DNA from: Chara braunii
Taxonomy: Eukaryota; Plantae; Charophyceae
Length of the DNA stretch: 64,000 nt
Assembly: GCA_003427395.1 (NCBI GenBank)
Contig: BFEA01000025.1
Location: forward strand, 709,676-773,675
Direction of reading: 5' to 3'
Every line of letters starts with the position of its first letter. The stretch's first letter is position 1. Positions 1 to 64,000 of this stretch are shown here, piece after piece. The notes below the pieces were generated by a model. It was given only the letters and a program-made list of their open reading frames with translations. It made no database searches and was not told the origin of the DNA. The position numbers and the translations under genes are program-made.

Positions 1-384
1 CCCCCCCCCCCCGCGAACCCACCAAACCCTTCAGCCTCAACAGGTCTCTCGGAGGTAACTCCCGTGCAAATGTAGTAAGCAAAAAGAAAAAGCAGAAAAG
101 AAAGAGTTTTTTTCCAAGGCTTTCTGACCTCCAGCAGCAATGCATCGACTGAGTCAACAGGAGGACACAGGTGAGCCAAATCTCCCTTGACCCCGTCCCC
201 GCCCCCACAAATCCCCCTTTTGACGTTTGTGCTTTTTGCACTCCATTTGTTGGAGCCAAATCTCTCGTGAAGTAGTTGCTTTTGCTCAATTGAGCTCAGA
301 TCTTGATGGTGCCGCGCAAAATTTATTAAACCGTGGAACGAGAGTTCTCACAAGAGGACATGATTTTTTTTTTTTTTTTTTTGT

Positions 385-439
385 AACTGATCAGAACAGA
401 TACTACACTTGATCTCAGCCAAATGGCCGAGAAAGGTAT
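385..439 (-). pseudogene. U2: U2 snRNA 5' fragment (nt ~1-55) followed by poly(A)
   Basis: Minus strand reads ATACCTTTCTCGGCCATTTGGCTGAGATCAAGTGTAGTATCTGTTCTGATCAGTT, matching the plant-type U2 5' end including the branch-point recognition GTAGTA. A run of about 19 A follows (plus-strand T run 364-382). Confidence 0.9.
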
Positions 440-607
440 TCTGTGATTGGCTGAGGCAATTAATACCGCCTAGCACTTGGACAATATCGTGGAGCGGTTG
501 CTTTTGCTCAAGTGAGCTCAGATCTTGATGGTGCCGCGCAAAATTTATTAAACCGTGGAACGAGAGTTGTCACAAGAGGACATTATTTTTTATTATTATT
601 ATTTTTT

Positions 608-662
608 AACTGATCAGAACAGATACTACACTTGATCTCAGCCAAATGGCCGAGAAAGGTAT
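608..662 (-). pseudogene. U2: U2 snRNA 5' fragment (nt ~1-55), second tandem copy with degenerate A-rich tail
   Basis: Same 55-nt sequence as 385-439, followed on the minus strand by an A/AAT-rich tail. Confidence 0.9.
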
Positions 663-965
663 TGTGTGATTGGCTGAGGCAATTAATACCGCCTAGCACT
701 TGCACAATATCGTGGAGTAGTTGCTTTTGCTCAATTGAGCTCAGATCTTGATGGTGCCGCGCAAAGTTTATTACACGAGAGTTCTCACAATTCTGTCGTG
801 TCGTGTCGTGCTTTGTCTGCCTTGTTATGTCCTTGTGTTTCCAGTAATGGGTGGGCGCATGGCGAGTGGAATGCCCTGTGGGACGCAACATGTGGCATTG
901 TAAAGACAACTATTTGTTAGACCGGAGCCCCGTCTCTGAGGGTGATTAGTTGATGCGTTGATGCG

Positions 966-3158
966 TTGAGCAGTCCAAATAGCAAGCTGAACAAGATGGC
1001 CTTACAACCGAGGGTTCTGCTGGAGAGATCCGTATCCAACGGTCTTGCGGGCGACGATGGGCTCAACTCAACTTCTCGATGTGAAGGACAGAACGGATGG
1101 CAAAGTCAACAAGGTTTGGTTTGCGGTAGTATGGAATGCCCATCTCCATTCGTAGTCCAGGGGGCGGACTTCGGCACTCGAAGAGATGATGCCAGACTGC
1201 TCATCAACAACCTGGATTGCTTCTGGCGAAGCCCCGTAAGTACTGCCTATTCGGTCAGGCCGGATAGTTTAGGGACGAACGAGGATAAGGAAGAGTGGAT
1301 AATTGCTCCGTGTCTGCTGGTTGAGAAGGCAGGCCCTGCGACATCGCGAATGAGGAGTAAAGGTGTTTGTGTTCCTCCGAAGAGGCTCCTGCTGTTCAAT
1401 GCGAAGGGTCCGATCGACGGAGTTTTTGCACAAAACTGGCGACCGGAAACCCCTATGACTCACCATGGAGTTTTCGGTGGGACCCATGAAACGCGGTCGC
1501 AGTTCTTTGCAGAAAGTCCTTTGCTGAGTGGGATGGGTGATTCTTTGAGGAGCCTGAAGGAGGATGCAGATGATGAACCGGGGCCGGAGGTGATCAGCCG
1601 TGCAAAGAAAGGGCCTGAGATCCGCAGCAGGGCACATCGCTATTTTCCAGAAGAGAGCACAAGGAGCGTATTCGCAGAGCCGAGAGAGACTGGTTCCTGT
1701 GCAAGTGCGAGTTCCGTGATTTACTGGGACATGAATGACGAGACGGTAGAGGACAGGGAAGAGGAGGGAGATGAGCTGTCAGTCTCTTCAGCCCGTGACC
1801 TTAGTGGCGATGCGGGAAGCACACGACCAAAGACATCTGATCAGGAGCGAAGGCATCCAAGCAAACGAACAGTTTCTGATGACAGCCATGCTACGTGCTC
1901 GACCAATACCACATCGAAGGGAACACCCGACTCCGACAGCATAATAGGTCATCGTGGAATTGGTGACCAGCGGGGCACGGAGCGGCCTGGACGCAGAGGG
2001 GAAGGGGCTCGTTGGTGCGATAGCCGCCTGACGGAAGACTTCGCGATGTGGCCCGAGCTGACCCAGCAGTTGCAGGAGCTTGCGAAATCCTTGCCAGACG
2101 GCGATTATCCGCCTTGGCGGCAAGCAGAGATGTCAGGAGGTGAGAGGGGTGGTGATGATTCAGCAGGTCACGGGGACGCATCCCAAGTACAGCTGCGGCA
2201 GCACCACGAGGAGGAGGGAATTGAACAGAGTACAGTCTGTCATGAGGAGGGCGCGTTCATCGATGACGAGACTGGATCGTATGCTGCGTGGAAGTCTTCT
2301 GAGCACGCTAGGGGCTTCATGGGAAGAGACTGCAAAGGGAGTTGCTCCCGGGGATTGCCCGATGTCGAAGCTGGTCGCAAGTATTCATGGACCAACAATA
2401 GATTGCCTGTGAGGGTAGCCGACGGGGCGGGCAGCAGCAAGCTCACTCGGGAAGAAGAGAACGTTAGTCAGTCGAGCGAATGGGATGGAGAAGAAGAAGA
2501 GGACATGTGCGTGAGGGGTGTGAATCCGGAGTTGCTGAGGAGGGAACTGGAATGGCTTGTGCAGAAGCAAAGGAGGGAGGAGCACAAGGTGGATGCGTAT
2601 GGGAGTGACGGTAGCGAGTCCGAGCATCATCGCCGAAAGAAATCAGGGATTTGGGATCTCTCGCTAAGCGGGTTCTGGTCCTGTGCGGGCGGCACGAGCT
2701 CTGCAGCGGAGGAATCAAACACCTCGGAGGAGGGGGGAAGCAGACAAGGAACAGGAGAGGAAACAATCTTTTGTGAGAGGACCGGTCCGGCCCCCAGGGA
2801 GGGGGGGCCTTACTGGCTTCTTGGTTCTGGTGAAAATGGGACTGTGATGCAGACAAATAAGAAATTTGAATCGGCAAAGGGAAAGACACCAGAGAAGGAC
2901 CAAGATATCCGATTAGCCGCAAGGATTGAGAACAACAACAAGAGGAACAGTACGCCAGAGAAGGACCAAGATATCCGATTAGCCGCAAGGATTGAGAACA
3001 ACAACAAGAGGAACAGTCTGTGGAGAATCGATAGGACAAAGGGGCACGGAAGGGGGGGGGTGAGAAAGCTCATTGTGGGCCTGATGTCAGCAGCAGCTGC
3101 TGGTGGGGCTATTAATTACTTGTACAGAAAACGTTGGCAGCGCCAAAGGATACATTAG
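966..3158 (+). CDS. Hypothetical S/E/G-rich protein with C-terminal hydrophobic segment and basic tail (possible tail-anchored protein); likely ATG at 996, or a terminal exon
   Basis: Uninterrupted 730-codon ORF in an otherwise decayed region; no recognisable domain; ends LIVGLMSAAAAGGAINYLYRKRWQRQRIH. Confidence 0.55.
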   Translation: MSSPNSKLNKMALQPRVLLERSVSNGLAGDDGLNSTSRCEGQNGWQSQQGLVCGSMECPSPFVVQGADFGTRRDDARLLINNLDCFWRSPVSTAYSVRPDSLGTNEDKEEWIIAPCLLVEKAGPATSRMRSKGVCVPPKRLLLFNAKGPIDGVFAQNWRPETPMTHHGVFGGTHETRSQFFAESPLLSGMGDSLRSLKEDADDEPGPEVISRAKKGPEIRSRAHRYFPEESTRSVFAEPRETGSCASASSVIYWDMNDETVEDREEEGDELSVSSARDLSGDAGSTRPKTSDQERRHPSKRTVSDDSHATCSTNTTSKGTPDSDSIIGHRGIGDQRGTERPGRRGEGARWCDSRLTEDFAMWPELTQQLQELAKSLPDGDYPPWRQAEMSGGERGGDDSAGHGDASQVQLRQHHEEEGIEQSTVCHEEGAFIDDETGSYAAWKSSEHARGFMGRDCKGSCSRGLPDVEAGRKYSWTNNRLPVRVADGAGSSKLTREEENVSQSSEWDGEEEEDMCVRGVNPELLRRELEWLVQKQRREEHKVDAYGSDGSESEHHRRKKSGIWDLSLSGFWSCAGGTSSAAEESNTSEEGGSRQGTGEETIFCERTGPAPREGGPYWLLGSGENGTVMQTNKKFESAKGKTPEKDQDIRLAARIENNNKRNSTPEKDQDIRLAARIENNNKRNSLWRIDRTKGHGRGGVRKLIVGLMSAAAAGGAINYLYRKRWQRQRIH
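2886..3017 (+). repeat. In-frame 66-bp tandem duplication (TPEKDQDIRLAARIENNNKRNS x2)
   Basis: Near-identical copies at 2886-2951 and 2952-3017. Confidence 0.9.
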
Positions 3159-3366
3159 TTTAGCTGCTATCTCACCAGGGATGTCTGAGCAAATGAAAGC
3201 ATGTCAATATTTGTGCATGTATGCTGTGCAGAGGAGCAGGGAGGGGGGGAGAAGTGGATAAGGGTCAAGGGGCATGTCAGAAGCAGAGGAGGAGAAACTA
3301 ACATACGAACACACACAGAAAGACAAATAAGTAGTGAGAGGAAGAGATGATGTGAGGGATGCAGTA

Positions 3367-3367
<1 letters not shown>

Positions 3368-3449
<82 letters not shown>
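3368..3449. repeat. (GA)n microsatellite
   Basis: Direct reading. Confidence 0.95.
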
Positions 3450-3452
<3 letters not shown>

Positions 3453-5380
3453 TGATGTCATCAGCTACTGTTAAGTGACTTTAGATTTGTTGATTGCTGT
3501 AAAAATCGTAGTGAGCGAAAAGGAGGTTGGTAGCGATGATGCAGGTCGAGGGAGGAGACAATGCTTAGTTGTTTATTCCCGGTCTGCGTTAGAGACCTTC
3601 GGGTGACGCAGTTTGATGCGATAGCTCCTCTTCATCGAATGGTTTGACTCGTGCAGCTTGACGGCGCCGTGTGGAAACTCTACTTTGACTCATGCAGTTT
3701 GACTGTGTATTAATGTTATGATGTTGCATACATGCGAAGGGAGTTGTGGGGGCAGGGCGAGGCGTTGGGAGCTGAGTGGTTCTCTGCTTGTGAAGGTGTA
3801 ATGAAGAAAGTAGGGCCTTTGAGACAGTGCTCTGTGAGGTAATGTGCTGAGTTTTTTTTTTCCGATCAGCTGGTTTTGACGCATAATCTCCTTTTCCTTT
3901 CTTTGTAGGTTATTGTGAGCCGAGTCCCCTTGGTGACGAGTATAGGGTCCCTTCGATGGCCATTATAGGGTTAGGGAGGGAAAGAGAAACTCCCCAGTGA
4001 CTGATAGCAAGCTACCTAGTGAAGGGTTCTTTTTACTGAGAGATTGACTTTGGTGTCTGATTAGCATTATGGTCAAACACTTTTCGCTTTGGATGCCTCT
4101 CCTTTCGGATGGTGAAGGATTGCAAGAGGAGGATAGAGAGACTTGAAGAATTTGGGGTGGGTCTTATATCGGAGAACTTGTCTCTCGCCCCAGTCCGCTG
4201 TGATGGGCACTTGAAGAGCGAATGACTATGTATCCGATTGTCTAGGGCACTATTCTCTCTGGTTGCTATGGATGTTAAGGCACTCTCCGGCAGTACATGG
4301 CCTGTTGGCCCCAGCGAAGCTGAGAGTCCGATTGAGCCTTGCCTAACATTTCGGAGGCTCGCACACCGCCAATGAAATAAATGGACGGCGGGCGTCCTCT
4401 GAAAGGGGCCCGTGGCCGATGGACGGATGGGTGGGGTGGGGGGGTTAAGGCCAAGGGTTTCCCCTGCAGCTGCCAGCTGGCAGCCGTTCCTACCGGTGAT
4501 GCATAACAGGAGCTCAGTCGGATCCACAGGGATTGTAGGCGTCACTGGTGCGCTATGTCTGGAAGCCCTTGTGGGTCTGAAGAACTGAGAACGATCTTTC
4601 CAATGTGGAGAGCAAGCAGTTGTTGTGCAGCCCTGCAATGCCAAAGCCCGCTGCTTACATATATTACATGTGCACGAGTGTGGTTGCAGTGGAGTTTGCA
4701 AGTATCAAGCAAGTGCTTACGGCCATACGGCATCAGTGCAATGGATTCGATTCTTTGTCGACGAGACAGGTGATCATGCGCTGGCGCCACTGGGGCCAAT
4801 TCTTTGTCGGTGTGACTGGTATTGATGCCCTGGGGGCAATTTTTTGTCGACGTGACTGGGAAAGATGCGCTGGGGGCCGGTATCAGGCAAAGTGTCCGTG
4901 TCACAGATTATATTCTCCGGAAGTGAACTCCTTGTGGTTGTTTGGTCCAAATTTCCAAAAGGCTTTGACTTCGACTCCTTTGAGCCTTTCCCACCCTTCG
5001 GAGGATTTGTCAGTAACACAATTATTATTATTTGTTTATGCCAGTTTTGTGGCACGACATTTTGTTTTTTCAAAGTTTTTAACTCCAAGCTCAAAGTTCC
5101 GTTTCCGCTGAATTTGGATTCGAGTGAGTCACATGGGTGATAGTTTGACAAACTGCGGCGGGATGAGTATGTCATTCTAAATCTTAAAAAATCATTTAAT
5201 TTTTTTTTTTTTTTTTAAGGCGACGGGTCTATAATCGGCCTCCCCCTGTGTGTGCTTTTTTCACCTCTGAGGACGGCGTTATACTCCACTTGGCCTGTAC
5301 ACTTGTGATCCGCAGGGGAACTTTCTGTTGCTACAATTTTGTTTTGGGAAGGTCGGGGGGAGGGGGGGACGGGGTTGGTG

Positions 5381-5418
5381 CTGTCTCTTATACACATCTA
5401 GATGTGTATAAGAGACAG
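5381..5418. other. Nextera/Tn5 mate-pair junction adapter (library artefact in the assembly)
   Basis: Exact CTGTCTCTTATACACATCT + AGATGTGTATAAGAGACAG, two Tn5 mosaic ends back to back; gives the spurious peptide VSYTHLDVYKRQ. Confidence 0.97.
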
Positions 5419-6910
5419 GCTCGTAACCAAACAGAATGTTACGCCACCGTGCTCATTATACATTGGCCAGAAATAGTACATACGGAGTCAGATGCCCACA
5501 CAATGTGGCAATGTTTTTTTCAGTTTCTGCAGACCTGCATGTGCACCAGACATGAGGTGCAGCCACCTGTGCCGCATTTGCAAGAGTAGCAGCCAACCTG
5601 AGCACAAGTACGGCTTATCAGCTTCTGTTTTCTGCATACAACCCGCCCGCTTCGCATCCACCTATCCCCGATTTCTCCCCCGTTCTGACCGCGGCAATGA
5701 TCAACCTTCTGATCACTTGATGGAGCCCTGGAGCGGAGATGATCTCTTGCCGGAAACGTGCGCTACAGTCAAGGGAGTTAATACGGAGGCTTACGGCCGG
5801 AGGGACCAGATGGAAACAGCCAAGACCACAATGAGACCCCCCCGCCGATCAACATGCAGATGCAAATGTTTTCATAGTGCTACAGCGAGGCCACGGTGCT
5901 TGCTATGGCATTAATGATTTTAATTTTTAATGGTGCATGCTAATCTTCTCTGTGTCGTTCCAATTTTAATGGATGTGACGGATGTCCCGAAGAACGTGTC
6001 GTCAATGTTTTTTCTGTTAACCTGGTCATAGAAAGTATGTGTCTCTACTGCATGGACTATATTCCGGATGCAGTCACCCGCCACATCCTCTCCTATCATT
6101 CCCCGCATGCAGCATTCGCCATACGCCCGCAGCAACTGCAGTGGGATCTCTTTCGTCCTTTGCCAATTCTGAACAATACCGACACAGCAGCCTGAATAGG
6201 AAAATAGACCATATGAACCCCCCCTACAGAGCGCTGTACTAGTGCTAGGTTATCACGACCAGGGCGAGCTATGGCAGACCAAATAAATCGGGCAACAGCT
6301 AAGCGCTCTTGCTGTTGATCAGTTCCCGTTGTTGCTTGTCCATACGCACGGAATAATGACTGCGGATGCTGAGGAAAATTGCTTGATGCCGCTCTGTGAT
6401 GGCACACTCGAGATTCGGCTAGCATGTGATTCACATGCTTTGTGTCCTGAGGATTATGTACACATAATAGCTTATGCAAGTTTTTGTTTTCGTATGCATG
6501 ATGACAGTCAACATGGCACTCGTGTACGTCTCGGCCGCATGATTCACAATTGCATAAGCATGTACGTTTCAGCCCTGACGTATCATGTCCAACTTGTGAA
6601 CGGACTGAAACGGCAATGCTTATGCAATTGCAGTTGGCATGCCTCTGTTCCGAGCATGTAGGAGCCATGTAGCCTGTGACGTTGGTGCACGCGGTGCCAA
6701 TCGATGCCGCAACTGCAGCGGCGAGAATTGGATGCGGTGCGTCCACAGTCCGCACCCGAAACGGTCTGTAGGGGTGACCCACTTACCAGAGGCAATGGCT
6801 GCTTGTGACCAATTACCATAGGCAATGGCTGCTGCTCAACTCAAAATCTCCTGCAAGTTCTGCAACCCAAACACTGGCTGTTCCTGCAGTGAGTATTCAG
6901 AACCCTGCAG

Positions 6911-6913
<3 letters not shown>

Positions 6914-6998
<85 letters not shown>
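6914..6998. repeat. Compound (CT)n(CA)n microsatellite
   Basis: Direct reading. Confidence 0.95.
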
Positions 6999-6999
<1 letters not shown>

Positions 7000-7453
7000 A
7001 GGTTGGTTTGAGTAAAGTCGACCACATTTCTCAGGGGTGTCGCTAACTCTGGGCGATGTGGTGAGACCCAGGAATAGAATGTCTCTCAAAGCCCAATACC
7101 GGTACTCAATGCCCTGTCCCTCTCATATTCGGCAGACTCATGTCCCAATTGTTCTTAACCACGTGTGACACTGTTAAGAATACAAATGAAGTCTGAATAT
7201 AAAACAAAAATGTAAACCAAACATCCCGAGTATCACCCAACTGAGTCCTATCTCTCAAGTCATGACAAGAAAAAATCCCAAATCTTTACTGCACACTCCC
7301 TCCTACTTATGTACAAAAGGATAGGGCACATGTATCTGACTCATACCATCTACATCTCTAACTCGTTTCTTATCTACAAAACATCTTACTCCTAGTGACA
7401 TACAGGCAAACCAGCCCCTATTCACTCATCTCCTCCTGGTTTTGCCTATACAA

Positions 7454-9940
7454 CTAAGCTCTACCCCCATCTGAAGCCCTCTCCACCACTCGACCCTGCC
7501 TATCGTACATCCTGCCATCTCGCTCAGTAACCCGTCCTGCAGCCCTATCCTTGAGGAACTCTAGGGCCCTATGCATGCCATCCAGAAAGTAGAAGCACAT
7601 GGCCTCCGATTTCCTCTGAAACCTCTTCTTCTTTTTCTGGACTCCTGACGACGGGAGTGCCTCTGAGGCAGGTGCCACGATCCCTCAGTCCTTTCCCCAA
7701 GTCCCTGAGCACTCGACCCCCCTCGCTGCTCGCTTCCCTCGGGCCTATACTCTGGGGTATCCAACCTCAGTGGCCTACCCTCGTGGGTCCTTCACTCTCA
7801 CGAGGTTCTATAATCTGGGGAGTAGTTGCCTTTGCAGGCTGACTCGTGGCCTCCTGCTGTTGTCGCTCGGTGGCCAGCCCCCCTGAGTCAGTCCTAGTCG
7901 CCCAGGAGCCCAACTGTCCCTTCAACTCCCTCATTTCTGGCACATGCTCCGGGGTTTCCAACCTCTGAGGCCTCTCCGATGGCATATCTACTTCCATGGC
8001 GGCTACCAACTCGTCCAGGCGCGACGACTCTTTCCCTTGTGCCTCAGGCTGAGGGGGTGTCACTGCTCCAGTAAGGGTCCCTTCCTGTACCTCCAAAAGG
8101 ATCGTAAGTGATTCTTCTGCAGCTTCTTCCTCTGCTGGTGCAGGCTGGGGCTCGTGAGTTGGTACCTCCACATGGGTTTTGGCTGAAGCAGGGGCCTCTC
8201 GCCGCGAGGCTAACTCAGTGGGGGCCATGAACTCAAAACTCCCCTTGTTGGCCTCTTTCCTCTCTTCTACCTCAGCCGGGTCGAGAAACATCTTCCCTAG
8301 TTTCTCTTGCTGAGATGTCTCTCCTGCCTCCCATTGGCCAAACAGTCCCTGCATCCCTTCGCCTTGAATGCGATACCTGCTCTGTTCAGTCCAATCGACC
8401 ACCTTAGTGGCCGAAAGTCTTTCCACTTCAGCTGACATCTCCCTGAGTTTTTTCTCCCATTCAGCTTCTTTTGCTTCCAGGGGAGTCCTCCAGGCCTTGT
8501 TTTCAGCTCTTTCTTCCGCGAGTTGGGCAGTCAGTTGTTCCACCTCTCCCTTTCTGATTACCAGCTCATCACTGAGCAGAGTATATCTCTGAAAGGATGT
8601 GGTGGCTGCTTGTCGTATCCTTCTGTCCACCCGCTCGATGGCCCTTCTGGCGGAAGAAAATCCCAGCTCCCTAATCTCGATCGCTTCATCTGCCCTCCCA
8701 TTTGCTTACTCTGCCTCTTCTGACCTCTGGCGGGCTGCCTCCCTTCGATCCTCATATCTGGCCCACAACTCGTCAATCCTCTGCTCGCTTGTCTTGGAGT
8801 CAGCTGGTGGTGTCGGCGCTATCCCTGCAGCCTCCATCTTGTCGCTCTGCTCATGTATCTCCGCAAGGCGGGCCTGTATCCTGACAGACTTTGCCTCTGC
8901 GGTCTCATTTGGCACCCTCCTCGCCCTTGCTCCGAGGACCTCCCTGACTGGAGTCTGCGCACCCTTCTGAGGCTCGACATGCGGTGACCCAGACGATGGC
9001 CCAGCCGGAATAGGCACCTCTATATCAGGATGCTCAGATGCATGCGCAGCTAAGCATGAATCAATGACCACGCGGGGCTCAGTCCTCCATCCCTCTTTCG
9101 GTTCTCGTGCCTCAACCCTTTGTCGGGGTGACATAGTGGCTTCTGGCAGGGGCGCTGGAATCTCTTGACTATCTGGCTCCGGGACTCCCTCTGGTCAAGA
9201 CTGCCGCACCTGGGCTGGAACTGGGGTGTGAGGGGGAGTATCACCTTCTATCATAATAACCTCCCCAGCGTGCAACTCCTTCGGGCCATGCGGCTCAGCC
9301 TCCGGATCAGGGTGTGCCGGCTCCTCTCTCGATGGATCCGTTGGGCCCACCCCCACTGAAGGGGCCTTCCACTGGGAAGCATCAAGATGGGTCTCCACAC
9401 TCCTGAAAGGTGCCGCTAATAATCCACCCTCCCCCTGCTCTGATGATCGCGGCGAAAGTCCCTGTAGGTCACTACCAGTAACCTGACGGAACTCCACCTG
9501 CCTAAGTCCACAAGCAGGGAAAGACTCTGCCGCCCGAGCAATTCCTGCTCGCCCTCCTCGCTGTGCCAAAGCCTTCCGGCGTCCCCTGGTCGCAATCGGC
9601 TCTCTCCGCTCCAAATCTCTTAGCCTCTTGCTTCGTCGCCTCCTATTGACCTTGGGTTCTGGCCTGCCTGGTTCTGGCCGTCGAAATGCCTCCCTCAACT
9701 GAGCCCGACAATCCTCCCAGTCACATGCTCGATCCCGGATTTGTCTCGCCAGCAGTCGCTCCGCCCCTCTGGTCCAAATGAGTAGAGTCTGCATCCACTC
9801 ATCCCTCTGAACCCCCTGATAACTCATATACCGCTCAAATGCCGGGATGAATTCTTCCGCATTCCCTTCCTCCAGACGAATAGGTAACCCATCACGCCCC
9901 ACAGGCGAAACCCTCAATCTCTGTATCCTTGCCTCCAGTT
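7454..9940 (-). pseudogene. Disrupted gag-like/coiled-coil ORF, probably from an LTR retrotransposon
   Basis: Collinear minus-strand ORF pieces (9195-9917, 8706-9134, 7767-8630, 7454-7678) broken by frameshifts. The N-terminal piece AEEFIPAFERYM...W...DWEDCRAQLREAF resembles retrotransposon gag capsid; no pol seen. Confidence 0.45.
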
Positions 9941-10140
9941 CCTAGTGTCGTAGGATGTGTGTGAGTGAGAAGCGTGGCGCAACAAAATTCAGAGTACCTA
10001 AATTCCTAGCCTAAGTTATAATTGCAAGAAGGAAATTCCGAAGAGCCCAAAAACAATTCCGCGAGCCCGTGGGTGCTTGACGTTAGTTGAAAAAATCAAA
10101 AACTATATTCCCGCGCGATGATCGCGCCAAAAATTCCCAG

Positions 10141-11265
10141 TGGCTAATCGTCTGATCCCTGTGATGGCGGACATTATTCATCCCTCTCAAACAGGATTAA
10201 TCAATGGGAGACATATTCAAGACAACATATTACTCATTAACGAATTAATTAAACTATCAAGACAATCAAAGAATAACGCTGCCTTTATTTTTATCGATTT
10301 TGAGAAAGCTTATGATCATGTGGATTGGAGATTTTTAGATGCTTGCTTAGTTAAAATGAATTTTGGACAAAACTTAAGGAAATGGGTACGTATCCTACAT
10401 ATGAATGCAACCACACGCATTCTTATAAATGGGCTTCTTTCCCCGGAAATCAAACTACAACGGTCGGTCAGACAAGGAGATCCATTAGCACCCTTCTTGT
10501 TCTTAATCATCATGGAAGCACTAGGGGCCAATGTGAGGGCAAATAGAAATATAAAAAAATTGAGTATCTCAGGAATCCTTGAGGAAACCATCCCAATCTC
10601 TTCAATGTTTGCTGATGATCTTACTGTTATCATGGATGAGACACAAGAGAATATGGTTGAAATCCAAGCGCTAATGAACAGGTTCGCACAAGTCTCAGAC
10701 ATGGTTGTCAACTGGGGCAATAAAACCCAGGGCTGGTGGATCCACTCTGCAGGAGAGAGGCCACCGGAACAACCAAGAGTGAAATGGCTACCTTTAGAAG
10801 CACCAGTGCGTCTCTTGGGGATCTCCCTAACTGCAGTCGGGAAACCCACCACTCATAATGAGTGGGTAACTAAACCAGCTATTGACAAGATGAATTTATG
10901 GAAAAATAAGCATACTTCAGTATTTGGGAGAGCTCTTATTATTAACAATGTCATATTGGCTTCTATATGGTATAAAACGGAGTTGTGGTCGTTGAGTAAA
11001 ATAAGCACTAAAGTGTTGCAGAGGCAGATCACAGCCTTTCTGTGGAGGGGTAATNATGATTTGGACAAGGTTATCCCTAGAGTGGCTTGGAGATATTTGT
11101 GCCAACCCAAATCCAAAGGGGGCCTAGGGATTCTAGACCCTACCCTTCAGTCGCAGGCTTTAGCTTTATAATCGATAAAAAACTTAATCTTGTCTACTGA
11201 TTTACCGTGGCAACCAATGGCCTTAGAACAAATTAGAAGATTAGCAACCCAGGCAAGTGAAGATA
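10141..11265 (+). mobile_element. Truncated L1/Tx1-like LINE reverse-transcriptase fragment (third family)
   Basis: Motifs IIHPSQTG, DFEKAYDHV, RQGDPLAPFLF, MFADDL and PKSKGGLGI; no endonuclease or termini. Confidence 0.9.
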
Positions 11266-12478
11266 CTCATCCTCTTCCCAGGACTCGTCGTCAGGTAGTG
11301 GCTGTTGCCACAATGACAGGTGCGCGTACAGTCCCGGGTCGAAACGGGGCATGCACGACGGCCGCTGTCCCCCCCATGCTGTAGAACAACTGCTCATGCC
11401 TTTCACTGCCTCCCATGCCTCCCTTACTGCCGGTTTGCTTGAGCACTTTCGTCGGTTTCCGCCTCCGTGGCAGATGACATCCTCGCAGCAATTAGCAGAA
11501 GTGCGCGAGGATGACGACGAGCAGGACGAGGAGGATGAGACAGAGTAACGACAACTTCCTCACGTGGTCAGCCATGCAAGTGGATCTGGAATTGTGGGTT
11601 GGCACGCATGCTCCTGCCTCACTTCCCATTGTCTTGTAGTACACACGACACCACTCACGTTGTCGCGTCTACCCGAACAAACCACCACCCACCCATTCCC
11701 AACCCCGGCCCTTCCCCTCGCTCCGCACTGCAGCGTTTCAATTTTCAAAACGGTCACCTCACGACGGACTTGCGTAGTGCGGCGATGGTCGAAAATGCCT
11801 GCGGTACCGCGGTTGGGACAACGGCCTCAAATGACCGCGGTACCACTGCTTCTACCGGGCACCAGCAATGGACTGTATGATGTTATCAAAGAGGCCGCCA
11901 ACAAAAACCAGCCATGATCCAGGAACAGACGAAATGTGCAAAAAGAAAACAGAAAAAAAACAAAATACCTGGTTTCCGCGGCTGTCCAAAGGGTGTGCTC
12001 TTGAATTCAAGTGATCTGCGAGAGGTGACTTGAATTCAAGGGTGATTTTGGCTGTGTCGCCCTTTGAGTTTTAAGGGTGCACGTTGGTCGCTGGTTGTTG
12101 TTGGCTTTGGTCCCTCTGATGTTCTCCCCCAGTTCGGACATTACACTCATTATATCCACTTTCCACAGTACTACGAGTGGTAGAACCCTTCAGTTTCATG
12201 CTGTGGGTCACAAGTTCGAGTCTGGTTCCAGACTTTGGGGGGGTCCGGTCCAGATAGATCTGTCTCTACCACATACACATACACACGAGATACTGCCCCG
12301 AAATTCAATAGCACAATTCGTACACACATACTAGCACAATCCTTACACACACAGTCATACATATACATAGTTCAAGGTACACACACACATACATGTGCTA
12401 CTGGAGGTGATACGAGCACCTCCACTAGTACTCGGAACTAGAAAAATTGGGTCCATACATGGACTGATAGACACTTAC

Positions 12479-12482
<4 letters not shown>

Positions 12483-12526
<44 letters not shown>
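12483..12526. repeat. (TA)n microsatellite
   Basis: Direct reading. Confidence 0.95.
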
Positions 12527-12528
<2 letters not shown>

Positions 12529-12569
12529 TGACACAAGGACTGGGTGGAGGTTACACGATCAGCGGGTAA

Positions 12570-12825
12570 TAATGATAGGCGTTTCGATGACCAAGTACCC
12601 CGCCTTAAATATACAGCTAGGGTCTGTGGTGGGAGAGTGGAGGGCGTGAGTCATTGGTTGGTCTGTTGGGTTCCAACCGGTGATGATGATAGGCGTCTCG
12701 AGGACAAGTACCCCGCATTAAATATGCAGCTAGGTCTGTGGTGGGTGAGTGGAGGGCGTGAGTTACTAGCTGGTCAACTTAGGGGCTAATAGGTGATTGC
12801 TTGAGCCTGGCGCCCGAAGTACCCG
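12570..12825. repeat. Degenerate ~115-bp tandem repeat, ~2.3 copies
   Basis: ATGATAGGCGT..CGA.GA.CAAGTACCCCGC.TTAAATAT.CAGCTAGG...GAGTGGAGGGCGTGAGT at ~12572 and ~12686, with a partial third copy. Confidence 0.75.
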
Positions 12826-13311
12826 TACGGCAAGGCTCGTTCGACTAAGCTTCCACTAGGGCTGGGAAGCTAGCCCTGGTGCCTACCCTACTGTTCGGTC
12901 CAAGTTGCCCTCCATACCGATAGGGTGATGGTCCTGGGTGCTGGTCACACTGAGGTAGGATAGTAGAGATAGGGGGTGCGCCAGGAGTATTGACGTGAGG
13001 ATGGGATGGGAGGTAGCCTCGCCTTGTCAGGGAGTCCACGGCTGACTGCGTCTGGCAATCAATGTGTGGGTCTAGTAACTGGCCTCTACAACACCCTGGG
13101 CTTAAAAAAAAAAAAAAAAAAAAAAAATAAGGGCGCACCCTGACGCAAAAAAGTGAAAACAAAGCGGGTCTCTCTAAGGGGGGGGTGGAACAATGATTTT
13201 TCACTTCGCTCTTGAACTCAAGTGGTGTGGAACGAGGCCCTTCAACCACCAGTACTTGGCCCAGCTATCGGCTGCGGAAAAGAATAGAGTAGAAACGTTT
13301 CTAGACGGAAG

Positions 13312-13391
13312 AATTCGTTCGCTCCTGTAGTAGTCCCTACGTTTCCTAAAATTCGTGCGCTCCTGTAGTAGTCCCTACGTTTCCTAAAATT
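13312..13391. repeat. 37-bp tandem duplication
   Basis: AATTCGT(T/G)CGCTCCTGTAGTAGTCCCTACGTTTCCTAA twice. Confidence 0.85.
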
Positions 13392-16300
13392 GTGGCGCGG
13401 TAACCGACTCTAGGAAGCACTGGTGGTTTAACATAAGAAAAGGACCTACACATTCCGCCAGTCGAAGGACAGGCTGCACAGGCCCTATGTTCGTGATGAT
13501 AGGCTACCCTGGGTGTGCTCCCTGCCAAGTTACAGGCCTCAACCCTGCTGTGGTTGTACTTGGAAAAGATCAACCTGACATGAGGATATCACCAGCGGGG
13601 CCTTGCCCTTAATATGAACATAGCACCTATGCGGGGCACAAGGTGGCCCCTCAACGAAATAGCTACGCTCGTGCTTGGGAACCTGGCTGTAATTATGGCA
13701 AGGTTCGTACTTTCATAGCATGCCCGTTGAGAAGTTAGACATAGGTTTGCACAACGTGATCTGCCTGCAACGGCTGTCAGATACTGCGGTAGAAAAATCC
13801 TGAACAAGTTCTTTCCGAACTGAAAGCTCAGGGTTCTCTTTCAAAAAGAAAAAAGCAAAACACTCAAGTTTCGAGCTTGTAACCTGTTGTGTTTCCATCC
13901 ACCACACCATGAGTAGCGGTCTGATAAGTAAAAAACGCTGTGCTGTATTCTGAGTCGATTCCCAAGGTTCATGCCGGCGGACGCTTTGGCATGAGAGGCG
14001 ACTGGGATCTGGTTGAGAGGGCTCTACTGNNNNNNNNNNNNNNNNNNNNNNNNNNNNNNNNNNNNNNNNNNNNNNNNNNNNNNNNNNNNNNNNNNNNNNN
14101 NNNNNNNNNNNNNNNNNNNNNNNNNNNNNNNNNNNNNNNNNNNNNNNNNNNNNNNNNNNNNNNNNNNNNNNNNNNNNNNNNNNNNNNNNNNNNNNNNNNN
14201 NNNNNNNNNNNNNNNNNNNNNNNNNNNNNNNNNNNNNNNNNNNNNNNNNNNNNNNNNNNNNNNNNNNNNNNNNNNNNNNNNNNNNNNNNNNNNNNNNNNN
14301 NNNNNNNNNNNNNNNNNNNNNNNNNNNNNNNNNNNNNNNNNNNNNNNNNNNNNNNNNNNNNNNNNNNNNNNNNNNNNNNNNNNNNNNNNNNNNNNNNNNN
14401 NNNNNNNNNNNNNNNNNNNNNNNNNNNNNNNNNNNNNNNNNNNNNNNNNNNNNNNNNNNNNNNNNNNNNNNNNNNNNNNNNNNNNNNNNNNNNNNNNNNN
14501 NNNNNNNNNNNNNNNNNNNNNNNNNNNNNNNNNNNNNNNNNNNNNNNNNNNNNNNNNNNNNNNNNNNNNNNNNNNNNNNNNNNNNNNNNNNNNNNNNNNN
14601 NNNNNNNNNNNNNNNNNNNNNNNNNNNNNNNNNNNNNNNNNNNNNNNNNNNNNNNNNNNNNNNNNNNNNNNNNNNNNNNNNNNNNNNNNNNNNNNNNNNN
14701 NNNNNNNNNNNNNNNNNNNNNNNNNNNNNNNNNNNNNNNNNNNNNNNNNNNNNNNNNNNNNNNNNNNNNNNNNNNNNNNNNNNNNNNNNTGGCGCAGTGG
14801 GAGTCGTGTCCCGTTGTAGTTGGTCTGGCGTAGGACCCCCTCCCTTTGGAACGGCTACAGGTAGCGGTAGAGAAAGGGACATCCTCGCAGCTGGAGGTTT
14901 TTTTTTTAATTTTTTTTTTTTAATTTTATGTAGGCTATATTATTCTCTTGTGGCCCACGGCAGTGGGGAATTGGGCCAGGGCGCATTCGTAGCTGTGTCC
15001 GTGCTAAGTAGTCACGGACGTTGGTGTCAAAATGGCAACATGGATGCTGAATTCGCACAAGCCCCAAGTCCCGCAGGTGCTATGTTCGTCCTAAGTGCGC
15101 ACGTATGAAGCCGGAAACAAGACCAGATTCGTTTCCAATTAGCATGGACTAGCACTCGTGGTGGCCGGCGGTGAGTGCGCGGAGCCAAGGCGGTGGCGCC
15201 AGCGTGTCCTGACTGATTATAGGGACCGGGCCGGCTATGCGCAGGCGCCCCGCAACAGCAGCCCAGAGCCCCGGGCTATTTACGTCGGGGCTGGGACTAC
15301 TACCGTCTTCCCCCGAACATAACGCACCCTTAAAATGAATGCATACAAGCTATATTTCCGGCCAGATACAGCCAAAATAAGGGTGCGTTGTGTTCGGGGG
15401 AGAACGGAGCCGGAGAGGGTCGTCGATGCCCTCAGTGGGCCGTGCGGGAGGGGAATTAGGCGGGGCGGCGCGGGTTTGGCGAATGGGAGCGCGCGGGGGG
15501 CGCGCATCTACGGGCAGTTCGGATTTCTTTCTTTCTTTTATTATTATTATTATTTTCTTTTTTATTATTATTATTTTTTTTACTTCGGATTTCTGGGGCG
15601 AGGTCCCACAGGCAGCAAAAACGAGGGTTGGATCTCACGCCTGAAACTGTACTTGTTTGCGGATACGTGCAGAAAATAGCGACTGATATGGACGTCCAGA
15701 TTCAACCGTTCAATCAACTCCACAGCCTCTTTGCTAGCGGGACCTCACCCCTGGGGCGTGGTCCCACCAGCAAAGAGGATCGGATAGAAATCCTGAATCT
15801 GGCCATGTCGTATGCAGAGATACGGTTCGATCTCGATTTCCCTCTCCTGTCCTCGAACACGTCCAGATTCAGGTAATTCAATCGGATGCTCTCTTGCTAA
15901 TGGGACCACGGCCCTGGAGAGCAGGGCCGTAAAGAGGAGCTGACAGAGTGGGGCGAAACGACCCGCCGGCAGCCAGCCGGCATTCCGAATCAGTCGGGAT
16001 GGGGGGTGCGGTTCGATTGGCTTTTGACCATGGATGGCGGAGCATCGTCGGCCAAGGGCAGTGCTCNNNNNNNNNNNNNNNNNNNNNNNNNNNNNNNNNN
16101 NNNNNNNNNNNNNNNNNNNNNNNNNNNNNNNNNNNNNNNNNNNNNNNNNNNNNNNNNNNNNNNNNNNNNNNNNNNNNNNNNNNNNNNNNNNNNNNNNNNN
16201 NNNNNNNNNNNNNNNNNNNNNNNNNNNNNNNNNNNNNNNNNNNNNNNNNNNNNNNNNNNNNNNNNNNNNNNNNNNNNNNNNNNNNNNNNNNNNNNNNNNN

Positions 16301-16491
16301 NNNNNNNNNNNNNNNNNNNNNNNNNNNNNNNNNNNNNNNNNNNNNNNNNNNNNNNNNNNNNNNNNNNNNNNNNNNNNNNNNNNNNNNNNNNNNNNNNNNN
16401 NNNNNNNNNNNNNNNNNNNNNNNNNNNNNNNNNNNNNNNNNNNNNNNNNNNNNNNNNNNNNNNNNNNNNNNNNNNNNNNNNNNNNNNNNNN

Positions 16492-16534
<43 letters not shown>

Positions 16535-17093
16535 CAGAAAAGTTCATTGTATTCCATAACACAAATCCAGAGGCGGGGCGGCCCGGTAGCGCTAACGGAG
16601 CGCTAATCCGTGCGCTAATTTTGATTAGCTCTGGGGTGAGAGTTGGCGCGAGGTCGGGAAGAAGAAGCCACCGTGAGAAAAGCTCGTCAACTTTGAGGGT
16701 GGCGTCTCTTCCATCTCCCGCGTGGTATTTTGTGCGACGTGCCCTGTGGGATATCAGGGCAAGGGAGATTCCGACTTACCGGAACTGTGCCTTCGCTACC
16801 ATGGAGCCTGCTGTGCAGCAACGGGTGAAGAACCTTATAGGAAGATGAGTGGTTGGACGAAGTAACGAGAGGAAGTTCACAAGACTTGGAATATGGTCAA
16901 CGCATCAAGATCCGGGGAAAGTGAGGTGTACTTCGCGCTCATGGTTTGACCTCTATGGGACGGGATATGGATTACTGATATATCCCAGTTTATCACGGTT
17001 TATCACGGCCTATACATGAGTAGATATAGGATAATTTTGGTTAGGATAATTTTGATTATATTTAATTTATTATTGGGGATTAAGGGGAGCAAA

Positions 17094-17362
17094 TGTAGCG
17101 GACCTCGGGTTGGCCTGTGAGACCATCCCCTTGGCCTGTTCTCACAGGCCTGTGTCGTATTCGGGGTAGGCCAGTCCAGGCCGCTACCTCTGTCGGTACC
17201 AGCCAGTCCAGTCCAGTCCCGTCAGTCCGCTGGGGTATACCCCAGCCATTGTCTGTTTTCAGTCTTGCGTGGGGAGCTGCGTTGTGCCATCTCGCTCCCC
17301 CCTTCTTCCTCCATCTCCATCTCTGTCACTAGCGGAGCACCACACCTGGTGGGTCCGCTACA
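17094..17362 (+). repeat. 5' LTR of Gypsy-1 (269 bp)
   Basis: TGTAGCGGACC...GGTCCGCTACA 11-bp terminal inverted repeat; matches 26478-26898 and the reverse complement of 35738-36049. Confidence 0.93.
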
Positions 17363-17363
17363 T

Positions 17364-17378
17364 TGGTATCGAAGCGGG
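17364..17378 (+). promoter_or_regulatory. Primer-binding site, initiator-Met-tRNA-like
   Basis: TGGTATCGAAGCGGG one base after the LTR; resembles the canonical TGGTATCAGAGC. Confidence 0.75.
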
Positions 17379-18890
17379 AACGTTGCCCGCTCCCACCCAC
17401 CACCCCGTACAGCTGTGCAGGCATACAGCTGAGGAAAGCAGCAAAACCCGACATCGGGTTTTTTCGCTGTTTTCGGGCGGTTTTCAGTGAAAACGCAGGG
17501 GAAAAGCGGCGCGTGCAGGAGGTGCCACGTGGCGGAAAAGAGAGGCACCACGATGAGCGCGTGCGCGCAAAGGCCAAGGCCGCCGCACGCACGCGCCCAT
17601 TCTTTAACTCTATTTTTTTTTTTTTTCATCTCTCTTTTTCTTCCCTTCTTTTCTCCTTCCTTCTTGATCTCTCTCCACCTTTCCCCAACCCTCCTCTCCC
17701 CCAACTACCACCACGTCATCCCCCCACCTCCCACTTCATCTTTTTCCCTCCCCCACCTATTTCCTCCTCTTCTCCTTCACTTTTTCATTCCCATTTCCCC
17801 CCACTTCGAATTTTTCTGTTTTTCTTTTTCTATCTTCCTTTTGATTTATCTTTTCTCTCTTTCCAAAAATTCGAAATATCTTCTTTCCCACCCTCTTTTC
17901 TTATTTTNNNNNNNNNNNNNNNNNNNNNNNNNNNNNNNNNNNNNNNNNNNNNNNNNNNNNNNNNNNNNNNNNNNNNNNNNNNNNNNNNNNNNNNNNNNNN
18001 NNNNNNNNNNNNNNNNNNNNNNNNNNNNNNNNNNNNNNNNNNNNNNNNNNNNNNNNNNNNNNNNNNNNNNNNNNNNNNNNNNNNNNNNNNNNNNNNNNNN
18101 NNNNNNNNNNNNNNNNNNNNNNNNNNNNNNNNNNNNNNNNNNNNNNNNNNNNNNNNNNNNNNNNNNNNNNNNNNNNNNNNNNNNNNNNNNNNNNNNNNNN
18201 NNNNNNNNNNNNNNNNNNNNNNNNNNNNNNNNNNNNNNNNNNNNNNNNNNNNNNNNNNNNNNNNNNNNNNNNNNNNNNNNNNNNNNNNNNNNNNNNNNNN
18301 NNNNNNNNNNNNNNNNNNNNNNNNNNNNNNNNNNNNNNNNNNNNNNNNNNNNNNNNNNNNNNNNNNNNNNNNNNNNNNNNNNNNNNNNNNNNNNNNNNNN
18401 NNNNNNNNNNNNNNNNNNNNNNNNNNNNNNNNNNNNNNNNNNNNNNNNNNNNNNNNNNNNNNNNNNNNNNNNNNNNNNNNNNNNNNNNNNNNNNNNNNNN
18501 NNNNNNNNNNNNNNNNNNNNNNNNNNNNNNNNNNNNNNNNNNNNNNNNNNNNNNNNNNNNNNNNNNNNNNNNNNNNNNNNNNNNNNNNNNNNNNNNNNNN
18601 NNNNNNNNNNNNNNNNNNNNNNNNNNNNNNNNNNNNNNNNNNNNNNNNNNNNNNCACTTAAACCTCGGTTAGGGTTTTCTTAGGGTTTTGTAGGGTTTAG
18701 GGTTCCTCAAACCCCCCTTACTTCCCCGTCCTCTTCGGGCACCCTGGACCCGAACCACCCCTCCCCCTTTGACGGCGCCCGTGCTAGCCTTGCAATCGCC
18801 GTTCGCCGCTTTCTACCGCGGACTTCCCCCTACGCCCTCCGCTCACGCGGACCTCTTCTGGCCCCCTCCAGTCCGGTCCGTCATCTCCCC

Positions 18891-20969
18891 ATGGCCGACG
18901 GTGCGTCATACGCCGCCGACACGGCGATGACCACGGCATCGGGCTCCTCACCCGTGTCGGCGGACCAGGGCCATCAGCCCCAAGGGGATCTACACACCCT
19001 CCTCACCTCCCTCCTTGCGCCCATCCAGGCGCAACTCGCGACCCTTGCGCCCATCCAGGCGCAACTCGCGACCCTCGCGCCCTTACAGGCGCAAGTGGCG
19101 ACCCTTGCCGCCGGCATGCAGCAACTCCAGGACGCTGCGTGTCCGTCATCCCCTAGCTCCCAGTCCGGGTCCCCCGTCCTCCGGCAGGGTGGCCACGGCG
19201 GAGCTTCCTCCTCCGTTGCCCCTGACCCGACCATCTTGGTAACTGTCCACGCCCCTAGCACGACGGCCGCCACGAGCCAGGCCCCCCCTCAGTCTACGGG
19301 CGCACCCGCCCAGATCCCGGTCACTACGGCCACGGTACAACAACCCGCTACCATGGTCTCCGCTTTTCCGGGTGCCCCACTTCTCCCTCCCCTTCGCACG
19401 ACCGCAGCGCCACCTGGCTCTCCCCTCTCTAGGATGCCGCGCGCCACTTGTGCGTCCACCCCCTCCACTCTTCCTCCTGCCACCCCTCGATCGACCTACG
19501 TTCGAGGTCTCGCGGACGAGATTGCCCAGCTCCGGGCCGACCTCGCCCTCTTACGCCTTCAGCCACCCCTACCCTCACAGGTGGCCGCGCCTTCGGGCAC
19601 ACCCCCTACCTCCTCTACCCTTCCTTCCATAAAGGCTCGCTTTCCGCGCCCTGCACCCTATACAACTCCTTCCTACCTTCTTCCTACTCCCGCGGTTGCT
19701 GCGACCTCTTCTACCGCAGCACCCTCGCAGCCTGCCGCTGTTGCCACCGCTGCTCCCCCATGCGGCCCGGGCGCACAGTCAGCTGCGCCCCTTTCTCCAG
19801 GACCTGCGCCGACTTACTCAGCTGTGGCATAGGCCTCCGCCCCTCGATCCCCTCGCCGCCAAAACGGTGGCGCACCACTCATCCGCTTGTCGGACATTTC
19901 CTTGTATGACGGTACAGGCATACGCCTGTCTCGGTGGCTGCAGTCTGGCACCCGCACACTCCAGCTCATGGGCGCCACACTCGAGACGTGGGTGGGTCAC
20001 CTCTCCACGCGCTTGCGTGGCGGTCCTTTCGAGGCCTGGGAGGATTTCTATGCCTACTCCCTTTGTGAGGGTCAGACTCCGACCTTCGTGGATTTCCAGG
20101 CGTTCCTCGAGGATCGCTTCGGAGCCCGATACGACGTGATTAACGCCTTCGAGCGTGTCGTCACTACACGCTGGTCCGGCTCTGGTGGCGCTGCCGGCCT
20201 GGATCGCCACATCCAGGTCTTTCAGGACGCCCGCCTCGTTTGCGACGTGGCGTTCCTCCCTGAGGCTGCCCTTATCGATCGTTTCTTGGCCAGCCTTCCG
20301 CTCGAGTACCGCTCCGAGCTATGGCGGTACGAGTTCACATCGGCCCCACAGGCTTACGAGGCCGCCAAGGCCTACCAGCGGATGCGAGCCCGTCTTCACC
20401 CCGCCTCCTCCTCCCAGCCCCAGCGCACGGGCTACGCCTCCTCCTCCTCTCACGACACTTCCCAGCGTCGTTCCCCTTTCCGCGGTCGCCCCCGCCGTTC
20501 CACGCAGTAGGGCCACCACTTCTCGCGCCGCTTCAGCGCGCTGGAGTATGGTGAGCAGGACGCTATTGCCCCACTGTCACCTGAGGGCGACCACAACGAC
20601 GACCTCGATCTCTGCGAGGCCGTCCACTATCACTTAGAGGACTCTACCCTCCCTGCAGCTGAGCGCCTTCAGCTCGTGCTCTCCGCCCTCTCTCGGGCAT
20701 GCTGCCGCCCCTGTCACGGTGGCACGTCGCCCCCCGAGGTCCCTCAGGAGGACCTCCCTCAGGGTTTCGTCCCTCCTCGTGGTGTCCTTTCCCCTGAGGA
20801 GCGTGCGGCTATTCTAGGCCGGCGTCGGTGTTTGCGCTGCCGCTTGGACGGTCATACCTCCTCGCGGTGCCCTTACAATACCGCCCTCGACCGCCACTAC
20901 GCTGACCTTTCTCGTCAGCGTCATGCTCAGTCCCGCCCCGGCGCCTCAGGTCCCCGCGGCGCCTCCTAG
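18891..20969 (+). pseudogene. gag: Gypsy-1 gag (Pro/Ala-rich N-terminus, capsid, CCHC knuckle), two premature TAG stops
   Basis: CLRCRLDGHTSSRC knuckle; the stops at 19830 and 20508 correspond to Gln codons in the Gypsy-2 copy. Confidence 0.88.
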
Positions 20970-20974
20970 CCACG

Positions 20975-23900
20975 GTGCAGTGTACACATGCGCCCTCCTC
21001 AGTAGTGGGCTTCCCGACATCTCCGTCGCGGTTCGCCCCTCTCGCTACTGGAGTTGAGGTATCGCAGGANTCGACAGAGTGTACTCAGCCCTCTGTCGCA
21101 GTANCGTNTGCGCCTCCGCAGACCACCGTCTNCCCTCCTNCCCCGCCGCGACTANCGACGCGTCGAGCCATTCGCTCAGCCCGTTGCAGCGAGCAGCTTG
21201 CTACTCGCGAGGACGTTGTGTCCTCTCTTCTGGACTTGAGCATGCTCCAGGCTCGTNAGGAGCGACTCACCCTCCATGTCNCTGCACTGCGTCGCCTTCT
21301 CGCCATCCTCTCTGACCCTGATCGCACCCTCGCGATCATCCCAATACGACTCGGGACCTCCACGAGGGTGTACTCAGCGCTGTGGGATTCCGGTTCTCAG
21401 GGCGACTTCATTCACCCACGCGTGGTGAAGGAAGCCGCTTACCCACGACAGGGTCTTCGACTCCCATCTTCGTTACCCTAGGGGATGACAAGACTCAGCG
21501 CTTCTTCGATCAGACGGTCATCAACCTCCCCTTCTTCCTCACTCTTGAGTCGACTAATCGCTCCCCGGCGTCTCGTCGCCACCGCTCCTCTGCACATTTC
21601 GATGTGATGGAGACGGGGTACGACTTCATTCTCGGCACTCCGTGGTCTCGTTGGTTCCGCAGCACCGAGACCGATTAGGCGACCAACACTCTCGTTCTCA
21701 AAACGAAGTCTGGACAGACGTATCGCGTACCTTTCATAGGTACCACGACGACACCACGCCCCGATCCTCCTCCCCTGGAGCCTTCAGTACCCACACCACC
21801 TCCCTCTATCACTATCACCTCGCCTCGGCAGTTCGCTCACTTCATTCGACAGGACGACGTCACCTTCTTTATGGTGGACGTGACGGATCTCTTACACTAT
21901 GATTCACCCTGTCCCGACGTCAAGCTCATCCCTCTGGAGCCAGATCCTCCCTCTATCTCCATGACTCCCATCTTTACTTCCGTCTCTCCGCCGTTCGTCG
22001 AGTCCACCCCGCCGTCNCGCGCTGACGCTGACGCTGAGGAACTCACACGATATACGGCAGACTTGGAGCCCGCAGTTCGTGACCTCATCCGAGTGTACCA
22101 CGACGTTTTCCCATCGTCGTTCTCGTACGCCGGCATCCCACAGATGCGTGACGTCGAGCACTCCATTTAGCTTGTGCCTGACTATCGTGTTCACCACCAC
22201 GCACCCTACAGACTCTCGATTCCCGAGGCCACCGAACTCAAGCGTCAGCTTGAGGAGCTCCTGAGACTGGGTTTCATTAAACCCAGCAACTCCCCGTGGG
22301 GTGCACTCGTCCTCTTTGCTCGCAAAGCGGACGAAACTCTTCGTCTCTGCATCGACTATCGCGGTCTCAACCGCTACACGGTTAAGAACAGTTACCCCAT
22401 GCCTCGTTCCGATGAGTTGTTCGACCGCCTAGCAGGCAACCGCTTCTTTACGAAGATTGATCTTCGTAGCGGTTACCATCACATCCGCGTCGCTGCAGCC
22501 GACCAGCCGAAGACAGCGTTCCGATCGCGGTTCGGCCACTATGAGTTTACGGTGATGCCATTCGGCCTCACCAATGCACCCGCTACCTTTCAGAGGGCGA
22601 TGAACGACATCTTCAGGGACATCCTGGAAGAGTACGTTCTCGTCTACCTCCACGATATCCTGGTCTGTAGTCGTACCCTTGAGGAGCACCTCAGACACCT
22701 CTGCGACGTCCTTGACCGCTTGCGCAGACATGGCTTCTACGCCAAGCTGAGCAAGTGCCGCTTTGCCCAACACAAAGTGGATTTCTTAGGACACTACGTG
22801 TCTGACCAGGGTCTCCACATGGACGACGCGAAGATCACTGCTATTGCGGAGTGGCCCGCCCCCACATCCGCCAAGCAGCTTCGCAGCTTCCTAGGCCTGA
22901 CCAACTACTATAGTAACTTCATCTGGGGATACGCTAGGTATTCCTACATCCTTACCTCCACCCTCCTCCGGAAGAACCCACCCTGGTCTTGGACACCCCT
23001 CCTCGAGGACGCCTACCGCGCCCTCAACAAGGCGGTGACATGCGCACCGGTTCTTCACCTACCCGATTTTGANCGCCCTTTTATCCTTACCACCGATGTG
23101 TCATACTTTCCTATAGGAGCAGTGCTTTCTCAGGTCTTCCGCTTCTCTCCTGATTCCTCTCATCCTCGTATCCCTCGCTTCCCAACACCTACCCCTACCA
23201 CTGCTTCCCGACTGACGCCTACTTGTCCAGCTACTGACGAACCTTCTATTGACTATTCTCCTATCATCGCCGAGGACGGCACTGTCGAGTCTCGCTCAGG
23301 TGATTGTCCGATAGCCTTCTACTCCCGTCAGCTCCTGCCCGCCGAGATAAACTACACTGCTGATGAACGTGAGGTTCTCGCAGTAGTTTATGCCGCTCGG
23401 CACTGGCGTCACTACCTGCATGGGGCACCATTCACGGTGCGCACGGACAACTCTGTTGTCCAGGCTTTTCTGACAAAGCCGCAGCTCACTCCTCGACAGG
23501 CACGCTGGTGGCGCAACCTATCCGAGTTTAGTTTCACCACTGAGCACATCAAGGGTGTGACTAACTGGGTCGCAGATGCCTTATCCCGGCGCCCTGACCA
23601 TGACCAGGAGCACATCCAGCTCTCTTCCATCTCGGTCACCACCGTCCACCACTCGGCGATCGACGAGTTTCACACTCAGTACCCCTACTGCCTCGACTAT
23701 CGCGACATCCATGCGACCCTTCGGAGTGGCAAAACCGTACCGAACTACTCTCTCGGGGACAACGGTCTTGTGTACTGGCACGGTTCACAGGGCACCAGAG
23801 AGCCCCATATTTGCATTCCCTCCACTGGACAGCTACGTGTCCGCGCAGTAGCAGAGTTCCATGACCAGGCAGCCGCTGGTCATATGGGCTTCCACAAGAC

Positions 23901-25328
23901 GTTGGCTCGTGTGAGCCGCCTGTACGTCTGGCCGAAGCGCAAGGACTTTGTGAAGGACTACGTCGCAGAGTGTCCCACCTGTCAGGAGGTGAACAGTGCG
24001 AACCACCTACCTTATGGTTTGCTCCAGCCTCTTCCTATCCCGGAGGGTCGTTGGCAGTCCATCTCGATGGACTTTATCGGTTTGCTTCGACCTTCGACCC
24101 CCCGCGGTCATGATGCTATCCTGGTCATCAGCGACCGCTTCACGAAGCGTGCACGCTTTGTTCCATGCCGCTATGCCATCAGTGCACGTGAGGTCGCCGA
24201 CATCGTATTTGACCGAGTCGTGCGTGACCACGACTTACCTCTGACCATCATATCAGACCGTGACCCGCGCTTTACCAGCCGATTCTGGCGACGTCTCCAC
24301 GAGGTGTACGACACTCAGCACCGCTTCTTCTCGTCTTACCATCCTCAGACTGATGGTCAGACCGAGATCACGAACACGACTCTCGGGGATATTCTCCGAA
24401 AGATTGTTCGTGACGACCAGCAGTGGGATCTCCATCTTGCCCACGCGGAGATAGCCTACAACCACGCCGTCTCACCAGCCACGGGGATGTCGCCTTACTA
24501 TTGCGACCTCGGCTACCACCCTCGTGTTCCCGCGGACTTCCTCCGACCGTCACAGATGCACCCCGACACGAGTTGTCCCGCGCTAGATGATTGGGTTGCA
24601 CACATGACGTCGATCATTAAGACCGCACAAAGCACATAGCCGCTTCCCAGACTCGCATGGCAGTACGTGCGAACCGATCGAGGATGGACCATCCATTCAA
24701 AGTCGGTGATGACATGCCTATCGACGCCCGCCACTTACAGCTCGAAGCGGACACGCTTCGCAAGTTTCGGCGTCGCTTCTTTGGACCATGCCGCATCCTC
24801 CAGGCCGTCGGTTCTGATACGGCTTCTAGCCCGGTCAGCTTCCGTGTGAAGCTGCCCGACTACCTATGCCAGACTTGTGTGCACGATGTCTACCACGTCT
24901 CGTTACAGCGTCCTTACTGCAGACCGTCTGAGCGTTTTGCCGGACGACCATACGAGCGCCCTCCACCCATCATGGTGGACGGTCACGAGGAGTTCCTCGT
25001 TTCAGACATCATTGGTCACCGAGTCACCGACGACAACCCTCGCCACGTCGAGTATCTCGTATGTTGGAAGGGTTACCCTGATGAGGAGGCTATCTGGGAG
25101 CCCCTCGAGCACTTGCAGCACGCTCGCATGTTGGTGCGTGCTTATGACCGTGCTCGTCGTGCTGGGTTCACTGCTCCTCCTCAGCCCACTGACCCTCCTC
25201 CTTCTCCTCCGACTGAGGAGACCGCTGAAGTTGAGCCTGCTCCATCTAAGGCAGACCTTCAGCAGCACCCGGATGCTTCTGAGCGTCCACAACGCACTGG
25301 TCGTCGTCCTGCTCGATACGACGATTGA
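20975..25328 (+). pseudogene. pol: Gypsy-1 pol: protease, RT, RNase H, integrase, chromodomain (frameshifts and stops)
   Basis: ALWDSGS protease; LRLCIDYRGLN, MPFGLTNAPATFQ and YLHD (mutated YLDD) in RT; RNase H NWVADALSR; HHCC plus SMDF/SDRD/DGQTE integrase; FFGPC motif; EYLVCWKGYPDEEAIWEP chromodomain. Confidence 0.93.
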
Positions 25329-26477
25329 CTCTGACTTACCTTCCCACGTCTCTGACTTCTCAGTACTCCATCCACATCAGTTTCGCTACTTCAGCTCGTC
25401 GACGTTGCGACTCTTCCTCGACGGCATTCCGGACTTCTCATCGTGGATGTCATCGGCAGCTTCATGGACTTCATCACGATCAGCTCTGCCTACTTCAGAC
25501 GTCACCACTGTCTTACCACTCTACCCTGTACAGTACCCTGCTTGTGTCGCATGATGGTCTCCCTTTAGCCGGGTTCCTCTGAGTTGGGCTCTCCCTTGGT
25601 ATACGCATAGGCATCGGGACCGTAGCGTTGCCGTGGCTTCCCATCTTACGGATCTAGCTCCGACTTCCCTCCCTTTAGGAGTCATTTGCATAATTCCCTT
25701 ACCCATCATCTTTCTACCCTTCGCCGACCCTCACGCCCTAGTTGGGCAGCCCCGCATGCTTCATCTAGGTGCGCCCAGTATACCAGGCTCCCTTGTTCCC
25801 TTGCTTGGTCGACCCTTCATAGCGGTCACCCCTTAGTCGAGCATTACCCGCCCTGATGGTCTATCTGTTAGGGTCATTGGTTCTGTTCGCTCCCAGTTCC
25901 CTACCCTCATTGAGCCTGATGACATGTGTTTTCCCCTGTCACTATGTGTGGATGCCCTTAGGAGTTTTCGACCCCTAGGCTGCATTCGCCACCCTCAGAG
26001 ACCATCCCACCCTTTGGTTTGCGACACACTTCTCATGTGACATATGGTTGTCTTGTTGATTGCTTTGTTGCTCTCAGACTGAGGCTACTGCCTCCGACAT
26101 TTCTAGGATTTAGTTGATCTGCTTTTGTTGTTCTTAGGACTTATACACTAGTCTGTTGTTACCAGACTGAGGCTGGTGCCTCCAACATTCTAGGATCTAG
26201 TTGTCACTACTTTCTGCTTTCCTAGGACATGTACGCTAGTTAGTTGCTTTTGCTTTCCTAGGACATGTATGTTAGTTAGTTGCTTCTACTTTGACTTAGG
26301 CTGTTAGTTGTGACATTGCTGTTTTGTGATATTTTATATCCTAGGTTGCATCGCATGGACTCAGCATAGAGCTTGCTCCGCATCCTAGACTACTCAGGTT
26401 TTCTTTTCTTTGGTAGAGTTCCGCTTCTTGGCGGAAGCATGTTTGTATCCAGGCGATCCTTCACAGACCGAGGATCG

Positions 26478-26898
26478 TATAGCAGACCTCGGGTTGGCCT
26501 GTGAGACCAGCCCCTTGGCCTGTTCTCACAGGCCTGTGTTGTATTCGGGGTAGGCCAGTCCAGGCCGGTACCTCTGTCGGTACCAGCCNNNNNNNNNNNN
26601 NNNNNNNNNNNNNNNNNNNNNNNNNNNNNNNNNNNNNNNNNNNNNNNNNNNNNNNNNNNNNNNNNNNNNNNNNNNNNNNNNNNNNNNNNNNNNNNNNNNN
26701 NNNNNNNNNNNNNNNNNNNNNNNNNNNNNNNNNNNNNNNNNNNNNNNNNNNNNNNNNNNNNNNNNNNNNNNNNNNNNNNNNNNNNNNNNNNNNNNNNNNN
26801 NNNCGTGGGGAGCTGCGTTGTGCCATCTCGCTCCCCCCTTCTTCCTCCATCTCCATCTCTGTCACTAGCGGAGCACCACACCTGGTGGGTCCGCTACA
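26478..26898 (+). repeat. 3' LTR of Gypsy-1 (contains N gap; starts TA rather than TG)
   Basis: TATAGCAGACCTCGGGTTGGCC...GGTCCGCTACA matches the 5' LTR on both sides of the gap. Confidence 0.9.
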
Positions 26899-26927
26899 GC
26901 AAAGGTAGGGACAAAAATTCGTTTACG

Positions 26928-28603
26928 ATGTCAGGAGCCGACAGGGCATCGTCCTCCGCAGCCCAGCCCCACTCCCCTCCTCTTCAGATTGAGCAACCCC
27001 CCTCTCAACCCCCTGTGCAATCGACGACAATATCTGACGCAGAGAAACAGAGGATAAGGGGTATCCTCAGTGCTTGCTACTTGGATGGGATACTTCCTCG
27101 AAGATTGGCCCGGAATGGTCCTCCCAACACGGTGGAAGTGGGGGAGGACTATGTAAGGGTGACGATCAATCCGGAAGTACTCCGAATCCAAGTAGGCTGG
27201 CTCAAACAACACGCAGTAACCATCCTGTATGGAAATGAAATGACGTCACTCCCGGTGGAAGTTAAAAAACGACTAGTAAGGATTTACGAAGACGGCTGGG
27301 CATCCAACTCGGTAATTAACGATCCACCAAAGAGAGGTTTGTTTCACAATGAGTATAAAAACTTAGTGACGTATGTTTCAGCACATGCACAAGTTGCAAC
27401 ATACATGCTGCGTAAAGGGTGTGATGATGTAACTTTAGGTGGGAAAACGTACACGCTTACCTTCCAACCTTGGATGAATGATTTTCAATTGCATGAGTGG
27501 AGGGAGGCGATGCGTTTCAATTATTTTTGGATCAAGTGTTTAAACTTCGCAGGCCCCGATTTCTGCGATGCCGCAAATAGAAAGCGCGGTGGAAGATGCT
27601 TTTGGACAAATCCTAAAATCCTACCCGGCTTTCAATGATCCCAACTCCCCGGAATTGTTGAATATTAGATTTGACCTGGTGTCCTCGGCAAGACTGCGCT
27701 TCAAACCTTGGCTATGCGTGGACCTGGCCGAGCACGGGTATTTGGAATTGGAGGTCATTGGGGCGGACACACCATGGTGTTCCGCCTGTAGACAGTTCTA
27801 CCGTTTTGCAGGGGACCCGACATGCCCAAAAAACAAAAATCAAAATTTTAAGGGGCAGGAAGGGCAAAATGGAGCTCGTAAAGGACCGGGAGGGGGAGGG
27901 AAGAAGGAAAAAGGGAAAAGCAGGCAGGAAGAGGGTTCTGGTGATGGAGGAAGTTTGAAAAAAGAGGTAGATAAGGAGAAGGAGCCAGGGAAGGAGACAA
28001 AAAAAGGAAAATCACCAGAAAGGGAAGACGGAAAAGGGGGAGGAGATCAGGGAGGAAAGAAAACCCGGTCAGAAGAATGGAAACGGCCGGGGACAAGGAG
28101 AAAAGTCAAACTAGCAGGAAAGAGAAAGGCAATCTTGGGAAGAAGCGAAGAGTGGTAGGGAGGAAGCAGTTGAAGAAGGTATACCGACTAGTGCAAAGAG
28201 ATGTGGTTAAAGGAAAGGAGGATACCCTGAAGGACACAGAGATGGAAGTGGCCACATGGGAAGTGGAAGGAGTAGAAAAGGAGAAAGAACGGTTGGTGGA
28301 AGTCAGCAGGCAGGGAGGTGGCAAAGACACAATACCAGGGTTTGTTGAAGAAGAAGGAATGATCGTTCCCTCAGATGCATAGGGGAAAGAAAAAGAAACC
28401 GTCCCCCCCCCCCCTCCCCCACACCCCGCTGTGCCAACCGGAATGGGAGAGGGAGACGGAGGGCTATTAGGGGAAAGGGAAACAAATAAGGAAAGAACTC
28501 CGACTTCCCTCCTAATTCAGGAGACTCAAACGGAGGGGGAAAAACGGGGGCGGGATGAAGGGGAGGCACAAAGAATGAAAGAAGGGGCAGAAGAGCAATC
28601 CCC

Positions 28604-28646
<43 letters not shown>

Positions 28647-30001
28647 TGTGGGAGATAACAGCGAGAATTCAACGAGGAAAGGGGAGGTAAGGGAGCACGA
28701 TCAGAATCAGAATCAGAATCAGAAAGAAGTTTCAGAATCTTCGGACGAGGATATATCGGACGAGGATACTTCGGATTCCTCCGAAGAAGATTGGAAAAGC
28801 CCCAAAGTAGGATGGGATGAAGATGATGAGGACGATGAAGGAGAGGGAGGAAAAGGGGAGGAAGATGATTAGGGCGCGAACGATGAAGTCAAAGGTTGGG
28901 GAATCGTTTCAGACGAGGAAGAAGAGGAAGAACAGGCGGAAGAGGAATTCCTGGGGTTGGTGGGAAAGGCGTTGTCAGGCGAAGAAAGAGTGGAGGACAA
29001 GGGCAGTGAGGGAAAGGGAATCGGAGATATAGAAAATTCTACAAGCTTGATGACACCAGAACCCCCGGAAAAACCGGTACTTAGAAATTTTAAAGTTTAC
29101 ACTAATAATTCCTTTGTGCTCACTGCAGAGAAGCCCAGTCCTGAGTCAAGTACTCAGCGACAAACACAAGCCGAAGCAAAAGGGACTGACCAAAGTCATG
29201 GGAAAGAGTTGGGTGTGGTCTCGTACTTGGGAGACGGTGGAGATAAAGGGAAAGTTTTTCTACATACGGATATATTCTCCCAAGCAGATGAAAGGGGTGG
29301 ACTAGCGTCTCCCTCTAAAAGGAACAAAAGGAACGACACCTCTGGGTGGGTACAACGATGAATCCAACCTAGGGCCCCCAAAACAAGGGAAACCCAGACG
29401 AGGAATTGAAGGGCCGAAAACGGACACTGCTGTACAGAACCCTGAGAAGGGAGTTGTCGGTGGCAGGACCAATGAGAACTATCACAAGAGCAATAAAGGA
29501 TAGTGGTCCCGCCAAGAGGAGGCAAATGACCTTACAAAAAGGCATGTATTTAGTCACATGGGAATAGTGACCCGCATTCCAGCGATTAAAATGAATAGAC
29601 ACCTGTCCACAGCGAGTGAGAAACCAACTGTGATTTTTCACTTTGCTGTGTTGGGATTGAAATCAATAAATGACTCGTTCGAGAAATGGTGTGAATTGCG
29701 GGTCCACTGGATTCCACTATTGGACTTGATGGGCAATAATGAAAATATCGTGACAACCTTGCACTTACCGGATGGGAGGTTGGGCTTGAAATTCATGGAT
29801 TGGATAAAACACCAGAATGTTCAGGAACTATTAAAAGAAGAATTACTGACAAAATGGTTGCAGACAATAAAAGCAGGTGGTGGTGGTAATAGGAAGGATC
29901 AGGGCAAGGGTAAAACAGGATCCCTGCCCCCAAACCCCCCTATTGCGAGTAGCCGTATCCAACAAGACGGCGGGATGAGACCTGATGGTCCAACCGCCTA
30001 A
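26928..30001 (+). pseudogene. LINE-A ORF1 (plant-L1-like N-terminal domain, Cys motif, long charged low-complexity linker, C-terminal globular domain); frameshifted
   Basis: Collinear ORF pieces. The N-terminus aligns by eye with LINE-B ORF1 (CYLDG/CYDDG, WLKQHAVTI/WLKERTVII, RIYEDGW/RIFEDAW, TFQPWM/TFHPWM). Confidence 0.75.
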
Positions 30002-31539
30002 ACTACAGATAGCAACCTGGAACATAAGAGGATTAGGAGATATGAACAAAAAGTACAAACGTGCCAGATTAAGAAAATTGATGCATTCGGCAAAAGTACA
30101 AATACTGGGCTTGCAGGAGACAAAGCTCAACAGTAGGAAAATAAGGAAAATAGAATCCCGATGGGAAGGCCCACAAGTATGGGCCCCCGCTGATGGATCT
30201 TGCGGGGGAGTGACTATTCTTATAGACAAGAATCTGGAAGTGTACCCCCTGGATTCATATGCGGACCCAAGTGGCCGAATCGCTTGGATTCAATTTCTGT
30301 ATCAGAGTGAAGAATGGGCAGTGATGACGATCTATGCCCCAGTGGAACTACACCTACGGGTGGATTTCTTAGCAGATCTGCCAAGATACATACCGGATAC
30401 CGAGAACCAAATAATTTTGGGGGATTGGAACACGATCCTAATCCCAGGACTGGATTCACTGTCTAGATACCCAACCAGAGCGGAAGGAGAGATGCTAAAT
30501 GAACTAATTGACAGTCAAGCTCTGGTGGACGTATATAGAACGCTTAACCAGACTCAAGTGGTTACTCTTGGTATGGGCCCAAACCACCGAAACATATAAT
30601 GGGACCCAGAAGTCGGTTAGATCTCATTTTAGCAAGAGGGGCCCCGTGGGACAGATGCTGCTGGGCAGATGTCCAAGAAAGCTCCTCTCTGTCACATCAC
30701 TGCCCGGTTTTGATGGACGTGGTAGCCAGGGATATAATAGAGAAAGCCAGACCTCCTTTTCGGTTGAATGTGAATTTGTTGAAAGATGAGGGGATCAAAA
30801 CGTGGGTAATATACCAAATGACTAAATAGAATCAAGCAAAATATCTGTTCGAGAATGATGCAGAATGGGCAGAGGGAGGTATCCAAATAGTGCGTGCGGC
30901 CCTAATGAACTTTTCACGTATGAAAGCGGCTAATAAATCCTGGAAGGAAAAACAACTTAAACAAATGATAGCCAAAGCAGAGGAAAATATGGGGAAACAT
31001 CCCTTCTCTGACTACTATTGGTCAGAAAAGAGAAGTGCTGCACTACTGGAGATAGAAGCCCTGGAGATACAGGCCCAAGCAGACTGGCTGGAATGGTTGA
31101 ATATTCAGGGAATCGTAGGATGTGATAGAATGACAAAAATATCATTTAGAACATTGTTGCTAAGACAATCTAGAGGCTTGATTAGAGAACTAGCCCACCC
31201 ATTCTCAATCGAAGAAGTGACAGCGTCGGATACGGAACAATGTGCGTACATGCGTTTGAGTATTTTGGCGACATTGTATCCACAAGAAGGCCTTTTGACA
31301 CCACTGAGACGGATCTCTCAGAAGGGAACCCCTTTTACGATTTGTCTAGAGTACAACTCCCACCTGGGGCCGCACAGATGTTGGATAATCCTTTTTCTAT
31401 GGCGGAACTGCAAACAGCAGCCAAAAGAATGGCAAAAGGGAAAAGCCCAGGGACAGATGGACTCCCGGTGGAATTATTTACAGAATGCTGGAAGGGTTTT
31501 GGCCCATTCCTGTGTGAGGTGTATAATAACATAAGAAAC

Positions 31540-34500
31540 ACAGAGCACGACGCTGACGAGAAAGGTCTGCGTAGTGGCGGTCGAGGGCGGTAGTGTAAGG
31601 GCACCGCGAGGAGGTATGACCGTCCACGCGGCAACACAAACACCCACGCCGGCCCGGAATAGCCGCGCGCTCCTCAGNGGAAAGGACACCACGAGGAGGG
31701 ACGAAGCCCTGAGGGAGGTCCTCCTGAGGGACCTCGGGGGGCGACACGCCAGCGTGACCGGGGCGGCTGCGTGCCCGAGAGAGGGTGAAGAGCGCGAGCT
31801 GAATGCGCTCAGCTACAGGGAGGGTAGAGTCCTCCAAGTGATACAGGACGACCTCGCAGAGATCGAGGTCGTCGCTGTGGTCGCCCTCAGGTGACAGTGG
31901 GGCAACAACGTCCTGCTCACCATACTCCAGCGCACTGAAGCGGCACGAGAAGTGGCGGCCCTGTTGCGTGGAACGGCGGGGGCGACCGTGGAAAGGGGAA
32001 CGGCGCTGGGAAGTGCCGTGAGAGGAGGAGGAGGCGTAGCTCGTGCGCTGGGGCTGGGAGGAGGAGGCGGGGTGAAGCCGGGCTCGCATACGCTGGTGGT
32101 TCCTAGCGACCTCGTAAGCCTGTGGGGCCGATGTGAACTCGTACCGCCATAGCTCGGAGCGGTACTCGAGCGGAAGGCTGGCCAAAAAACGATCGATAAG
32201 GGCAACCTCAGGGAGGAACGCCACGTCGCAAAGAAGGCGGGCGTCCTGAAAGACCTGGATGTGGCGATCCAGGCCGGCAACGCCACCAGAGCCGGACCAG
32301 CGTGTAGTGCCGACATGCTCGAAGGCGTCAGTCATGTCGTATCGGGCTCCGAAGCGATCCTCGAGGAATGCCTGGAAATCCACGAAGGTCGGAGTCCGAC
32401 CCTCACGAAGGGAGTAGGCATAGAAATTCTCCCAGGCCTCGAAAGAACCGCCATGCAGGCGTGTGGAGAGGTGACCCACCCACGTCTCGGGTGTAGCGCC
32501 CACGAGCTGGAGTGTGCGGGTGGCAGACTGCAGCCACCGAGACACACGTATGCTTGTACCGTCATACAAGGCAATGTCTGACAAGCGGATGAGTGGGGCG
32601 CCACCGTTTTGGCGGCGAGGGGATCGAGGGGCGGAGGCCTGTGCCTCGGTTGAGTAAGTCGGCGCAGGTCCTGGAGAAAGGGGCGCAGCTGACTGTGCGC
32701 CCGGGCCGCATGGGGGACCGGCGGTGGCAACAGTGGCAGGCTGCGAGGGTGCTGCGGTAGAAGAGGTCGCAGCAACCGCGGGAGTAGGAAGAAGGTAGGA
32801 AGGAGTTGTATAGGGTGCAGGGCGCGGAAAGCGAGCCTGCATGGGAGGAAGGGTAGAGGAGGTAGGGGGTGCGCCCGACGGCGCGGCCACCTGTGAGGGT
32901 GGGGGTGGCTGAAGGCGTAAGAGGGCGAGGTCGGCCCGGAGCTGGGCAATCTCGTCCATGAGACCTCGAACGTAGGTCGATCGAGGGGTGGCAGGAGGAA
33001 GAGTGGAGGGGGTGGACGCACAAGCGGCGCGGGGCATCCCAGAGGGGGGAGAGCCAGGTGGCGCTGCGGTCGTGCGAAGGGGAGGGAGAAGTGGGGCACC
33101 CGGAAAAGCTGAGACCATGGTAGTGGGTTGTTGTACCGTGGCCGTCGTGACCGGGATCTGGGCCGATGCGCCCGTAGACTGAGGGGGGGCCTGGCTCGTG
33201 GCGGCCGTCGTGCTAGGGGCGTGGACAGTCACCAAGATGGCCGGGTCAGGGGCAACGGAGGAAGAAGTTCCACCGTGGCCCCCCTGTCGGGGCCTGTCGG
33301 GGGACGGGGGTCCCAGACTGGGAGCCAGGAGATGACGGACACGCAACGTCTTGGAGTTGCTGCATGCTGGCGGCAAGGGTCGCCACCTGCGCCTGTAAGG
33401 GCGCGAGGGTCACGAGTTGCGCCTGGATGGGCGCAAGGGTCGCGAGTTGCGCCTAGATGGGCGCAAGGAGGGAGGTGAGGAGGGTGTGTAGATCCCCTTG
33501 GGGCTGATGGCCCTGGTCCACCGGCACGGGTGTGGAGCCCGATGCCGTGGTCATCCCCGTGTCGGCGGCGTGTGACGCACCGTCGGCCATGGGTAGATGA
33601 CGGACCGGACTGGAGGGGGCCATAAGAGGTCCGCGTGAGTGGAGGGCGTAGGGGGAAGTCCGCGGTAGAAAGCGGCGAACGGCGCTAGCAAGGCTAGCAC
33701 GGGCGCCGTCAAAGGGGGAGGGGTGGTTCGGGTCCAGGGTGCCCGAAGAGGACGGGGAAGTTTGGGAGCTTGAGGAACCCTAAACCCTATTAAAACCCTA
33801 AGAAAACCCTAACCGAGGTTTAAGTGGTTAGGGTAGGGTACCGGTGACCTAATCAAGAAAGTAAAATAGCAAGCATAGGGGGCGGGACGGGAGAAAAATA
33901 AATAAACAGCGAGATTTTGAGAGAAAATAAAAATAAATAAAAAAATAAATAAATAATAAAAATAATTAAAGAAATAAGTAAAGAGATGTGAAGGAAAACA
34001 ATATTTATTTTTTTGAAAATTTCGGCAGCATTTCCCTACCCCCCACGGGGTCAAGAATATGCCAAGGGAAAAGGAGAGACCAAGGTGAGCACACTAGGGA
34101 TGCCGCAAATAATATTAAAAAAAAAAAATTCAAAAAATAAATAAAGAAATAATGAACAAATAAATAAGTAAATGAGTGTGTGAGGAGGTGGGGAGAAATG
34201 GGTTATCTGATTTTTCAAAAATTTTGGCAGCATTTCGTTACCCCCATGGGGTCGAAGTGTGTCGAAAAGACTAAGTAAGAGAAAATCAGAAAATTTCGGC
34301 AGCACTTCGTTACCCCCACGGGGTCAAAACGTGTGCCGAGAGCAAGAAAGGCTAACAACTAATCAGATTTAGGATTGCCGCCAAGAAATTCGAATTTTCA
34401 GAATAAATAAAACTAAATAAAATAAATTAGAAAATAAGAAAAGAGGGTGGGGAAGAAGATGAGAAAACTAACAACTAATCAGATTTAGGGTTGCCGTAGA

Positions 34501-36049
34501 GAAAATCGAATTTTCAGAATAAATAGAAAAATAAATGAAATGAATCAGAAAATCAGAAAAGAGGGTGGGAAAGAAGAGATTTCAAATTTTTGGAAAAGAG
34601 AAAAAATAAATCAAGAGAGAGGTGGAAAAAAGAAAAACAGAAAAATTTTCGAAGTAGGGGGGAAGGGGAATGAAAAGTAAGGGAGAAAAGAAAGAAATAG
34701 GTGGGGGGAGAGAAAAAGATGAAGTGGGAAGTAGGGGCGGATGGTGTGGTGGTAGTTGGGGGAGAGGAGGGATGGGGAAAGGTGGACAGGGATCAAGAGG
34801 CAAAGAGAAAAGAAGGAGGAAGAAAAGAAAAAAAATAAAGAAAGGAGAGTAAAAGACTGGGTGTTGGGAGAAAGGTGGGATGGGGAAAATAAAAGGAGGA
34901 GAGAAAAAATGCAGTAGAAGGTGGGGGAAAGAGAAGGGGTGAATAAGAGGAGAGAGGAGAGGTAGGGAGAGTGGGTTAGTAGAGGGAGAGGGGAGAAGGG
35001 AGTGATACCTGGCCTTTGGTGTCTCCAAGGGCAAAAGGTACACCAAGACCGGGAGGGTCTTGGCCTTCACTGCAGCAAGCCAGCTGCAGGGGAAAGGGGG
35101 CTGAGATCTTCATCAGCCCCTAGCAGCAACTGTTCTGCAGATGTGCAGATCTAGGGTCTGCTGTGTGAGCAGACCCTCACAACTGTAGAGCATCCCCCTA
35201 AGCAGGGGGGTCTTCCGTTCCAGCACCAGCTGCCACGTGGCAGGGCAGATGGCCACGTACCCAGCCAACAGCAGCCAACGGCGGGGGGGGGGGGGGGGTA
35301 AATAGCCAGCACGACACCTCTTTAACACGAGCGTGCCGTGTTACAACACCATGTACACTCTATGGCGAGTGTGTTAGCGGGGTGCTTACGCACACGCATG
35401 GCACAGCAGCCACCTGGGTTCAAACCCCAACAGCAGCAGTTGCATCTCGAATTTTGATAATATAAATTCGGGAGCGGGGCGGGCCAGGGCAGCGGGGCCG
35501 CATGCGGCGGCCTTGGCCTTGGCGATTGCGCGCACGCGCTCGTGGTGGCACCTCCCTTTTTTGCCACGTGTCACCTGCAGCATGCGCCACTTTTCTCCCT
35601 CGTTTTCGCTGCGAAATACCCGAAAAACACCGAAAAAACCCGTTGTCGGGTTTTGCTGCTTTTCTGCCTGTGCGGGCTGTTGCCCAGCTGTACGGGGTGG
35701 TGGGAGGGAGCGGGGATCGTTCCCGCTCCGATACCAATGTAGCGGACCCACCAGGTATGGTGCTCTGCTAGTGGTAGAAATGGAGACGGAGGAAGAAGGG
35801 GGAGCAAGATGACGCACATCTCAGCTCCCACGCAGGACTCCAACGCACGTACTCCAGAAATGTGCAAGTGAAGAATGAGCCTGAAAACAGACAATGGTTG
35901 GGGTATACCCCAGCGGATTGAAGAGACTGGACTGGACTGGCTGGTACCGACAGAGGTACCGGCCTGGACTGGCCTACCCCGAATACAACACAGGCCTGTG
36001 AGAACAGGCCAAGGGGTTGGTCTCATAGGCCAACCCGAGGTCCGTTACA
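31540..36049 (-). mobile_element. Gypsy-2: 3'-truncated copy of the Gypsy-1 family (5' LTR, PBS, leader and gag only)
   Basis: LTR 35738-36049; PBS TGGTATCGGAGC directly inside it; gag ~33590-31540 is highly similar to Gypsy-1 gag; pol and 3' LTR are absent. Confidence 0.9.
35738..36049 (-). repeat. 5' LTR of Gypsy-2 (312 bp)
   Basis: TGTAACGGACC...GGTCCGCTACA on the minus strand; carries ~43 bp absent from the Gypsy-1 5' LTR. Confidence 0.9.
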
Positions 36050-37127
36050 CAATATCTGTTCTTAACGTGGTGTATAAGATATTGGCAAAGGCTCAGGCCA
36101 TAAGGCTTGCTGAATTTCTTCCTAATTTAATTGGCCCAGATCAGGGGGCTTTCGTAAAAGGCCGGACTATCTTTGATAATATAATGACCACCCTACAGAC
36201 TTTGGAGGTAATTGCCTCTGAGACGCGGGATATCGCAGTCCTTCTCGTAGACATGGAGAAGGCATATGACAAAGTAGGATGGTCATTTGTACTAACGACA
36301 CTCAAGAGAATGGGTTTTGGACCACAGTTCATTACGTGTGTTAAAGCAATGTATGTAGAGGCCTCATCAGCGATACTAGTGAATGGGAGACTGTCTAAGG
36401 AATTCAAACTAACAGGCTCCCTAAGACAAGGGTGCCCTCTCGCTCCGTTACTGTTCGTGATCCAGTTGGAGGTATTGTTGGATAATATAAGATTTAACCC
36501 AAGGATTAGAGGACTTGACCTCCCCCCAACAATTCATTGGAAGGGGGGGGCAATAGCGGACGATTTGACAATAGCATGCGAAAATGATCAGTCGTCCTTA
36601 CAGGAATTAAGACGGATACTAGATGAGTACTGTTTACTATCGGAGACCACGATAAACTGGAATAAATCAGTATTCCTTCTCCCCCCCTCATATACTCTAC
36701 AGGTAAATTGGGGTCTCAGACAAGTACCTGCAGAAAGCTCAGAAAGACTGTTGGGAGTGCAAGTTTCTATTTCAAATTGTGCAGCAACGCAGGACAAGAT
36801 CCTACTGGACAAGGTTAGTGCAAGAGTACACGGTTGGGTAAGAAACCACAAGCTGTCCTTGTTTGGCCGAACCCTGGTACTTACGGCATCGGCCTTCTCG
36901 ATCCTATGGTTCCCGCTCAGGGTACACTAGCTGGGAGACAAGACCTACTCCAGCATCAAGAGGATTGCGGCTCGATACCTGTGGAAACCCTCGGCGGAAC
37001 AGGAAGATGGATTCATTATTAAAATTGTCTGGGATACGATTTGCTTGCCACGATCTAAGGGTGGTTTAAGCCTGCTTGACCCAAGGGACCAAAATATTGC
37101 CTTACTGACGAAATGGGTGATTCAAGC

Positions 37128-37653
37128 AACAATAGAAAATTTTTCCAGAATTAAATATTCATTCTATAGTAAAATTACATTCCAAAATTTTAAATTTTTA
37201 TTCCATCTTAAAAAATAACATTCAAATTTTAAAACTTTTTATCTTACTTGAGAACTTTCCTTCCAAGAATGGGGTATCCCTTCTTATTTGAACTGCATGC
37301 TAGAGATGGAATGAAAGTCTGGATGAGTTCATGAAATATTTTAATTGGACTGCCATTCTAAGCAAGGATTTCCAGTCATAAATATGTTAATCCAATTTAA
37401 CTCAGAAGATATTTTTTGTAGGGGAATGAAAGTTTAATTAAAACATTTCATAAACTCGTCCAGACTTTTATTCCATCTTGAACAAATAGATGTAGTTGGA
37501 AGGGAAAACTCATATTTAGACGGAAACTTATCAAATAAAACTGGAAATTTTAGAATTTGACAAACATTGGAATGGTAATTAATAAATATGAAGGATTTTT
37601 TTTTTATGGAATATTTTTTCAACTTTCATATCTCGTGGGAATTTTTCTGTTGG
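37128..37653. mobile_element. AT-rich non-coding insert (MITE/foldback-like) in LINE-A ORF2
   Basis: Breaks ORF2 between LLTKWVIQA and SDHKQ*IILAEY; internal 43-bp inverted repeat 37304-37346/37436-37478; termini only weakly inverted. Confidence 0.6.
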
Positions 37654-39401
37654 ATCTTCAGATCTGATCACAAGCAATGAATTATATTAGCAGAATATAT
37701 CTTGATGAAGGAGTGGGCAATGCCAGACGCGAAAAGTTTATGGTTATAAATTGTTCAGACCAACCTGGCACAACGCAGACTGCACTCAAAACTTTGGTCT
37801 GGAATATTGAAGTCTTGGATTAAAGTCAAACGAAGCAGACTGAAGGAGCCTACTACGAAAATAGAAATACTGAATCAATGTCTGTTTGATAATGACTTGA
37901 TCTGCCAGCCTTCTGGCCATCCATTTGCAACAGCGAGTGGACCTGGCCAGTTTGCTAAAGCATGGATAGAGAAGGGTGTGTACCCCATTAGTCATATATG
38001 GGATGAGACCAAACAGGATTGGTTAAAACCAACGGGGGTAAGGAAGCGGCTAACCAGACTTCATAAAGTGGAGGATCATTATCAGTCAATCCTGATAGCT
38101 GTTCCCCCACAGTGGAGGAATCTGTTAAAAGAAAATGCGGAGTATTATACTTTACGTGCTTGGTTAGAACACCCAGAGGATAACAACATAGTGGTGAGAG
38201 TTCTGGGTCTGGACTTGAGACAAGGTATGCGAGTGGAGCAGTGGAGAAAGGAAGTATCTACAACAGAGGAGACTTCACTTAAATTTGAAATAGAGACAAC
38301 GTTAGCAACCACAAGCATACTTCCTGAAGTAAGGGTATGAGAAAGACGTTTGGGAAGTGAGAAACAGATGAAACTGTTAAAAGAAAGTCCGTTGGACTAT
38401 ATAGTCGAACCCTTACTATATGGATGGAATGAGGGGGAAGGAAATGCACAACCCTTGTGTCGGTACACTACTAAGATTGTAGTAGCTCAGCGTCGTCAAA
38501 AGAGATTGAGGCCTCGATACATAGCTGAGCGCAGATTTCAAAAATCTCAAGGGGCAAATAATCGTCCACCAGAGTTTCAGGAACTGTGGAAACGATTAAG
38601 GAAGCTCCCATCTCATAGACACGCGAGTCTAATGTGGACTCAGTCGATGGGCCTGACGCCGTCTGCACTATGACTACAATCTAGGGGGATGGAGTTGAGT
38701 ATAACATGCATAAAATGTAAATGGGGATGAGAATCTACAAAGCATGTGTGGCTACTCTGCCCGCTAGCAGATGAAATATGGCTTTGGTGAAAAACCAGTT
38801 GGGATGCCAGAGTAGGCCAGAGTTGGGTATGGAATGATGATATGATATTACATGCGATACCCCCTGATAATGGCAAATGGAAAGAGCAGTGGGGTTACGC
38901 AGCTCTAGTTTGTAGGGGAATAGTGATGGAGACAATCTGGAAGGCAAGGAATGCCTCTGTGTTCAAAGAAGAACAGATATCAGCGCATCAACAGATATGT
39001 ATGATCAAGCAAACGCTGAGACTCACCATCCTGGCGGATTGGAAGAGGGCTAGGAGAAGAGCAGGGGGAGGCGCTCCTTGGTTTAATAAGGTCTGGACAA
39101 AAAAGAAAGTTTTTGTGACAGTTTCAGAGGAGGGCAAGTTGATATTTCGAGTTGGCTTATAGAAGGACTTGCCTGACATGTCAGAACCGGAGGTACTCAA
39201 GAGACAGAGCGTAACAGATAAACGTTAGTAATTCCTCAGAGTGAGGTTAGGAGTACAACGAAGGATTAAAAAGCTAGGCTTGCACAACTAGCCCTTTTTA
39301 TTTGAGCTTCATGATTTTTTTGGAAAGCTTATTAGGAGGGGACGCTGGCTTGGAGTTTGGTTGATATTATAGACAATCGGTTGTTTATCGAGCCAGGCTC
39401 G

Positions 39402-39603
39402 TAAGCGAAACTGGCTGAGGCTGCCACGATAACTCCGGGTTGAATTGTGAGGTCCCCGGCCTCGTTCTTTAAACATTTTGAAATAAAAGACACATGCTTT
39501 CAAAAAAACAACAACAACAAAAAAAAAAAACAACAAATCCAGAGGCCGGGGACCTCACAATTCAACCCGGAGTTATCCCGGCAGCATCAGCCGGTTTAGC
39601 TTA
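39402..39603. repeat. Inverted repeat formed by the shared 62-nt 3' motif of LINE-A and LINE-B
   Basis: 39402-39463 versus the reverse complement of 39542-39603: 57/62 identical by manual alignment. Confidence 0.92.
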
Positions 39604-40156
39604 TGATGTGCAGAGAAACTGCTGAACAAAGTAATTGCTTCTAACTATTGACAATCGTTGTATCTATTATGAGGGCCGGGATATATCATTACAGCCTAGC
39701 TTTCTAACAAGACACAACTTCTCACCAAACAGTTGGCAATGTATTATCCTTGCCGAAATCTATACTTATGCCTAAGTCTTATATGCCGAAAGAGAAGGGG
39801 AGGGGGGGGGGAGGGGGGGTAGGATAGGAAGACGAGAAGGGGAGGATAGAGGGGGGTTGGAGAAAAACACGGGGTGAGAGGGGGGAGGAGAGAAGGGGGT
39901 GTAGATGATGAAAAGCAATCCTAAAATGACAGGCCTAAGACGGCCTGGCCTCGGCCCAAACCGACCGAGAGGAGACGACTGTACTCCTTCTCTAGTTCCT
40001 GGACACTCTCCTCCCTGCCCTACCCTCTGCAGCCTACTGAGACTGCCTACTGAAACCGAGTGCCCTGGTTATAAATGCTACAAACTGGGGATGGTGACAG
40101 GGGGGGGAGATCGAGATGGGGGGGAGATAAAAGGGATAGGAGGGGGGTGGCCTTTC

Positions 40157-43100
40157 TCAACTCAGAAGCCACGGGGAGATGACTAGCTTGCCCTCGTGAG
40201 TAACCGCTGCCAATTGGTTGTCCCTGACCCACGTAACCAGGAACCAGTATCTGCCTCGTCTCGTTTGCCCTCTCGCTGCTTTCCTGTGCCAGTCGACACA
40301 GATCATTGTTCTGATCCAAGATTTGATTTTAAGTATCAGAACCGCATCTGCCGTCCACTGTTGCTTGAAGAGGACATTGTTCCGGTTCTCCCAGATGGTC
40401 CAGATAATGATAGACCGAATGGCTTGTGCAACATAACCTCTTCCTGTATGCTTGAACCATGTGTCTGGGATACATCCTAGAGTGCCCATGCTTCATCCCA
40501 GCGCAGCAGGGGGCCCACGAATCTGATCCAGTGTCTCTCCCACCATTGCCATATCCACTTAGATGCCGGGCAGGCCTAGAAGAGGTGTGTTAAAGTCTCC
40601 TCCTCCCTGTTGCTGCAGCGTTTACATTTTGTTTCAATCTCCATACCTCTCTCGAACAGACGAACAACACAGGGGACCGCCGCATGTGAAAGCAGCCACA
40701 AGAGGCCCGCTAACTTCTGGGAGGATAGAGTAGGGAGCTGCGCCCAAAGGGTTAGAAGCTCATTTTCCGTATCCTTTGGTCCTGTGTGGCATTCCTGTTC
40801 AAAGCGCGTGCTACCTCCGTGGGAAGGTCCTGGTCTTTTGACAAAGGAGCTCTGGCCAGCGAGGTTTGGAATTGATGGAGGAAGACTCTGCGTCCCGGTG
40901 ATTGTTCCCAGTAGTGGCCCTGTGGATCAACACGTAGTTGTTGCAGTGGTATACCATCTGCCAGGATGTCGTGAGTGATGCCTCTTTCTGAGGTTCTGGT
41001 GTCTACCCGAATGATCCGCAGGCTCTGAGATGGGGAGACTGCGATGTCTCCTCGCAGCTGAAGGCGTGTAGGACGTTCCGGGTCAGTGGAGCTCACCCAT
41101 TCCTGAGCGGACCATGTTTCATCGTCTTGTTGGTCCCGGATCCGAATCACGGTGTGTTCTTCTTTGTTGGCTGCGTCGATATACCACTCCCCTTCTGTTG
41201 GTGTGTTCCCCTGGAGTAGCTCGACTCAGTGGGCGGGGATGGCTGCGATAAGTTGTTGGAGCCTCTGTGGGATTAGTTGCAGTCTTCCTAGCTTCCGCTT
41301 CAGCTTGCTTTCTTCCAGCCAGCAGTCTGTTTCCTCGTCCCAAAGATATTGTATTCTCGTTACTCCCTTCTCCGTCCATCGCCTGCCGAAAGAACCTGGG
41401 GCGGCAGTAGCAACAAATTATTCGTGCTGTTCATTCAAGATTTCTGGATTGTCGAACAGGATCTGCTTCAGCACCTCCCCCTTGGTAGTTGGCTGCTTCG
41501 TGTACGGGGGGGCAAGCGCCCGCCAGGCTGTCCAGCAGGCACCTGCCACCTGGGACTGCAGTTGCCTGCGCATGTAGGAGGTCATGAAAACTGTTGCCCA
41601 TACGTCCTCTTTTCTTGAAAGTGAGAGTTCCTGTTGTAGCAGATACTCCAGAACTGGCTGCCAAGTCCTGCATTCGGACTGAGTGGCTATTTTGCTGAGC
41701 CATTTGGTGAGGAGGGCAAGGTTTTGCCTGTATGGGTCTATGATTCCCAGGCCACCCTGGTTTTTGCCTGAGGCGACCTTGGACCAAGAGCACTTGGACA
41801 AGAATTTCTGACCTTCTTGAGCTGTTGGCTTCCACAAGTACCTTGCAGCATCAGCGGCGAGGAGTCTGGCTGTTGGTTTGGTGAGGAGACAGACCGCAGC
41901 CACGTGCCAAAGTTGAGCAAAGACTACAGATGTAAGGAGGATAGCTCTGCCCAACAGAGAAATTCCCACCGCTACTCTGCATCGTTGAATGCTGGCATTT
42001 GTCTTGGAGCGGAGGATGGCTTGCTGCTTCGGACGCGCACTTGTCAGGGAAACCTGCATGCCCAGGTATCGTTCCGATACCTCGGGGGGGATGCGCTTCA
42101 TGCCCAAGTCAAGGCTTGACATTTCGTAGTCCGCCGGGAGAAAAAAGATAGATTTCTCCCAGTTGACTTGGGCCTCCAAAAGTTGTATGTAACCGTCCAA
42201 CAACGACTTGGCTTCGTGAGTAGACTCTGGGGTGGCTTCCATGGTGAGCAGCAGATCATCAGCAATGGCTCCGGTCAGCATAATCTCCCCATCCCCGAGC
42301 TCGAGGCCTCGTATCCGCGGGGAGGCCCGGAGCGCATTGAGGGGGATTTTCATCTGGAGCCTGAAGAGCAACGGCGCCAATGGGCAGCCTTGTCGGAGAG
42401 AGCGTGCAAGAGTGAAGCTCTGCGAAAGGAATCCGTTGACATTGACTTCTAGTGTAGCAGTGGACTCTACGTAAAGTTCCCGGACCCAGTGTCGGTAGTT
42501 GGGGCCAAACCCCATGTGCTCCAATGTTGCCAGGACGAACGACCAGTTTACCCGGTCATAGGCCTTTTCAAGGTCCAACATGGCAACCAACACTTGTCTG
42601 TTCTCCCTCCGTACGATTTCCAAAGCTCCAGCTGCCATCAACATGTTTTTGGCAATAGATCTGCCCTGGACGAAAGCACCTTGGTCCGTGTGGACCAGCG
42701 CAGGCAGGTGAGCGGTGAGTCTGCGTGCAAGAAGCTTGGCCAAAATTTTATAAGACACGTTTAGGCGGGAGATAGGGCGCCAGTTTCGTACATTTCGTTT
42801 ATCACCTTTCTTGTAGATTAGTGTGATGATGCCTAATTTCATGTCTTTGGTCAAGGAACCTCCTTGCAGTAGGCTGTTATAGCAGTCAAGGAGAACAGGT
42901 CCAGTATGTTCCCAAGTTGCCTCGTAGAACTCAATGGGGAGTCCGTCTGAACCAGGGTTCTTCCCCATCACCATACTTTTGACTGCCTGCAAGAGTTCAT
43001 CCAAGGTGAACGGCTCTTCTAGCTGTTGGCTGGCGGCTTCCGGTAGTTTGGTCTGTGTATGTTGCCTGAGATCGGATTCTTCTATCAACTGCTGCAGCGG

Positions 43101-44407
43101 CAGATCTGGTTGCCTCCTTGAGGTGAGAATGTCTGTGAAGTAGTTAAGCGCATATTCTCCAATTGCAGTAGATTCCTTTGCTGGCGCCGCCTCTTGGTAG
43201 AAGGGATGCAACATCTCTTTCATGAGACTGTGTGCTCTCGGCGGGCAAACACGTTGAAAAGTCTCTCTTGACATTCTGTCCCCAACCTGCATGCCTTTTT
43301 CTTGCGCTCTATTGGCCCACAGTACCTGCTGTGCCACTTGAATTTCTTCCAGCTTCTGCAACCATCTATCTCTTCGGTGCTGCCAATAGAGCTCAATTAA
43401 TGGCTGTTTGTTAAGCTCCTCTTCAGCTTCGGCAATCATGAATCTGCATTCTTCTTCCTCCTTTCTTCTGGCCCTTGCCTGCACTCTTGAGAACACGTCA
43501 AGTGCACGTGTAACAATTTTGAATCTCATCTGTAGCCAATCTCCTTCCGAGTGAAAGTCCCCTTTCGTGCTTTGCCAACTGGTCCAGTGGTCTTCCACCC
43601 ACTTCAATATATCTGGGTCCTTCAACATCTCGGTGTTCAAACGGAAAGTACCCGGACCCCTGGCCATCTGGTCTGCAAGCTCGAAGCTGGCAATGAGTGG
43701 ACGGTGATCTGGCATAGACTCGATAGATAGGTCGACCGTGGTAAGGGCTCCCATGCCGCGCCAGAGGCCAGGACGAGGTCTAACCTGCGCTTTGGGCGCG
43801 GACAATCACCGGTTCTCTGAGATGAGAACCAGGTGTATCCTGGCTCCGTGGGGTGGGTGGTTCTATACGTATCCACCAAATTGCGCTCCCCCATGAAGTT
43901 GGCAAGAGAGATGGTATCCGCTTTCCCTGGGGCAACGTCGGGGGAGTCCATGCCCGGGCTGAGAGTCACGTTGAAATCTCCTGCAAGTATCAGATTTTCC
44001 GCCAAAGGTGCTATAGCAGGGAGTTCCTCCAAGAAGGAGCGGCGTTCTGCAGGTTCAGAAGGTGCGTAGATCGGCATGAGGACCAATATTTCAGCGCCTA
44101 ACTGGATCCTGCACCAGGCCCAATGGCCCCAGATGTCAGCATCTTGTTCGAGCAGCTCAAAGTCAAGATTTCGGTGGAATAAAATAGCACATCCACCCTT
44201 GGTACCGTCTGCCGGGGCCCAGATTTGTGGGCCTCTCCACCATCCGTTGAGTTGGGCGATCTTATCTTCGTCAAGCTTGGTCTCCTGCAGTAAAATGACC
44301 TGCAGCTTGTGGTCGTGCGCCCATGTCTTCAGTCGGGCCTTCTTGAAGCGTCTCGTGGTCTCACCTAGCCCTCGAATGTTCCAGGTGCCCAGCTTAAGAC
44401 TGGTCAT
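40157..44407 (-). pseudogene. LINE-B ORF2 (APE endonuclease, RT, C-terminal Cys/His motif); a few frameshifts and stops
   Basis: GTWNIRGL, LQETK, GDFN, RLD, PDH; KNPGSDGLP, WRPIS, DLEKAYDRV, RQGCPLAP, AIADDL; CKRC...ETLTHLF*ACP; IWENRN. Confidence 0.92.
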
Positions 44408-47400
44408 TGGAGGATGCTGCAGCGGTTGTGCTTTGGATCCGCAGTACTTCTTCGTTTGCCTGTCTTCCAAGCCTTGACCTTCGGGGTGTATCTGTTTCTG
44501 CTGTGTTGGACCAAGGTGCCCGGAGCAAATTCCTGAAGCCCGCCAGGTGAGGTTGCTTGTCCGTGGCCAGCGTGGTGCAAAATTCGGCTAAAAGTTTGGT
44601 GTTTACATCCTCCGTTAGGAACATCTCTTGCAACTCCTCCGTTGTGGTGGTAGCCAGCCAAGTGGAGGGAAGCCATTCTACGCCTTGCGTGGCAAGTAGG
44701 GATGCAGTGTCCAGATTGATCTTGACGTCGATAACTCCGATGGAGAAATGCCAACTACCGCCTGCTGCTGCAGCTACCATTTTCCTGCCAACACGTATCC
44801 CTGGTATGAGCCTGAAAGGGAAGCGGTCGGCGATGAAAGTTGCTGCCACCGCCTTGACTGCTTCCTTCGTTGTTGGAGAGGCACTTACTGTCACTGTTGG
44901 GATCGCGAGTAATCCACACTCTGTTCTCCTCGCCATGAACCTGGTACCCTGTGGTGATAGCATAAAGCAAAGAAGGACAAGTTGGTGCCTGATGGTTCCC
45001 ATAGCTGGCCCGCTGGTGGATGGCTGAGCAGGAAGAGCGGTGCGGTGGGGCACAGGGGGGAGTGGTCCTGCAGGAACTGAAAGTTGTGAGGGGGGTCTGG
45101 TGGAGGGGATGGCAAAGAAGTCAACTTCTCCCTCCTCCTCCTCCTGTGTGATTTGGTCCTCGTCATCTTCATTGATGCGGCGCTGCTTCACTGGTGTGCG
45201 AAGCACCAGTCGTGGGTCTCGCATGGTTGCATCTGCAGCATATCCTCCATTGTCCGCTGAGGCGCCTGACCTGGAGCTGCCACCTGCACTTGCCTGCATA
45301 GTCTGCATAGTCTGCTGCTGCATTGTTTGGGCTCCGTGTGCCTGCTGGGTTGATGGGTGTTGAGTTGTGTGTGCAACGAAAGTGGGGTTTTGATATGTGG
45401 TGACGTAGTGCAGGGGGGCCTGGGGGTGGGGATTGGGGTTGGTAGGACTAGGTAATTGGGTGTGGCTGGTGGTAGTGATGATGGGGGGGGGCGAAGAGAA
45501 CGTGGCTTGTGGATGCCGTGGCCCATGGGTGGGGCTGGCGAAGGTGTGTGGCCAGGGGTTGCGTTGTCTGAGTGTTGTAGAGAGGGGTCCCCAACTGCAG
45601 CATCGGAGGGGGGGGGGGGTCTCGCCACAGAGATGAGTGGAGGGGAGCGAATAAAAGCCGCTGCTTGCAGGTTGGTGGTGATGGGGTTGCAGTGAGTCGT
45701 TGGGGGGGGATAGGACAAGCCTGCGGGGGGGAGGGAGCCGATGAGAGGGATGGTGGAGGGGGCTCCATAAGCACCTAGGTGGTGGTGAATGAGAGGTGGG
45801 TGCTGATATGGTGGCGGGGGAGCTTGGAAGGGGACAATTGCGTTGTGTGGAGCACTATGTAACCGGGTGAACGCGCTGAACGCGCGTTCACGTTCATCTG
45901 CGCGCGTTCATACCCCCCGAGGCAGCGTTCACTCGCGTTCAAGCGCACTGCGCGCCACGTGGCACAAAAAAAATAATGCGCCCCCGGGGGACGCGTGCGT
46001 GTGTTGCGGACTAGGGGGTGACGGGCCTCGTTCAGCAAACCCCAAAAGTGCAAAAACAGACCCCCCTGGAGGCCTACCCCCCCTGCCGCATCTCACCCCA
46101 CCTTATGAGGCACCTTATGAGGCTCATGTGTCAAGAGTCCATTTTTTTTTTCCGGGGGGGTGGAAGAATCCCCCCGATCACAGCTCAGACAGCCCATGCA
46201 GGCCATCTGAAGGGTCGTCGCAGCCATGTGGCGCAGACCCCACTCCAAAATCAAGGCAGGCAGTGAACATGAGTAATATCAGGAGCTGGCCTAATATATA
46301 CTCAATATTCGAACTCAGGTCTGTGTTCCAGCAGTTATGGGTTTCTCACGTAGCCAGGCCCTGTTGGTCTATCCACGTGATTCTCAGGGCTTGGCTGCAC
46401 TACTCACCAAATGTGCAAAACTAGAATGAATCTTCTCCAGAACATGGAATAATACGCCGCCATATGTTTTTTTTTTTTTTTTTTCATTTTTTGCAGTGAC
46501 CCTAAAAGAAAAACACGTCATTCTCAGGGCTTGGCTGCACTACTCACCAAATGTGCAAAACTAGAATGAATCTTCTGCAGAACATGGAATAATACACCGC
46601 CATATGTTTTGTCTTTTTTTTTCCTCGTTTTTTGCAGTGGCCCTAAAAGAAAAAGGAGAAAAAAAAGGAGAAAAAAAAGACAAAACATATGGCGGCGTAT
46701 TATTCCACGTTCTGCAGAAGATTCATTTTAGTTTTGCACATTTGGTGAGTAGTGCAGCTAACCCCTGAGAATCACGTGCAGAGACACAGCCCAGCTACGT
46801 GAGCAACCCATAACTGCTGAAACACAAACCTGAATTTGAATTTTGAGTATATATTCGGCCAGCTCCTCCTGCTCTTCATTTATACTGTTGGCCTTCAATT
46901 TGGGGGGGGTCCGCGCCCCATGGCTGCGAGGATCCTTCAGAGAGCCTGCATGGGCTGTCTGAGCCGTGTTAGGGAGATTCCCCCACGCCCTCCCCCCCCA
47001 AAAAAAAAGGAGCAATCACACACANNNNNNNNNNNNNNNNNNNNNNNNNNNNNNNNNNNNNNNNNNNNNNNNNNNNNNNNNNNNNNNNNNNNNNNNNNNN
47101 NNNNNNNNNNNNNNNNNNNNNNNNNNNNNNNNNNNNNNNNNNNNNNNCCGCCGCTCCCCACACTGCCCAAAGCCCCCCCCCAGCCCGCACAACCCCCTGC
47201 GCAAACGCGTCAAACGCGTTCACCGCCGTTCACATAACGCGCGTTCGAAAGCTGAACGTGAAACGCGCGGTAACATAGGTGGAGCGAAGCTCTGGTTCGC
47301 ACCCGCAGAAAGGGCGGAGTGGATGTAGTTTGGGTCAGCTGTGGGTGCAGGGTGAAGTTGTACCAGGGGTCTGTAGTGTGGATTGGGTTGATAGCCTCCA

Positions 47401-48531
47401 GGTGCAGTGGAGTGTGTGCTGTCGATGGGGGGGGTAGAGGGAGTGGGTGAGTGGGGGGGGGTGCTGTATGTGTTTGTTGTGAAGGGTGCTGTGTGGGGGG
47501 AGGGTCGGGAGTCCTGCCTAATTGTCTGTTCCGGTTGGATTGCGGCTGCAAGGGAGGGGGGGACGCCCCCTTCCTCCTCCCTGGCCTCTTCCCCTTCCTC
47601 GCCCTCTGGTTCGTCTGCCTGGAGGCATCGGTTCCTGAAAGCGGGGGCAATCTGGGTCAAACTCGTCATGGAACCACCATAAACACTGCTGACAGAATAA
47701 CGTGTCTTGGTTTGCGAATTGCACTTGCATTGCCTGCCCGGTCGGGCGTCGGAGAACCATCCACTCCTTAAATGTATCTCTGACACACGGGTCGCAATCA
47801 ATTTTAACGTTGCCTAATCGAGGTTCATCATCTTCTCGCCTATTTGGGGGATGCATGTGGATTATGGGGCCCATCAGATTCTCGACTGCAAACTTGAGTG
47901 AGAAGAGAGCTCCTAGGGGGATACGAAGCGCAATGATGCGGTATTTCGCCGCCGCATCAGCTTTGCGTAGTTGGTCCAGCTCTTGCTGGGTCATCCACGG
48001 GTGGAATGTAACTTTGATTGGTCCTTCCCTAGATGGGATGAAGTCCTGCCCTCTATTAAGCATCTATTGGGCGATCCTCTGCGTCCGTGCAACGTAGGAC
48101 ATGACGTTTGGACCTTCGCCGTGCTTTCGACCTCTCCTCTGGGAGGGGTTGAAGTTGGGGTCTTGGTACCAGGCGTCTTCGAAAATTCGGATGAACTGTT
48201 CTCTTTGAGCTACCGATAAATTAACTGCTCGTGTGTCGAAGACTATTATGACTGTTCGTTCTTTGAGCCAAGCGACCGTGGTTGCATCGACTTCAGCGTT
48301 TAAATTAAGGTAGTTTACTCCATCCACGATTTCGGTACTACCATGGGAGAACGAGGTCTCCGGAAACATGCCATCATCATAGCATGAGTCTAGCAGTGTA
48401 TGAATTCGTGTCATGTCGGCAGGCGGGATGGCGGCTTGTGTTGACGGACCCGGGCGAATTGCGTGGGGATTTGGAGGAGGTTCCCCCGAAGGGGGGTTGG
48501 GTGTATACATCCCTGAGGATCTGTGGGGCAA
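44394..48531 (-). pseudogene. LINE-B ORF1, interrupted by the 45855-47278 element
   Basis: ORFs 48064-48531 and 47518-48063 are in frame across one stop; CQQCLWWFHDEFDPDC zinc-knuckle-like motif; Pro/Gln-rich linker; C-terminal ORF 44394-45323 overlaps the ORF2 start. Confidence 0.75.
45855..47278. mobile_element. Non-autonomous TIR DNA transposon with 8-bp TSD (hAT- or P-like) and foldback interior
   Basis: TIR CTATGT(A/T)ACCG; flanks GTGGAGCA (45847-45854) and GTGGAGCG (47279-47286); subterminal AACGCG repeats; long internal inverted arms ~46140-46470/46680-47010 plus a direct duplication ~46380/46520. Confidence 0.8.
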
Positions 48532-49861
48532 GAACTGATTGTGTGATGTGGTGATGACGTCAATCCGAGCGGTCAGAGACTGACTATATCTGTCGGGGGG
48601 GTGGGTTGGGCTGGTTGTGTCTGTTGTGGTATATGTGTTGATGACGTAGGGCGGTGGGAAGTAGAGAGTGGATAGATGTATATACGGTGAGGGGATTTAG
48701 TGATGACGTGTTCGGGTGTCGGGGGTCAGAGTCGGGGTCGGGGTGGGGAGGTCAGCATCGGTGTACTACGGGCGTGGTCGGGGCCTGGGCAACGAGGGGG
48801 GGAGAGATGGGGCATTGTGTAGGAAGGGAGAGGAGGTGCTAAAGAGAAAAAAGAGGAGGTGTGTGGGTATCGTAAGTCGATGGGGGATGGGAGAAAACTC
48901 GGTACGTATGACCGATTAAGACGAACCGAACGGACAGTTTGACCGAAAAACCCCCACGAGCGATTTGAACGTCTAACCAGATAACCGAACCGAACGTGCA
49001 AAATCGACCAACGCGAAAACATATACGGGAAGGGTGGGGGGGGTGTAATTACGTACCCCCGAAGATTACGAACGCGTAAGGAGGGGTGGAGGGGGGGGAT
49101 GGTCCGTGGGGTTATAGTAAGGTATGGGGGTGTGACTTATTTGGAGGTCGAGCGATGTGGTATGACCGCAGGGAAAGAAGAAGAGGAAGTGTGTAGGTGA
49201 AAGGGATGGGGGGGGTGAGGGGGGGCTGAGACGATGGTGCGTATGGGGAAGTGGATGAAGCACTTCGAACTCCCCGGGGTTCCACGAGTACAAGATTTTG
49301 TGCGACTTGGACGGGGGTCGAAGGTCAGGGTCGAGGATCAGGGTTGGGGCCAAGATAAGTAGGGTTGGTCTTCAATGGTGTAGGAAAGGAGTGGAAGGGT
49401 TGGGACAACGAGAGAGGAGGTGGGTTGGTGTGACGAGAAGATGAGGGGTGTCGAGAGGAAGAGGAGTTATACTTGCTTGAGAGTGTGGGGCATCTTGGTA
49501 TGCTTGCCAATACCCGTGGCAGCCATCCGTAGAGTCTTGGTTGGACTTTTCTCCAATCGCCCTCAAATGGTGCACCCTCGAGACTTCATATGTCGCATCA
49601 GGGACAGGGCGCGGGCGCCTGTCCCGTTAAATATTGGTACTCATGTCATAAGCTGTATCAATTGACTCGCCTACTCGTCTCCATGTCCCCCCGTCTACTG
49701 CTGGCAGAGGGTTGACCTAGCGATGGTGCTAGGTGGGATGGTGGACGATGACCACTGCTGCCGGCTGCGTGCCTTGGTGGTGGCTGGCGAGGCCAGTCCT
49801 CCTGAACCGGCGGCGCAACGAAAGACTGCTCCGCGCCGGTCGTGACGCCTCCCCCACTTCT

Positions 49862-49898
49862 CTACACTTGATCTTAGCCAAAAGGCCGAGAAAGGTAT
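49862..49898 (-). ncRNA. U2: U2 snRNA nt 1-37 fused to the putative LINE-B 5' end
   Basis: Minus strand ATACCTTTCTCGGCCTTTTGGCTAAGATCAAGTGTAG matches the canonical plant U2 5' end, then switches abruptly to non-U2 sequence. Confidence 0.88.
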
Positions 49899-49926
49899 TG
49901 GGGGGTACTTCCCCCGCCAGTGCGTC

Positions 49927-49938
49927 ATTTTATATATA
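49927..49938 (-). promoter_or_regulatory. TATA-like box ~30 nt upstream of the U2 start
   Basis: Minus strand TATATATAAAA ends ~28 nt before U2 +1, the spacing of plant snRNA promoters; no clear USE, and the context is AT-rich. Confidence 0.35.
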
Positions 49939-49984
49939 ATAAATAACAATAATAATGTATATTTATCCTTTTTATTTTTATTTT

Positions 49985-50817
<833 letters not shown>

Positions 50818-50949
50818 TTTTATTTTTTATGCGTGATTTCTTTTTATTTTTTTTTATTTTTTATTTTTCTTAATCGGAAAACTAAGAACTAACTCAGGAC
50901 GAACATCCACTTACTGCCTATAAACTCAAGGATCCGGAATTGGGCAAAA

Positions 50950-51660
50950 ATAGAAGTTGTAGGATTACCTTCCCATCATCACTGTCCAGTCACTCTGTGA
51001 GGAACCTTTATTGCCTAGACGAATTTCCCACCACGCACCCAATGGATACAACTCTAGTTTGCTCTTCACCGGGTCTCTCTTTTCGTCCAACCGTTGGTTT
51101 TCCCACTGCTCGCTCCCACTAACTACTCTTATAATAACTACAATCGACTAACGCTCCCACCACTGACGACGACACTCACACTGCCCCCGTAGTGCCACTG
51201 TCGATAGAAGAATAGGTTGTAGGGATACCTTCTCGTCATCGCTATCCAAAATACTTGTAAAGAGCCTTTGTTGCCAAGGCGGGTTTCACACCACGCACCC
51301 AATGGATACAAGTTATCATACAACTCTAGTTTGCTCTTCACCGGGTCTCTCATTTCGTCCAACCGTTGGTTTTCCCACTGCTCACTCGTACTAACTACTC
51401 TTGTAATTATAACTACAGTCGACTAACGCTCCCACCACTGACGATGGCACTCACACTGCCCCCGCAGTGCTGCTGTCGGTAGAAGGCTATAGAGGAGTAC
51501 CTTCTTATCATCACTATCCAAAAAACTTGTAAAAAGCCTTTGTTGCCAAGGCGGGTTCCCCACCACGCACCTCGTGGATACAACTCTAGTTTACTCTTCA
51601 CCGGGTCTCTCTTATCGTCCAACCATTGGTATTCCCACTGCTCCTTCGTACTGACTATTA
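50950..51660. repeat. ~265-bp tandem repeat, ~2.7 copies
   Basis: CCACGCACC...GGATACAACTCTAGTTT.CTCTTCACCGGGTCTCTC..TCGTCCAACC.TTGGT.TTCCCACTGCT at ~51031, ~51291 and ~51562. Confidence 0.85.
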
Positions 51661-54600
51661 TCACAAAAAAAATCAACTTATCAAGAGGCAAAAATACCTA
51701 AAACTCTGAATTACTACAAACATTCCGACCCTAAATATGAGTTTCTAATTACGAAACACTAGAGAAAATACATGTGACAGAACAGATAATACTAGCCTAG
51801 AAAGCGTCGAGAAAACAAGGAGGTCACTCTTCACGGAACGAACCAGATTTCAAATACAGAGATGAAGAAAGCGCCTAGAATAACACTTTCCAAAGAAGTG
51901 TGACATCAACTACCTCCAAGTCAGAGGCGTGTGCTAAAACGCACACTATACCGCTTGAATTCAAGGAAAGTATCAAAATAGAGCAACCCATGAATCTAAT
52001 CTATTATGTCTAATAGATGCATAACGTAGTGGAATCTATATGACCATAAAAAAACATGCTCATCTAAGTGAGAAGGTAAGACCGTCAAAGAACATGCTCA
52101 TCTAAGTGAGATGGTAAGTATTATTCTACGTTTTAACCAACAGATACAACCAAATACCATGCGTAGGAATGCAAACCAGTGTGTCTATACAATCAATATC
52201 GTCCACAAACCCTCAAAATTCAATATATTCCATAGATCGCCCGATGGGTTTGACACTTCTGTTCTTGGAACTTATGGCACGCTCCCACTGTTGCTGCACA
52301 CTCTCTCACTGCCCGTTGCAACACCGTCCCAATTGTTCTTCCAGAACTTGCGCTTGTAGCTCTTGGTTCGCAACTCCCATTAGCTCTTCGTTCGCAACTC
52401 CCATCCGATGTTTTGGCCTGAGGATCGGGGCTGCTTTCACAGGCACGAGTAGTTAACATGTCTCACACCTACAAATAATAGGGTTGGAGAAATAAATTTT
52501 CATTAATTTCAAGGGAATGAAACTTAGTCAGATGAAAGGTGAGACGAGGGAGGGGATCGCCTGTGACCCCTATCCTTGATTGCAGAGGCACTTCCCCTCC
52601 AATCAAGGTTAGGTTAGGATACGAGCACCGAGGACATAGCTCAACTATGTTCTCTACCAGTCGAGATACTTGTTTTTCCATACCGCGTGGCCACCAGACT
52701 CAACAAGTGTACTTCGCCGCCAAGCACCGACCGACCGAGGGGCGTTAGGTCTGAGCTACATTCGATCTCGAATTAGTGCAGACTTAGCGCACACTCAGCG
52801 CTACTGGACGCCTACCGGGTCCTCCCCTTTTCTCTTTATTTTCTGAAAAGATCCCCTGTCATTATAGCCCTCCCATCACTACCGTCTTCACCCGAATAGA
52901 ACGCCCAGTCATTATCGTTGTATGTAGACTGGAAACTTCCTAGCCGGTAGTGACTCGGGTGTGGGGAGGGAGGGTAATTCTAAGAAGGATGCAGGATGCG
53001 GGGCCACTCTGTGAGGGACTGTGATGCCCAACCTCACGCCCGGCGTGACTTCCTGATCGGAGTGGGATGGGGCCCTGGAAGTGCGAAAAAATGGTGTGCC
53101 AAGGATTTTTTGGAAAGTGGAGTCCCAGGTCGGAACTGAGATCTCCTGTGGCAAAGTTTTAGAAGCAGGGGTGCAATATGGCTAGGGGCGGGTTACGCGC
53201 GGTGCGCCCGAGGATGTCTTGGCCCGTTAGTTGAGCGGCGGTTCCGGAAAGCCTCACGATGCGGTCCCTGGGGTTCGGATCTTCGGATGCCGCCACATGG
53301 CGCCTGTCGCTGCATGTTCGGGTTAGGCCCTCTGGTTTCAGGGGGTCGTCGGTCACCGCGTCGCCGACAATTCCCACAAGGCGTGCAAGGTAAGTAGGGA
53401 GCTATGAAATTCCACGGAACAACTGTTCGCTGATGATACGGGAGGAGGAGACGGAAGGGAGGGAAATTAGTAGAGATAACGACGAAGCCGGGGGATATGA
53501 AGTAGTGCGTGTTGTCCGAAGTGGGGAAATCAGGACACCTCGCATCGCTGGTTGTGGCACAATGGAACTCCCTAGGGCACAATCGGTTCTCGTTTAGGCA
53601 GGGGAATTCCGGGCGTCTTTGTCTGAAACAATCTTCCACGCAAAGGTTGAAATATTTTGGGTCCCACGACGAATCTGAATCTCCCGAATACGTCATCTTG
53701 TCATCGCGAAGCTACGGAATTCCTTGGCGAGTATTTTTCCAGCTAGAGGAATTTCCGAGCTTCGACGTTTAGAAATAGTTAATTAATGATAACGAATCAT
53801 CGCGTGAGTACGTGTACACCACGCTGATTGAATCTCACTTACACGTGCTTACGCGGAATGATTCGCCTCGTCACGGAATGCAAAGATGGCCATCAAACAC
53901 ACTCAATCATTCTACCGATCATTCAACTCCCCGCTGTTACATACATCAAGGTCTGGCAAGCAACCATCAACTATCTGATTTAGCATGAGCAAAAACGAGA
54001 GGAAAAGCAACAATCACACCATTCATCCTACACAATGCAACATCCATTCATTCCATCAAGATATCCGAATGACGGGGATGATCCCAACAATCAAACATCA
54101 TGCATTACGACAAGAACGCGGAGGGCAAAAGAGGGCCTGACCGGCCGAAACAGAAATTCGCATCCATTGAAGTAAAAAAAATCCGAGATAAAAGTGTCGG
54201 AAACAAAATAAAGGCGAATCGCCTGTTATCGAGCCCAAAACTTATATACAAGATGAAGGAGGAGATAAAGAAATTGCAAATCCGCGTCCATCAACCTCAA
54301 CTCTCTCTCTCTCTCTCTCTCTTCTCTCTGATGCGGACAGTCCGTCGTCGCGCACCAACCCACGAAGTCGTCACCCCGCTTAGTCCTCCCGGACCAGTCA
54401 GGTTCGCCCGCGCCCACAGTCCATCGTGGCCCGCGTCAACCCCGCGCGTTTGGCACCAGCTCGTCGAGTCGCCCGACTCCCACTTCAACTCACCTCTTAC
54501 TTCGCTCGTGAGCCGACCCTCACTCATCGCGCTACCCCGAGCTTCCAACAGCTGGTTAAGAGAGTTATCTAATTGCGCAACAAGAATTTATAGCGTGCAT

Positions 54601-55380
54601 GCATGCGCGAAGAACACGGAATTACCAGGACTTAGAAAGGAGATCAAGAGAGGGAGCGCCTACGTTCTGCATGGCCAGATCGTGGCATGGGGGACGTAAC
54701 CTCTCTCCACGCATCGATCCGAGCATGGAGTCCGAGGGCTGACTAGACTCAGCAAGAGAAAGCGAAGGTGGGAAAGACGAAGTATAAGAAGAAAGATACA
54801 GTTAGAATGGCGCTCGCCTGAAATTACAGTTACACACACGATTAAGGGCGCCGACTAATCAGAGCTCCGTTGCAGCCGCAAAAGGAAGCGCGTAAGCAAA
54901 AAGCGCTGCGCGGCAAAATAAAATCCTAAATTTCAAAATTCCAAAATTCCTATCTAATATAAAAAAGTGAAAAACACTGATACAAAAAAGAAAGTCCGAA
55001 ATTCCGAGAGCCATCGTGGCTCGACAAGATTCGAGAAAGAATTCAGAAAGAAAATTCAAAGGGAGCGCAAATTCCCGCGCGATGTCCGCGCCCAAAAAGT
55101 CCAGAACCAAAACAAAAGAAGCGACGTCAACATTTATTAATCGCGAGCACGACGACGCGCCACTCACACAACCAATCAACCAATCGATCGTCCCGGGACT
55201 CGCCCGGCCCTGAACCCAACCATCCGAACAGAGGCGACGAAAGAGGACGAAGAAGCGTGGACACCGATGCAATTTTCCTTCAATCCCATCTCCCGTAATT
55301 GGCCCATCCTTTCCATTTTAGGACCCCTCATTGCTATCGCGCAGAAAATCGTGCGGGGACAGAAATCGGTTCGTCACATA

Positions 55381-58300
55381 TGTGACGCCCAGGGGGTTCC
55401 AATCTTAAGCAAACTCCCGCTTGCTTGAATCTTGACACATGTTTATTTATCTAATCGATCGACACCCGGAGATTTTTACGTTGCCACTTACCGTGTGAAC
55501 GAGTGTGGAAGTCATTCAGTGTGGCTGACACAACTCTAAGCTACCAATTCCTCAGGAGGGGCCCTTGACAATCTAAGGAGGGGATTACCCGTGCCATCGT
55601 TGTGGCGCGCACACCAATCAACCGATCACTGATCAATGTCCACTGGGGAGGGGAAACGGAAGGCGATACATGGGGGCGTGGCGAGAGGGTGGATTGACGG
55701 GAAGCGGGGCCAGGAATCGGTCCACCTGGGCTACCGATTCCAGAAGCTCCTGATAGCGGACGATTCGATGGAAGCGGGGGAAACGATTGCCACTGTGGGG
55801 GAGAGAAGCGAGATAGTCAGGGTACAAGGTGGTGAAAGTACGGAAAAGCGCCCCGCGGAAATGGTCGAAGTTCTCGCATGTGGGGATAGTCCCTGTAATC
55901 ATGCAGTAAACTTTGACGATGTTGTGGCCTCGCCACGCGACACTAAGGAGAAGGGTATGGAGGCAGAAGTCAGGGAGGGCGCATCGGGTCGACGGGTGGG
56001 GGTGAACGGTTACGACAAGCCGGGTGGCGTAGAAGAATCGGAAGGTGTCGATGGGGAAGGGATTGCAGGGGAAGGTGACGCGGGTGGTGAGTTGGCGGAG
56101 GATGAGGTGATCAAGGGGATGACAGGATAACGACCGGGGATGAAGCCCGATGACCCGCATCAGTACAGGCTCGAACTGATGGACGGTCGAGGGCAGAGGG
56201 GGAGGAGGATCGGCTTCGTCGCCGCCGTGTTGGTGCGGTCGAAGTCTCGGCTGCTGGTTCTCCATCATCTGGCTTAAGCGGCTCGGGATCTCGGGTGGAA
56301 TCGTCAGCGATCGCTAGATCGGGCCCGCTGGGCCGCTTGCGAACTCCAGTTGCCGCTTACCAGCCTCTATCTCCTCTCTTCGGCACGCCGCCTCGGGGTC
56401 TTCCTCCTAAGTGTCCGCCTGTTCCGCCTCCTACGCCGAGATCTCCCACTCGGACTCCTCCATTTCTAGTTCTTCTTCTTCTTTTTTTGCTTCGTCCTCT
56501 TCCTCTGCGCTCGGTTCTCCCTCGCTATGTTCACTGTAACTCCCTTCTTCCGGGGTCTCTTCCTCATCGTCTTCTTCGACAGCTTCTTCCTCTTCGTTTG
56601 TGCCTCCTTCCTCCTCCTCTTCTTCTTCGATCGCTATCTCCTCGTCTTCGGAGGCCAATCGATCTTGGAAGTAGGCGAGATCAACGATGTCCCGTGGGTT
56701 CAGATACCCTCGCTATGATGGCGGGTTATGGCTGCTTCCCTGCTCCTCCAGACACGTTGACCACTGAAGGTACGACGTTAAGGTCCGCACGAGGACGTGC
56801 GGGACCGGGCTCTCATCGCTCTGCGAGACGATCTCGAGGGGAAGATCGTCTGCTAACTGCGCAAGGGGGACCGTGAGCTCCTGCACGATTAGCTGGCGAT
56901 GGCCGATGTGCACCGATCCGAACAAGAATCCAAGGAGATCGCCCTCCACGTCCGTCCTCCAAGCTTGGATGACCAACAACTCCAGGTACGCGAACCGCTC
57001 GCGGTGATTCTCGTCGCGCGTCCACATAAGGCTCACCCCGACCAAGCACACCGAGAGATCGACGAAGTGCTCATGCCACAACCTCCAATGCCCTGGGTTG
57101 AGGAGGGGGGCAGCAAGCGATTCTAAGCACAAAGAGAAGCGAGGGTGGACACCGGACTGCCAAAAGGTGGGGAAAAAAGATGGGAGAACGAAGGTGAAAG
57201 GCTGGAGGTGGTTCATTGAGGACGGGGGAAGGGGACGAGTTCAAGGAGCACCACCGTCGGCTCGTGCTGGAATGCCCGGATCCTGTCGAGGTCGATGTCG
57301 TCTGTGTGGACAAGATTGTCCCCGCGGCGTGTGAGTCAATGGTTCCACTCGGCCGCCAACTGCTGAGCCCACTGTCGTAGCGACGTCCGGATGTCAGTAT
57401 GTCGTAGTGGACTGATTGCGCTGATATCGCCACTGAAACCGACGACGGTGGACACGTGGCTAACCCTCGGGGCTGACCGCCGATGGACAACTACTGCTTC
57501 GGCCAGCACCACTGCCCGCTGACTGCTCGCAAATCGGAATTCGGTTGCCGCGTATACTCCCGTGGTGCAGAAAAATTGCGCAAGCCGTAGGAGGTCCAGA
57601 TTGAAGCGCGGATGATAAACCTGCCGGATTGCTGAGATGTATCCACGTGGCGCCAGGAGATGATCGCCCAGGGCTCGCTCAGTGAGAAAACTCATGGCGA
57701 TGGTGGTGGGACGGAGTATGAGAAGGGGTGCGCGAGGCAGGGAAGGAAGAAGGCAATGAAGAGTCGTTGTCTTCTTCCGTGGCGAGAGAAGAGGAAGAGG
57801 ATACGAGAGATGGGGAAGAGGGGAGAGGGCGGAGATAGGACACGTGGAGGATGATCGGCCGAGCCGATCGGCTTCCCGAAACCTCCGGCACGAGGTGCAC
57901 GGTGTTCACTCCGTTCGGCCCAAGCTCGATCACTTGGAATCGCCTGAAGAATTGTGGCGCTATCTTACCCTGGCGAGCACATTTCCTCACCTGCACCAAG
58001 TCCCCTAATTTGTACTGGGGCCGCTGACCCGCGTTCCCGTTCCGGGCCTCGTAACTGCGGACCTGCTGGTCGTGGGCCAACTGGGTCATTCTCTGGCGTT
58101 TTCGGGCCAATCGGGGCAGGGACCTTTCCATGTTGCTTGGCCTTGTCTCGAACCGTGACCTTTGTGGGTCGTCGGTTCAATGAAGATTCGTACGGGAAGC
58201 TTGGTATTGAAACGCAGACCGCACTATTGGTCCTTAATTGAAAAGGGCTCAGTCCCGTCGATTCGTGGGGCGTCCCTCGATGGACTGCCAGGATGTGATC

Positions 58301-61300
58301 TACGATATCGGGCCGGGGTCTGGGGTCCCTTGCCGTGAAATTGTGTCGTAGCGCAGTCTTGATCACCCTATTTGCATTTTCTACCAAACCATTAGATTGC
58401 GACATATGGGGTGCGGTGTTCCGAATAGCGCCGCCGTGTACGACTAGGTTCCTCAGGACTTCCCCTCTGAATTCTACCCCATTATTGGTCAAGATTTCCT
58501 CCGTGTCCTGGTGCATCCCTAAAAACCGATTGACGTATCGCGCAATTTCGGTCGCCTGTCGCGTACGACAGAGATACGCCTCGATCCATTTCGAAATATG
58601 GTTCACGAACACTAGTAGGATTGAATATTCACTGCTATTAGGTCCAGGGGGTACCACAATATCGGTAGTATCCATGCTAACTCTTTGAAACGACTGTTCT
58701 ACTACCGTCGGAACTATCGACCTTGGTGGCTGAATCGGCGCCTTATCGGCAGCGCAGACCTGACAGTTCGCGACGATGAATTTCACATCGTCGTGAATAT
58801 TGGACCAATACCATTCATTCTTGTCGATGGCCGCTTCCGTGATTCGTACGACAAAATGGGCAGTAGTTTCCTCATGCGCTGTCTTCACCCAGTCATACCT
58901 CATGAACGGGTGCGGTGTCGGCGCGAATACCCTTACAAGGGTATCCGCCCTGGTTTTTGCAAATGACAAAAAAAATGGGTTTGGTTGAAATAAGCCGTGC
59001 GAGGCACGACCGCGTTCGGGACCCGCCCCGGTTAAGTTAGAGGGTATGTGGGCGTGCAATATTAAGGCGCGCGTGTGATTTTTTTAATTGAGTAGGCGGC
59101 CGGTCTGGTCGGCCAACCTGGACCGTGTTACAGATCGATTAGCGAACAAGAGCTCGTTTTTTGGTTGGCACGCGCAACCGACCGTCGGACAGGCGCGGGG
59201 CGGCCACGGCTCGGTCTAAGTAAGCCGGCGCGGGTGCCTGGTGTTGGCCCGCCAATTGTAGGCAGGGACCGCTTATATTGAAGTTCGCTCCCCGCTGTAC
59301 CGGGCTTGGGCGTTAGCCCTATAGGTTACGGTGTCGGATTACGGCCACGGGGGTTCAGGGATCGAGGCAGGCGGGCGTCAGTGCGGCAGCGGCGGAACGG
59401 CGTGGAGAAGACGAAGGGGGTTGAGGGCCCGACGGGGCTATCCCCCTTTTGGTTTTTCCAGCCGGCACAGTAAGGGGGCCTGATCCATGGGGCCAAAGGG
59501 ATGTTAGCAGTCCCCGCACCCTGGGTCGTATTTTTGGTTCCCTTTTTTTGTTTCTGTTTCAGAGGGAGGGGCCAGTGCTGACTAAGGGCGGTACCGTGAT
59601 TTGATTACCCGGAAGTTTGAGGGGCCGCGGGTGGGGTACCACCGGGGCCGCGGTCCTTCGAGATATCTGTCGAAATTGGAGCGATACGGAGGAGGGTCGC
59701 GCGACCCTGGTGTGAAGGGGCACGCAAAGAGTAGGAGGGGACGTAGTCGAGGGACCCGCTAGGTTCAGGTGAACGGGAGATTTGCCCGTCAAAGATTTCG
59801 ATGGTCGGGGCAGTCGGGAGGGGAGTGGCTGCGTTATGTGTTGTTGGGGAGAGGGAGGCTGGGGTACTAACCACAGAAGGGGGTCGTATGTGCCCGAACT
59901 CGGCCTCGGAGGAGGCCAAGTTCGTGTGAAGGTGATAGTGGAGTATTAGAGAGGAGGATGGTAGTTTGGCCGGGAGGCGGGTTGTCGGGCGTTGTGCCGG
60001 AGAGCGGTGGCGGGAGGTTTTTTTCAGAAGTAGTTATCGGTCGGCCGGTGCCTTTTTTTTCGAAGGAAGTTTTTCTGACCAGCGAAAATCGTCGGGCGTA
60101 GCGGAGTGGCCGAGAGGTGCGCTGCGGAGCTGTTGACGACAACACGGATTATGGAGTGTTGGGAGGCTGGGCGAACCCAGACGAAGAGTTGGGGTAGGTG
60201 TGCGTGGGGCGAGGAGGAGTCAGAGATGGCGGAGGGACTAGGCAGGGCGTGGAGGAGGACGTAGAGCTCGCTCGATCTTTAGTAGGATCGAGGGAGGGAA
60301 GGGTCGTTCTTGGGGTTCTGGCCCCGGGCGCATCGAGTGGTAAGCTCGGATTCGAGGAAAAGTCAATAGATAGGGGGTAGTTGAGGAAGGGATTGCGCGG
60401 TGGTAGTGGGGAGAGTCGGACATGGCGGATGTGGGGACCTATAGTCTACGCGATTCCCAACGGAATCCGACGGGGGGGGGTTCGAGACAGGGGTTCTAGA
60501 GGTGGGCAACTTCAACTGTGAAGATGGATCGGGCAGGCAGTGGGTAGGCAGCGAGGACAGAAGGAAGGCTAGTGCGCGAGGCGGCACTACGGTGTGTCCG
60601 AGGGAGCCAGTGAAAACGGGCCAGATCCATCTTCCTGTGTACTAGCGGAAGGTCCGGTTGGTTTAGCTTGCTCAATCGAGCGGGATGACGGAGGAGCGGG
60701 GGTGCGACATCGGGGCACTTACCTCGTATTTGCCCGCGGTGCATGCTCCCATATTCTGGCGGGAAACTCTTTCGTACTAGGTCCACTTAGTGGGTCGAGT
60801 AGAGGGGTACGGGGTGGTAAGTCCTAGCACGTAACGGATCGATGGGCTGCCGATTTCGGCCGACTGATGTAGCATGCGACCGCCCGCGGGACTGGAGATT
60901 TGCCTGGTCGAGGTAGTATACACCCCATCGATTGAAAGGGACGGGAGATCTGCCAAGGGACTAAAGGCCTACCTCCTCAGGAGGAAGGGAAGGAGGCGCA
61001 GTTGGTCCAGACGCCATCACCTTGGCTCGCGGATATGTCTAACCACTACTACGCTGTTGTCGTCACTGATACTTGTGCCAGTCACGTTACCTAGGTGGAA
61101 CAGTTACCGATTGAGGGCCATTGTTGCAGAGCGTTGATGTGCAGGGCGGGTTGCTACTGGTTCGGATTCGGGGCGTCCCCTGCTGTCTCGTACGGCAGAT
61201 CCTTGCCGAGGTGTCCCGAGCACTGCAGTACAACGGCTGGCTGCGGCCTGTTACAGCCTGTGCGGCGGACACTGCAGCCGACACCGGGGGCTGCCGGTCG

Positions 61301-61645
61301 TGGAGCCGGTGTGTACAGGTGAGCAGCCGGCGGGTAGACAGGATGACGTTATACTGTTGGCTGCAGCGGGCGAAGTGCCGCTGCTGCAGAGTGGGGCGCG
61401 GACTGCGTTTGACTGGCTGAGTGAGATCTGTCACTAATTCCTAAGGTGTTGTCACCACTATTGTTGACTGCGGTACACTGATGCATGTCAGATTCGGCTG
61501 GTTGTTGGACATTGCGACCTGCGGTCAGCGAGGTTGGGCGTAGGAGGAAGGGAGGTGGATGTCATGGGCTGAGTGGTCGGCAAGGGTGTTAACCTCGACA
61601 GTTGACGTCAGGAGAGCGACCAAGCTGTTGCAAGTTGGCCGCCAT
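55381..61645 (-). mobile_element. Degenerate Gypsy-integrase-bearing element with extra downstream ORFs; RT/RNase H not seen; boundaries uncertain
   Basis: Integrase ORF; collinear minus-strand ORFs 55633-57695; TGTGACG terminus at 55381; possible PBS-like TGGCGGCC next to TGTGG at 61646, but the two ends do not match as LTRs. Confidence 0.5.
57679..59059 (-). pseudogene. Ty3/Gypsy-type integrase (HHCC plus DDE core, second Asp read as Asn; frameshifted C-terminus)
   Basis: AHEETTAH...WYW...CQVC; RVSMDT; ILTNNGVEF; QSNGLVENAN; TPHESTGLSPFQL; downstream YKLGDLV...ILHVSYLRP. Confidence 0.85.
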
Positions 61646-62175
61646 TGTGGGGCCCTCAGGGGTACCGAGGTATTAAGGTCCTCTCACGCGAGTCTGAGAG
61701 CACCCCTCTTATATCTGAGAGACTAAATGCTTCTTTTTCTACCCTTCTTACTCTAAGTCTAGTCTGCTTGGTTCTGAGAGGAAGGCGGCAGGCAGGATTG
61801 CAACCCGTAATCCGCGCCAAGGCCTTGTGGGAGGTTTACCCCACCGATTGCGGGAGCTCTGCCGGAGTCTAGGCGAGGCTCTGGAGACAGGGAATTGAAA
61901 GGTAACCATTTGCTTTCCCTCTATATACCCTGGTATAACCCCTACTTGTACGTCCTGCTATGTTGACTGAGTATACTGTATGCACCCCTACTTTGATTTT
62001 GGGTTGACTAACAGGACACAACTCAGACTAAATAAAGGAATGTGTGTGCAATCGCAGTTTCAGTTTGTTGCTTGCCTGAACGCAGATTGTGAACACAAAG
62101 GGGTGCATCCGGGGGAAGGGTGGGTGAAAGGTGGTTTTGCCTGAGGCTGACAGGGTCCTATTGGTTCCGACCAGT

Positions 62176-62978
62176 TCCATAAGATTGGACGGCCTGACCG
62201 CTGTGTTTATTGTTGAATTGCATGGAGTTCAGACCAGTTCCATAAGATTGGATGGTCTGATTACTCTGAATTGTGAGGGGTTGACTGTGGCCGACTTTTC
62301 AGGGGCCAAACCTGTACCATAAAATTAGAGGGTTTGGTTGCCATGTTTGATTGGGGTTTGTTCTGTTTCTTTTGTTTTTGATCGAGGAGGCCTGAGCAAG
62401 TCCATAAGATTGGATGGCTCAGCCCCTTCTTGTTTCATTCAGAGGGAGTAATTCTAGCTGAGGGCAAAGCATGTCCATAAGATTGGACGGCTTTGGACTC
62501 ATGCCGCACACAGTTGGATCAGAGCAACGAATCTGGCAGAGGACCAAATATGTTCCATAAGATTGGACGGTCTGGCCCAATGCCTCGCACATGCTGGAAC
62601 CCAAAATGTTAAATTTTGGTTATATTTTATACTATTCTATCTATGAACAGGCTAGCCAGGCACGGGTTCCATAAGATTGGACGGCCAGACTATAGCTTAT
62701 CATGTAATGAAAAGAGTATAACTAAGAGTATAATTGAGGGTAACCCTGGGCAGGCCGGACCTTGTTCTAAGATGAACATCTCAGTCTTATGCCCATCTTT
62801 TGAACACCAAGCTTGGAGAGGTATATATAATTTGAATATTAAACAGTTCAGGGCGGCTGAGCCTTGTTCTAAGATGAACAACTTAGTCATATGCCCAAAG
62901 GGAAGAGAGAAGTAGTTGTGCAACCTGTTCGTGTATACTCAATGGCTGAGTCAGGCAGGTTCCATAAGATTGGATGGC
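62176..62978. repeat. Dispersed array of short hairpin motifs: TCCATAAGATTGGAYGG x7 and TGTTCTAAGATGAACA x2
   Basis: Copies start at 62176, 62239, 62401, 62474, 62554, 62668 and 62961; the variant starts at 62763 and 62865. Confidence 0.9.
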
Positions 62979-63299
62979 TTGACTTTATGCCCTATGTAAG
63001 CTGGGTATGAGGGAATAAAGCATCGAGGGATTACGAACTATTATTTGCAAAGTTTAACTTGGGGTGGCGAGAGTACTTACTTTTGTGGTTTGGCCTGCAT
63101 GAGACTGAGTAAGGCTACTACTTGGTTTGAGTGTCAGGTTGACAGGTAGTTGCTTTAGAGGCTCGCCTCGTGCTAGAGCGATAGGAGTTAGGTCAATTCC
63201 TGCATTTTCTGGGCTAAGTTTTTTCTTAGATCGATTCGTGGATTTTCTGGGATTTTTTTGCTATACTTGGCTTTGTATAAATTTTGGGAAGCTACTTTC

Positions 63300-63600
63300 T
63301 CTACAGGAAGCGCTGCCGAAATTTCTGCAAATCCAAGGAGTTAGTCAAATTTTGACTTTTTAAAGTTCAGTTTGTCTAAAGTTCATATACGACTTAGTAA
63401 AAATATGGAAAGTCTCCTTTTCTAAAGGGAGTGCTGCCCAAATTTTTGCTAAATCAAGGAGTTAGACAAATTTGAACTTTGGAAAGTCAAAGACTATCTA
63501 CGTTTTCATATTTAGGCTGACATGAATTCTGAAAAGACACTTTTCCTACGGGAAGCGCTGCCGAAATTTTTTTGATTTAGAGGAGTTAAATTATATTTTG
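63300..63600. repeat. ~122-bp degenerate tandem repeat x3
   Basis: GG(A/G)AG(C/T)GCTGCC(G/C)AAATTT...GGAGTTA at ~63306, ~63428 and ~63551. Confidence 0.75.
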
Positions 63601-64000
63601 ACAGGTGGCGATTCTGGCAATCCATCCTGAATAGGGGAGATTCTGCCTTTAGTCTACCTTTGCTTCGACACTGGCTTAGAGGTAGGCCTGGACTTGGTTG
63701 GCAGATAACTTTGAGTGAGAATGTGCTATGGAGGTTCATCCCCCATGTGCTGATGATTTAGTTTGGGCGTTGACCTGTCTCATGGTACAGGCCTTTCTTG
63801 GACATTCGATTCAAGATTTGGGATAGCGTCAGCTTGATCCTATAAGGATCGTCTTCTGTTATCACTGATAACAGGTCGGTTGCCGATTCGTCGGTTTACG
63901 ACTCAATTCCAACTCACTCTTCATACCCAACCTAAAAGGCTTTAGCCCTGGTGACTTTATTGTTTGTTGAGGGTTTCACCTGAACTTTTATTGAATGGTC

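Follow-up and report, generated by a model that had tools for sequence, protein, structure and literature searches.

Keno and Utopia are non-LTR retrotransposons that target U2 snRNA genes; Keno belongs to the Tx1 clade and encodes an APE-type endonuclease, and Utopia has a restriction-like one (RLE; PMC4640811). In both, U2 resumes at nt 39 on the downstream side of the element, and what defines each family is a large set of copies sharing this exact 3' junction, with U2 from nt 39 onward (PMC4640811). snRNA and LINE sequences can also be joined by template switching, as described for U6/L1 and related mammalian chimeras (Buzdin 2002 and Garcia-Perez 2007, as cited in PMC4494074; PMC4476161). 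The classic form is a whole U6 joined at the snRNA 3' end to a 5'-truncated L1. U2-derived heads on SINEU elements are a further case of snRNA 5' addition attributed to a template switch (PMC4494074).

We analyzed a 64,000-nt stretch of the charophyte alga Chara braunii (the window; assembly GCA_003427395.1), in which a LINE, termed LINE-B, directly follows the first 37 nt of U2. Its U2 sequence is broken within 1-2 nt of the branch-point-region site shared by Keno and Utopia, and LINE-B is an APE-type LINE, as is Keno. The locus differs from both in that there is one LINE-B copy, whose 3' flank lies in an N gap, and in that ten related elements are found outside U2. The restriction-like (PD..D/ExK) endonuclease that Utopia carries C-terminal to its reverse transcriptase (RT) is lacking in LINE-B, which has an N-terminal APE domain instead, and Keno is known only from animals, whereas the host of LINE-B is a charophyte alga.

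The locus also shares features with the snRNA/LINE chimeras. The snRNA is at the 5' end, on the same strand, begins at nt 1 and is fused directly to the LINE, a single poly(A) closes the 3' end, and snRNA retrocopies made by LINEs abound in the host genome. The locus departs from the classic form in its internal U2 break at nt 37, its full-length LINE and its charophyte host; a complete snRNA 3' end and a truncated LINE, both absent here, are the usual form of such chimeras and not a strict requirement. With SINEU it shares a U2 5' fragment on the 5' end of a retroelement, but in SINEU the head is passed on through whole families of short non-coding elements, and here we find a single autonomous LINE copy. 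Judged from its sequence, LINE-B is a member of a non-targeted L1-like clade, and its junction with U2 most probably arose once, as a side product of LINE reverse transcription, and is not the work of a U2-hunting element.

The U2 fragment and the anatomy of LINE-B

The features of the locus, in window positions and in the 5' to 3' order of LINE-B, are as follows (L numbers denote fetched loci).

49960-50248, minus strand: dispersed repeat R, upstream flank; second copy at L002 16358-16630, inverted arm in the window at 50734-50864
49928-49938, minus strand: TATA-like run, -40 to -30 from U2 +1
49862-49898, minus strand: U2 snRNA nt 1-37, exact, ending GTAG in the branch-point recognition sequence
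48532-49861, minus strand: LINE-B 5' UTR; homology with the 5' ends of nine Chara relatives over the first ~150 nt
47518-48531, minus strand: LINE-B ORF1-like region in two in-frame pieces, with a stop at 48064-48066; 63-77% identical to ORF1 of relatives
44394-45323, minus strand: LINE-B conserved region preceding the endonuclease; 54-65% identity to relatives, no Pfam family
43637-44470, minus strand: LINE-B APE-type endonuclease (Exo_endo_phos), N-terminal; Pfam E 1.4e-20
41418-43805, minus strand: LINE-B reverse transcriptase ORF (RVT_1), frame-shifted relative to the endonuclease ORF
39535-41417, minus strand: LINE-B decayed C-terminal region and 3' UTR, with the conserved 3' motif of the clade at 39542-39570
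16575-39534, plus strand: LINE-A, a later insertion splitting the LINE-B 3' UTR; target duplication AAATCCAGAGGC
31540-36049: inverted 5' part of the same Gypsy family as the next element, interrupting the LINE-A RT
17094-26898: Ty3/Gypsy element in the LINE-A 5' UTR, with TG..CA ends, ~267-bp LTRs and duplication GCAAA
16492-16574, minus strand: last 40 nt of the LINE-B 3' UTR (16574-16535, with one copy of the LINE-A target duplication) and A43 (16534-16492)
16067-16491: N gap hiding the LINE-B 3' flank
Copies of the 3' motif: window 39435-39570; L001 22544; L004 11904; L006 17060 and 17329; L007 14956 and 15732

Read on the minus strand from 49898 to 49862, the fragment corresponds to U2 nt 1-37 with zero mismatches. 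A pattern search with a 29-nt core matched it without mismatch (chance expectation 0.00), and cmscan aligned it to model positions 1-37 only, with 36.5 bits and an E value of 1.6e-05; this score lies under the gathering score because the piece is short. The break falls at GTAG/TA, within the branch-point recognition sequence. The fragment is identical to the same stretch of U2 retrocopies at other Chara loci, is oriented along the LINE-B strand and has no poly(A) of its own. G37 of U2 abuts LINE-B nt 1 at 49861 with no spacer and no shared bases, and the junction shows no microhomology (LINE nt 1-5 are AGAAG, U2 nt 38-42 TATCT). Position 49861 is taken as LINE-B nt 1 because nine related LINEs align from there; the 5' end of L008 starts AGAAGTG, as does LINE-B, and the alignment of L005 begins at nt 2. 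The 5' end of L002 had suggested that GTAG is LINE sequence, which we rejected given that L008 and L005 set nt 1 at AGAAGTG. The 3' part of U2 is absent from all readable sequence in the window and beside the gap at 16067-16491.

A sequence-only reading of this DNA had described an unmutated U2 nt 1-37 adjoining the LINE-B 5' end on the same strand, broken at GTAG/TA, and had assigned 48532-49861 to the LINE 5' UTR. The exact match and cmscan agree on the fragment, the alignment bears out the break, and the 5' UTRs of nine relatives, which align from nt 1-10 after U2, establish the assignment. That reading also placed a TATA-like box ~30 nt upstream of U2 +1, and such a run was found at -40 to -30, where it reads TATATATAAAA. 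Its position for the LINE-B poly(A), which it saw meeting the N gap at 16492, is confirmed by the LINE-A duplication together with the 3' layout of the clade.

The bases just upstream of U2 nt 1 end in ...AAGTACCCCCCA. The TATA-like run sits within a 61-nt AT-rich stretch (49899-49959), beside repeat R. We considered the run as a part of R and rejected this: three R arms diverge right after TTTTCC (~49960), and the 61 AT-rich nt are thus flank and not R. A search with the land-plant USE found no USE-like motif near -70, and the U2 promoter of Chara may differ from it. The upstream flank is unlike a land-plant snRNA promoter.

Between ORF1 and the endonuclease, LINE-B is repeat-rich and contains an N gap (47025-47147). 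Tandem and inverted repeats lie by this gap at 46154-46994, where LINE-B is ~1 kb longer than LINE-A. A search of solved structures returned human L1 ORF2p as nearest to the LINE-B RT and the human L1 endonuclease as nearest to its endonuclease, with R2 much more distant than human L1 ORF2p, and zf-RVT is present in relatives of LINE-B. LINE-B is therefore an L1-superfamily element. It combines APE and RT domains with an A43 tail, and target duplications in its clade (LINE-A and L005) begin with A. The RT ORF has its best protein matches only in Chara braunii, and an atlas search with LINE-B gave generic RT clusters only. Among annotated Chara proteins there is no close copy of LINE-B, the best RT identity being 69%. 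Exact look-ups of ten window ORFs, meant to reach an independent assembly, returned no match.

The far end of LINE-B was reconstructed by excising LINE-A, whose 12-nt target duplication AAATCCAGAGGC is found at 16563-16574 and 39535-39546. The LINE-B 3' motif (39570-39542) then joins 35 more bases, followed by A43 (16534-16492). LINE-A was thus inserted in the LINE-B 3' UTR, which puts the LINE-B tail and A43 at 16574-16492, and A43 directly abuts the N gap. The 29-nt 3' motif CCGGGTTGAATTGTGAGGTCCCCGGCCTC is common to all LINEs of the clade; in most copies a variable stretch of 35-45 nt separates it from the poly(A). It is also where LINE-A and LINE-B meet, tail to tail. A third, distant RT, ~30% identical to that of LINE-B, is encoded on the plus strand at 10140-11219, which makes at least three distinct non-LTR elements in the window.

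Related LINEs and snRNA retrocopies in Chara

Eleven Chara braunii loci from the same assembly (~300 kb), which contain the closest annotated relatives, were compared with LINE-B. Full-length relatives are present at nine of them, and RT identity to LINE-B is 58-69% across the seven loci compared. A sense U2 piece at the 5' end was seen in none of the nine full-length relatives, nor in LINE-A, and an Rfam scan of the fetched relatives detected no sense U2 at the ends of any of their LINEs. LINE-A was inserted into a LINE 3' UTR, not into U2, and the LINE at L005 has an ordinary 14-nt target duplication, AAATGGACGATTTG. Both duplications, of 12 nt for LINE-A and 14 nt for L005, start with A. 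A 10-nt match at L006 resembling a target duplication was judged compatible with chance.

Some of these loci have peculiarities of their own. At L005, AAATGGACGATTTG is located at 7313-7326, before the LINE 5' end, and again 3.8 kb upstream (3464-3541), directly after a LINE 3' motif and poly(A) and beside N gaps; this arrangement probably reflects a mis-ordered contig in the scaffold. At L004 (11904-11975), a LINE 3' motif, 35 nt and only four A's run directly into a full-length LINE of the same orientation, beginning at its nt 1; this could have arisen by a template jump from one LINE RNA to another or by insertion at a tail.

Matches to snRNAs are numerous. Rfam identified ten (U2, U6 and U6atac) in the ~300 kb of fetched loci and two full U2 matches in the window; counted as U2-derived pieces, there are three in the 64-kb window and two in the fetched loci. 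One copy of U2 nt 1-70, with A15 and the target duplication GAATTGAA, bears the signature of LINE-mediated copying. The abundance of snRNA retrocopies made by LINEs in this genome offers cheap routes, without targeting, to the picture seen at LINE-B.

U6 and U6atac retrocopies lie downstream of LINE poly(A) on the same strand at L001 (22544-22841) and L006 (17376-17620), spaced 11 to ~100 nt from it. At L002 (6990-7150), an antisense U2 retrocopy (~nt 1-87 with an A-rich tail) and a full-length LINE-B relative are arranged head to head, the retrocopy lying 65 nt upstream of the LINE 5' end. The minus strand of the window at 265-773 holds ~2.3 copies, 94% identical, of a 222-bp unit, each consisting of a variant U2 nt 1-56, an A-run and ~165 nt of other sequence. 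The repeat has the appearance of a truncated U2 retrocopy with subsequent tandem duplication.

Origin of the junction

The sequence-only reading had offered two explanations, a chimera and a U2-targeting element, of which the first holds up as plausible and as the best single explanation, and the second found no support. We put at close to an even chance, if slightly under it, that the locus is a single U2/LINE chimeric retrocopy from one retrotransposition event. Priming at a nick in the target, the LINE-B RT would have reverse-transcribed the complete LINE-B RNA through to its first base. It would then have jumped to U2 snRNA, either to a fragment ending at nt 37 or to the open branch-point region of a whole U2, and would have continued to U2 nt 1, after which the cDNA would have been attached to the chromosome. 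The start at U2 nt 1, the shared strand, the direct fusion to LINE nt 1 and the single A43 tail argue for this sequence of events, as do the frequent snRNA retrocopies, the lack of a land-plant USE, and the nine relatives and LINE-A that are not in U2. snRNA 5' additions of this kind have precedent in the U6/L1 chimeras and in the U2-derived heads of SINEU (PMC4494074). Against a template switch stand an acceptor point internal to U2 and a junction without microhomology. A target duplication flanking the chimera would be out of view, its 3' side lying in the N gap, and a chance insertion into a U2 retrocopy would give the same visible picture.

Such an insertion is a third reading, which the sequence-only reading had not listed. 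Here, a full-length LINE-B would have entered an older U2 retrocopy or pseudogene without any targeting, with nt 38 onward now hidden in the gap; the remainder of U2 would follow A43, perhaps preceded by a duplicated nt ~24-37. We regard this as a substantial possibility that stays below even, about as likely as the chimera. U2-derived pieces are common in the window and the fetched loci; a rough estimate from their density puts them at ~0.1% of the DNA, which would give on the order of one or two chance hits per ~62 Mb. An acceptable nick site, T/AAGA, is present 14 nt upstream of the junction, a spacing in keeping with the 12-14-nt, A-first duplications seen for LINE-A and L005. Blunt 5' junctions with no microhomology are the usual outcome when a full-length LINE inserts, which also speaks for an insertion into a retrocopy. 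Such an insertion does, however, need a coincidence of place and strand, the second half of U2 is not seen, and nothing in the readable sequence calls for this reading.

Targeting of U2 genes near nt 37-39 by the endonuclease of the LINE-B family, as in Keno and Utopia, with the fragment as the upstream half of the gene, fares much worse, and we consider it very improbable. The one feature that favors it is the position of the break, within 1-2 nt of the Keno/Utopia site. The TATA-like run at -40 to -30 can be counted on the same side, but the run lies within an AT-rich stretch by a repeat, and no land-plant USE-like element is found near -70. The annotated relatives of LINE-B reach at most 69% RT identity, and targeting confined to LINE-B's own family keeps a slight chance, though nothing supports it. 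Against a U2-targeting L1/Tx1-like family stand the nine full-length relatives and LINE-A, all in non-U2 DNA and two of them with ordinary target duplications, and Keno has been reported only from animals (PMC4640811). That LINE-B represents a low-copy L1-like family of a streptophyte alga, whose endonuclease has converged on the U2 site of Keno and Utopia, with the remainder of a U2 gene in the gap beyond its poly(A), is a slighter prospect still.

We think it very unlikely, too, that the U2 nt 1-37 head is inherited within a LINE-B subfamily, having been acquired once by a master copy through a template switch or an insertion into U2, as a SINEU-like head or by 5' transduction. The U2-derived heads of crocodilian SINEU elements were added once and then inherited (PMC4494074), and the fragment starts at U2 nt 1, like a transcript from a U2 promoter. 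Yet none of the nine relatives has a trace of a U2 head, and LINE-B itself is seen as one copy. No internal promoter is known in U2 nt 1-37. The least probable account, an assembly artefact of the draft scaffold, can appeal to its many N gaps and to at least one fetched locus that looks mis-ordered, but the sequence around 49862 is free of N (the closest gap being 47025-47147), and U2 has no sequence in common with the LINE 5' end by which an assembler might be misled.

Implications for LINEs in Chara

U2 promoters are positioned upstream of, not within, the gene, so the U2 piece at LINE-B would be without a role. As it stands, the U2-LINE junction is an oddity of repeat biology that shows no sign of function. 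APE-type elements that target U2 are, to our knowledge, found only in animals; a U2-specific LINE-B would matter much more, and the evidence speaks against it. If the junction is a template-switch product, it would provide a clean case, outside animals and fungi, of a LINE RT leaving its own full-length RNA for a spliceosomal RNA, and would add to the picture of Chara braunii LINEs copying snRNAs unusually often.
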